Origin: Halomicronema hongdechloris C2206
GTDB taxonomy: Bacteria; Cyanobacteriota; Cyanobacteriia; Phormidesmidales; Phormidesmidaceae
NCBI RefSeq assembly: GCF_002075285.3
Contig: NZ_CP021983.2
Span: 2,130,001-2,162,000, forward strand
Reading direction: 5' to 3'
Length of the DNA stretch: 32,000 nucleotides
Part shown: positions 1 to 32,000 of the stretch, in pieces
Layout: each line of letters starts with the position of its first letter
Position numbering within the stretch: position 1 is the stretch's first letter
Notes under the pieces: model-generated
What the model saw: the letters and a program-made list of their open reading frames with translations, nothing else
What the model was told of the DNA's origin: nothing
Databases searched by the model: none
Program-made: the position numbers and the translations under genes

Positions 1-1271
1 AGATAGGCAGCAAATGTCTGCTCACTCTCCGCAGGCCGCTGCCAATAGCCTTGGCCCACACTCGGCCCCGATACCCAGATTTCACCGATCTCATCGCCAG
101 CGCAGCGAATTTGTGTCTCAGGATGGGCGATCACAATCCGTTGTTGGGGCATGGTTTGGCCACAACCAACCAGGGACTGAGCTTGATCGACGCTGTGGCC
201 ATTGGCTTCTACCACGCGATTGTGCTCCAGGGCAACCTTTTGCAGCAACTTCACCACAGGCGCTTCCTGCTGACGCCCACCGGAGACCATCAGCGTTGCT
301 TCGGCCATGCCGTAGCAAGGATAAAACGCCTGGGAACGAAATCCACAGGTGGCAAACTCGGCGGCAAATCGCTCTAATGTTTGAGACCGCACCGGCTCTG
401 CCCCGTTAAAGGCAACGGTCCAACTGCTTAAGTCTAAGCTTTGCCGCTGCTCCGGCGTCACCTTTTCAACACATAGCTCATAGGCAAAGTTAGGTGCCCC
501 GCTGGTGGTGCCTCGATAGTGAGAAATCGTCTGTAACCAGCGGTAAGGGCGCTGCAGGAATGAAGCCGGCGGCATCAAGATGCAGGGAAAGTCTCCGTAT
601 AGCGGCTGCAAGATACCTCCAATCAACCCCATGTCGTGGTAAACCGGTAGCCAAGAAACAAACACACTCTCCGGCGAATGACCCATGAGCTCGTAGGTGA
701 CAGCCGCATTGTGGAGCAAATTACCATGGCTGAGCATCACCCCCTTGGGCATACCGGTGGAACCGGAGGTGTACTGGAGAAACGCCAGGGAATCTGACCC
801 TAGGGTCGGAGGCTGCCACTCCCCCGCAGCTCCCGCAGCCAGGTCATCAGTGGTCAGCCACTGTAAATCGGCCAAATCTTCATGCTTCCGCAATAATGAC
901 TGCAGCCTGGCTTGAATCACCGTGGTTGTCAGCGCTATTGCGGCCTCTGCATCTTTGACCACCGCCAGAATCCGGGGAGTATTGCGCTGATTGCGGGGAG
1001 GATAGGCAGGTACTGCGATGACTCCGGCGTAAAGGCAGCCAAAAAAGGCCGCTAAGTACTCCAAGCCTGGGGGATACAGCAACAGGGCTCGCTCTCCCTC
1101 CAGCCCCATGGCCTGCAGCCGCGCCGCGATGGTTCGACTCTGGTGATCCAGTTCCCGATAGGTGAGAGAACCAGCCTCTATTTCTCCATCCTTCAGAAAG
1201 GTAAACGCCTTTTGGCCAGGCTGATGTAGTGCCCTACGGCGCAAGAGATCGACCAGTGTGGAAAAGCTCAT
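1..1271 (-). CDS. fatty acyl-AMP ligase (FAAL) / AMP-dependent synthetase, N-terminal ~423 aa; gene continues beyond the left edge
   Basis: My own translation of the minus strand from the ATG at 1271-1269 (MSFSTLVDLLRRRALHQPGQKAFTFL...) is uninterrupted to position 1. Motifs seen: LQYTSGSTGMPKGVMLSHGNLL, SWLPVYHDMGLIGG, FYPCYGMAEATL, GEIWVSGPSVGQGYW. It is absent from the ORF track because there is no stop in the window. Confidence 0.85.
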   Translation of the reverse strand, partial: MSFSTLVDLLRRRALHQPGQKAFTFLKDGEIEAGSLTYRELDHQSRTIAARLQAMGLEGERALLLYPPGLEYLAAFFGCLYAGVIAVPAYPPRNQRNTPRILAVVKDAEAAIALTTTVIQARLQSLLRKHEDLADLQWLTTDDLAAGAAGEWQPPTLGSDSLAFLQYTSGSTGMPKGVMLSHGNLLHNAAVTYELMGHSPESVFVSWLPVYHDMGLIGGILQPLYGDFPCILMPPASFLQRPYRWLQTISHYRGTTSGAPNFAYELCVEKVTPEQRQSLDLSSWTVAFNGAEPVRSQTLERFAAEFATCGFRSQAFYPCYGMAEATLMVSGGRQQEAPVVKLLQKVALEHNRVVEANGHSVDQAQSLVGCGQTMPQQRIVIAHPETQIRCAGDEIGEIWVSGPSVGQGYWQRPAESEQTFAAY

Positions 1272-1524
1272 AATCAGTCTTAGAAATACTGGAGGCCAGA
1301 TTGGGAAGCAGGTCTATGTCAATCCTCTTGACCTGCCGATTGAAGGCATTTCAATAGCTTCAGGCATCAGGCTAGCAGATAGAGGGAAGCCTTAGAGCAG
1401 GGAATAAACAAGCAATGGTGACTAAGTTAGCTGATTACCCAGGCAATGACAAGAGGAGAACCAAGCTACCGATGATACCAATAGTAGAGTGCAATTGAGC
1501 AATACGAGATGGAAATCAAGTGCC

Positions 1525-1621
1525 GTGCAAATTTTGCACATCAGTCTGCAACAACGACTCCCTGGGATCATGCAATGTGCAATGCATTGCATGAAGCCTA
1601 CCCTTGATGCAGCAAATTTGC
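1525..1621. promoter_or_regulatory. cluster of three TGCAA..TTGCA-type palindromes (candidate operator sites) upstream of the FAAL gene
   Basis: GTGCAAAtTTTGCAC at 1525-1539, perfect 14-mer TGCAATGCATTGCA at 1578-1591 (preceded by a direct TGCAATG), and GCAAATTTGC at 1612-1621. All lie 250-350 nt upstream of the FAAL ATG in an AT-rich intergenic region. Confidence 0.3.
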
Positions 1622-1964
1622 AAGTGTTTTGAGGACGACATGACATCAATCAATCCTTAACATCGATTGATGCTTGGGATGAAGCCTGTCATGTTTTCTG
1701 CAAAGACTCAGTTCGCTTAGATTCTTTATCCATAAAGGGCTCAGAGAACGGCTCCAGACATCATTCATTGATTTAATTCAATACCAGGCAATTCAGATTT
1801 AGACCTTTACCTAGCTGCATTTAATCAAAATCGTTACCATTAGAAGATAAACATCGGAACACTTAGGATTTTTCAGTAAAACTTAATATTCAATTCGCTG
1901 AGATGACTAATATCAAATCCGCTAAAATGACTGGCGTTACAGCGATTGATCACAACTGCGACAT

Positions 1965-2159
1965 GTCATTCCGGGCAAGCGCAGCGCGACCCGGAATCCA
2001 GCCGGAATCCAGGTAGAGGGCTTGGCAACCGGCCGATAGTCCTCATTGCGACGGATCGCACGTAGCCATGACATACCACCTCCAGCTCCAAAGTCTAGAC
2101 AGAGCACTCTAAACTCTGCCGGGCTTGACGCTCTGGATTCCGGCCGCCGCGGGAATGAC
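1965..2159. repeat. MITE-like unit: two inverted copies of a GTCATTCC..CCGGAATCCAG hairpin repeat flanking ~131 nt
   Basis: Left arm at 1965-2001 is GTCATTCCGGGCAAGCGCAGCGCGACCCGGAATCCAG. Right arm at 2133-2159 is CTGGATTCCGGCCGCCGCGGGAATGAC, the reverse complement of the same family. CCGGAATCCAG is tandemly duplicated at 1990-2012. Confidence 0.5.
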
Positions 2160-2462
2160 GAGAGTAAGGTCTACTCAGCAGATCGCTGTTCCCCTTCCTC
2201 CCCGCCGTGGAGCGATCCATTTCCATAATGAGAATTGCTGCGAAGAAACAGGCTTAATTCAATCTAAAAACTTTTATTGTACTATATTAGGCATTTCGAA
2301 GTCAATATGCCTGTCTAACAGTCATTCCATTGACGTTATCCCCATCAAGTTGAGATTATTGAGATTGGTTCCTATCAACTTTATTCCTGGTGGTCGACCA
2401 CTAGTTTACAGTCCTGATTTTGATTAGAAATTGTTTGCTCCTCCAAGAGAAAACCCATCATC

Positions 2463-3558
2463 ATGATTCAAGCGAATGACTTAGAGACTAACTTGGAGAC
2501 CAATTGCCGTTTTTGCTCGCTGGTCTCCAAAGCCAATGGCCAAGACCCCATCGGCTCTGCCGGTACCTATCACCACTGGCTGATCGTAGAGATCCCTCAA
2601 CCTTGGCCCACCACCATCTGGCAAGAGCATCCCATCGTGGCGCCAGTGCTACAAATGGTCAAGGCCTTGCGCCAGCAGGGGGTCTATGTGCGCCCATTGA
2701 TGATTGCCCCGGAGCGTGACTATTCTCACCCCGACTTCACCCGGGTTCTCTACTATCGCCGTCCCCAAGCATGTTTTACTGCCTTTGAAAAGCAAGAGTT
2801 TCTCCTTCCCCCCTCAGAGGTTGTTCCCCTGGCCACCGCCTTACTGCAACAGCCCGCCGCTCTCCCCCAGTTCGAGGCCTACCGCCAACCCACCCAGCAT
2901 CTCCGCGAACTCTTCGTCTGCACCCACGGCAACGTCGATGTCGCCTGCTCCCGCTTTGGCTATCCCATTTATCAGCAGTTGAAAAAAACCTATGCGGTCG
3001 AGTGGAAGCCTGAATCCCCCCCTCCCCCCCTCCCCATCGCCCCCACTCAAAACTCAAAACCCAAAACTCAAAACTTCCCCCACCCCCCTCCGCGTCTGGC
3101 GCTGCTCCCATTTCGGTGGCCATAACTTTGCCCCTACTCTCATCGACCTACCGACGGGACACTATTGGGGGCATCTAGAACCTGATGCTCTCGATGCCCT
3201 AGTCTATCGTCAAGGAGATGTCCAGCAACTGCGGCGCTTTTATCGCGGCTGGAGTGGCCTGCGGCGCTTTGAGCAGATGGTGGAGCGAGAGCTGTGGATG
3301 CAGCACGGCTGGGATTGGTTGAGCTATGGTAAAGTCGGCCAAACCCTGGCCATGGATACCCCCCAGGAGGATGAGTATGATGCCGACTGGGCCGAGGTGC
3401 GCATTGACTTTGAAGCCCCAGATGGTTATGAGGCTGGTGCCTATGCAGCCCGGGTGGAGGTGGCTGGCGAGGTGCTAACCCAGTGGCGATCGGGAGAAGA
3501 GCATCCTTTAGAGCCGGTGAAGCAATACCAAGTCACTCAGTTGCATCGTGTCGCCTAA
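2463..3558 (+). pseudogene. sucraseferredoxin-like (thioredoxin-like 2Fe-2S) family protein, frameshifted as assembled
   Basis: ORF 2463-3125 carries CTHGNVDVACSRFG. ORF 2992-3558, in a different frame, carries SHFGGHNFAPTLIDLP. These are the two halves of the Sucrase_ferredoxin signature. The frames switch inside the poly-C / heptamer tract at 3016-3090. Confidence 0.7.
3016..3090 (+). repeat. almost G-free low-complexity insert: two C7 runs plus (ACTCAAA)x4 heptamer array
   Basis: Sequence is CCCCCCCTCCCCCCCTCCCC...ACTCAAAACTCAAAACCCAAAACTCAAAAC...CCCCCACCCCCC. The heptamer array is at 3045-3072. Confidence 0.8.
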
Positions 3559-3659
3559 GCCTTAAATTTGCAACCCTGATAGTAGGTACTGACAAAACCT
3601 GCTAGAACCCAGACTATCCAAAGGGTCAGGGAACCTGCCCCCTATAGCATCCGAAATCT

Positions 3660-3692
3660 GGTAAGGGCGCGGTTTCCGCGCCCAATGCAGAA
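3660..3692 (-). repeat. REP-like palindromic element (GGCGCGG-N3-CCGCGCC hairpin), copy 1
   Basis: The reverse complement, TTCTGCATTGGGCGCGGAAACCGCGCCCTTACC, matches 31374-31406 at 31 of 33 positions. It lies ~100 nt after the stop of the upstream gene. Confidence 0.6.
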
Positions 3693-3900
3693 TCTTTTGC
3701 CAGTCAACCAGGGTGCTTGCTGCCCGTCATCTGGTGAAGATTCATCACGTGGATAATTCTGCTTTCCCCTACCCATCTACCCCCTGCCCTACGGGCGGGC
3801 TAGGCCTGAGGCTCCGTTGCTCATAGAGCCACGGACGTGCTGAGTATCGCCTGGCTGCAAGCCATACGGACAAGTCTACCCATCTATCCATCTCTACTCT

Positions 3901-6021
3901 ATGCTATCGATACCATGCCTCCCCAACCCGATGCGGCGCCTGATCTGGGTGCTCCTAGGGGGTGCCTTAGCCTTGCTCATCGGGGTCTCCTGGCCGCTTG
4001 CTGGTACCACCGCCACTGAAATCCTTTGGGATACCTACGGAGTGCCCCACATCTATGCCGATGATACCGAGGAGCTCTTTCGGGCCTTTGGCTGGGCCCA
4101 AGCCCAGAGTCACGGTGATCTGATATTACGCCTGTATGGTCAAGCTCGGGGCCGCGCCGCCGAGTACTGGGGAGAAGATTACCTGGACTCAGACCGCTGG
4201 GTGCACACCATGGGCATTCCCAGTCGCGCCCAAGCCTGGTACGAGGCCCAAACACCGCAATTTCAGACCTACTTAGATGCCTTTGCGGCAGGGGTCAATG
4301 CCTATGCCCAGACCCATGAAGCGGCCATTGCCGATGAGGTCGAGGCGGTATTGCCCATTAGTGGGGTCGATCTCCTAGCCCATGGCCAACGGGTGCTCAA
4401 TTTCACCTTTGTGGTCAATCCCCAACAGGTGGCTGCCCTGGCCACAGACGACTCGGCAGCGGCAATGGCCCTGCCGACACCGGGCTCTAACGGCTGGGCC
4501 ATTGCCCCCCAGCGCTCCGCCAGTGGTGAGGCCATGCTGCTGGCTAATCCCCATCTGCCGTGGTCCGAGGCGTTCCGCTGGTATGAAGCTCATCTAATTG
4601 CTCCGGATCTCAATGTCTATGGGGCTAGTCTGGTGGGAATACCGGTGCTCAATATTGCCTTTAATGACCAGCTGGGGTGGACCCACACTGTCAATCTTCA
4701 TGATGGTTGGGATGCCTATCAACTGCGCCTGACGGAGGATGGCTACTGGTTCGACGGGCAGATGCGACCCTTCGAGGTCAGCACCCAGGCCCTCCAAGTC
4801 AAGCAAGCCGATGGCACCCTGCAGCCGAAGACCCTGACCATTCGGCGCTCGCTCCATGGGCCAGTGGTGCAGGAACAAGGAGATACGGCCATTGCCCTAC
4901 GGGTGGTGGGGCTGGAGCATCCCGGTGCCCTGGAGCAGTGGTGGCAGATGGGGCGCGCCCACACCTTGGCGGAATTTGAAGCAGCCCTGCAGCGGCTGCA
5001 AATCCCGATGTTTACGGTGCTCTATGCCGACCGGCAGGGGCACATCCTGCATCTATTTAATGGTCATGTGCCCGTGCGGTCAGGGGGCGATGTCGAGGAC
5101 TGGAGTGGTCTTCTCCCTGGGGATACCTCTGACACCCTCTGGAGCGAGATTCATGCCTACTCAGAGTTGCCCCGGTTGTTGGATCCCCCCACTGGCTGGT
5201 TGCAGAATGCCAATGATCCTCCCTGGACCACCACCCTGCCGCCGGCGATCGACCCAGACGACTATCCCACCTACATCGCTCCCCTCCCTTCCATGGATTC
5301 CCGTGCCCAGCGCTCTGCTCGGATGCTGGCCGAGGATCAACAAATCTCCTTTGAGGAGATGGTCAAGTACAAGCACTCGCCCCGGATGGAACTCGCCGAT
5401 CGCTTACTTGATGATCTGATTCCTGCTGCCCGGCAGCAGGGGAGGTGCACGAGCACGTCGGGCTGCCGATGTCCTGGCTGCCTGGGATCGGGGGCGGCGG
5501 CCGATAGCCGCGCGGCGGTGCTATTTGCCACCTGGGCGCGGCAGGTCGATTTGGAGCGTCTCTTTGCCACACCCTGGGATGAAAATGCCCCTCTGAGTAC
5601 TCCTGCTGGACTGGCGGATCCGGCGGGGGCGGTGGCAGCCCTAGAAGCAGCGGCGGCTCAGGTACAGACGGCCTATGGAGCCCTGGATATTGCCTGGGGA
5701 GATGTGTTTCGCCTGCGCTCTGGCCCGGTAGACTTACCGGCCAGTGGCGGGCCGGGCCATTTAGGGATTTTTCGCAATCTGTGGTTTGCCCCTGAGGAAG
5801 ACGGCACCTTCACTGCCGTTGGCGGCGATTCCTATGTAGCAGCGGTTGAATTTTCAGACCCGGTGCGGGCGATGGCGGTGATGACCTATGGCAATGCCAC
5901 CCAAGCGAGTGCACCCCGTCAGCAGGAGCAATTAGACCTGGCTGCGCAACAGCAGTTGCGGCCGGTGTGGCTATCTCGAGCGGCGATCGAAGCGAATTTA
6001 GTGGTTCGTGAATCCTTCTGA
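3901..6021 (+). CDS. penicillin acylase family Ntn hydrolase (peptidase S45), acyl-homoserine-lactone acylase-like, secreted
   Basis: 706-aa ORF with an N-terminal signal-like segment (MRRLIWVLLGGALALLIG). It carries ILWDTYGVPHIYA and the Ntn nucleophile context PGSNGWAIAP. An alternative start is possible at 3931. There is an internal 18-codon out-of-frame patch at 5439-5494 (see findings). Confidence 0.8.
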   Translation: MLSIPCLPNPMRRLIWVLLGGALALLIGVSWPLAGTTATEILWDTYGVPHIYADDTEELFRAFGWAQAQSHGDLILRLYGQARGRAAEYWGEDYLDSDRWVHTMGIPSRAQAWYEAQTPQFQTYLDAFAAGVNAYAQTHEAAIADEVEAVLPISGVDLLAHGQRVLNFTFVVNPQQVAALATDDSAAAMALPTPGSNGWAIAPQRSASGEAMLLANPHLPWSEAFRWYEAHLIAPDLNVYGASLVGIPVLNIAFNDQLGWTHTVNLHDGWDAYQLRLTEDGYWFDGQMRPFEVSTQALQVKQADGTLQPKTLTIRRSLHGPVVQEQGDTAIALRVVGLEHPGALEQWWQMGRAHTLAEFEAALQRLQIPMFTVLYADRQGHILHLFNGHVPVRSGGDVEDWSGLLPGDTSDTLWSEIHAYSELPRLLDPPTGWLQNANDPPWTTTLPPAIDPDDYPTYIAPLPSMDSRAQRSARMLAEDQQISFEEMVKYKHSPRMELADRLLDDLIPAARQQGRCTSTSGCRCPGCLGSGAAADSRAAVLFATWARQVDLERLFATPWDENAPLSTPAGLADPAGAVAALEAAAAQVQTAYGALDIAWGDVFRLRSGPVDLPASGGPGHLGIFRNLWFAPEEDGTFTAVGGDSYVAAVEFSDPVRAMAVMTYGNATQASAPRQQEQLDLAAQQQLRPVWLSRAAIEANLVVRESF

Positions 6022-6307
6022 ATCGATGCGGGAGGCGATTCAGGCAAGCGCAGACAGAGAGCAGCGGTCGTTTACCTTTGTGGTGGAGATGCTGCTTCGG
6101 GAAGCGCTAGAAGCCAGAGAGGGCCAAGAATCCTAGGTGAACTACTGTGTAGGGAGCACCTTGATGGGGCTCAACCACTAATGCTGCTACCTGGTTCATG
6201 GGTCTAATGAGCCAATAAACAGATCCTGTGAAATCGCTGCATAGATGGTGTGCCAGCATCCGTTTCAATCTGCTAGGTTGAAGACACTGATCGGGCCAAG
6301 TTGACCT

Positions 6308-6922
6308 ATGACCATCGCGATCAACCCACCAACATTGACCATTGACGAGTTTCTTGCCGGTTACGGTGATGATAATCGCTATGAACTGATCGATGGAGAG
6401 GTATTCGACTTGGAACCGACAGGGCCACATGAAGAAGTAGCCGCCTTCATCACCAGCAAGATCTGTGTCCAGATCGATCTGCAAGGGTTGCCTTGGTTTG
6501 TCCTGCAACGCGGACTATTACGCCCTTCTGGCATGGGTAACACAGCATTTCGACCTGACGTTGCAGTGGTTGATCGAAATGAACTGGCAAAAGAACCATG
6601 TTGGATGGAACAATCGATGCTGACCCTAGGTAGCTCGATTAAATTTGTAGCAGAAGTCGTCAGTAGCAACTGGCAGAATGATTATGCCCGTAAGACTGAA
6701 GATTATGCGGCGTTAGGCATTCCTGAATATTGGATTGCAGATTATGCTGGCTTAGGGAGGACTCGATATATTGGGAAACCCAAGCAACCCACCCTTTCTA
6801 TGGGTATCCTGGTGCATGGAGAGTATGAGGTTCACCAGCTGCGTGGTTCTCAAAATGTCGTTTCACCCACGTTTCCGAGTTTGAATTTAACGGCTGAGCA
6901 GGTATTGAAAACTGGTCGATAA
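6308..6922 (+). CDS. Uma2 family endonuclease (DUF820)
   Basis: 204 aa with YELIDGEV, FRPDVAVVD, FVAEVVSSNW and the GIPEYWIADY pattern typical of Uma2/DUF820. Confidence 0.8.
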   Translation: MTIAINPPTLTIDEFLAGYGDDNRYELIDGEVFDLEPTGPHEEVAAFITSKICVQIDLQGLPWFVLQRGLLRPSGMGNTAFRPDVAVVDRNELAKEPCWMEQSMLTLGSSIKFVAEVVSSNWQNDYARKTEDYAALGIPEYWIADYAGLGRTRYIGKPKQPTLSMGILVHGEYEVHQLRGSQNVVSPTFPSLNLTAEQVLKTGR

Positions 6923-6957
6923 ACTCTCTGTGGTGCAGCTAGCAACGCTAAGGATAT

Positions 6958-7560
6958 CTACTCCTCAGCTGTCAAAATCTGCTCCACCGTCAACCCCAAC
7001 TCCGGAAACGTCAGACACGGCACTGCCTCCCCCTCCACATATTCCGCCTTCTGATAAACCCCATCCTCCAGCGTCAGCACAATTACCTTCTTGCCCTTCC
7101 CCCGCTGGCAATACTTCGCCGGAATTTGTCCCCGATAATCCACAATCCAGTACTCCGGCACCTGTAGCGCCTCGTATTCTTCCTGCTTCTCCACCAAGTC
7201 CGTACTCCAGTTTCCAGAGGCAATCTCCACAATCATCCGAGGAACGCTGCGAATCCCCGGTTGCCGATCCTCTCGCCGCGTTGCAGGACGATCAATCACC
7301 GCAATATCGGGGCGGCGTCCTCTAACATCGTCAATCATCAACGCATTGCGCTGCCGCACTGAGTATCTCAGCGTCATGCGCCGATACTGTAGCTCAAACA
7401 TAAACGAGAGGAACTCTAGAATCTCTTCATGCCAATCATCCGGCTCCGGCATGAGCACCAACCTCCCATCGACCAATTCATATTCATTGAGTTCATTGCC
7501 ATCCTCCACGTCAATGAACGCTTCAAACGTCAAGTCTCGTGTGGCAGCCGGAATCATCAT
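6958..7560 (-). CDS. Uma2 family endonuclease (DUF820)
   Basis: 200 aa with YELVDGRLVLMPEP, RRPDIAVIDR, IVEIASGNW and VPEYWIVDY. It is convergent with the paralog at 6308-6922. Confidence 0.8.
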   Translation of the reverse strand: MMIPAATRDLTFEAFIDVEDGNELNEYELVDGRLVLMPEPDDWHEEILEFLSFMFELQYRRMTLRYSVRQRNALMIDDVRGRRPDIAVIDRPATRREDRQPGIRSVPRMIVEIASGNWSTDLVEKQEEYEALQVPEYWIVDYRGQIPAKYCQRGKGKKVIVLTLEDGVYQKAEYVEGEAVPCLTFPELGLTVEQILTAEE

Positions 7561-7648
7561 GGCACTTTGGATCAGTCTGTGGTGGCGTCAGCCTGTCGGT
7601 CGGCCTGTCGGTCGGTCTGAGCACCTAGGCGCATAAGGAGACATCAAT

Positions 7649-7837
7649 ATGCTGCCATTCTACTTCGTCATCACAGCGGGCATATACCTGCTCGACCAAC
7701 AAGACGATATCTATCAAGGGCGACTCCCCGAACTCCAGCAAGATGCCCAGATCAGCAGGGAAGCAGCCCAGCGGAACGAACTCGTCGAAGACACCACCGC
7801 TATGACCCTGATTCGAGAAAATCTGCGGTCTCGCTAA
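7649..7837 (+). CDS. hypothetical small protein (62 aa) with N-terminal hydrophobic segment
   Basis: ATG is preceded by AAGGAG with an 8-nt spacer. The N-terminus MLPFYFVITAGIYLL looks transmembrane. No recognisable family. Confidence 0.4.
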   Translation: MLPFYFVITAGIYLLDQQDDIYQGRLPELQQDAQISREAAQRNELVEDTTAMTLIRENLRSR

Positions 7838-8008
7838 CCCTTCTCTCAGTCGTGATGTTTTAGCTTGGCCTCACCTACTGTCTGTCGGTAGACGCCCAGT
7901 AGACAGCGTGTCTACCGGGCAAAGGTGTCCGCTTCAGGAACCCAGCGAGGCTCTGAATCACCTTGTTGAAGGGCCATACAGCCTTTATCCTGCATGGGCT
8001 TGAGAGAA

Positions 8009-8138
8009 TGGAGAATAGGGGATTCGTTAGCGCAGCTCCTCCGCAGGAGGCACCCCTGACCTCTGCGGTGCGATTGGCCTCCGGCCAGGCTGAGTCTTTC
8101 AGACTCGCTTCGCGAACGCCTACGCAGCGCCTACCAAC
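8009..8138 (-). pseudogene. degenerate tRNA-Ala(CGC) copy interrupted by 26-nt and 48-nt hairpin-forming inserts
   Basis: 8009-8026 is identical to 8151-8168 (18/18) and 8053-8074 is identical to 8171-8192 (22/22). Extra sequence sits at 8027-8052 (T-loop position) and at 8075-8122 (anticodon stem/loop junction). The D-arm part is degenerate and the 5' acceptor is missing. Confidence 0.7.
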
Positions 8139-8150
8139 CAGAGTTTTCAA

Positions 8151-8223
8151 TGGAGAATAGGGGATTCGAACCCCTGACCTCTGCGGTGCGATCGCAGCGC
8201 TCTACCAACTGAGCTAATTCCCC
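8151..8223 (-). tRNA. tRNA-Ala (anticodon CGC)
   Basis: The reverse complement is GGGGAATTAGCTCAGTTGGTAGAGCGCTGCGATCGCACCGCAGAGGTCAGGGGTTCGAATCCCCTATTCTCCA. The cloverleaf folds by hand, with a G3:U70 Ala identity pair, U33, anticodon CGC and A37. CCA is not encoded. Confidence 0.92.
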
Positions 8224-8241
8224 GTGTTGTCCGCACCGCAT

Positions 8242-8305
8242 CGGTGCGATTGGCCTGCGGCCACCCTGCGGGAACGCAGCGCTCTACCAACTGAGCTAAT
8301 TCCCC
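8242..8305 (-). pseudogene. partial tRNA-Ala copy (perfect 5' half) with a 24-nt insert at the anticodon stem/loop junction; no 3' half
   Basis: 8275-8305 is identical to 8193-8223 (31/31) and 8242-8250 matches 8184-8192. The insert TGGCCTGCGGCCACCCTGCGGGAA lies at 8251-8274. Confidence 0.7.
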
Positions 8306-8319
8306 AATTGCCCAGTATC

Positions 8320-9090
8320 TTACCAAACTGAAGAGACCGATGAGGGAGTGGGGCGGGGATTAGCGTAGTAGTCTCGCAGCCAGTCTAGATCCAGCTCGCT
8401 GAGGTTATCGACCACCCAATCGGCGCGGCGGTGGATCATTTGGTAAGGATAGGTATGGGCCACGCCAGCGACAGGAACCTGAGCGCGTTTGGCGGCTTCG
8501 ATGCCGGCGAAAGAATCTTCGATGGCGAGGCAGTGGGCCGGGGTCAAGTTGAGGCCAGGGTGGGCTTGATTCAACCGCTCAATGGCTAACAGGTAGCCAT
8601 CGGGGGCGGGTTTGCTACCCGTGGCGGGCAGATCATCGCCGCAAACCAAGGCCGAGAGATGGTCGTAGATTCCGGCTTGCCGCAGCACCCACGCCACCTC
8701 TGTCTGCATGGTCCCGGTGACCACCGCCAGCTTCAATTGAGCCGCTCGCCCCTGGAACACTAGATCATCTAGCCCTGGATAGAGGGGTAAATCTTGTTGG
8801 GACATGGCCTCGATATAGCGCTGGGACTTTTTCGCCAGCAGTGTATCAAGGTAGTCGTCACTCACCACCCGACCACGACTGCCGAGTAAATTGGTCAGGC
8901 AAGCCCGATCGCTGCGACCCAGGCAAGCGGCGGCGACGTCTTCCCGATTAGGCCGCAGGTTTTCCTCGAGCAAAAGCTGCTCGAGCAGCTGGCAATGCAG
9001 GGATTCATCGTTGATGATGATGCCATTGAAGTCCAGCAACAGGGCTTTTAGGGAGGCGTGAGAGTGGGAATTGGCAGAGGTCATAGGCAA
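8320..9090 (-). CDS. HAD-IA family hydrolase (phosphatase / beta-phosphoglucomutase-like)
   Basis: 256 aa. Motif I is LLDFNGIIIND (D-x-N instead of D-x-D). Also present: VVTGT, GSKPAPDGY and IEDSFAGIEAAKRAQ (motif IV-like). Confidence 0.75.
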   Translation of the reverse strand: MPMTSANSHSHASLKALLLDFNGIIINDESLHCQLLEQLLLEENLRPNREDVAAACLGRSDRACLTNLLGSRGRVVSDDYLDTLLAKKSQRYIEAMSQQDLPLYPGLDDLVFQGRAAQLKLAVVTGTMQTEVAWVLRQAGIYDHLSALVCGDDLPATGSKPAPDGYLLAIERLNQAHPGLNLTPAHCLAIEDSFAGIEAAKRAQVPVAGVAHTYPYQMIHRRADWVVDNLSELDLDWLRDYYANPRPTPSSVSSVW

Positions 9091-9103
9091 TCGAGCCGTC
9101 GCG

Positions 9104-9973
9104 TCTAGAGGGCAGGCGGCGTCAGGTCGCTGCTACTAGGGTATCGGCTATGGGCATCTCCTGGGGGGTAGGGGGGTGGCTTGAGCCCGTGGGTAACCTG
9201 GTTAATTAGCCATACCGTGTCACTGGTGATGTGGTCAAAACCCCCGCCGCCCCCAGCCAGGCGGCTACGGTGCCCTGGGCAAATTCCTGAATGTAGGGCT
9301 CTTCGAAGATCTCCATCAGCCAGGGCAGAGCTCGTAGGGTGTCTCGGGGTTGCCGTCTAGGATGGCTACCTCACCACTGGGGCGCAACAGCCGAAAGGCT
9401 TCTCGCAGGATGGTCTGGGCGACCTCAGTAGGGGTCTCATGGAAGAGCAGAGAGGCGGTGACTAGATCGAAGTGAGCCGCTGGAAAGGGGGTGTGGTTCG
9501 GCGTTGCCGTGGACCCAGTGAATGGCTAGATTGGCCTGACGGGCCTTGTCCTCGGCGACGACCAACATATGGGGCGACAGGTCCAGCCCGATCACCTCGG
9601 CAGCGGGAAAGGTTTGCTTCAGCAAGTGGGTGGTGGTGCCGGTGCCGCAGCCCAGATCTAGAATGCGGCGGGGCTGTCCCTGAATCTTGTCGATTAGGGC
9701 CTGGCGCACCCAGGTTTCATTGGGGGGCAGGACGTACTGGGTGATGGGATCGTAGGTGACGGCGGCATCGGCGCTGAGATAGCCCTGCTCAATGCCATGG
9801 AAGGCGGCCTTGCGATAATAGTCTGGATAGGTCAGCTTAGGGTTGGCAATGCGATCGCATTGTTGCTCCCAGTCAAACTGGTGTCGATAGGCCAGCAAGG
9901 CCTCCCGATCCAAGAGGTGATCGAACAGAGGCGCCAAAAATCGAGCGAATAACGTATCTTGACCGGTTGCCAT
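9104..9973 (-). pseudogene. class I SAM-dependent methyltransferase, at least 3 frameshifts as assembled
   Basis: ORF 9437-9973 carries ILDLGCGTGTTT. The continuation (AAHFDLVTASLLFHETPTEVAQTILREAFRLLRPSGEVAILDGNP, then LPWLMEIFEEPYIQEFAQGTVAAWLGAAG, then DHITSDTVWLINQVTHGL) is found in the other two frames. Breaks are at ~9487-9491, ~9329-9350 and ~9237-9245. The 3' end is uncertain. Confidence 0.7.
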
Positions 9974-10051
9974 GGGAGACCCTCCCCGTGTGTTGCCGTC
10001 TATATATGAAGTTTAATCAAGAAAACCCTTATCTTGCCTACGACAAGCCCT

Positions 10052-10447
10052 ATGACCCTGCTCACCCCTACTCACATCCAGGCATTGTTACAAGAGCCGA
10101 TTCCCGACAGACAAGCCTATGGTCGGCTGATGGAAATCTACTGTGTGGTTAAGGCTGGGGGTGTCCGAGTCCAGATTGAAGCGGCTAGCGGTCACCTAGC
10201 CCGGCAACAATGGCGGCTAGAGAAAACCATCAGTGAGCTCAGCTGTCACCATGCCCACCATCCCCAGATTCCTATCCTGCGGCAAGAGGTGGCAGAACTC
10301 CGCCGCTCCGTTGCCTGGCGCATCGACTTCCTGCGGACAATTCATCCCCAAGAAGAAGCCGCCGTGCAACAACATCTAGCGGCCATTGAAGCCTACGTTG
10401 CTGCCCAAGGAGAGCAGCTCAGGGGCGCTTGCCCCAATAACCATTGA
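10052..10447 (+). CDS. hypothetical protein (~131 aa)
   Basis: Open frame with an ATG at 10052 (TTG at 10034 in the track). Helical, coiled-coil-like composition with no recognisable motif. It overlaps the start of the crtISO-like remnant. Confidence 0.3.
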   Translation: MTLLTPTHIQALLQEPIPDRQAYGRLMEIYCVVKAGGVRVQIEAASGHLARQQWRLEKTISELSCHHAHHPQIPILRQEVAELRRSVAWRIDFLRTIHPQEEAAVQQHLAAIEAYVAAQGEQLRGACPNNH

Positions 10448-10853
10448 TCGACACCATGTACTCCATGCCTATACCCTAGAACCCTGGCCGGGCTGGCAGC
10501 GGGGAGCCGACTATGCCCAGCGTAAAGCTCAGCGAGCGGCTCCCCTGTTTCCAGCCCTCGAGAACATTATTCCAGACCTGTGTCAACGCCTGGTCTTAGA
10601 GCTGCTTGGTACTCCCCTGACCCATCAGCGATTTCTCCGGCGCTATCGGGGCACCTATGGCCCAGCCATCGGGGCTGGTCAAGGCGTATTTCCCAACTGT
10701 TTCACCCCCGTTGCTGGACTATTGCGGGTGGGGGATAGCACCTTACCTGGCATTGGTGTCCCTGCGGTGGCTGCCTCTGGCATACTCTGCGCCAATACTC
10801 TGGTTCCACCAGAGCACGTGTCAGCCCTGGTGGCCTCGATGTCTTCAGAATAG
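10386..10853 (+). pseudogene. C-terminal remnant of a carotenoid isomerase / phytoene-desaturase-family FAD oxidoreductase
   Basis: LAP...HHVLHAYT, HQRFLRRYRGTYGP and RVGDSTLPGIGVPAVAASGILCAN match the C-terminal ~150 aa of CrtH/CRTISO-like proteins of ~500 aa. There is no room upstream for the N-terminal FAD-binding part. Confidence 0.55.
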
Positions 10854-11857
10854 GAGGTATCTGCCTTAGCGAGCGTCTCTACACAGGCCATGGACGGAGC
10901 CGGTCGGGATAGTCGCCGGGCCGCTTGCAGCTGCATGGCACTGTCGAAGGTCCCCGCTTCGACCATAGCAGCCGTAGGGACTGGGTGAGCAGCAGCTTGG
11001 TGGGCCTGGTTCAGGTCCACAGCCATGGCTGTCATGGCCAGGGTGGGCCGCTCCCGGCGTAAGGGCGCTGTCTCATGGGGGGCCTCTGCTAGGGGCTGCT
11101 CGATCTCAGGAGCTGGCTCAGCAGCCGAGGCCGCCAGTGGGTCACGGCTGGGAACATCACCATCACGCCAGGGGTGAGAGCGAGAAGGGCGTATGGGGGC
11201 CTCAGGGGCCGTCGCTGTTAGGGGAGAATTGGTCTCCGGATTGGTTTCTGGCGTTGTCGCTTCACTGGCAGGGGACGAGGAGGCGGTTAAGGGAGCTGTA
11301 CTGGGCGCGGCGGGGGGTGAGGCAGCTGTAGGTGTCTGAGCTGGAGCCGTGGCACTGGTAGCTGACCTGCTGGTCAGAGGCGCCGTTGGCCCACTTTCAG
11401 GGGAGGCAATGGTGGCGCCAGTGGGTTGGGACTGAGGGCGAGGAGTCGTGGTGGCAGGCTCTGGGGTAGGAGTAGGCCCTGGGGTGGCCGCAGAAGGCGT
11501 TGCGGAACTGGGAACCGATGATGCCGATGGACTGCCGGCTGCCGCTGCTAGAGGTGCCAGCATCACCGCCCGGCTGCGTCGTCCCGGAGATTGTGCCGGT
11601 GGAGTGCGCCCTGGCAGCGGTTGGTCGGCAATGGCGGAGCCACTGCGGGGAGTGGCGGGATTGCTTTCGGGAGCCGTAACGCTGGGGCTGATATCGGGGG
11701 GGTCAGCCGAGGTGGCAGTGTCTACCAAGGGATCATCAAAGCTGGCGGTCTCTAAATCAGGGGGCGTAAATGACCAGCCATTGTCGGTAGACTGGTTGCC
11801 AGAACACGCTGTCAGAGCAACCAAACTGCTACAGGAAGCGAGGGTCCAAATGCGCAT
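10679..11857 (-). CDS. Pro/Ala/Ser/Thr-rich low-complexity putative lipoprotein
   Basis: 392 aa with an N-terminal MRIWTLASCSSLVALTACSGNQ (signal plus lipobox LTAC), followed by ~300 aa of PAST-rich sequence. The 3' 175 nt overlap the crtISO-like remnant on the other strand, so the true C-terminus is uncertain. Confidence 0.45.
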   Translation of the reverse strand: MRIWTLASCSSLVALTACSGNQSTDNGWSFTPPDLETASFDDPLVDTATSADPPDISPSVTAPESNPATPRSGSAIADQPLPGRTPPAQSPGRRSRAVMLAPLAAAAGSPSASSVPSSATPSAATPGPTPTPEPATTTPRPQSQPTGATIASPESGPTAPLTSRSATSATAPAQTPTAASPPAAPSTAPLTASSSPASEATTPETNPETNSPLTATAPEAPIRPSRSHPWRDGDVPSRDPLAASAAEPAPEIEQPLAEAPHETAPLRRERPTLAMTAMAVDLNQAHQAAAHPVPTAAMVEAGTFDSAMQLQAARRLSRPAPSMACVETLAKADTSYSEDIEATRADTCSGGTRVLAQSMPEAATAGTPMPGKVLSPTRNSPATGVKQLGNTP

Positions 11858-12244
11858 GAGGATTCCTCTATAAAAACCATTGCCACGGTCAAGGCGGGTA
11901 GACAGTCCCCGGGAAGATAGCGACGTTTGAGCAAACGACAGGCTGCCTAGACGATGTCCAGTCTTGGCGTTCTACTTGTTACTACGTAAAGCCTCCGATT
12001 AATCCGCATAAATCTCAGTGAAATTAGTGAGGTTTTGGATGACTGTTTCCAACCGCCAGCCCTTGGCGGTTCGTCGGTCCATTAATGTCAGCAGTTGCTA
12101 CGGTAATGATGACGCCCATCTGCCTCAAAAGTGCCAGGGCAGACCTGGCCTTAGAAGACCGCCTTAGGCATAGAGATATGGCTCGATCCATAGGAAATGG
12201 GCTAAGCTCCTCTGGGCTGGGCTTAAGGACTGGGGTTATCGGTC

Positions 12245-13163
12245 ATGATGGACTTACGAGGGGAGTTGGCGGCCCTGGGGGCTGCTTTTTTATGGGCGTT
12301 GGCGACGGTCATGTTTGGCCAGTTGGGCAAACAGCTTGCTCCCCTGGTGCTAAATCTGGTCAAGGGATTATTGGCGATTAGCCTGATTGGTCTAACCCTT
12401 GCTGTGCAAGCGCTCTATCAGCCCCAGGACCCTTGGCAGATCAGGAGTGGGTTGGAGCAAGGGTCTGTGCTGCTGTTGCTAGGCAGTGGTGTGATTGGCA
12501 TTGGCCTAGGGGATACGGCCTATTTTACGGCGCTCAATTATCTGGGGGCCCGGCGGGTGCTGTTGCTAGAGTCCTTGGCGCCGGCCATGGCTGCCCTGAT
12601 GGCCTTAGGATTTTTGGGAGAATATCTGGCCCTGAGGGATTGGCTGGGCATTGTCTTAACGCTGTTGGGGGTGAGTTGGGTAGTTTCTGAGCGAGCTCCC
12701 GGTATCCCTGGGGAATCATTCCAACCCTGGCGGGGTATCTGCTATGGCTGTTTAGCAGCCGTTGGGCAGGCTGTCGGAGCAGTCATGTCACGGGCGGCTT
12801 TGGCAGACACGGCGGTCGATCCCCTGTGGAGTACGCTGTTGCGGCTGGGGGGTGGGTTGAGCATCATGGGAATATTGTTGCCTGAGGGGAGGGCAGTGGC
12901 GCTATCAACTGCGCCTCCTAGCCTCGGGTCGGCTGCTGGGGGTGTTGATGGTGGCGGCGTTTATAGGCACCTATCTGGCCCTGTGGTTGCAGCAGATGGC
13001 CCTGAAGTATGCTGCCACGGGAATTGCTCAAGCGCTGCTGGGCACGAGTCCACTATTTATTTTGCCGATCGTGGTCTTACTGGGCGAGCGCGTCAGTCTC
13101 CGAGCTATCTTGGGGGTGCTAGTGGCCCTGGGGGGTGTCTGGCTCCTGGTGGGCTATGACTAG
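12245..13163 (+). pseudogene. EamA/DMT family transporter, one frameshift as assembled
   Basis: ORF 12245-13159 reads as transmembrane protein up to ~12885. ORF 12942-13163 (extendable upstream in its own frame to QWRYQLRLLASGRLLGVLMVAAFIGTYLALW) gives the second EamA half, ending GGVWLLVGYD. The switch is at the G runs at ~12885-12895. Confidence 0.7.
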
Positions 13164-13188
13164 GCTAGATGGGTTGGATCTTCGATCT

Positions 13189-13806
13189 ATGGCAGCTCCT
13201 TCACCCCGTATTATTGGCCTGACGGGGGGCATTGCTACCGGTAAATCAACGGTGTCCCACTATTTAGAGCAGCACCATGGCATTCCCGTGTTGGATGCCG
13301 ATGCCTATGCTCGCCAGGCGGTGGTGCCCGGTTCCCCGATTTTTCAGGCGATTGTGCAGCGTTATGGCACTGCCATGGTGCAGCCGGATGGCGAGTTGGA
13401 TCGGAGGCGATTGGGCGATGTGGTCTTCTATAACACCGACGAGAAACGCTGGCTAGAACAGCAGATTCATCCGTTCGTGCGTCAGTGTTTTGCCCAGGCT
13501 ATGGTCCGTTTGCAGGACTGCCCGGTGGTGGTCCACAGCATTCCCCTGTTGTTTGAGGCCAATCTGGTCGATCAGGTGACGGAATCTTGGGTGGTGATTT
13601 GCTCTGAGGCCCAGCAATGCCAACGGTTAATGGCCCGTAATCAACTGTCTCGCACTGATGCGATCGCACGTATCCAGAGCCAGATGCCCCTGTTAGACAA
13701 AGCCGCCCGAGCCGACGTGGTCTTAGATAACAGCACCACAGTGGCAGCCCTATACGGCCAAGTCGATCAGGCCCTTAACGAGCACAGCTCGATCACACCT
13801 GGTTGA
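13189..13806 (+). CDS. coaE: dephospho-CoA kinase
   Basis: IIGLTGGIATGKSTV P-loop directly after the ATG at 13189, followed by GIPVLDADAYARQAV. It is in the same frame as track ORF 13135-13806, but the upstream part overlaps the EamA gene. Confidence 0.88.
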   Translation: MAAPSPRIIGLTGGIATGKSTVSHYLEQHHGIPVLDADAYARQAVVPGSPIFQAIVQRYGTAMVQPDGELDRRRLGDVVFYNTDEKRWLEQQIHPFVRQCFAQAMVRLQDCPVVVHSIPLLFEANLVDQVTESWVVICSEAQQCQRLMARNQLSRTDAIARIQSQMPLLDKAARADVVLDNSTTVAALYGQVDQALNEHSSITPG

Positions 13807-13808
13807 GC

Positions 13809-15173
13809 TCAGCCCTGGCTAAACTGCACCCGATAGATGCGGCCATTCATTTCTTCGGTAAATAACAGACTGCCATCGGGCATCATCAGTAGGCCCACAG
13901 GACGGCCCCAAGTGGTCGGCCCCTGGGGATCGACCAGGAAGCCCGTGAGAAAGTCTTCGTAGTGGCCCAGGGGGCGTCCTTCAGAGCTAAAAGGGACAAA
14001 CACCAGCTTGTAGCCCGTGCCCTGCTGTCGATTCCAAGAGCCGCGGAAAGCGACGAAGGCGCCCTGGTGATAGCGCTGCGGAAAGGTATTGCCATCGTAG
14101 AACTGCAATCCTAGGGCAGCCGAGTGGGCCTGAAACAGCACGTCCGGGGTTTGGGTCTGGGCGGCCAAATCGGGGCGGCGACTGCGACCATCAACCACCT
14201 GGCGGGGATCGAGCCAGTCCGGCTGCAGGTAAGCATAGGGCCAGCCATAGAACTCTCCCGCCTGGATGCGGGTGAGGTAGTCGGGCACCAGGTCATCGCC
14301 GAGACCATCCCGCTCGTTGACAGTGGTGTAGAGGTCGCCAGTGACGGGGTGAAAGTCTAGGCCAACGGGATTGCGCAGGCCAGAAGCAACGGTTTCTGGA
14401 GCGCTGCCGTCCAGGGCCATCACCTGCACCGAGGCCCGGGGCAAAGGCTCTGCGCTGACGTTGGAGCGAGAGCCAATGGAGACGTAGAGGCGCTGTTGGT
14501 CTGGAGAAACGACGACATTGCGAGTCCAGTGTTGGCGGTAACCGCCGCCAGGTAGCTCGGCAATGACCTCACCGCTGCCCTGCAGGGTCGCCTGACCAGT
14601 CCGGTAGGGATACCGCCGCAGGGTGCTGGTATTGCCTAGGTAAAAGTGATCCGCGGTGAAGGCCATGCCGAAGGGAATATCGAGGCCATGGCTGGCATCG
14701 GCAAAGGTGGTTACCGCATCGGCAGCCCCATCGTCGTTTTGATCCTGCAGGCGACGAATGCGGTTCTGCCGAGTTTCGGTCACTAGCACATCGCCCTCGG
14801 GGGTGAGGGCAAGCCAGCGGGGCCGATCCAGATTCTCGGCAAAGACGTTGACGGTAAATCCTGCTGGCACCTGCAGCCTAGGATTGCTGGGAATATCGAT
14901 GACTTGGGGCGGTTTGCGGGCACTCTGGGAGGCGAAGGGTTGGGGCAGATCGGCCAGGGTGATGCGGATGGGGCTGGGAACTAGGGGCTCGGTGGCAATG
15001 GGGTTGGCTGGCTCGGCACCGGATGCGATCGCAGCGTCCTTCTCCGCCCCAGAAGGGGTAGCAGAGTCAGAGTCAGCAGGGGCAGGGGAGGGAGCCACAG
15101 ACGATGGCTCCGTGCAGGCAAACAGGCCCAACACTAGCAGCAGGGGCAGGGCCTTGAGGCCACAGAAGGGCAT
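13809..15173 (-). CDS. PQQ-dependent sugar (sorbosone/glucose) dehydrogenase family lipoprotein
   Basis: Contains RNPVGLDFHPVTGDLY, NERDGLGDDLVPDY and FYGWPY. The ATG at 15173 gives MPFCGLKALPLLLVLGLFAC (lipobox). The track ORF starts at a TTG at 15188. Confidence 0.8.
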   Translation of the reverse strand: MPFCGLKALPLLLVLGLFACTEPSSVAPSPAPADSDSATPSGAEKDAAIASGAEPANPIATEPLVPSPIRITLADLPQPFASQSARKPPQVIDIPSNPRLQVPAGFTVNVFAENLDRPRWLALTPEGDVLVTETRQNRIRRLQDQNDDGAADAVTTFADASHGLDIPFGMAFTADHFYLGNTSTLRRYPYRTGQATLQGSGEVIAELPGGGYRQHWTRNVVVSPDQQRLYVSIGSRSNVSAEPLPRASVQVMALDGSAPETVASGLRNPVGLDFHPVTGDLYTTVNERDGLGDDLVPDYLTRIQAGEFYGWPYAYLQPDWLDPRQVVDGRSRRPDLAAQTQTPDVLFQAHSAALGLQFYDGNTFPQRYHQGAFVAFRGSWNRQQGTGYKLVFVPFSSEGRPLGHYEDFLTGFLVDPQGPTTWGRPVGLLMMPDGSLLFTEEMNGRIYRVQFSQG

Positions 15174-15191
15174 GAGCAAAACCGGCAAACA

Positions 15192-15425
15192 TTAGGTGTC
15201 GTATATCAAGCCCTCTGGGGCATCGGGATTGTCCTCTAAGTACTGATCGAAGCCAGTTTTGGCCGGGGTTTGATGCTGATGGGAGACCTCCGCTCGCATC
15301 TCCTCGACAGTATCCCACGCGACCGCACAGGCCTGAGAGTCAGCGCCTTGTTGATCACAGACCTGACGGGCATACTCTACGGCGTTTTCCAATTCCTGCT
15401 GGAACTTGGTGTCATCAACACTCAT
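15192..15425 (-). CDS. cp12: CP12 (Calvin-cycle GAPDH/PRK regulator), variant lacking the C-terminal Cys pair
   Basis: 77 aa from the ATG at 15425, with GGAGAG upstream: ...QVCDQQGADSQACAVAWDTVEEMRAEVSH...FDQYLEDNPDAPEGLIYDT. It has the AWD_VEE core and the YxxxNPxAxExxxYD tail. The longer track ORF (to 15647) is an artefactual extension. Confidence 0.85.
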   Translation of the reverse strand: MSVDDTKFQQELENAVEYARQVCDQQGADSQACAVAWDTVEEMRAEVSHQHQTPAKTGFDQYLEDNPDAPEGLIYDT

Positions 15426-15528
15426 GCTATGCTCTCCCGGACTAAACACCATCGTCATCGACGCTCCAAGGGGAGCTATTCCATCATAATGGTCTGGTCC
15501 GGCAACGGCAGCCCATGGCCCCACGGGC

Positions 15529-17772
15529 CTACTCTTTCTGCAGGACTTCGGCAAACTCCAAATCCTCTGAGGCCAGGACAAATATGGTGCCGGGTAATCC
15601 GGCAGTGCGCTGTTGCAGGGAGAGATAGTACTGGCTGAAGTGTTCATTGGGAGTGGCTAAGCCCAGAAATACTAAATCAGCCGTTTCAGAGGACTGCTTC
15701 AAAATGGTGTCAAAGGGCCGGCCCTCCGCCAGAATCACCCGGGGGGTAGCGCCAATACGTAGACCATCGACGAGCCGCTGCAGGTTAGTCTGGGCTGCCT
15801 TTGCTGCCGCTTGATTGGGCACCACCAGGTTGAGGCGGATCTCTACCCCACGCCAGGTAAGACTGGTGCGTAGCAGATAGGCCAAAATCAACATCAGTCC
15901 CCCATTGGCCTGGAGTCCGCCCCACCAGACATCAATGCGGCGATAGTGAGGAGGGCGACGGCGGCTTAGCTCATAGGTCTGGGGCTCGCCGCGAAAAATA
16001 ATCACATTGCGCTTGCCTGGTGACAGCGGCTAATCAGCTGGCAGAAGCGATCGCAACTCTGGGGATTTTCCGTATCCCCCAGCATCACCGTATTCGGCAT
16101 CAGGGGACCAATGCCGTAAGACTCCACCAGCTGTCCCATGCCGCCGAAGGGTTCTGCCGCCGTAATCAACCGCACAAACGCCTGGATCCCTCGCCGCTCC
16201 AGATACTCCTGTAGGGGTCGCCTCCATGCCCTCCTGCTGGGCGCCACTACGAGATCTAGGGGGCAACACACTCGACACCGTAAATAGGCCCCGATTGTGG
16301 GTCAGGGCGGCCGCCAATTCAATCAAATGCCAGCGCTTCGTCGGGGCCCCCGAGAAGACCAGCAAATGGGGGCGCCAGTTTTTGGCATCCAAAGCCCCCT
16401 CAATGCGGAATAAGGCCGTACGCACCAAACTCATCCACAATCCCTGGCGCACATCCCCCCAGGCGCTCTCCAGCTCCCGCCGCTCCAGCCATAGGTAAAT
16501 CAACAGCACGATCACCGCTGCCGCCACTGTGGCTACAGCATTGATCAAAAACATCACCGTCAGACACCCCGCTGCCCCCAGTAACGAGAGCGACCAGTGC
16601 ACCTTAAACGTCGGTCGAAAAGACGGACTCTGCAGAAACCCTTCCAAACCAGCTGCCACATTCAACACCATGTAGGTGGTCAAGAAAAACATGGTCAGCA
16701 CCGGCGCAATCAGGTTTAAATCGCCGATGGAGACAGCCACCAAGACAATGCCCAGGGTAAACAGGGTGCCCAGCCGCGGCTCATCTCCTTCGCGACTCCC
16801 ATGGCCCAACCACCGCAGTCGCCGCGGTAAGATACCGTCTCGAGCCAGGGCCTGTAATACCCGAGGTGCCCCCAAGATGCTACCAATAGCACTAGATAGA
16901 GTGGCCCCCCACACCCCCAGTAGAATGGCATCGCCCCACAGGGCAATGCGCCGCATCACCAAGGGGTCGGCTACCAGGGTGGTCGGGTCAGCCCGCAGGC
17001 TGAGAATGACGGGAATAATCATATAGATCACATAGCCGCTGCCGATGGCAGCCAGGGTGCCGATGGGGATGGCCTTGCTGGGTTTTTTCAAATCCCCCGA
17101 CATGTTGACCCCCGACATAATGCCCGTCACCGCTGGGAAGAACACCGCTAGCACCGTCCAAAATCCCACCGAGCCGGGAGGCTCTGGGGAGGGTAACTCC
17201 GTGGGCGTGATGCTATGGCCCATAGCCAGAGAAACCAAGGAAAGGACAATGGCGGCCATGATGAAATATTGAGCCTTAATGGCAATTTCGGCCGATTTCA
17301 GAGCCAACGCGGTCACCAGCACCGTCGTCATCAGGGCTACCAGGGTTTGATCGAGTCGGGGAAATACCCGCACCAGACTCTCGGCAAAGCCGATGGTGTA
17401 GAGAGCCACCGAGAGCCCCTGGGCAAAGTAGAGGGGAATGCCCACGGCGCCCCCGGTTTCAATGCCAAGGGAGCGGCTAATCATGTAATAGGCCCCGCCA
17501 GCCCGTACCACCTGGTCAGTGGCGATGGCCGAGATGGATAGCCCGGTGAGAAAGGTAATCCCGGTGCAGATGGTCACCACCAATAAGGTCTGCACCAGCC
17601 CCACATGACCCAGTACCCAGCCGAAGCGTAGGTACATGATCACCCCGAGAATCGTCAGAATTGACGGGGTGAATACTCCGCCAAAACTAGTCAGCTTCTT
17701 GGCTCCTGCCTCTGTATCGGGCGTTGCTGCGCCTTGCTCCATACGTCGCCGTGGCATGGTAGAGCGATCCAT
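15529..17772 (-). pseudogene. SLC12-like cation:chloride cotransporter / amino acid permease family, at least 2 frameshifts as assembled
   Basis: ORF 16030-17772 gives the transmembrane domain (KLTSFGGVFTPSILTILGVIMYLRFGWVLG). The cytosolic C-terminal domain continues in ORF 16002-16271 (LQEYLERRGIQAFVRLITA...PNTVMLG) and ORF 15529-16005 (NVIIFRGEP...). Breaks are at ~16215-16270 and ~16010-16025. Confidence 0.75.
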
Positions 17773-18700
17773 AGGTTGACCCTGTCATCATGCCGGAAGA
17801 TCCCGGCTGCGGCTAGGCTTAGCCGGTACAGTCTGCCTGATATTTACCGTTCATCTCAGGTTTCAGAGCTTCCCCGGATTAGCTGTTTCAGCAATAAATC
17901 GACGGATCCGCTGTGACTCCGTTGTTGGTCTTGGTCAGTAGTCCGATCAGACCGGTTGGGATGTCGACGACCTCAGTGCAGCCGTTTCGCTCAATGGCGA
18001 TACCCCTGCAACGGCTGCTTCAGGACCAGTTCGACCGTTTAGGAGCTGCCTATACTTCAACGTCGAGGATGTCGACCGCCTATCCCCAGGCTCGGATTGT
18101 CGCTGAGCAGGGACAGCTGGCTCTAGAGCTTTATCAGCCCTTTACTAGGCTGGCCCAGATGATGATGGGGTATGCGCCCTTAACCTTCGCGGTGTAGTGT
18201 GCGATCGCATGATGCCAGGAATACCTGAATGGTATCGGCTCTAACCTTCTGAGTAGATGCGATCGCTAATCGCTGTAGAGCCAGTTCGGGAAGCCAATCG
18301 CTGATTTGGCATGTCCTAACCTGGCTGACTACAGCTATAAGCAGTAACGATCTCAGGTTTGCCAGGCCCCTTGGAGGGTCAATCGGGAACCCGTTCATGG
18401 TCAAGCCAAACCAGTACATGTTTAAACAAGGCCAACTTTGTTTAAAGCCGGACCCATTCATGGTCAGAAGTAACGATTTCCCGTCTTTGAGCTCCCCTAC
18501 AAGGTGCCCTACGGCTGATTTCGCCAGCGTATCAGCATTGGGGGGCTAGGGGGGGTCTTCAGTCGGTAGAGTCTTTTCGAGAAAACACCTTAGATGCGGC
18601 GGGCATCACTCTGGAAGTGACTGGTAAAGGCAATGCACAATCTCTGCGTCTAGATTATCATCGCGCTACAATCGTCTTACTGAGTAAGAAATTTATTGTT

Positions 18701-18961
18701 ATGCCTACTGTTACCGTTTCCGACAAAGGTCAGGTTGTCATTCCGGCAGCCATTCGCAAACAGCTGGGAATTACCCCTGGTAGCCAACTCACCTTTACGT
18801 TGGAAGGCAACACCATTCGGGTCGAAGTCAAACGTCATAAGCCGACCACCACAATCGACGAAGGCTTCGGCATGTTGGTTTGTCCCCCCGGACCTGCCAG
18901 ACGATTACAAGACTTTGACATCGCCCAGGCTATGCGAGAAGACAATCATGAACGCCCTTGA
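18701..18961 (+). CDS. vapB: AbrB/MazE/SpoVT-family antitoxin (VapB-like)
   Basis: MPTVTVSDKGQVVIPAAIRKQLGITPGSQLTFTLEGNTIRVE is a SpoVT-AbrB fold signature. It overlaps the PIN gene by 14 nt. Confidence 0.8.
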   Translation: MPTVTVSDKGQVVIPAAIRKQLGITPGSQLTFTLEGNTIRVEVKRHKPTTTIDEGFGMLVCPPGPARRLQDFDIAQAMREDNHERP

Positions 18962-19379
18962 TACCAACATTCTGGCTCGGTTCTATGTTGATGACCCCAA
19001 CGACCCAGAAGCCCAATGGCAACGCCCTCTGACTCGCAAAGTTTTGGCCGAATCCGCCAGTGTGTTTGTGCCGCTCTCAGTCATTCTGGAACTGGAATGG
19101 GTGCTACGTGCCTTTTATGGCTTCGGTTGCCAAGACTTTGTTCAAGTGATTCGTCATTTGCTGGGGTTACCCCACGTCACGATCGAGCATTGGGAACGGG
19201 TCGCTGACGCGCTCGAATGGCACCTACAGGGTTTAGATTGGGCCGATGCTCTACATTTGGCCGCCAGTCGCCATTGCGAAAATCTGATGAGTTTTGACGA
19301 TAAACGCTTCGCCCGCCGAGCCCAAAGATTAAAATTAAAGCCATCTGTATTAGTTCCAGGGGAATCAGGAGGGGAGTGA
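18948..19379 (+). CDS. vapC: PIN-domain ribonuclease toxin (VapC-like)
   Basis: Starts MNALDTNILARFYV (first acidic residue) and carries ILELEWVL, WADALHLAAS and SFDDKRF. The ATG at 18948 is in the same frame as track ORF 18696-19379. Confidence 0.8.
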   Translation: MNALDTNILARFYVDDPNDPEAQWQRPLTRKVLAESASVFVPLSVILELEWVLRAFYGFGCQDFVQVIRHLLGLPHVTIEHWERVADALEWHLQGLDWADALHLAASRHCENLMSFDDKRFARRAQRLKLKPSVLVPGESGGE

Positions 19380-19454
19380 AGGGATGGTTAGACGCGATCG
19401 CAGCTTTCCGGGGTATCCGCGTAAGGCGAGACACATACACACCTGATTGAACAC

Positions 19455-19814
19455 TTGGCTCACTGTCTATTAGAGAGTCGTCAACTCTTTCCAGGGCAGC
19501 CCATCCAGCTACAAGATCAGGTGTCGCTGCCGGATGAAACCCGGGTAAGCCTGCAGGCCCAGTGGATTGACCTAGGGCCCCAGCAGGCGTCCTGCATAGT
19601 CGTTATCTTGGAGAACCTCACGGCAGTTGCTCACCAACAGGCCCAGATAGATGCCTGGCGGTATGGCTTGACGGAGCGAGAGGCGCAAGTCTGGGAGCGG
19701 GCTTTGCTAGGCCTGTCGTATCGAGACATTGGTCAGGAACTGTTCATCGCCCTCAATACGGTCAAACGGCACATGAAAAGCATCCGCCGTAAGCAAAGCG
19801 ATGGCTGTGGGTAG
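19455..19814 (+). CDS. LuxR-family helix-turn-helix transcriptional regulator (short, possibly truncated)
   Basis: The C-terminal GLTEREAQVWERALLGLSYRDIGQELFIALNTVKRHMKSIRRK is a LuxR/GerE HTH. It has a TTG start and an unassignable N-terminal 65 aa. Confidence 0.65.
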   Translation: MAHCLLESRQLFPGQPIQLQDQVSLPDETRVSLQAQWIDLGPQQASCIVVILENLTAVAHQQAQIDAWRYGLTEREAQVWERALLGLSYRDIGQELFIALNTVKRHMKSIRRKQSDGCG

Positions 19815-19869
19815 ATACTCTGGCTGCCCTCTCGACGGGATGCGATCGCACGGGCGAGTAACTCACTGC

Positions 19870-20862
19870 TTACATCACCTGAATAAAGTGGAGTTCTTGG
19901 TAACCGGCAGCGGCCCGCACATTCTGCAGCGTCACCACCACTTGAATCTGATAGATACCAGCATCCGTCAGGGTGACCGGATCCGACTGCAAGTATTGAG
20001 CGACTCCCAGTTGTGTGACCCGGTCTTGGACAACGGCCAGAGGCCGCATCTCCCCCGTGAGGCGATTGCGGGCATAAAACTGAGCCACCGCCACTGTGTC
20101 CTTTAAAGCCGAGGAACCATTGCCAGACATCAGCCGAAACCGCACGGCCATGGTGAACGCCTGGTCGCGCATCAGCGTCCCTGGAACCGTACTATCTGCG
20201 GTGACGGGGATAATGCTCACCTCTAGGATGTCGATGGCCGGGGGGGGAGCCTCTGCCCCAGGAGCCGGTTTCGACGCTGGAGACATGATGGGGGATGAGT
20301 CAGCCTCGGGGAGTTCTCCGACCAGATGATCCCAAATCCACTCATATAGAGCCACCGGCGAGACGGGATTGACGCCATAGCATTCACCACTCTCGACATG
20401 CTCGATGGTCATGCGATCATCGTCGACCCCCTCGAGGACACTGATTTGGAAAGTGCCCCGGCGATTCATCCGTGGTGCTGATGCCTCCCGCTGTGACTGG
20501 CTCGGGTCCTCAGGCACAGCTGCGTCGATGGGCATCCCCTCTGTCGGGTCGGTCCCGGTCTCCTGCTCTGAGTCGGTCAGATCCGTAACCGTCGCGGCCG
20601 GAGCTTCTGGGGCATCTCCGGCAGGCTCAGTCTCCGCCAATGCCCGAGCCTGCTGCAGCCACTGCTGAATCTCTTGGGGGGGGACTCCAGGGCCGACCTC
20701 TGCTAAGCGAGCTTGAATCTGATCGCAGTCAAAGGCCAGCAAATCCTGGACTGTTTGAATGGCTAGGGCCTGCTGCAGGCGCCGTTGCTTCACCGGACCA
20801 ATGCCTTTAATCGCGGTTAAGGGGGTTGAAGAGTGGACACTGACCATGGCCGCGTCTCCCAA
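19870..20862 (-). CDS. hypothetical multidomain protein: N-terminal helix-hairpin-helix, acidic/Pro-rich linkers, C-terminal beta-rich domain
   Basis: 330 aa. LTAIKGIGPVKQRRLQQALAIQTVQDLL is HhH-like. The C-terminal ~125 aa resemble the product of 21091-21603 (see findings). Confidence 0.7.
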   Translation of the reverse strand: MGDAAMVSVHSSTPLTAIKGIGPVKQRRLQQALAIQTVQDLLAFDCDQIQARLAEVGPGVPPQEIQQWLQQARALAETEPAGDAPEAPAATVTDLTDSEQETGTDPTEGMPIDAAVPEDPSQSQREASAPRMNRRGTFQISVLEGVDDDRMTIEHVESGECYGVNPVSPVALYEWIWDHLVGELPEADSSPIMSPASKPAPGAEAPPPAIDILEVSIIPVTADSTVPGTLMRDQAFTMAVRFRLMSGNGSSALKDTVAVAQFYARNRLTGEMRPLAVVQDRVTQLGVAQYLQSDPVTLTDAGIYQIQVVVTLQNVRAAAGYQELHFIQVM

Positions 20863-20894
20863 TTCAGGTGGACAGGGGGTAGGAAGCGAGATAA

Positions 20895-20921
20895 GTAGGG
20901 GCAGCGTCAGGCTGCCCCTAC
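20895..20921 (-). terminator. perfect 11-bp hairpin between the two genes of the module (possible attenuator or RNA stabiliser)
   Basis: GTAGGGGCAGC-gtcag-GCTGCCCCTAC. On the minus-strand RNA it is followed by UUAUCUCGCUU, and it sits 33 nt upstream of the 20862 start. Confidence 0.4.
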
Positions 20922-21090
20922 AAGGAAAGGCAGGCAGGGCTCCTGCATTAATTAAAGGTTGAGCCTCAGGCCCAGTCCAGCAATGGACGTCAGGTTAATC
21001 GAAACCTCAGATTATGAGCGGGACTGGGGGTAGAGGCTATGGGTTGCCGCCGCCCCACTCCGTCATGAAAGCGGGGCAGCAGAGGACTCC

Positions 21091-21603
21091 CTAGGCAGGG
21101 AACACCTGCATCAGGCGAGCGGCCACATAGCCGTAGCCGATCACATCCTGAGAGCAGGGATGATCTGCCGGGGAAACGCTGATGATGGCAGCGATTCCGT
21201 ACAGCCCCTTGGTCAGGCCTAGCATGTCCGGTGTACCCGTCCAGGTCAAGGTGTAGGTGAAGTCATCCTTCACCGTGATCTTGCTGACGGAGGCATCGGT
21301 TTCAATGGCCTTGCCACCGATTCCCTCGAAGGCGAAGTGCACTTCCATCTTTAAGCCCAGGCAGAGCAGTAACCGTGTCAGGGGGGTGTTGTTGTACTTG
21401 ACGTCAACGCTGACGGAGAACTGCTCGTTGGAGGCCACGATGTAGGGAGACTGGGCGGGCGCTACCTGCATCGGTAGGTCCGGCTGGCCAGCGGTCCCGG
21501 CTACGCGCAGGTCGCAGAGCTCGAAGTAAGCCGGTCCCAAGATGTTGGTCGACTTGGTTTCGGAAGCACTGTACAGAGGGGGTTGTGCAACTTGAATGGT
21601 CAT
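21091..21603 (-). CDS. hypothetical beta-rich protein (170 aa)
   Basis: Clean ORF with an ATG start and protein-like composition. No recognisable motif. It shares collinear sequence blocks with the C-terminus of the downstream gene. Confidence 0.65.
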   Translation of the reverse strand: MTIQVAQPPLYSASETKSTNILGPAYFELCDLRVAGTAGQPDLPMQVAPAQSPYIVASNEQFSVSVDVKYNNTPLTRLLLCLGLKMEVHFAFEGIGGKAIETDASVSKITVKDDFTYTLTWTGTPDMLGLTKGLYGIAAIISVSPADHPCSQDVIGYGYVAARLMQVFPA

Positions 21604-21650
21604 GGGTAATAACCTCGTTTGTGTGGTCTACGTTGCTTAGGAAAGCGTCC

Positions 21651-21691
21651 CGCATTCCCGTTAAGGGCTTTAAGCTTGGGAATGCGTTTTT
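21651..21691 (+). terminator. intrinsic-terminator-like hairpin (9-bp stem plus T5) on the + strand, inside the 5' leader of the minus-strand gene
   Basis: CGCATTCCC-N18-GGGAATGCG followed by TTTTT. Confidence 0.35.
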
Positions 21692-22224
21692 GGCTCCTTG
21701 GCGTATCGCCACTTTCAAGATGCCAAGGTTACCGAGGCAGCCACATCACCCGCGCGGGTACTCTTGCCAAGCCATGGATCGTTGATTGGGTATGGCATGT
21801 AGTAATTGCAACTAGGAGACAGCAGTGGATTCCCCCAGGAACTGCCCCATCAGTTTCTGGAAAGATGGGTAGGCCCCCTTTCCTAGGGCAATGTCGGTGA
21901 TGATGACTGGTACGCTGCGGCAGAAATAACGCCTCTATTGACTAGCGCGGCAAGGCTGCATTTATCAGGTCTCCCTTTCTGCTTTGGCATACCTGGGGCA
22001 ATGACCAGCGGTGGCTGACGCCGCTCTGGGTAGTGTGGCGCTGGCCCAATGTACCAGAAGCCGGTAATATACCCTACTTAACTGGGCCCATCTTCAGGGA
22101 GTCGATAGCACCACTGCAGAGACGGTGGCCCGGTGTCATCGGGGTTGATGGTCTGGACACGTTATTGTCAGGCTATTGGCATCGGTTTGTTGTCTGTAGA
22201 GTTGCCCTGTAGAGAGGTTTACCG

Positions 22225-22524
22225 TTGTCTCATTTTGAACATTATCCAGTTAGAGCATTTATTCGGCACAAGGCTCAGGTCAAGTTGGCTCAGATGCTGG
22301 CCGATGAGGCTGAGTTCGACCGTAATCTGCTGCGGGATATTAGCGCTACCCTGCTACAGCCTGACGTGTCTCCTGCGGTCTATGAGCCTTGTCAGAGCCG
22401 TTCCCAGGCCGTTGCCATCGAGGAACGAACGGCGGCTGAGATCGCCGATACCTATTGTCGAATTCAGCGTCAGCTAGCCAATCCCCTGGTACAGCAGCTG
22501 AATCAGTTGCTGAAGGCCGGCTAA
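22225..22524 (+). CDS. hypothetical protein (99 aa)
   Basis: TTG start preceded by GAGAGG with a 7-nt spacer. Helical composition and no motif recognised. Confidence 0.45.
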   Translation: MSHFEHYPVRAFIRHKAQVKLAQMLADEAEFDRNLLRDISATLLQPDVSPAVYEPCQSRSQAVAIEERTAAEIADTYCRIQRQLANPLVQQLNQLLKAG

Positions 22525-22579
22525 TCTGGGGAAGTCAGCGTCATGCAAGCGCCGGAATTGTTGGTGTCGTCGTCATTCC

Positions 22580-24085
22580 CTATGGCGTCGAATCAGTCAC
22601 GGTGTGTTGGCTCAAAAACGCCTCTAGGTCAAGATGTTGTCCTACGGCATCAGCCACGGCATCTAGGATGGCTTCTCGCTGTTCCCGGTAATTAGGCACT
22701 CCCGTCGGCAGGGAGCCCAATCCCCGCTGCTGTCGCAATCGGTTTAGCCAGGCCCGACGCCAGGCCCCGTTGTCGAAGATGCCATGGAGATAGGTGCCCC
22801 ACAGGGACTGGGTGCTGTCGACAACCCCCAACCCCCGATCATCGAATAGAAATTCGTAGGAGGAGCCATTTTCTTGGGCTTCAGAGAGTACCAATTGGGT
22901 GCGGCCCTGGTGCAGTTCATAGCCAAAGATGGGCAATCCTTCCTGGGGATAGCGGGAACTGACGGTACGTTGGCGAGCCACCTTCTGTTGAGTGATGACG
23001 GTGCGCAGGGGAAACAATCCCAAGCCGCGGTAGCGGCCCCCCTGCCCCTCTAAGCCCTCTGGATCGGCCAACAGTTGGCCCATAATTTGAAAGCCGCCGC
23101 AGATGCCCATGACGGTGCCCCCGGCCGTGGCGTAGTCTTTGATGGCTTCGGCCATGCCGGTCCGTTGTAGGACCAGCAGGTCGGCAATGGAGGTCTTGGT
23201 GCCCGGTAGAACCACGGCATCGGGATAGCCCAGAGACTCTTTAGGGCTGATGTATTTCACCTGCACCGAAGGCTCTGCTTCCAAGGGTTCAAAGTCGGTG
23301 AAGTTGGAGATGCGAGGCAGCCGAATCACGGCCACCGTGACATCAGAGGGTTTGGAGCGGCGCTCAAACAATGACAGAGAATCCTCTGCCGGAAACACCT
23401 GATCCATCCAGGGAATTACGCCCAACACCGGAATGCCGGTGCGCTGTTGCAACCAGTCGAGGCCGTCCTGCAGTAGCTCTGGTTGGCCGCGGAATTTATT
23501 GATAACAATGCCTTTGATCAAGGCCCGCTCATCGGGTTCTAGTAATTCTAAGGTGCCGACGACATGGGCAAATACCCCGCCCCGGTCGATGTCGGCGATG
23601 AGGATGGTGGGCGCCTTGAGATGCTTGGCCACTCGCATGTTGGTGAGGTCGCGGTGCTTCAGGTTAATCTCGGCTGGGCTACCGGCTCCTTCACACACCA
23701 AGAAATCAAAGTCTTGGGTGAGCCGTGTCAAACTTTCCTGAATGGCCTGCCAACCGGTATCAAAGAATTTGTCGTAGTAGTCTTTGGCGGTGGTAGAGCC
23801 TGCGACCCGCCCTCGCAGGACCACCTGGGATGTCATGTCTGCTTGGGGCTTAAGCAGGATCGGGTTCATATCCACCTGGGGGGGTACTTTGGCCGCCCAG
23901 GCTTGCACGGCTTGGGCATAGCCCATTTCGGTGCCGCTGTTGGTGACGTAGGCATTCAGGGCCATGTTTTGCCCCTTGAAGGGGGCGACCCGCCAACCAC
24001 GACGACTCAGCAGGCGACACAGGGCTGTCACCAGCAATGATTTACCTGCATGGGAGGTGGTCCCCACCACCATAATTGCCTTCAT
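22580..24085 (-). CDS. cobQ: cobyric acid synthase
   Basis: MKAIMVVGTTSHAGKSLLVTALCRLLSRRGWRVAPFKGQNMALNAYVT is a typical CobQ N-terminus, and there is a C-terminal GATase domain (ICGGFQ). The ATG at 24085 is preceded by GGGAGG. The track start at 24136 is probably too far upstream. Confidence 0.88.
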   Translation of the reverse strand: MKAIMVVGTTSHAGKSLLVTALCRLLSRRGWRVAPFKGQNMALNAYVTNSGTEMGYAQAVQAWAAKVPPQVDMNPILLKPQADMTSQVVLRGRVAGSTTAKDYYDKFFDTGWQAIQESLTRLTQDFDFLVCEGAGSPAEINLKHRDLTNMRVAKHLKAPTILIADIDRGGVFAHVVGTLELLEPDERALIKGIVINKFRGQPELLQDGLDWLQQRTGIPVLGVIPWMDQVFPAEDSLSLFERRSKPSDVTVAVIRLPRISNFTDFEPLEAEPSVQVKYISPKESLGYPDAVVLPGTKTSIADLLVLQRTGMAEAIKDYATAGGTVMGICGGFQIMGQLLADPEGLEGQGGRYRGLGLFPLRTVITQQKVARQRTVSSRYPQEGLPIFGYELHQGRTQLVLSEAQENGSSYEFLFDDRGLGVVDSTQSLWGTYLHGIFDNGAWRRAWLNRLRQQRGLGSLPTGVPNYREQREAILDAVADAVGQHLDLEAFLSQHTVTDSTP

Positions 24086-24170
24086 CTCATGCCTCCCAAT
24101 GGTGTTTGGCGATTGCATACTCGTTGGGGAACACACGGGGGCGGTGACTTCATGGGGGACTGCCAGTGTG

Positions 24171-24614
24171 TTATACCGATAGCCACCCTGGCAAACGAAG
24201 CCAGCGGCTCACCGCATTATATAGGTGATCCTGAACCCTGGGGGTGAGATCCGGATGTTTTGCTAATTCCCAGTGTTGCAGGAGTTGCCGTCCCAGGGGG
24301 GTGAGGCGAAAGCTATCGGTGATGCCTTGGCCATCGACTTCTCGCCGCAGTAGCCCTACGGTAATCAACCACAGGAGTTCTCCCTCGACTCCCAATTCCG
24401 AGAGAGGACGGCGGGTGTAGCCATTGTGAATGCCACGGCTATCGACCATGGCCTGTAGGGCAATACTGTGGTGGCGCAGGTCGACCAGCAGTTTGAGCCG
24501 CAAGGGAGAACAGCGAAAAGCGCGCTCAGCCCGCCGCAACGCCCGGGAGGAATATGCGATCGCAGGGGTAGCCTTGGGAGTGTCGTCAGAATCAGTAGCC
24601 TGCATAGGGCTCAC
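24171..24614 (-). CDS. hypothetical protein (147 aa)
   Basis: Clean ORF upstream of cobQ on the same strand, with Arg/Leu-rich helical composition. Family not recognised. Confidence 0.5.
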   Translation of the reverse strand: MSPMQATDSDDTPKATPAIAYSSRALRRAERAFRCSPLRLKLLVDLRHHSIALQAMVDSRGIHNGYTRRPLSELGVEGELLWLITVGLLRREVDGQGITDSFRLTPLGRQLLQHWELAKHPDLTPRVQDHLYNAVSRWLRLPGWLSV

Positions 24615-24771
24615 AAAAACCAGCTCAGGTTATACCGAGTCTAGAGCGGGGCCAGTTGGTGTTTTATTGTGCCAACGTCACGGCCTAGATCCAGACAGGG
24701 AAGATATCCTCTTCGATTTTAGTCTGACCTCAGGTTTTCAACAGATGCAAGCTCACGGTGTCAGATGTTCC

Positions 24772-24813
24772 GTAACCGTTGATACCCCACCTAGGCCATG
24801 ACCTTGCTAGAAA
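24772..24813 (+). promoter_or_regulatory. candidate NtcA-type promoter (GTA-N8-TAC plus -10 box)
   Basis: GTAACCGTTGATAC at 24772-24785, then 22 nt, then TAGAAA(T) at 24808-24814. This is canonical class II NtcA geometry, ~70 nt upstream of the riboswitch aptamer. Confidence 0.4.
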
Positions 24814-24885
24814 TAGTGGCAAGTATTGCCTGCCCATGGGCCATACGGAGCGACGCCAACTAAATACTCGGAAGTGAATGGGTTT

Positions 24886-25048
24886 CTAGGGTTCCGACTC
24901 TCCAGCTTCAGCTCTAGAGGTGTCAGCTGTCAGGGTGTCTGGTCCGAGAGAAACCGCCAGAGAGCAGCGTATCGTTGCTGAAATAGACATTCTCCAGCAA
25001 GATGCTGGCTGCTCATCTGGTACACGGCGGGATAAAAGCCCGGGAGGG
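24886..25048 (+). promoter_or_regulatory. guanidine-I riboswitch aptamer (ykkC-yxkD class)
   Basis: All three conserved blocks are present in order: CTAGGGTTCCG (24886-24896), GGTCCGAGAG (24941-24950) and ACACGGCGGGATAAAAGCCCGGGAG (25022-25046). P1a and P2 are longer than usual; for example the CCAGCA-aga-TGCTGG hairpin lies inside P2. Confidence 0.88.
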
Positions 25049-25089
25049 AGTACGGAGGCCACTTCGTCTACCTTCCGGGTCTTTAATTT
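25039..25089 (+). terminator. riboswitch expression platform: terminator stem that competes with the aptamer 3' strand
   Basis: CCCGGGAGG (25039-25047) pairs with CCTTCCGGG (25071-25079), giving 9 bp including one G-U. TCTTTAATTT follows. The 5' arm is part of the conserved GCCCGGGAG aptamer block, so this is ON-switch logic. Confidence 0.6.
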
Positions 25090-25132
25090 GGCGGCCCTTT
25101 TATCCCCTGACTGTAGAATTCGCCGTCTAACC

Positions 25133-26314
25133 ATGAGTGACCCCCCTATTTTTGAACCTCCCGATAGCTCAACAGAAGCCCAACGCTCCCTGTCGCAGGA
25201 AGCCCAGCTGCCCTTAACCGGCTGGCAACAGGAAGTCGACCGGGGCCTAGAATATGGCCTGGAGGCTGCCGCCAGCATCCAAGACCGTAGCATCTCCACC
25301 TTCTCCCGGGGGGAACTGCCCCATTTCGCCGGCATCAATACCTTCCTTAAGGCTCCCTATCTAGAAGATGTACGCCAAGTGGGCAACTACGATGCCGCCA
25401 TCGTCGGCGTGCCCCACGACTCCGGCACCACTTACCGCCCCGGCACTCGCTTTGGCCCCCAGGGGATTCGCCGCATTTCCGCCCTCTATACCCCTTACAA
25501 CTTCGAACTAGGTGTCGATCTGCGGGAGCAAATCACCCTCTGCGACGTGGGCGATATTTTCACCATTCCGGCCAACAACGAGAAGTCCTTCGATCAGATT
25601 TCCAAGGGCATCGCCCACATCTTCAGTGCCGGTGTCTTCCCCATCGTTTTGGGGGGCGATCACTCCATCGGCTTTCCCACCGTGCGCGGCATCTGTCGCC
25701 ACCTGGGAGACAAAAAGGTCGGCATCATCCACTTCGACCGTCATGTGGATACCCAAGAAACCGACTTGGATGAGCGCATGCACACCTGTCCTTGGTTCCA
25801 CGCCACCAATATGGCCAATGCCCCGGCTAAAAATCTGGTGCAACTGGGCATCGGCGGTTGGCAGGTGCCCCGCCAGGGCGTGAAGGTGTGCCGGGAACGA
25901 GCCACCAATATCCTCACCGTGACCGATATCACAGAGATGGGGTTGGACAACGCCGCCACCTTCGCCCTAGAGCATGCCCTCGACGGCACCGACTGTGTCT
26001 GGATTAGCTTCGACATCGACTGCATCGACGCTGGTTTTGTCCCCGGCACGGGCTGGCCAGAGCCTGGCGGACTGCTACCCCGGGAAGCCTTATATCTACT
26101 GAAGAAAATCGTCCAGAATGCCCCCGTCTGTGGCCTGGAAGTGGTGGAGGTGTCACCCCCCTACGACATCAGCGACATCACGGCCCTGATGGCGACTCGG
26201 GTCATCTGCGACACCATGGCTCATTTAGTCCTCTCAGGCCAGCTGCCCCGGACAGCGACTCCGGCCTATATCCAGGCCGACGCCAACCTCAATGTTGACC
26301 AGCAGTGGCGGTAA
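25133..26314 (+). CDS. gdmH: arginase/ureohydrolase-family protein, GdmH-like Ni-dependent guanidine hydrolase (often annotated agmatinase SpeB2)
   Basis: 393 aa from the ATG at 25133. Contains LGGDHSIGFP, HFDRHVDT, SFDIDCIDAGFVPGTGWPEPGG and GLEVVEVSPPYD. The context of a guanidine-I riboswitch upstream and hypA/hypB-like genes downstream mirrors Synechocystis sll1077-1079 as I recall. The track start at 24920 would read through the riboswitch. Confidence 0.8.
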   Translation: MSDPPIFEPPDSSTEAQRSLSQEAQLPLTGWQQEVDRGLEYGLEAAASIQDRSISTFSRGELPHFAGINTFLKAPYLEDVRQVGNYDAAIVGVPHDSGTTYRPGTRFGPQGIRRISALYTPYNFELGVDLREQITLCDVGDIFTIPANNEKSFDQISKGIAHIFSAGVFPIVLGGDHSIGFPTVRGICRHLGDKKVGIIHFDRHVDTQETDLDERMHTCPWFHATNMANAPAKNLVQLGIGGWQVPRQGVKVCRERATNILTVTDITEMGLDNAATFALEHALDGTDCVWISFDIDCIDAGFVPGTGWPEPGGLLPREALYLLKKIVQNAPVCGLEVVEVSPPYDISDITALMATRVICDTMAHLVLSGQLPRTATPAYIQADANLNVDQQWR

Positions 26315-26317
26315 CCC

Positions 26318-26689
26318 ATGCACGAAACGGACATGACTAAGGCCCTGATTCTGACCGTGCGTGACTGGTGGCAATCCCAACCGCAGCGCCAGGCCATCGC
26401 CAAAATTCATCTGAGCGTGGGCCAGTTTACCTGTGTGGAACCAGCCAGTCTGCAGTTTGCCTTCCAGGTGCAAACCCACGGCACCTGGTTGGCCGAGGCC
26501 GAGTTAGTGATTCAAGAGACGCCCCTGATCGCCTTCTGCCATCCCTGTCAGAGCGAGTACACTCCGGAAATCGGTCACCACTACGCCTGCCCCATCTGTC
26601 ACGCCCCCATGGAGGATATTCGCTCCGGTCGAGAGCTTAAAATCGACCGGGTGGAATACGCCTCGCCTACCCCTACTGCCACCCCGTGA
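26318..26689 (+). CDS. hypA: HypA-family nickel metallochaperone (GhaA-like accessory protein)
   Basis: Has the MHE N-terminal Ni-binding motif and the Zn site CHPC...CPIC. It starts 3 nt after the hydrolase stop. Confidence 0.85.
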   Translation: MHETDMTKALILTVRDWWQSQPQRQAIAKIHLSVGQFTCVEPASLQFAFQVQTHGTWLAEAELVIQETPLIAFCHPCQSEYTPEIGHHYACPICHAPMEDIRSGRELKIDRVEYASPTPTATP

Positions 26690-26695
26690 TCTGCC

Positions 26696-27386
26696 ATGCA
26701 TCAACCCCTTGACGACGCCCTCGGCATTAACCTGCTCCACGCCAATCAAGCTGGTGCCGACCATAATCGGGCCCATTTGGACCAATGGGGCATGACCTGC
26801 CTCAATCTGATGAGCGGCCCCGGTGCCGGTAAAACTGCCTTGCTAGAGCAAACCCTGGCCCAGCTCAGCCCTGAGCTCTCTATAGCCGTGGTTGAAGGAG
26901 ACATGACCACCGAACTCGATGCCGATCGGCTGCGGCAGTACGGCGTCCCCGTGATTGCCATCAATACCGGCCGGGCCTGCCACTTAGATGCCCGCATGGT
27001 GGCAGGAGGGCTGCATCAATTGGCTGAGCTCCATAGCCCCAATGACATTGACCTGTTGGTGGTGGAGAACGTGGGCAATCTCGTCTGTCCGGCTGAGTTT
27101 GAGGTGGGGGAACACGCCAAGGTAGCGCTGCTCAGCGTCACCGAAGGGGCTGATAAACCCCTGAAATACCCGGTCATGTTTCGGGAAGCCGATGTGCTGC
27201 TGATTACCAAGATTGATTTGCCCCCTATCTAGATGTGGATCTGGCTGAGATGGAGGCCAATGTGCGGCAGGTGAATCCTGGGTTGCCGTCATGCCTCTGT
27301 CGGCCAAGACCGGGCAAGGGTTAGCCCCCTGGTTGATGTGGCTGCGGCAGATAGTCAAGGCCCGGGCTCAGACCGTTGCCGTTTAA
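26696..27386 (+). pseudogene. hypB: HypB-family Ni-binding GTPase (GhaB-like), 2 frameshifts near the C-terminus as assembled
   Basis: Contains [24 protein letters not shown] and ITKIDL. After 27221 the expected [22 protein letters not shown] and then VMPLSAKTGQGLAPWLMWLRQIV are found in the other two frames. Breaks are at C5 (27221-27225) and ~27285-27290, with the stop at 27384-27386. Confidence 0.8.
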
Positions 27387-27419
27387 CACCCAGCCGTTAG
27401 CGCAAAGCAAGGAGGAGCA

Positions 27420-28469
27420 ATGCAACGACGCACCCTATTACCCCTACTCATGGCCTTCATCGGCGCCCTGTTGATTAGCGTCAGCTGCGCCCAATCAGGC
27501 CCGCAAACGACGGAGACGCCCACGGAGGAGACGCCCGCCGCCGAGACCGCTGCCCCCATCAAGATGGGCTACAGCAGTTGGGCCGGTTGGTGGCCCTGGG
27601 CCATTGCCGAGCAGGAGGGCCTATTCGAGAAGCATGGGGCCAATGTGGAGCTGATCTGGTTTGACGGCTATTTAGAGTCGATGCAGGCCCTGGCTTCTGG
27701 GCAATTGGATGCCAATTGCCAGACCCTAAATGACACCATTTCCTTTGCCGCCGATGCCGTCAACGGGGAAGTGGCAGTGCTCGTGAATGACAACTCCGCC
27801 GGGAACGACAAGGTGATCGTGGCTGCGGAGATTAACACCATCGAGGATCTCAGCGGCAAGACCGTTGCCCTGGAGGAAGGGGTTGTCGGTGACTTTCTGC
27901 TCACCCTGGCCCTGGAAGATGCTGGCATGAGTCGGGAAGATGTCACCATCAAAAACCTGGAGACTGGTGCCGCTGCCACTGCCTTCGCCGCCGGGCAGAC
28001 CGATGCCTTCGCCGGTTGGGTACCTTTTTGGGAAACGGCCCTGACCCGAGCAGGCAGTAAAGAGCTGTTGAGTTCGGCGGCATACCCCGGTGCTATCCCG
28101 GACCTGTTGGTGACTAGCCAGACCCTGATTGATGAGCAACCAGAGCAGGTGCAGGCCCTGGTGAATACTTGGTTTGATGTCCTGGCTTTCATGGCAGACA
28201 ACCCAGACCAGGCCAACGCCATCATGGCTAAGCGGGCCAATGTGGAGGACGACCAGTTTCAGAAGTACCTAGACGGCACCCGTTTCTTCACCCTAGAGGA
28301 GAACTTGGAGGCCTTCAGTGCCGGCGGCGAGGAGATGAAATATATGCCCTATGCCGCCGAACGCATGGCCGAGTTCATGGTGGAGGTCGGGTTTATCCCT
28401 GAGACTCCTGAGCTTGAGCCCATTCTGGATGATCAGTTCCTGCAGACCTATGCCAAGGCTCAGGCGTGA
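27420..28469 (+). CDS. ABC transporter substrate-binding lipoprotein, NitT/TauT (NMT1-like) family; probable guanidine-binding component
   Basis: 349 aa with GGAGG upstream of the ATG. It has a signal peptide with a Cys (LLISVSCAQSG) and the IKMGYSSWAGWWPW pattern typical of NitT/TauT substrate-binding proteins. Confidence 0.8.
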   Translation: MQRRTLLPLLMAFIGALLISVSCAQSGPQTTETPTEETPAAETAAPIKMGYSSWAGWWPWAIAEQEGLFEKHGANVELIWFDGYLESMQALASGQLDANCQTLNDTISFAADAVNGEVAVLVNDNSAGNDKVIVAAEINTIEDLSGKTVALEEGVVGDFLLTLALEDAGMSREDVTIKNLETGAAATAFAAGQTDAFAGWVPFWETALTRAGSKELLSSAAYPGAIPDLLVTSQTLIDEQPEQVQALVNTWFDVLAFMADNPDQANAIMAKRANVEDDQFQKYLDGTRFFTLEENLEAFSAGGEEMKYMPYAAERMAEFMVEVGFIPETPELEPILDDQFLQTYAKAQA

Positions 28470-28645
28470 AACGGGCATAGAGTTGTCCCGAGGGTGAGGA
28501 CTAGGAGCTAACGCACCGTCAATCCCCCTGGCTCTCGAGCTTGCCTGCCACTCCCCAGCCTATGCAACCTCGCCCGGTTGTCCCGTGATGTTATTTACCT
28601 AACCTCCCTTGGCAAATATTCCCCGTCGTCTCCCAGACCTTTGCA

Positions 28646-29491
28646 ATGTCTTCTGTTGCCCGGAATGCTCCGCCATCCATGACCACTACCGATCGCAGCC
28701 TGCAGCCCACCGTCTTCTGGCGTTTAGCCGAAGGTATTCCCCCAGGACTGAGCTGGTTGCTGATGGCCCTGTCGGTGCTGGTCCCGCTGTTGGCCTGGTT
28801 TTTGTTGTCTAACGCCGGGGTGATCAGTCCCCGCTTTTTACCCACGCCTCAGATGGTGGTAACGGCCCTGGGACGACTCTGGCAGCAGGGCTATCTGGGC
28901 CAGGATACCTTCGCCAGCTTCTTTCGGGTAATGGTGGGATTTTTGCTGGCCGGGCTGGTGGCGATCCCGGTAGGCATTGCCATGGGGGCTTTTGCCAGTA
29001 TTCGAGCCCTATTTGAGCCGATTATCGGCATCGTTCGCTACATGCCAGCCCCGGCGTTTATTCCGCTGCTGATTATCTATTTGGGGTTGGGGGAAACTCC
29101 GAAGGTGGCGCTGATTTTCATCGGTACGGTGTTCTACAACATTCTGATGATTATGGATGCGGTCAAGTTCGTGCCCAAGGACCTGATCGAGAGTACCTAT
29201 ACCCTAGGGGGCAACCGCCGTCAGGTGCTGTTTCAGGTGATTGTGCCCTATGTGGTGCCGAATATGTTGGATACCTTCCGCATCAATGTCGCCACTTCGT
29301 GGAACCTAGTGGTGGTGGCGGAGCTGGTGGCGGCTGAGGTGGGCCTGGGCAAGCGCATTGCCATTGCCCAGAAGTTTTTCCAGACCGATGAGATCTTTGC
29401 CTGCTTACTGGTGTTGGGGGTGATCGGGTTTTTACTGGACCTGTCTCTGCGTCTGCTGCTGCAAACCACCTGTAGATGGGCCATTGATTGA
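28646..29491 (+). CDS. ABC transporter permease (NitT/TauT family)
   Basis: 281 aa with multiple transmembrane segments and an EAA-like loop (ESTYTLGGNRRQVLFQVIVPYVVP). Confidence 0.8.
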   Translation: MSSVARNAPPSMTTTDRSLQPTVFWRLAEGIPPGLSWLLMALSVLVPLLAWFLLSNAGVISPRFLPTPQMVVTALGRLWQQGYLGQDTFASFFRVMVGFLLAGLVAIPVGIAMGAFASIRALFEPIIGIVRYMPAPAFIPLLIIYLGLGETPKVALIFIGTVFYNILMIMDAVKFVPKDLIESTYTLGGNRRQVLFQVIVPYVVPNMLDTFRINVATSWNLVVVAELVAAEVGLGKRIAIAQKFFQTDEIFACLLVLGVIGFLLDLSLRLLLQTTCRWAID

Positions 29492-29494
29492 CAT

Positions 29495-30286
29495 ATGCAC
29501 TTAGACATTGCCCAGGTTCACAAGCAATTTGCCACCCGCGGTGGGCCGTTGGTGGCCTTGCAGGATATCACGATGCAGGTGGAGACGGGGGAGTTTGTCT
29601 GTGCCGTGGGGGCCTCGGGCTCGGGTAAATCTACCCTGTTGCGGCTGATTGCTGGGCTGGAGCGGCCCACCAGCGGCACCATCTCTGTCGATGGACGGGG
29701 TGTGACAGGGCCAGGAGCTGACCGAGGCATGGTGTTTCAGAGCTATACTCTCTACCCCTGGATGACGGTACAGAACAATGTGGAGTTTGGCCTCAAGTTG
29801 CGAGGAATCTCGGCCCGGGAGCGGCGACAACAGGCCTCCTACTATCTGGAGATGGTGGGGCTGGCCCCTTTTGCCCGGGCACTGCCTAAGGAACTCTCGG
29901 GGGGCATGAAGCAGCGGGTTGCGATCGCACGGGCCCTAGCCAACCAGCCCAAGATTCTACTGATGGATGAGCCCTTCGGGGCCCTGGACGTGCAGACCAA
30001 GGAGACCATGCAGCAGTTTTTGCTAGAGCTGTGGCAGCGTCTAGGCATCAGCATTTTGATGATTACCCACGATGTGGCCGAGGCGGTGTTCCTGAGCCAG
30101 CGCATCTATGTGTTATCGGCCAGCCCTGGCACCATCGCCCGAGAGTTGAGCATCGACCTGGGCCAACGGCGGGACTACGGCATCCGTCGCAGCTCCCAGT
30201 TTCATCACTACTGCGAAGACATCATGGACCTGCTGCGGCAATCCCAACGGGCCACCTTTGGAGTGCCCCAGTCGATAGGACCATGA
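29495..30286 (+). CDS. ABC transporter ATP-binding protein (NitT/TauT family)
   Basis: Walker A GASGSGKST, signature LSGGMKQRVAIARAL and Walker B ILLMDEPFGALD. Confidence 0.88.
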   Translation: MHLDIAQVHKQFATRGGPLVALQDITMQVETGEFVCAVGASGSGKSTLLRLIAGLERPTSGTISVDGRGVTGPGADRGMVFQSYTLYPWMTVQNNVEFGLKLRGISARERRQQASYYLEMVGLAPFARALPKELSGGMKQRVAIARALANQPKILLMDEPFGALDVQTKETMQQFLLELWQRLGISILMITHDVAEAVFLSQRIYVLSASPGTIARELSIDLGQRRDYGIRRSSQFHHYCEDIMDLLRQSQRATFGVPQSIGP

Positions 30287-31367
30287 CGGGTGCCGGTTGC
30301 CCCTGTCCCGATACTTTTTTACTGCCGGCCCATCACTACACCGATGCCGCCTGGATGCAGCCGGAGTGCGATCGCATCTTCCGCCGCAGCTGGCAGTACC
30401 TGCCCCAGGCCGCCCTGTTACAACCGCCCCACACCTGCCTGGGCCTTGAGGTGGCCGGTGCGCCCCTGGTGCTCACCCGTGATGGTCAGGGCCACCTACG
30501 TGCCTTCTACAACGTCTGTCCCCACCGGGCCGCCCTGCTCTGCCCCACCTCAGGTCCCCACACCCAGAAGCACCTGGTATGCCCCTACCATGGCTGGACC
30601 TACGACCTAACAGGCCAGCTGGTGGGCCTTCCCAGGGGCGATCGCTTCTCCCCAGAAGTCCAGCCGCAAGATTATCCCCTCACCCCAGTGCGGCTGGAGC
30701 CGTGGCAGGGATTCTGGTTCCTCTGCCTCGATTTCCAAGCCCCACCCCTAGTGGAAGTGCTACAGCCTATCCCCCAGTGGATCCGTCAGCACCGTCGTGC
30801 CGGCAGCCAACCCCTGGTGCACAAGACCTACAGCGTGGCCTGCAACTGGAAGGTCTATCACGACAATACCCTCTGTGACTATCACGTGGCCATCGCCCAT
30901 CGCACCACCCTGCATAAGCTGCAAGGGCCGGTGCACCACTACCGCCACCATTTCCATCACTACGTCAACTGCCTCTATACCCCGACTCCTGCGGCTTGGC
31001 GAGACCGGCATCCCCGCCTTGAGGGCCTGGATGATGAGGCCGGCCACGGCTTCTATACCTTTGGCATCTTTCCCAACCTGCACTTGCTGGCCATGCCCGA
31101 TGGCGTGCTGGCCTGGATTCAGATTACGCCTCTGGCCGTCGATCGCTGCCAAGTCAGCCTCGATATCCACGGCATCCCTGGCCTCAGTCCCGCGGCAGAG
31201 ACCCTATTAGCCGACTTTGAAGCCTTCATGGCCGAGGATATGGCCATCACCCGCGGCGGTGCAGCGTGGTTACAGCAGTGGCTGCCACCCGTCCCGGTCC
31301 CGTGAATCAGCTGGAAGCCCGGATCGTGCATCAGCAACGGCTGATCTGGCAAGCATTGGCAGGGTAG
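30283..31367 (+). pseudogene. Rieske [2Fe-2S] non-heme iron oxygenase alpha subunit, choline-monooxygenase-like clade; 2 frameshifts near the C-terminus as assembled
   Basis: The ATG at 30283 overlaps the TGA of the ATPase gene (ATGA). Rieske motif: CPHRAALLC...CPYHGWTY. Mononuclear iron motif: NWKVYHDNTLCDYHVAIAH. The C-terminal AAVQRGYSSG and NQLEARIVHQQRLIWQALAG are found in the other frames, with breaks at ~31248-31256 and ~31285-31302 and the stop at 31365-31367. Confidence 0.75.
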
Positions 31368-31373
31368 CCGGTT

Positions 31374-31406
31374 TTCTGCATTGGGCGCGGCAACCGCGCC
31401 CCTACC
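31374..31406 (+). repeat. REP-like palindromic element (GGCGCGG-N3-CCGCGCC hairpin), copy 2; possible operon terminator
   Basis: TTCTGCATTGGGCGCGGCAACCGCGCCCCTACC matches the reverse complement of 3660-3692 at 31 of 33 positions. It begins 7 nt after the corrected Rieske stop. Confidence 0.6.
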
Positions 31407-31500
31407 CTATTCCCTATTCCGTTCTCCGCCCTCCCTTCGACTGCGTTGCTCCTACGGAGCCGCTTCGCGAACAGGGCAAGCCGTTCTCCGTTTTCCTTTT

Positions 31501-31594
31501 CCCCATCACCCCATCCACCTATCCACTCGTTCACTCGTCACTCGTCACTCGTCACGGGAAGCCGCTACCGCGTCTACACCCCATCACCCCATCA
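31501..31594 (+). repeat. short tandem repeats in a polypyrimidine-rich spacer: (CCCCATCA)x2, (CACTCGT)x4, (CCCCATCA)x2
   Basis: CCCCATCACCCCATCC at 31501-31516. CACTCGT at 31524-31530 and then three perfect tandem copies at 31532-31552. CCCCATCACCCCATCA at ~31578-31593. In addition, CCCTATT x2 at ~31404-31417 and CCGTTCTCCG occurs twice (31419, 31481). Confidence 0.8.
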
Positions 31595-31655
31595 CTCATC
31601 CACCCCCTCCCCGATTCGGCACAATAAAGACAGCCTTGCTGCCATTTCCCAGCCC

Positions 31656-32000
31656 TATGTCCCAACCTGAGTCTTCTACGTCTAACAGCATTGCCCTCTG
31701 GTGGGATACCCTGAGACCGCTGTCGCAATTGCTTGCGATCGCATTGGCTGCACCCCTAATTTTGCTGAATGCCTGGGCCTTTTCCCAGATCTTCGCCTAC
31801 TTCCGCTCCCTCTTCATTGCTGTGGTTATTGCAGCCCTGCTGGCCTTCTTGCTCAACTACCCCATTAGCTGGCTACAGCAACGGGGACTGGGGCGTGGGG
31901 CGGCGGCCGTCGTAGTGTTTCTGGTGGCGTTGGTGGGCTTTTTGTTGCTAGGCATTACCGTACTGCCCCTGGTGATCAGCCAAGCCCAGCAACTGGTGGC
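31656..32000 (+). CDS. AI-2E family transporter (PerM/UPF0118), N-terminal 115 aa; continues beyond the right edge
   Basis: My own translation from the ATG at 31656 gives MSQPESSTSNSIALWWDTLRPLSQLLAIALAAPLILLNAWAFSQIFAYFRSLFIAVVIAALLAFLLNYPISWLQQRG..., typical of the AI-2E family N-terminus. The frame is open to the window end. Confidence 0.7.

Follow-up and report, generated by a model that had tools for sequence, protein, structure and literature searches.

The closest described system is the sll1077-sll1082 cluster of Synechocystis sp. PCC 6803, which corresponds to gdmH-ghaA-ghaB-gimABC and has NtcA promoters together with a leader of the RF00442 family (Wang 2021, PMC8390497; PNAS 2025, PMC12704784); the system is also treated in Funck 2022 (Nature 603:515), as cited by PMC12704784. 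In 2021, it was reported that Sll1077 breaks down guanidine and not agmatine (PMC8390497). It was later described that GhaA and GhaB serve as Ni maturases of GdmH, that GimA binds guanidine with a Kd of 97 nM, the guanidine pocket of Sll1080 being formed by W59, W62, D135, F205 and D233, and that the gdmH promoter is under NtcA regulation (PMC12704784). RF00442 is a functional riboswitch in Synechocystis, and guanidine switching is established for the Synechocystis orthologue only (PMC12704784). A related arrangement is known from Vreelandella boliviensis, in which a guanidine-carboxylase operon is extended by the MgdH/MgdL methylguanidine demethylation module (PMC12508155).

The window analysed here, a stretch of 32,000 nucleotides from Halomicronema hongdechloris C2206, carries seven co-directional genes 3' of a guanidine-I riboswitch, in the order gdmH, ghaA, ghaB, gimA, gimB, gimC and a Rieske oxygenase gene (Table 1). 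Gene order and families are equal to those of sll1077-sll1082, the GdmH proteins are 86.7% identical, a guanidine-I aptamer and an NtcA box likewise lie upstream, and the GimA pocket residues are alike. The locus differs in that a seventh gene, encoding the Rieske enzyme, overlaps the gimC stop codon, that the aptamer has loop insertions of 30 nt and 54 nt, and that ghaB is frame-broken as assembled. Moreover, gimABC of Synechocystis has its own promoter, whereas the gap between ghaB and gimA is just 33 nt in H. hongdechloris, so that gimA has no evident promoter of its own; the seven genes are probably co-transcribed. Since the system has been published in detail (2021-2025), the locus is a cyanobacterial copy of a characterised guanidine-assimilation operon and not a mis-annotated novelty.

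An initial annotation of this DNA, which had proposed a guanidine-utilisation operon, is supported in its interpretation, as every check it had suggested that could be run gave a favourable outcome, and is partly confirmed as a description. Its "textbook guanidine-I aptamer" is a full-length Rfam match, its gene families agree with the Pfam and NCBIfam assignments (Arginase, HypA, HypB, NMT1/SsuA-type binding protein, BPD_transp_1, ABC_tran, and Rieske with Ring_hydroxyl_A), and the MHE and CxxC...CxxC features that it gave for the HypA-like protein are seen in the translation as an N-terminal MHE and two CxxC pairs. The intergenic gaps of 3, 6, 33, 176 and 3 nt and the ATGA overlap (at 30283-30286) were also right. 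The count of eight genes was not, there being seven genes and six junctions; nor does the aptamer lie at the locus start given as 24772, where a perfect NtcA box begins instead. Two gene ends had to be revised as well (see below).

Table 1. Features of the guanidine locus of H. hongdechloris C2206 (positions counted from the first base of the window)
Feature	Position	Strand	Basis or remark
Candidate NtcA-activated promoter	24772..24813	+	NtcA box GTAACCGTTGATAC (24772-24785) and -10-like TAGAAA (24808-24813)
Guanidine-I riboswitch aptamer, RF00442	24875..25048	+	cmscan, Rfam
Expression platform	25039..25089	+	Intrinsic terminator hairpin (25039-25079) and U-rich tract UCUUUAAUUU (25080-25089)
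gdmH, 393 aa	25133..26314	+	Sll1077-clade Ni-dependent guanidine hydrolase, arginase family
ghaA, HypA-like nickel metallochaperone, 123 aa	26318..26689	+	TIGR00100, Pfam HypA
ghaB, HypB-like GTPase, corrected 230 aa	26696..27386	+	TIGR00073; two single-base deletions as assembled
gimA, NitT/TauT NMT1-type periplasmic guanidine-binding protein, 349 aa	27420..28469	+	TIGR01728, Pfam
gimB, ABC permease, 281 aa	28646..29491	+	Pfam BPD_transp_1, E 1.9e-25
gimC, ABC ATPase, 263 aa	29495..30286	+	Pfam ABC_tran, E 1.2e-34
CntA-like Rieske non-haem-iron monooxygenase, alpha subunit only, corrected 360 aa	30283..31367	+	Pfam Rieske, Ring_hydroxyl_A
GC-rich hairpin GGGCGCGG-CAA-CCGCGCCC	31383..31401	+	Candidate operon end, without U tract

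Taken together, it is considered highly probable that the operon is controlled by nitrogen and guanidine and serves the assimilation of nitrogen from free guanidine, with the mechanism, the frame breaks and the Rieske enzyme read as described below. Sequence identities, RNA motif and fold, synteny and the recurrence of the Rieske gene were computed here, while enzyme and transporter activities and control by NtcA and the riboswitch are taken from the Synechocystis literature.

The best PDB match of GdmH is Sll1077 (7esr/7oi1), over the full length with an E-value of 2e-239 and 338 of 390 residues identical, followed by 9fek_A ('Putative agmatinase 2') at 2e-175; beyond these two the best match falls to 3e-47, and E. 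coli-type agmatinases lie at about 1e-35. The arginase metal-ligand motifs GGDHS, DRHVD and DIDCID are identical to those of Sll1077 in the alignment. By sequence, the protein thus groups with Sll1077 and not with agmatinases, and Ni-dependent hydrolysis of guanidine to urea and ammonium may be assigned to it from the Synechocystis literature on Sll1077. An older type of annotation would instead make it an agmatinase (SpeB) for polyamines, with HypA/HypB serving a hydrogenase and a sulfonate/nitrate ABC importer alongside. The Pfam models Arginase (E 1.7e-76), HypA and HypB do match, as does the SsuA-family model of NCBIfam, and the score of GdmH for TIGR01230 (174.0) is barely under the cut-off (174.3), though it stays below both NCBIfam agmatinase cut-offs. 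Against this stand the identity to a guanidine-specific enzyme that does not break down agmatine (PMC8390497), the guanidine-I riboswitch in front of the genes, the guanidine-pocket residues kept in GimA, and the absence of hydrogenase genes, which the initial annotation had already pointed out: neither hydrogenase nor urease genes were found in the window by Pfam searches of about 20 of the largest ORFs outside the operon and by reading the remaining ORFs as translations. The agmatinase/hydrogenase-maturation annotation is therefore effectively refuted for this locus and has hardly any probability left. The order of gdmH, the hypA-like and hypB-like genes, binding protein, permease and ATPase is that of sll1077-sll1082 as given in PMC12704784 and is found again in related cyanobacteria, in line with a guanidine operon.

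The leader of the operon is also of the Synechocystis kind. The NtcA box is an exact match to GTA-N8-TAC and is followed 22 nt later by the -10-like hexamer. As this pattern occurs four times in the window against about two expected, it is the position of the box that counts, and GTA-N8-TAC boxes were also found 5' of the aptamer in four other loci (L085, L084, L168 and L037). In the five boxed loci a candidate -10 element lies 22 nt after the box, with a TA-initial hexamer in four of them. The aptamer scores 75.2 bits (gathering score 63; E 7.6e-12) and covers model positions 1-107 of 107; its loop insertions are unusually long, and its core nucleotides are invariant in an alignment with five relatives. 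Of 12 relatives tested, 11 have a guanidine-I riboswitch in front of gdmH. A competing expression platform is present, as the 5' arm of the terminator shares the 3' strand of aptamer helix P3. The terminator folds at -32.7 kcal/mol (z -4.5), which none of 200 shuffles equalled, and is also the minimum-energy fold; an equivalent stem 3' of the aptamer was observed in L084, L168, L037 and L165, mostly followed by a U-rich tract. This geometry of terminator and aptamer suggests that guanidine turns expression on through the leader.

GhaA reaches 113.2 bits with TIGR00100 (cut-off 88.1) and matches Pfam HypA with an E-value of 2.9e-29, and ghaA adjoins gdmH in most relatives. Already as the assembled ORF of 178 aa, GhaB scores 245 bits with TIGR00073 (cut-off 121). 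Genes for both chaperones lie alongside gdmH in 62 of 69 evaluable loci.

As assembled, the frames of ghaB and the Rieske gene are not intact, which the initial annotation had overlooked; it had placed their ends at 27386 and 31367, each of which is reached only through two frame changes, the assembled ORFs stopping at 27232 and 31305 (178 and 340 aa). In ghaB, single-base deletions were located at G27220 and in the GGG run 27280-27282, and tblastn with the homologues of L037 and L058 traces the gene through frames +2, +1 and +3. One base added at 27220 and one within 27280-27282 restore the 230-aa frame, and the corrected GhaB can be aligned with homologues over its whole length (73-74% identity); the assembled product is without the G5 motif and the C-terminus. 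In the Rieske gene, single-base insertions were found in the C runs 31250-31252 and 31288-31290 (frames +1, +2 and +3 by tblastn), and here too the corrected protein aligns with homologues end to end, the assembled one being without the C-terminal helix.

Were these breaks real, GdmH could not be matured here. The operon would then be truly decaying, with ghaB and the Rieske gene as pseudogenes, a GdmH without nickel and no use of guanidine by H. hongdechloris. That would account for the four breaks that the assembly shows in two of seven genes and for a public Rieske protein record of H. hongdechloris C2206 in the shortened 340-aa form, to which the assembled protein is 100% identical. However, all four breaks are one-base length changes at or beside short runs of G or C. 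After correction, the out-of-frame stretches still read as conserved coding sequence without stop codons. Breaks of the same kind also split or truncate no fewer than four other, unrelated genes of the window (Suc_Fer-like, SLC12-type transporter, methyltransferase and EamA transporter), and the genome was assembled from 17x 454, 14x PacBio RS and 36-bp Solexa reads (PMC6416890), thus leaning on low-coverage 454 and early PacBio data. Because other genes of the window are broken too and the reads were of these types, homopolymer sequencing errors are most likely the cause, and decay is improbable.

GimA matches TIGR01728 with 279 bits, as well as Pfam NMT1_2 and NMT1. A set of 46 gdmH-linked binding proteins shows no variation at its residues W54, W57, D130 and D228, and has F or W at position 200, which is W here; the five positions are matched to the Sll1080 pocket by numbering alone, at a constant offset of -5. 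GimC shares 62-79% identity with ATPases encoded in gdmH-linked loci, and ABC genes occur with gdmH, downstream of ghaB, in 42 related loci. The 176-nt spacer 5' of gimB is without unusual structure (z +0.42). By analogy with the Synechocystis transporter, GimABC would import guanidine.

With the activities known from Synechocystis, the operon may be envisaged to work as follows. Transcription would start at the NtcA-type promoter and, without guanidine, halt as the leader forms the terminator. Guanidine bound to the aptamer would keep the shared strand in P3, so that the terminator is blocked and the genes are read. GimABC would then take up guanidine at low external concentration, and GdmH, with nickel supplied through GhaA and GhaB, would convert it to urea and ammonium. 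The lack of a urease gene among the ORFs of the window, mentioned above, speaks against this reading.

The addition at the operon end is the CntA-like Rieske oxygenase, which recurs by guanidine-degradation genes in other cyanobacteria; the initial annotation had called it an extra, and it is indeed the sole uncharacterised part of the locus. The overlap with the gimC stop codon is best explained by translational coupling of the two genes, as far as the sequence indicates. C79, H81, C100, H103, H201, H206 and D319 are invariant in 31 members of the family, and the CxH...CxxH motif of the Rieske [2Fe-2S] cluster and the mononuclear His-His-Asp iron site align with the motifs of CntA. The family profile matches CntA over almost the full length (E 5e-48), and an AlphaFold model (pLDDT 86.8) gave CntA (TM 0.74) and Stc2 as top Foldseek matches. 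The nearest solved relatives are thus CntA (PDB 6y8j/6y9c) and the stachydrine demethylase Stc2 (3vca/4qup), alpha-only, quaternary-amine Rieske monooxygenases that oxidise a C-H beside a cationic nitrogen. The enzyme shares with them the CxH...CxxH motif, a 2-His-1-Asp site, a small subunit (about 360-370 aa) and the lack of a beta subunit gene, but identity is 23-24%, no CntB-type reductase gene is adjacent, and the context is one of guanidine rather than carnitine or betaine. No orthology to characterised CntA, GbcA or Stc2 was found, the best NCBIfam match being GbcA with 103 bits against a cut-off of 670; the enzyme would accordingly resemble the quaternary-amine oxygenase group while lying outside every named family. 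No dedicated reductase gene was found beside the oxygenase in the window; electrons might come from a cyanobacterial ferredoxin. In relatives the Rieske gene is flanked by genes for ~280-aa proteins, of which no homologue is encoded nearby.

The Rieske gene is rare, being present in one of 37 evaluable gdmH-gimABC loci, and is best explained as an optional add-on to a guanidine-type locus. It also lies after gimC in L037, L058, L084, L165, L168 and L085, and beside guanidine-carboxylase operons in L083, L166 and L172. Contexts of the family number 15, of which 14 adjoin a NitT/TauT-type ABC transporter, which favours a link of the gene to guanidine. An alternative is that the oxygenase is a passenger of such transporters, acting on some other imported cationic substrate and without a guanidine role. 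Its absence from the other 36 loci would fit, as would the five contexts with no guanidine enzyme within 9 kb. In L081, L167, L169 and L171 the gene lies by an ABC transporter and no guanidine enzyme is close, and in L170 it lies beside P450 and EamA genes. Moreover, the binding proteins of L081, L083, L166, L167 and L171 have only 23-29% identity to GimA; yet these divergent proteins retain the Trp, Asp, Asp and aromatic pocket positions. Ten of the 15 contexts adjoin gdmH, guanidine carboxylase or a guanidine-I riboswitch, so that two unrelated guanidine-degrading chemistries are involved, and in L085 a guanidine-I riboswitch heads a GS-III, gimABC and Rieske operon without gdmH. A passenger role is therefore regarded as possible but rather doubtful.

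As a best guess, the Rieske enzyme plausibly acts as an oxidative N-dealkylase through which substituted guanidines could enter the pathway. It would hydroxylate the carbon beside a guanidine nitrogen of a substituted guanidine, e.g., methylguanidine, and this would release free guanidine and an aldehyde, thus widening the usable substrate range. Several points speak against such a role: the single occurrence among 37 loci, the five contexts distant from guanidine enzymes, and the lack of both a reductase gene and a homologue of the ~280-aa proteins nearby. In addition, guanidine-I riboswitches reportedly respond to guanidine but not to methylguanidine, so that the leader could not be turned on by the proposed substrate itself. 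The MgdH/MgdL operon (PMC12508155) is similar in that a guanidine-degradation operon with a leading riboswitch and an ABC importer has gained an oxygenase gene, and the chemistry proposed here would, by analogy with MgdH, be hydroxylation of an N-methyl carbon to give guanidine and formaldehyde. MgdH, however, belongs to the 2-oxoglutarate/Fe(II) dioxygenases and has a lyase of its own, whereas the H. hongdechloris enzyme is of the Rieske type and its operon shows no evident lyase candidate among seven genes, the MgdL sequence itself being outside the comparison; the downstream pathway also differs, with guanidine carboxylase in V. boliviensis and GdmH in H. hongdechloris.

The hairpin that may mark the operon end lies 16 nt 3' of the Rieske stop codon and folds weakly (about -17 kcal/mol, z -1.6); the next gene begins near 31658.

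In aniline dioxygenase-type systems, a GS-like gamma-glutamyl ligase partners a Rieske oxygenase. Similarly, a 435-aa-type 'GS III' gene (TIGR03105) clusters with the Rieske gene in L084, L165, L085, L083, L166 and L081, whereas the H. hongdechloris window is without a GS-like gene. GS-III also occurs without a Rieske gene in L005, L050, L052 and L065, so the two genes occur independently, and GS-III may simply assimilate released ammonium.

The core of the operon is an already characterised system, and the Rieske gene is its new element. The interpretation offered in the initial annotation, a guanidine operon behind a riboswitch, is supported, and what had been observed is confirmed in part: eight genes were claimed, whereas the ORF list and family scans give seven, separated by intergenic gaps of the sizes it had listed. 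As the gaps are short and one junction is an ATGA overlap, we infer that the seven genes are co-transcribed.

Features of the guanidine operon and of the frame breaks within it (positions in the window)
Feature	Position	Strand	Basis or detail
Guanidine-I aptamer	24875-25048	+	Rfam, full length; 75.2 bits (gathering score 63), E 7.6e-12
Hairpin 3' of aptamer	25039-25079		fold -32.7 kcal/mol, z -4.5
gdmH, arginase-family	25133-26314	+	ORF list, family scans
ghaA, HypA-like	26318-26689	+	ORF list, family scans
ghaB, HypB-like	starts 26696	+	ORF list, family scans
ghaB break 1	27220	+	one G missing
ghaB break 2	27280-27282	+	GGG in place of GGGG
gimA, NitT/TauT-type binding protein	27420-28469	+	ORF list, family scans
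gimB, permease	28646-29491	+	ORF list, family scans
gimC, ATPase	29495-30286	+	ORF list, family scans
Rieske/Ring_hydroxyl_A oxygenase	starts 30283	+	ORF list, family scans
Rieske break 1	31250-31252	+	one C too many
Rieske break 2	31288-31290	+	one C too many

The arginase-family protein had been taken as GdmH-like, and this was borne out: its whole length aligns with Synechocystis Sll1077 (PDB 7esr/7oi1) at E 2e-239, and 338 of the 390 residues are identical. The second-best PDB match was a chain deposited as 'Putative agmatinase 2' (9fek_A, E 2e-175), and the matches beyond these were far weaker (proclavaminate amidinohydrolase, 3e-47; agmatinases, ~1e-35); neither of the two NCBIfam agmatinase cut-offs was reached. 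It was reported that Sll1077 degrades guanidine and does not degrade agmatine (PMC8390497). GhaA and GhaB scored above the TIGR00100 and TIGR00073 cut-offs, respectively. The proposed company of gdmH, a HypA/HypB-like pair and ABC genes, recurs elsewhere; among 80 species-representative gdmH loci, hypA and hypB adjoin gdmH in 62 of the 69 that could be evaluated, and three ABC genes then follow in 42. No hydrogenase or urease gene was found among the window ORFs, of which the ~20 largest outside the operon were scanned by Pfam and the remainder read as translations only, in agreement with the initial annotation. The label 'agmatinase plus hydrogenase maturation' is wrong at this locus.

The products of sll1080-82 were named GimABC in a 2025 PNAS paper, which reported guanidine binding with a Kd of 97 nM and a pocket formed by W59, W62, D135, F205 and D233 (PMC12704784). 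Synechocystis was absent from the best 120 matches of a GimA search aimed at Sll1080, and the pocket was therefore matched by a constant numbering offset and by conservation, not by alignment to Sll1080 itself. Read in this manner, the window GimA carries W54, W57, D130 and D228, all invariant among 46 gdmH-linked binding proteins, in which position 200 is either F or W. The core operon adds nothing new; it is the published guanidine-assimilation system, conserved in a chlorophyll-f cyanobacterium, and the conserved parts include the NtcA box and the terminator-type riboswitch.

The aptamer, whose presence ahead of the genes had been claimed, is the sole cis-regulatory RNA that Rfam finds in the window, and it holds insertions of 30 and 54 nt in two terminal loops. 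Owing to these insertions, it is the longest of those compared (174 nt, against 103-152 nt in relatives). Of 12 related loci tested, 11 have an aptamer upstream of gdmH. The hairpin behind the window aptamer takes its 5' arm from the 3' strand of aptamer helix P3 and is followed by the tract UCUUUAAUUU; this predicted arrangement is typical of transcriptional ON switches. Four relatives have an equivalent stem after the aptamer, mostly with a U-rich tract behind it.

Position 24772, at which the operon had been said to start, is not the start of the aptamer; a perfect NtcA box, GTAACCGTTGATAC, begins there, with TAGAAA 22 nt further on. Boxes of the form GTA-N8-TAC occur four times in the 32 kb, which is not significant by count. 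A box with a candidate -10 element 22 nt on also precedes the aptamer in four related loci (L085, L084, L168 and L037), and the element begins with TA in four of the five loci including the window. The Synechocystis promoter is under NtcA control (PMC12704784). Taken together, the NtcA box and terminator-type leader found here and the NtcA control in Synechocystis make dual control likely, in which nitrogen limitation would open the promoter and guanidine would open the leader. A sigma-70 consensus scan of the + strand returned no promoter-like site, that consensus being uninformative for NtcA-type cyanobacterial promoters. The 176-nt gimA-gimB spacer was considered as a regulatory element and is taken as an ordinary spacer; it showed no significant RNA structure (z +0.42), no Rfam match and an NtcA-like site with one mismatch only. 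An internal NtcA site before gimA was likewise set aside, the candidate being an unconvincing one-mismatch site inside ghaB at 27194. Two further exact GTA-N8-TAC boxes (22064-22077 and 22209-22222) are intergenic and lie past the 3' end of the - strand gene cobQ. In a related metagenome-assembled genome (L005), four tandem copies of the nitrogen-stress sRNA NsiR1 (3815-4563, -) lie ~5 kb upstream of the gdmH operon.

Two of the genes are interrupted in the assembly. The HypB-like ORF ends at 27232 after 178 aa and the Rieske ORF at 31305 after 340 aa; the ends initially assigned to them, 27386 and 31367, need two frame changes per gene. Comparison with intact homologues by tblastn showed that ghaB runs on through frames +2, +1 and +3 and the Rieske gene through frames +1, (+2) and +3. 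Each of the four breaks changes the length by one base at or beside a short G or C run, and on their correction GhaB (230 aa) and the Rieske protein (360 aa) align end to end with their homologues. If the breaks were real, ghaB and the Rieske gene would be pseudogenes. Breaks of this kind also affect unrelated genes of the window: a Suc_Fer-like gene is split over overlapping ORFs (2463-3125 / 2992-3558, +), an SLC12/amino-acid-permease transporter is split (16030-17772 / 15529-16005, -), a methyltransferase is cut off mid-domain (9437-9973, -) and an EamA transporter has one of its two repeats only (12245-13159, +). The genome was assembled from 17x 454, 14x PacBio RS and 36-bp Solexa reads (PMC6416890). 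Because of these broken neighbours and the reads used, the breaks in ghaB and the Rieske gene are, with high probability, sequencing errors. The split genes suggest many indel errors in the H. hongdechloris genome record, at homopolymers, so that apparent pseudogenes there should be distrusted.

The Rieske protein shares 100% identity with a Halomicronema hongdechloris C2206 protein. Its Rieske ligands (C79, H81, C100, H103) and iron site (H201, H206, D319) are invariant among 31 family members, and the family profile matches the carnitine monooxygenase CntA over almost its full length (E 5e-48). An AlphaFold model (pLDDT 86.8) gave CntA (TM 0.74) and stachydrine demethylase as best structural matches, at 23-24% identity, and the best NCBIfam score was for GbcA (103 bits; cut-off, 670). 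By sequence and model, the protein thus resembles quaternary-amine Rieske monooxygenases, but with this low identity and a score so far below the cut-off it lies outside every named family.

The gene is rare among gdmH loci: it follows gimC in only one of 37 evaluable gdmH-gimABC loci (L037), and a further case (L058) lies beyond this count, its locus being cut by a contig end. A metagenome scan with the Rieske alignment used patterns that were too general, and 78 of 80 loci held distant Rieske proteins (27-39% identity); L085 and L086 were the only useful ones. Fifteen contexts of the family were compared, picked for long contigs and not for content. In six, the gene comes after gimC and the operon contains gdmH (the window, L037, L058, L084, L165 and L168, the last from Leptothoe kymatousa with an intact orthologue), and in one (L085) it also follows gimC in a guanidine-I riboswitch-led operon where type III glutamine synthetase replaces gdmH-ghaAB. 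Three have it beside a guanidine-carboxylase/DUF1989 operon with its own guanidine-I riboswitch (L083, L166 and L172), four beside a NitT/TauT transporter only (L081, L167, L169 and L171) and one beside a P450 gene (L170). A NitT/TauT transporter thus adjoins the gene in 14 of the 15, and guanidine-linked elements in 10. Association with two unrelated guanidine-degrading chemistries argues for a functional tie of the family to guanidine.

It is conceivable, though on balance doubtful, that the Rieske protein represents an uncharacterised, cyanobacteria-centred family of ferredoxin-dependent oxygenases which free guanidine from N-alkylguanidines as an importer-linked feeder module. The proposal is by analogy, since in the nearest relatives hydroxylation falls on a carbon beside a cationic nitrogen and yields a product that breaks down. 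The enzyme would hydroxylate the carbon attached to the guanidine nitrogen of an N-alkylguanidine such as methylguanidine, and the product would decompose to free guanidine and an aldehyde; the module of enzyme and ABC importer would have been attached independently to the GdmH and guanidine carboxylase routes, the two that are known. As a precedent, a Vreelandella guanidine operon carries additional genes for a 2-oxoglutarate dioxygenase and a lyase, whose products demethylate methylguanidine (PMC12508155); the window enzyme would be a Rieske-type counterpart of the 2-oxoglutarate-dependent MgdH. Three points count against this role. None of the operon's seven genes looks like one for a lyase or reductase, in a comparison made without the published lyase MgdL; guanidine-I riboswitches are reported to respond to guanidine specifically, so an alkylguanidine could not itself open the leader; and the Rieske gene is absent from most gdmH operons. 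In the literature library searched, no paper linked a Rieske oxygenase to guanidine operons, guanidine riboswitches or methylguanidine. According to recent reviews, the source of environmental and cellular guanidine and the guanidino compounds that microbes use are open questions, and a conserved oxygenase family beside both kinds of guanidine-degradation operon is a useful lead, offering a concrete enzyme to test.

Several gdmH operons hold, between ghaA and ghaB, a gene for type III glutamine synthetase (453 aa; TIGR03105, 597 bits, cut-off 470), as in L005, L050, L052, L065, L084 (2266-3627) and L165 (3780-5215); it could assimilate released ammonium or ligate glutamate to an amine. There is no such gene in the window, and it and the Rieske gene occur independently of each other; an obligate pairing of the two, as in aniline dioxygenase, was therefore rejected for this window. 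Uncharacterised proteins of ~280 aa are encoded directly beside the Rieske gene in L083 (7084-7935), L166 (8102-8932), L085 (11218-12057) and L086 (1706-2023). They are of two types, L083 with L166 and L085 with L086, which have only a short N-terminal similarity in common, and one type gave a weak Pfam HRI1 match; a homologue of neither type is present in the window, and they were discarded as a lyase partner. In L085 (metagenome contig VFQR01000110.1, 4989-12057), the upstream neighbours are as in the window (cobQ, 77% identity; Npun_F0494-like, 52%), followed by an NtcA box, guanidine-I riboswitch, type III glutamine synthetase, gimABC, the Rieske gene and an HRI1-like 279-aa gene, so that a guanidine riboswitch drives an operon without a known guanidine-degrading enzyme. 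In the metagenomic cyanobacterial locus L081 (4688-13449), the Rieske homologue is clustered with an AsnC regulator, a divergent NMT1 binding protein, a GS-like gene, a creatininase-family gene, ABC genes, SDR, RidA and a BiuH-like isochorismatase-family hydrolase; the cluster resembles a pathway for some other compound rich in nitrogen.

Elsewhere in the window, non-coding DNA 3' of the Rieske gene (31405-31595) carries tandem repeats of CCCTATT (x2.3), CACTCGT (x4.4) and CACCCCAT (x2.4). Two adjacent Uma2-family (putative restriction endonuclease-like) genes are convergent (6308-6922, +; 6958-7560, -), and a tRNA-Ala(CGC) gene lies at 8151-8223 (-). At 18617-19379 (+), a small antitoxin-like ORF overlaps a PIN-domain gene, forming a VapBC-type pair.

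Follow-up and report, generated by a model that had tools for sequence, protein, structure and literature searches.

Which regulatory RNA precedes the guanidine hydrolase gene that begins at 25133 in Halomicronema hongdechloris C2206, and by what means does it act on that gene? In the whole stretch of 32,000 nucleotides that was analysed (the window), the sole riboswitch match given by cmscan is RF00442 (Guanidine-I), at 24875-25048 of the plus strand, with 75.2 bits against a gathering score of 63 and an E-value of 7.6e-12 that covers the whole 32-kb window and all 4227 families of Rfam 15. The match runs end to end over model positions 1-107 of 107, and a permissive rescan of 24760-25160 for other RNA families and subtype 2 models returned none at E<=10 besides noise at E>4. 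The preliminary description of this locus, which had recognized the ykkC class from three conserved blocks and had named the guanidine-I covariance model as the check on that assignment, is borne out by this search. A tRNA gene elsewhere in the window (8151-8223, minus strand; RF00005, 69.5 bits) is unrelated to the riboswitch. The aptamer and its parts are:

24875..25048, plus strand: guanidine-I (ykkC subtype 1) aptamer; RF00442 match, helices in the unconstrained fold, covariation
24881-24886 with 24950-24955, plus strand: P1; covariance-model (CM) alignment and unconstrained fold
24889-24890 with 24944-24945, plus strand: P1a; CM alignment and unconstrained fold
24894-24901 with 24932-24942, plus strand: P1b; CM alignment and unconstrained fold
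24902..24931, plus strand: P1b tip extension, 30 nt (model loop 7 nt); CM alignment
24956-24961 with 25016-25021, plus strand: P2; CM alignment and unconstrained fold
24962..25015, plus strand: P2 tip extension, 54 nt (model loop 10 nt); CM alignment
25023 with 25043, plus 25029-25031 with 25039-25041, plus strand: P3; CM alignment

The segment 24875-25048 is a guanidine-I riboswitch aptamer. Its three conserved blocks stand in the order expected for guanidine-I, as had been noticed before, and each is an exact match to its consensus: block 1, CTAGGGTTCCG (24886-24896), to CUAGGGUUCCG; block 2, GGTCCGAGAG (24941-24950), to GGUCCGAGAG; and block 3, ACACGGCGGGATAAAAGCCCGGGAG (25022-25046), to ACGGxGGGAxAAAAGCCCGGGAG. 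At none of the invariant and near-invariant aptamer columns of the core alignment described below does the window depart from the consensus base, and by analogy the RNA would be expected to bind guanidine. The start of the feature had been placed at 24886, too far downstream: that boundary cuts off the 5' strand of P1 (GGUUUC, 24881-24886).

P1, P1a, P1b and P2 are reproduced by an unconstrained fold of 24875-25140, and all 26 of 26 consensus pairs form in the window. In guanidine-I aptamers P1, P1a, P1b and P2 stack coaxially and the loop of P3 docks into P1a (PMC6031431). Relatives were sampled as 80 cyanobacterial loci that encode close relatives of the downstream protein, and the three blocks are present upstream in 62 of them. 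The survey comprises 65 riboswitch copies, counting the window's own and a second copy in one locus, an Acaryochloridaceae MAG (L014); 64 copies (the window and 63 from relatives) were usable for a core alignment in which the variable tips were trimmed and pairs were counted on the Rfam consensus structure. Across these 64 copies 92.8% of the cells are paired, a proportion that drops to 26-51% once partners are displaced by 1-3 columns, and 17 of the 26 pairs vary on both sides, values reached by 0 of 500 shuffles. The helices with covariation are P1, P1b and P2, and the compensatory pairing called for by the earlier assignment is thus found; P1a and P3 are invariant and hence uninformative.

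The aptamer had been described as enlarged in P1a and P2, its extra length being attributed to hairpins added between the blocks. The attribution is correct, and so is the enlargement of P2; the first enlargement lies at the tip of P1b rather than in P1a, in the nomenclature of PMC6031431. Taken alone, the 30 nt added to P1b fold into an imperfect hairpin of no significant stability (z -0.76), and as an independently stable hairpin the extension was rejected on that value. The P2 extension together with the base of P2 makes a near-perfect hairpin of about 26 bp, and for the segment 24951-25021 the folding energy is -33.7 kcal/mol (z -5.99). Among the 65 copies the spacing of blocks 1 and 2 has a median of 27 nt and a range of 18-133 nt (window 44 nt), and that of blocks 2 and 3 a median of 50 nt and a range of 19-95 nt, the window's 71 nt being the second longest; four relatives exceed the window in total length.

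Some relatives (L025, L026, L032 and L049) have a compact P2, AAACCGCCAG-UUUU-CUGGU. The base of the window's P2, AAACCGCCAG...CTGGT, is identical to theirs, so the window's P2 seems to be this helix with its loop exchanged for a hairpin of ~52 nt. An origin of this insert as a mobile or repeated hairpin was considered and dropped: a search of the window that allowed up to 3 mismatches gave no second copy, and the 120 metagenome matches to a 17-mer from the insert are all chance ones, with flank identity of <=50% and 0 accompanied by a riboswitch block. In cyanobacterial gdmH leaders an enlarged P1b and P2 is the rule, and over 64 such leaders the tips of both helices form a continuous range of lengths around an unchanging core, terminator design and NtcA box. 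In the known architecture the 30-nt and 54-nt hairpins would occupy the far ends of the P1-P1a-P1b / P2 coaxial stack, remote from the binding pocket. The extra hairpins are most likely tolerated, lineage-variable extensions; a functional add-on, e.g. the 26-bp P2 extension as target of a double-strand-specific RNase or of a protein, is a remote possibility.

Upstream of the aptamer the sequence holds two promoter-like elements:

24772..24785, plus strand: NtcA-type box GTAACCGTTGATAC (GTA-N8-TAC, perfect); motif match, with an inferred function
24808..24813, plus strand: -10-like hexamer TAGAAA, 22 nt downstream of the NtcA box; read from the sequence

The box is one of only four matches to GTAN8TAC in the 32-kb window, and 44 of 64 riboswitch copies (the window and 43 of 63 from relatives) are preceded by the same motif, with 0.03 expected per 220 nt. 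The hexamer ends in A, not T, and relatives have TAGAAC, TAGAAA or TATCAA at the same spacing. On the basis of these elements transcription is likely to start near 24820, and the operon of the window probably depends on NtcA, as does transcription of gdmH in Synechocystis (PMC12704784). A generic sigma-70 scan gave no -35/-10 pair at the operon promoter, an absence that fits an activator-dependent promoter. At about the predicted transcription start there is a perfect hairpin, GGCAA-GTA-TTGCC (24818-24834), which a scan called minus-strand terminator-like; no minus-strand gene ends there, and the hairpin could be a 5'-terminal stem-loop of the leader.

Control by the aptamer appears to be exerted at the structure that directly follows it:

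25038..25080, plus strand: terminator hairpin, 43 nt; MFE structure, -29.1 kcal/mol, z -3.41 (segment 25036-25095)
25081..25089, plus strand: U-rich tail CUUUAAUUU, an interrupted U-tract; sequence

The outer stem pairs GCCCGGGAGG (25038-25047) with CCUUCCGGGU (25071-25080) and encloses an inner stem-loop at 25049-25069. Within it CCCGGGAGG (25039-25047) has its complement in CCTTCCGGG (25071-25079), a single G-U pair included, and TCTTTAATTT (25080-25089) comes next. Since the outer stem takes the 3' strand of P3, P3 and the terminator hairpin are mutually exclusive. A terminator that sequesters the aptamer 3' strand had been proposed from the sequence, and the comparison upholds it: a homologous hairpin with U-tail is present in 63 of the 65 copies, the figure for controls with shuffled downstream sequence being 15 of 65. 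The alternative terminator pairing is conserved. In the shared design CCGGGAG(R) and (Y)CUCCYGG flank a variable inner hairpin, and G(C/U)UUUU comes next; the sequence of the inner hairpin is wholly different between lineages and its pairing is always kept.

The U-tract of the window, GUCUUUAA (8 nt after the ...CCGG stem end), has 4 U and is within the clade range (1-7, mostly 4-5) yet weaker than in most relatives. Because CUUUAAUUU is interrupted, termination, which is predicted to fall at about 25085-25090, may be inefficient. A generic terminator scan missed the 25038-25080 hairpin, its loop rule of 3-8 nt excluding nested stems; neither this miss nor that of the promoter scan was counted against these elements, the rules being unfit for a nested hairpin and for an NtcA-dependent promoter.

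The energy of the hairpin, its conservation in 63 of 65 copies and the finding that nothing pairs with the start region of the gene support a ligand-dependent anti-termination (ON) model, and prevention of terminator formation is the usual mode of guanidine-I riboswitches (PMC12186494). In this model transcription would probably start near 24820 from the NtcA-activated promoter. Without guanidine the weak P3 hairpin would give up its 3' strand, CCCGGGAGG, to CCUUCCGGGU; the hairpin of about -29 kcal/mol with CUUUAAUUU would then be completed, and RNA polymerase would stop before gdmH. With guanidine the P3 loop would be docked on P1a and the P3 3' strand unavailable, the terminator would be absent, and transcription would proceed into gdmH, an ON switch by anti-termination.

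A different mode of control, in which the aptamer acts mainly on translation or mRNA stability through access to the gdmH start region and the 25038-25080 structure is merely a competitor, is suggested by the weak, interrupted U-tail and by the precedent of guanidine-II and -III riboswitches, which work on translation or stability (PMC12186494). It gains something too from the stretch 25097-25109, which lengthens the OFF-state helix past the terminator and would matter only for unterminated transcripts. Against these points, the AUG (25133) and the preceding 25 nt are unpaired with aptamer or terminator in any predicted fold, the leader has no Shine-Dalgarno sequence to sequester, and what 63 of 65 copies conserve is a hairpin with U-tail placed directly after the aptamer, its distance from the start codon being variable. 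Sequestration of this codon as a block to translation was rejected for want of a supporting structure, the segment 25049-25140 having no significant one (z +0.87). Control of translation or stability is therefore judged unlikely, and anti-termination remains the preferred reading.

The stretch just named requires separate comment:

25097..25109, plus strand: window-specific element CUUUUAUCCC(CUG); complement of the P3 5' strand and loop

CUUUUAUCCC (25097-25106) is a perfect 10-nt complement of GGGAUAAAAG (25029-25038), which comprises the 5' strand and loop of P3, and in the long-range MFE fold it joins the terminator, extending the OFF-state helix to about -41 kcal/mol. A match to P3 as good as this one, which was noticed post hoc, arose in only 9-14 of 2000 dinucleotide shuffles (0.5-0.7%) of the downstream leader. 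The element was not found in any relative, the longest complementarity there being 4-7 nt, as in shuffles, and a metagenome scan for the pattern GGGATAAAAGCCCGGGAG-N35-65-CTTTTATCCC gave 0 matches. As a recurrent feature it was rejected on these two grounds, which mark it as lineage-specific; it may be chance, or a lineage-specific refinement. That CUUUUAUCCC(CUG) is functional, forming with the terminator a bipartite helix that would irreversibly unfold the aptamer in transcripts escaping the weak terminator, is a doubtful proposal to which little weight is given; if true, it would constitute a second, post-transcriptional OFF lock or reset device of a kind not described for guanidine-I riboswitches.

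The genes downstream of the riboswitch bear on what it senses and on whether it still serves a function:

25133..26314, plus strand: gdmH, Ni-dependent guanidine hydrolase orthologue; PDB 7ESR/7OI1 match, agmatinase-family profiles
26318-26689, plus strand: ghaA (hypA-like); TIGR00100 hypA match
26696-27386, plus strand: ghaB (hypB-like); TIGR00073 hypB match, profile only to position 168 of 217
27420-28469, plus strand: gimABC-like importer, binding protein; NCBIfam SsuA-like profile
28646-29491, plus strand: gimABC-like importer, permease; NCBIfam TauC-like profile
29495-30286, plus strand: gimABC-like importer, ATPase; NCBIfam TauB-like profile

The gdmH product matches PDB 7ESR/7OI1 (deposited as 'Probable agmatinase 2') over its full length (residues 1-393, E 2.2e-239), entries that we take to be Synechocystis Sll1077, the Ni-dependent guanidine hydrolase GdmH. 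It has 80 cyanobacterial orthologues of 84-89% identity, most of them aligned from residue 1 or 2. The mechanical ORF start, a GTG at 24920, lies within the aptamer and had already been pointed out as misleading; since the alignment with the relatives begins at residue 1 of the product read from ATG 25133, this ATG is the true gdmH start. The leaders of the relatives show the same ATG-AGY-GAC... start.

The aptamer of the window is associated with genes for guanidine assimilation: a GdmH orthologue, ghaA/ghaB-like genes of nickel-maturase type and gimABC-like genes for an ABC transporter. The position of gimABC after gdmH-ghaAB is that seen in most of the 44 relatives with all three gim genes, and among relatives whose contig extends far enough the whole arrangement is the usual one; the gdmH-ghaA-ghaB-gimABC arrangement has been described for cyanobacteria, where GimABC was named and tested (PMC12704784). 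In L014 the two guanidine-I copies lie at 1093-1200 and 5058-5182, one upstream of gimABC-like genes and the other upstream of gdmH. Directly after gimC the window has a gene for a Rieske-type oxygenase (30286-31305); because a homologue follows gimC in only 2 related loci (L037 and L058), this gene is not counted as a regular member of the cluster. Upstream of the riboswitch and divergent from it are cobQ and an Npun_F0494-family gene (22580-24614, minus strand), a synteny common to 13 related loci; L058 has Npun_F0494 without cobQ.

ghaB contains two 1-nt deletions in short homopolymers, at about 27222 (TTG[G]CC) and about 27287 (CC[C]GTC), and its C-terminal ~50 residues are found in the other two frames; the lesions are either assembly errors or those of a pseudogene. 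If the frameshifts are real the operon may be decaying, and the riboswitch could then be a relic that regulates nothing useful, a view with which the degenerate U-tract of the terminator, compared with the relatives' GCUUUUG, would also agree. Weighing against decay, all invariant aptamer positions are intact and gdmH, ghaA and gimABC are full-length; moreover, the ghaB lesions are 1-nt homopolymer deletions and an unrelated gene is split likewise, which argues for assembly error. In that gene two overlapping ORFs (2463-3125 and 2992-3558) match positions 2-127 and 130-191 of Pfam Suc_Fer-like, and since this Suc_Fer-like gene is split by a frameshift in the manner of ghaB, the assembly probably contains indel errors. 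A relic is accordingly very improbable. With 1-nt indels in at least two genes of the assembly single bases of the leader may be wrong as well, and the exact U-tract and similar fine detail should not be over-read.

Least credible of all is the reading as a ykkC RNA of subtype 2, whose ligand would be PRPP, ppGpp or a nucleoside diphosphate in place of guanidine: such variants resemble guanidine-I in overall fold and in many conserved nucleotides and are told apart by a pyrimidine in place of the conserved adenosine A46 of subtype 1 and by an additional P0 helix (PMC6031431), and they are excluded here because the GGUCCGAGAG block is intact (10 of 10 positions as in the guanidine-I consensus, both adenosines retained, the pocket marker being read from block identity rather than from a structural placement of A46 on the window), because the tails UGAAUG (5') and GAGGG (3') are not complementary and can form no P0, and because the genes, a guanidine hydrolase and a guanidine importer, are guanidine-specific, RF00442 being in addition the sole family matched. 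With high confidence, the leader of gdmH-ghaA-ghaB(-gimABC) is read as containing a guanidine-I riboswitch that acts as an anti-termination ON switch behind a probably NtcA-activated promoter.

The nearest known system is the riboswitch in the 5' UTR of gdmH (sll1077) of Synechocystis sp. PCC 6803. There the RF00442 leader binds guanidine with a Kd of about 58 uM, a point mutant loses binding, and guanidine induces a reporter 4-5-fold; riboswitch and gdmH regulon were validated experimentally (PNAS 2025), the transcriptional ON mechanism being inferred by the authors from similarity, not demonstrated (PMC12704784). Both elements belong to RF00442 and regulate the same gene, and in both gdmH-ghaA-ghaB is followed by gimABC, an NtcA-type promoter lies upstream and an anti-termination ON switch is proposed. 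They differ in that the Synechocystis element is validated by experiment whereas that of the window is known from sequence, and in that Synechocystis has a second NtcA promoter upstream of gimA, where no GTAN8TAC is found in the window. The modulated positions in Synechocystis (A54-A57, A98-G100; PMC12704784) suggest a compact aptamer of ~100 nt, as against 163-174 nt in the window, a difference due to the 30-nt P1b and 54-nt P2 extensions.

With the RF00442 consensus and with the aptamers of known crystal structure (S. acidophilus 5T83; Burkholderia sp. TJI49, PMC8457001) the element shares all conserved blocks, P1, P1a, P1b, P2, P3, the A-rich P3 loop and a 3' strand common with the terminator. 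The P1b and P2 tips of the window exceed the RF00442 model loops by 23 nt and 44 nt, at the distal ends of the coaxial stack; variation of P2 was already noted in the Burkholderia sp. TJI49 aptamer, in that case an internal loop (PMC8457001). The enlarged leaders of filamentous cyanobacteria (e.g. L044, L065, L006, L063 and L074) precede the same gene, have the same terminator design and a long P1b and/or P2, and measure 156-239 nt from block 1 to the end of block 3, compared with 161 nt in the window; the inserted hairpins are not alignable between lineages, and these leaders lack CUUUUAUCCC downstream of the terminator.

The switch class, its association with gdmH and the extra-long hairpins are already known or common in cyanobacteria. 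The novelty of the locus was consequently overrated at first, enlarged P1b and P2 being usual in cyanobacterial gdmH leaders and the Synechocystis gdmH riboswitch having already been validated (PMC12704784). For annotation, the element should be labelled a guanidine-I riboswitch and the start of gdmH set at 25133 rather than 24920. The current understanding is unchallenged by these findings, and the comparative gain is modest: the tips of P1b and P2 vary in length around a fixed core, terminator design and NtcA box, a survey of which may aid the engineering of inexpensive inducible switches (PMC12704784). The element is a further example of a known riboswitch in the setting already known for it in cyanobacteria, and its length belongs to the upper end of a continuous distribution.

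Follow-up and report, generated by a model that had tools for sequence, protein, structure and literature searches.

What is a Rieske oxygenase doing at the end of an operon for the uptake and hydrolysis of guanidine? The known guanidine metabolism has been assembled within a few years, from the riboswitches in 2017 and the hydrolase GdmH in 2021-22 to the importer GimABC and the MgdH/MgdL pair in 2025. A conserved oxygenase tied to the guanidine importer, in abundant marine picocyanobacteria among others, is an obvious missing piece of this picture. The gene considered here lies in a stretch of 32,000 nucleotides from the cyanobacterium Halomicronema hongdechloris C2206, to which we refer as the window. 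We describe the anatomy of the gene, its family, the gene order kept around it and an active-site signature peculiar to its clade, and take these in turn before asking what reaction they might serve.

The cistron order in the window, all on the plus strand, is Guanidine-I riboswitch, gdmH, hypA, hypB, gimABC and the Rieske oxygenase gene. The 5' leader holds a Guanidine-I (ykkC) aptamer (24875..25048; RF00442), matched over the full model (1-107) with 75.2 bits, where the gathering score is 63 (E 7.6e-12). About 90 nt upstream of it lies a tentative NtcA-like motif, GTA-N8-TAC (24772..24785), whose position agrees with the NtcA control reported for Synechocystis gdmH/gimA (PMC12704784); since the pattern has four matches in the window against about two expected by chance, this site is weakly supported. 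The aptamer is followed by gdmH (25133..26314), an ortholog of the arginase-family Ni-dependent guanidine hydrolase (PF00491, 1.7e-76) with 79-87% identity to gdmH of other riboswitch-led clusters, then by the genes for the Ni metallochaperone (hypA/ghaA, 26318..26689; PF01155, TIGR00100) and a GTPase (hypB/ghaB, 26696..27386; frame-broken as sequenced), and by those for the guanidine ABC importer, consisting of the NMT1/SsuA-family substrate-binding protein gimA (27420..28469), the permease gimB (28646..29491; PF00528) and the ATPase gimC (29495..30286). GimA of the window keeps the W-x-G-W-x-P-W motif and shares 64-74% identity with its counterparts in other gdmH clusters; the name GimABC and a guanidine Kd of 97 nM come from PMC12704784.

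Intercistronic gaps are mostly 3-6 nt, with a maximum of 176 nt between gimA and gimB. The alpha-subunit gene of the Rieske non-heme iron oxygenase closes the series (30283..31367; 360 aa after frame repair). The preliminary description of this DNA held that its start overlaps the ATPase stop and that it belongs to the riboswitch-controlled operon. Both statements stand: the ATG at 30283-30285 and the TGA of gimC at 30284-30286 form an ATGA overlap, RF00442 lies upstream on the same strand, and a simple scan of the plus strand between 24400 and 32000 returned no sigma-70-like site, whether ahead of the gene or elsewhere. The Rieske gene is the last cistron of a guanidine-riboswitch-led operon. 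Just past its repaired stop there is a GC-rich hairpin with an 8-bp stem and a CAA loop (31383..31401; MFE -25.8 kcal/mol; z-score -1.8, not significant), at which the terminator scan made no call; because a U-run is absent, it marks only a possible operon end.

Is the gene intact? It had been given as 30283-31367, which does not hold as one open frame, the span being 1085 nt and not a multiple of three. The sequenced frame runs from 30283 to 31305, with the stop TGA at 31303-31305, and its 340 aa match the deposited protein P0001 exactly. All homologs share a conserved C-terminus of 40 residues, which is here spread over three successive frames: frame 1 encodes ...EDMAITR, frame 2 AVQRGYSSG and frame 3 ATRPGPVNQLEARIVHQQRLIWQALAG, after which a stop follows and the gene ends at 31367. 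This implies 1-nt insertions near 31252-31258 and 31283-31290, and the full-length gene exists only with these two bases removed. Two 1-nt deletions likewise interrupt hypB as sequenced (near 27220-27226 and 27282-27321), with orthologous HypB aligning successively in frames 2, 1 and 3, and at least four unrelated genes in the same 32 kb are also frame-broken: a Suc_Fer-like gene (2463-3558), a methyltransferase gene (9437-9973), an EamA gene (12245-13159) and a cation-chloride cotransporter gene (15529-17772). Because hypB and these unrelated genes are broken alike, the breaks in the Rieske gene are likely errors of an assembly that was built from 17x 454, 14x early PacBio and 36-bp Solexa reads, indel-prone chemistries (PMC6416890).

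A true pseudogene in C2206, with the breaks in the Rieske gene and hypB as real mutations of a decaying operon, would account for the loss of the conserved C-terminal helix from the sequenced frame, for the twofold interruption of hypB in the same operon and for the deposited annotation of 340 aa. It explains neither the broken unrelated genes nor the shifted frames themselves, which encode perfectly conserved residues free of stops and substitutions, and given the read chemistries it appears fairly improbable to us. Programmed frameshifting at the C-terminus was rejected, as it would require two +1 shifts 30 nt apart while hypB carries two -1 shifts and unrelated genes are broken too. The 'Rieske' entries in the published proteome of H. 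hongdechloris, XM38_003000 and XM38_003690, are paralogs in other contexts; in the supplementary table of that proteome the GO columns are out of register with the locus tags.

In the protein, Pfam finds a Rieske domain (PF00355, 1.2e-17) and a Ring_hydroxyl_A domain (PF00848, 2e-14), and the motifs named beforehand, CPH (C79, H81), CPYHGW (C100, H103) and NWKVYHDNTLCDYHVAIAH, are all present. The [2Fe-2S] ligands are C79 (30517-19), H81, C100 (30580-82) and H103, and the CXH...CXXH residues of the Rieske domain are invariant in 37 homologs. The mononuclear iron ligands H201 (30883-85), H206 (30898-900) and D319 (31237-39) align with H208, H213 and D323 of CntA and are invariant in all 135 homologs. 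By these sequence features, the gene product is a Rieske non-heme iron oxygenase alpha (catalytic) subunit of the alpha-only kind. A sequence search of the PDB places CntA first (8.7e-49, residues 18-342) and Stc2 next, and Foldseek gives the same order for the AF2 model (pLDDT 85.9), whose fold matches CntA best at a TM of 0.76. The best NCBIfam match is the GbcA equivalog (NF058607), with only residues 11-214 aligned and with 103 bits, far short of the curated cutoff of 670. Its closest solved relatives by sequence and fold are the group V Rieske monooxygenases CntA and Stc2, and the earlier placement beside choline monooxygenase, GbcA, CntA and Stc2 is sound to this extent.

Membership in the choline-monooxygenase-like group is nevertheless only partly upheld, for the protein lacks three features of group V: the aromatic residue of CntA Y203 (which defines subgroup Va only), the carboxylate of E205 and the Cys206/Cys209 pair adjoining the iron site (PMC10952381). 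What replaces them is a signature that the window protein (T196, C198, D199) shares with its cyanobacterial relatives, a main clade and a sister clade of picocyanobacteria. The position of the cation-pi tyrosine Y203 is an invariant Thr (Thr196) in both clades, whereas 106 of the 114 remaining homologs have Y or F there, and that of C206 is an invariant Asp (Asp199) found only in these two clades. The bridging-carboxylate position three residues before the first iron His (D205 in NDO, E205 in CntA) is occupied by Cys198 in 13/13 main-clade sequences, and picocyanobacterial proteins have Asp both there and at the next residue. Both cyanobacterial clades thus carry an active-site signature of their own in sequence, Thr for the cation-pi Tyr plus an extra Asp, and the clade motif can be written as HDNTL[C/D]DYH.

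The pocket is read here from the alignment to CntA. CntA (group Va, PDB 6Y8J), the best match in sequence (full length) and fold, is likewise alpha-only, of about 370 aa, with conserved CXH...CXXH and 2-His-1-Asp sites, and its pocket aromatics Y225, F258 and F319 are retained as Y220, F257 and F315. It differs in overall identity (about 24%), in Tyr203, Glu205, Cys206 and Cys209, which become Thr196, Cys198, Asp199 and Val202, and in the polar carnitine contacts N270 and Y295, both replaced by Leu; at the position of CntA Y315, most proteins of the main clade have Asp or Glu. CntA also belongs to carnitine catabolism, whereas the window gene sits with guanidine uptake and hydrolysis and has no CntB-type reductase gene nearby. 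The group Vb N-demethylases GbcA/BmoA and Stc2 resemble the window protein in having no aromatic at the Y203 position, and their reaction, oxidative N-demethylation with release of formaldehyde (PMC7948474), is of the type proposed below. The alignments of the window protein to the Stc2 structure and the GbcA model cover only about 210 N-terminal residues, however, no GbcB-like reductase accompanies the gene, and while the window protein has an acidic pocket, GbcA and Stc2 have a carboxylate of the substrate bound at their iron. GdmH and GimA bind guanidinium through aromatic residues and carboxylates (PMC12704784).

Does the association with guanidine genes extend beyond this one genome? In scans of whole genome and metagenome collections the generic CPYH[AG]W pattern dominated the output. 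Most matches were homologs in other phyla, about 30% identical and with uninformative neighbours (trigger factor, ClpP, ClpX, Lon), and the ortholog survey was therefore based on 12 exact-protein look-ups. The main clade (49-58% identity to the window protein) comprises 14 loci with enough flanking sequence. An NMT1/SsuA-type ABC transporter lies within 7 kb in 12 of them, the Rieske gene directly follows the ATPase gene in 7/14, a Guanidine-I riboswitch is present in 6/14, gdmH-hypAB in 4/14 and the guanidine carboxylase pathway in 2/14. Absence of such linkage had been set beforehand as a refuting condition; the orthologs do stay linked to guanidine genes. Because the linkage extends to the non-homologous GdmH and guanidine carboxylase systems, it points to a role tied to guanidine rather than to one particular enzyme.

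Control by the riboswitch, claimed for the window gene, is predicted from the layout for it and for six further loci (L001, L169, L171, L083, L085, L087), which share its arrangement of an upstream riboswitch on the same strand and contiguous cistrons, and is not universal among the orthologs. The ortholog of Leptothoe kymatousa (P0068) also lies in an operon arranged like that of the window. In L162 and L167 (Gloeomargarita) the Rieske gene is outside riboswitch control, the riboswitch of L167 lying downstream of it, and the riboswitch has no match at L161, L163-L166 and L168 (five to six main-clade loci) nor at the picocyanobacterial L003. About one third of the orthologs adjoin another transporter type. 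Five of them (L162-L164, L166, L168) have a different binding protein beside the Rieske gene, of about 27% identity and with the aromatic motif lost, as part of a type-B transporter accompanied by isochorismatase, creatininase, SDR and RidA genes; in an NJ tree these type-B-linked orthologs form their own sub-branch apart from the window protein. The NMT1-type transporter is absent from L170 and L172. As the preliminary description stated, the window offers no reductase or ferredoxin partner, such domains having been found in no other sizeable ORF, and the genes tabulated with Pfam at 12 ortholog loci, like those of the window, include no FNR-like or Fer2 reductase.

The sister clade, to which L003, L083, L085 and L087 belong, is 29-41% identical to the window protein. 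The gene gimC is directly upstream of the Rieske gene in 10/10 informative contigs, gdmH-hypAB is present on all four long contigs and a Guanidine-I riboswitch on three of the four; at the one Prochlorococcus locus with upstream sequence, no riboswitch was found ahead of gdmH even with relaxed thresholds. From gene position alone, we infer that the picocyanobacterial protein is CK_00002251, the 'putative Rieske Fe-sulfur protein' of marine Synechococcus/Cyanobium, which likewise directly follows the ABC ATPase of a riboswitch-led gdmH-hypAB-ABC (speB2/gdmH) cluster (PMC10119275) and differs from the window protein in its lower identity and in Asp-Asp instead of Cys-Asp ahead of the first iron His. 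Doré et al. 2023 (PMC10119275) had already mentioned the linkage briefly, together with a speculation on iron dependence, so that of the earlier claim of an undescribed step the linkage is not new; no reaction was proposed there for the Rieske gene.

What could that reaction be? We hypothesize that the Rieske protein acts as a ferredoxin-driven N-demethylase for methylated guanidines within the guanidine operon, a plausible proposal to which we would give somewhat less than an even chance. The gene adjoins guanidine-uptake genes in most surveyed cyanobacteria, so that the enzyme would probably turn a methylated guanidine into guanidine usable as nitrogen. In this proposal we infer the substrate, the donor of electrons, the assembly into a trimer and the role in the cell. 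Reduced ferredoxin would pass electrons to the [2Fe-2S] cluster, from which they would cross the trimer subunit interface to the mononuclear iron; the iron would then activate O2 and hydroxylate the N-methyl or N-alkyl alpha-carbon of a small guanidine cation that GimABC brings into the cell, with methylguanidine as the likeliest candidate. The resulting hemiaminal, N-(hydroxymethyl)guanidine, would yield guanidine and formaldehyde, and GdmH would hydrolyse the guanidine to urea and ammonium. Extended to the whole HDNTL[C/D]DYH clade as ferredoxin-driven methylguanidine (N-alkylguanidine) monooxygenases, the assignment is more doubtful.

A published physiological precedent for a riboswitch-controlled step from methylguanidine to guanidine exists in another enzyme family. 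In Vreelandella boliviensis, MgdH and MgdL demethylate methylguanidine to guanidine and formaldehyde, within a Guanidine-I riboswitch-led operon that also holds an ABC importer and a guanidine-degrading pathway (PMC12508155). The likeness is one of role, that of an accessory oxygenase, and is only a functional analogy: MgdH is a 2-oxoglutarate/Fe(II) dioxygenase unrelated to Rieske proteins in fold and cofactor, needs the lyase MgdL, and is tied to guanidine carboxylase in halophilic Proteobacteria. A glutamate-methylamine-ligase-like gene recurs across the same clusters as the Rieske gene and thereby points to N-methyl chemistry. Several observations weigh against the N-demethylase reading. 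The Guanidine-I class does not bind methylguanidine (PMC12508155), and induction of the Rieske operon would consequently depend on the product. GimA has a tight pocket with binding shown for guanidine only. In vitro, the hemiaminal persists for over 1 h. At the site of the essential bridging Glu of CntA, main-clade proteins carry Cys, the window copy is frame-broken, and the loci with another binding protein (L162-L164, L166, L168), without the NMT1-type transporter (L170, L172) or with a riboswitch that leaves the Rieske gene uncontrolled (L167, L162) fit it poorly.

Those loci also speak for a circumstantial link with guanidine, a matter only of co-location with genes for nitrogen scavenging. 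The enzyme would then oxidise some other small molecule that contains nitrogen, for instance a quaternary amine, an osmolyte or a compound of the creatinine or pyrimidine type. The nearest characterised enzymes use quaternary amines, many loci lack riboswitch control, the type-B surroundings of five orthologs include isochorismatase/BiuH-like, creatininase, SDR and RidA genes, and L170 and L172 neighbour a P450 with EamA and a Pot-type transporter, respectively. Yet the gimC-Rieske pair has been kept from Prochlorococcus to filamentous cyanobacteria, streamlined genomes included, the linkage holds for both guanidine-degrading systems, the aromatic that defines group Va has been lost, and the type-B-linked orthologs are separated from the window protein on their sub-branch; we consider an unrelated substrate unlikely. 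A guanidine-linked substrate could still be free guanidine, N-hydroxylated to hydroxyguanidine, or another unsubstituted analogue such as aminoguanidine or hydroxyguanidine, for detoxification or alternative assimilation. The gene directly follows the genes of a transporter whose binding of guanidine has been put at 97 nM (PMC12704784), the riboswitch linkage recurs in 7 operons, and a small acidic and aromatic pocket is also compatible with guanidinium. But in their described reactions CntA, CMO, GbcA and Stc2 hydroxylate the carbon adjoining nitrogen and not the nitrogen itself (PMC7948474), GdmH or guanidine carboxylase already handles guanidine in the same clusters, and making hydroxyguanidine would waste nitrogen, which leaves this option with a very slim chance.

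The recurrent ligase gene invites another interpretation, in which the Rieske enzyme partners a GmaS-like ligase: methylamine or another amine would be gamma-glutamylated and the gamma-glutamyl amide then oxidised, for example gamma-glutamylmethylamide to glutamine and formaldehyde, much like the aniline and naphthylamine systems, in which a GS-like ligase supplies a Rieske oxygenase. Among solved structures, the glutamate-methylamine ligase 9QUR (1.4e-128) and GmaS 7CQL come nearest to the product of the GS-like gene, which also passes TIGR03105. The two genes are found together in L001, L161, L162, L168, L171, L082, L083 and L085 as well as in the non-cyanobacterial L023 and L080. In L168 the GS-like gene immediately precedes the Rieske gene, and in Tildeniella (L001) the riboswitch controls the GS-like gene, gimABC and the Rieske gene without gdmH. 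For 1-naphthylamine, the literature describes a GS-like ligase paired with an oxygenase of the Rieske type (PMC11335346), but the documented systems use two-subunit aromatic dioxygenases and not CntA-like enzymes. Since the window, L169, L165, L087 and L003 have no adjacent GS-like gene and the acidic pocket signature suits a cation better than a neutral amide, we find this partnership improbable. In a bolder variant of the N-demethylase reading, the Rieske protein and the GmaS-like ligase may form a GdmH-independent route, at which the Tildeniella locus hints.

If N-demethylation of methylated guanidines is indeed the function of these proteins, they would add to GdmH/guanidine carboxylase and MgdH/MgdL a third, non-homologous way into the assimilation of guanidine, one that Prochlorococcus, Synechococcus and filamentous cyanobacteria alike retain at the 3' end of their operons for guanidine uptake. 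Rieske enzymology would gain a substrate class and an unusual active site with a bridging-position Cys and an extra Asp. Guanidine released from methylated guanidines would broaden the organic nitrogen pool of primary producers, and methylated guanidines would truly supply nitrogen to phytoplankton in the ocean and in fresh water, albeit at a cost in iron. The proposed function could explain the absence of the cluster from low-iron ocean regions noted by Doré et al. (PMC10119275).

The Rieske gene is a genuine member of the guanidine operon of Halomicronema hongdechloris. On the forward strand, a Guanidine-I riboswitch (24875-25048; scoring 75.2 bits, with a gathering threshold of 63) precedes the arginase-family gene gdmH (25133-26314), hypA (26318-26689), hypB (26696-27386), and the genes for an SsuA/NMT1-type binding protein (27420-28469), a permease (28646-29491) and an ATPase (29495-30286). 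The Rieske gene follows on the same strand, its ATG at 30283 overlapping the ATPase stop codon (TGA, 30284-30286), just as the preliminary description had read it. These operon genes match GdmH, GhaA/GhaB and GimABC, the guanidine assimilation genes characterised in Synechocystis, where GimA has a guanidine Kd of 97 nM (PMC12704784). An NtcA-like GTA-N8-TAC motif about 90 nt 5' of the riboswitch (24772-24785) is not significant (4 matches vs about 2 expected) and is consistent with the reported NtcA control of Synechocystis gdmH and gimA (PMC12704784). Elsewhere, the window carries overlapping ORFs for a MazE/AbrB-like antitoxin and a PIN-domain toxin, a VapBC-type pair (18617-19379), and, on the reverse strand, a tRNA gene (8151-8223) and a CP12 gene (15192-15647).

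The Rieske motifs quoted in the preliminary description are present, and Pfam finds both the Rieske and the Ring_hydroxyl_A domain. The span 30283-31367, taken there as one gene, is not a single frame: the sequenced ORF, identical (100%) to the deposited C2206 protein, stops at 31305 after 340 aa, against 360-385 aa in homologs. The invariant C-terminal motif of the homologs (ED....VQ.GY.SG....G....LE.RI.HQQ) is here spread over three successive frames owing to two single-base insertions, the ortholog alignment following frame 1 to 31251, frame 2 at 31259-31288 and frame 3 at 31275-31346; the repaired protein has 360 aa and ends at 31367. Are these breaks, probable sequencing frameshifts that the earlier reading overlooked, a sign of gene decay? 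At least six genes in the 32 kb have broken frames, about one indel per 4 kb: besides the Rieske gene (31250-31290) and hypB (two single-base deletions), a Suc_Fer-like gene (2463-3558) matches its profile in two different frames (positions 2-127 and 130-191), the second domain of an EamA transporter (12245-13159) is lost, a cation-chloride cotransporter (15529-17772) is split and a methyltransferase (9437-9973) is truncated. Such a density fits the 454/early-PacBio assembly of CP021983 better than real pseudogenes. Because hypB and unrelated genes are also broken, the source assembly combined 454, early PacBio RS and 36-bp Solexa reads (PMC6416890), conserved residues are still encoded in the shifted frames, and the AF2 model loses confidence exactly at the out-of-frame tail (residues 331-340), we strongly favour assembly artefacts; true pseudogenisation of the Rieske gene in this strain is improbable.

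A profile search with 18 orthologs gave the carnitine monooxygenase CntA as the best match (8.7e-49, full length), followed by the stachydrine demethylase Stc2, with aromatic dioxygenases ranking below. The AF2 model (pLDDT 85.9, pTM 0.85) has CntA (TM 0.76/0.72) and Stc2 as its nearest folds, and the top NCBIfam match is GbcA, at a score far under its cutoff. These matches bear out the by-eye placement in the choline-monooxygenase-like group, taken as membership of the 'group V' Rieske monooxygenases (PMC7948474). When CntA residues are mapped onto the window's protein by alignment, all metal ligands and the pocket residues Y220, F257 and F315 (window numbering) are retained, whereas Thr196 stands in for the cation-pi Tyr203, Cys198 for the bridging Glu205 that is essential in CntA, Asp199 for Cys206, Val for Cys209, and Leu for both Asn270 and Tyr295; Tyr315 is Asp or Glu in most main-clade members. 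In the main cyanobacterial clade the inter-subunit bridging Asp/Glu position is always Cys, which is unusual for the Rieske family, and the next residue is always Asp (30874-30885, codons C198-D199-Y200-H201); its picocyanobacterial sister clade has Asp-Asp at these positions. Both clades invariably have Thr196 and Asp199, neither of which occurs in some 114 homologs from other phyla; most of those homologs show the CMO-like motif VDNYLDGYH instead. These substitutions and the clade-restricted Thr196/Asp199 predict a pocket of the clade's own, smaller and more acidic, and still aromatic.

The NJ tree places the protein of the window in the cyanobacterial clade sister to the picocyanobacterial one. 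Among 14 main-clade loci with sufficient flanking sequence, the order gdmH-hypA-(GS-like)-hypB-gimABC-Rieske is found in the window, L161, L169 and L171, and gimABC-Rieske at L165. Tildeniella (L001), syntenic with the window through a shared cobQ flank, has the riboswitch, GS-like gene, gimABC and Rieske gene without gdmH. In Gloeomargarita (L167), gimABC and an allophanate hydrolase gene diverge from the Rieske gene, riboswitch, cgdAB and guanidine carboxylase gene; the riboswitch (11155-11262) lies 3' of the Rieske gene and 5' of cgdAB and the carboxylase gene (region 10001-11262), so that the Rieske gene adjoins the riboswitch-controlled unit but stands outside it. At L162 it likewise adjoins a riboswitch-led guanidine carboxylase cluster. 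In picocyanobacteria, gimC is directly 5' of the Rieske gene in all ten contigs with upstream sequence, and gdmH-hypAB occurs in all four long contigs, three of them with the riboswitch; none was detectable at the Prochlorococcus locus. The Rieske gene is associated most tightly and most widely with the importer; only about half of the loci have a riboswitch, and where there is one, the Rieske gene is not always under its control. A lack of conserved guanidine linkage had been named beforehand as evidence against a guanidine role; instead, importer and guanidine genes recur beside orthologs in both clades, and the linkage is clearly and strongly conserved.

Glutamine-II riboswitch matches lie a few kb from picocyanobacterial guanidine clusters (L003 16253-16315, L057 9190-9252, L004 7436-7498, L087 814-875), and a match to the nitrogen-stress sRNA NsiR1 lies just 3' of the L161 cluster (12311-12372, reverse strand), which places these loci in nitrogen-regulated neighbourhoods. 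An alpha/beta-hydrolase gene also adjoins the Rieske gene at L161 (11119-12141), L162 (11141-12223, reverse strand) and L172 (11126-12019), MetX-like in the first two (PRK07581, closest to homoserine O-acetyltransferases) and assigned by Pfam only in the third. It accompanies distant homologs too, in a Thermoleophilaceae MAG (GS-like, MetX-like, Rieske) and an alphaproteobacterial MAG (L023 8406-9389; L066 4780-5775). Other distant non-cyanobacterial homologs occasionally lie near arginase-family genes (Dehalococcoidia MAG L052 4767-11053; soil-metagenome contigs L091 5713-6660 and L092 2448-3440). In an Opitutus MAG (L080 382-11292), one follows an SsuA-type ABC transporter and is itself followed by GS-like and DUF1989 genes.

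What could the enzyme do? Of the candidate undescribed step put forward in the preliminary description, only the gene's presence beside the cluster had already been noted, with no reaction attached: Doré et al. 2023 (PMC10119275) suggested it as a possible reason for the cluster's absence from low-iron waters. The gene is not mentioned in the 2025 cyanobacterial guanidine paper (PMC12704784) or a 2025 review, and a full-text literature search turned up no Rieske enzyme characterised in guanidine metabolism. We tentatively propose an N-demethylase, a reading to which we give somewhat less than an even chance. The protein would form an alpha3 trimer and draw electrons from ferredoxin (no reductase gene occurs at any surveyed locus). 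Its substrate, brought in by GimABC, would be methylguanidine, hydroxylated at the N-methyl group, or another small N-alkylguanidine, and the product would collapse to guanidine, for hydrolysis by GdmH, and formaldehyde. The same physiological logic, which the preliminary description had proposed, is known from an enzyme unrelated to the Rieske protein: a riboswitch-led guanidine carboxylase operon of Vreelandella encodes the 2-oxoglutarate-dependent dioxygenase MgdH and the lyase MgdL (Sinn et al. 2025, PMC12508155), which together demethylate methylguanidine via a stable hemiaminal (PMC12508155).

The main rival is that the enzyme might oxidise a gamma-glutamyl amide, by analogy with GS-like/Rieske amine systems (PMC11335346). 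In its favour, cyanobacterial guanidine clusters repeatedly contain a GS-like gene (L001 5447-6808, L161 4299-5660, L171 4780-6215, L083 5971-7317, L085 5906-7261, L162 12268-13629, L168 8506-9876) whose product passes TIGR03105 (NCBIfam) and has glutamate-methylamine ligases as its nearest solved relatives (9QUR, 1.4e-128; 7CQL). At the Tildeniella locus syntenic with the window, this gene stands immediately after the riboswitch, replacing gdmH-hypAB. Such a distribution points to chemistry on methylamine or N-methyl groups, or else to a route independent of GdmH. Another rival, an unrelated substrate, draws support from the five loci where a second, type-B NMT1-type transporter adjoins the Rieske gene (L163 6564-10001, L166 13095-17685, L168 7425-15449, L164 11218-14339, L162 14384-17634) and from the exceptions, L170 and L172, which have no NMT1-type transporter. 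The binding protein of the second transporter has only about 27% identity to GimA, without the W-x-G-W-x-P-W motif, and three of the five loci carry an isochorismatase/BiuH-like gene, L168 adding creatininase, SDR and RidA genes; these may be catabolic modules for another nitrogen compound, possibly creatinine-like. Guanidine itself is a further candidate substrate, and it seems to us slightly more likely than not that the substrate, taken more broadly, is guanidine or a guanidine-type compound. The methylguanidine and gamma-glutamyl amide readings alike involve oxidative N-demethylation.
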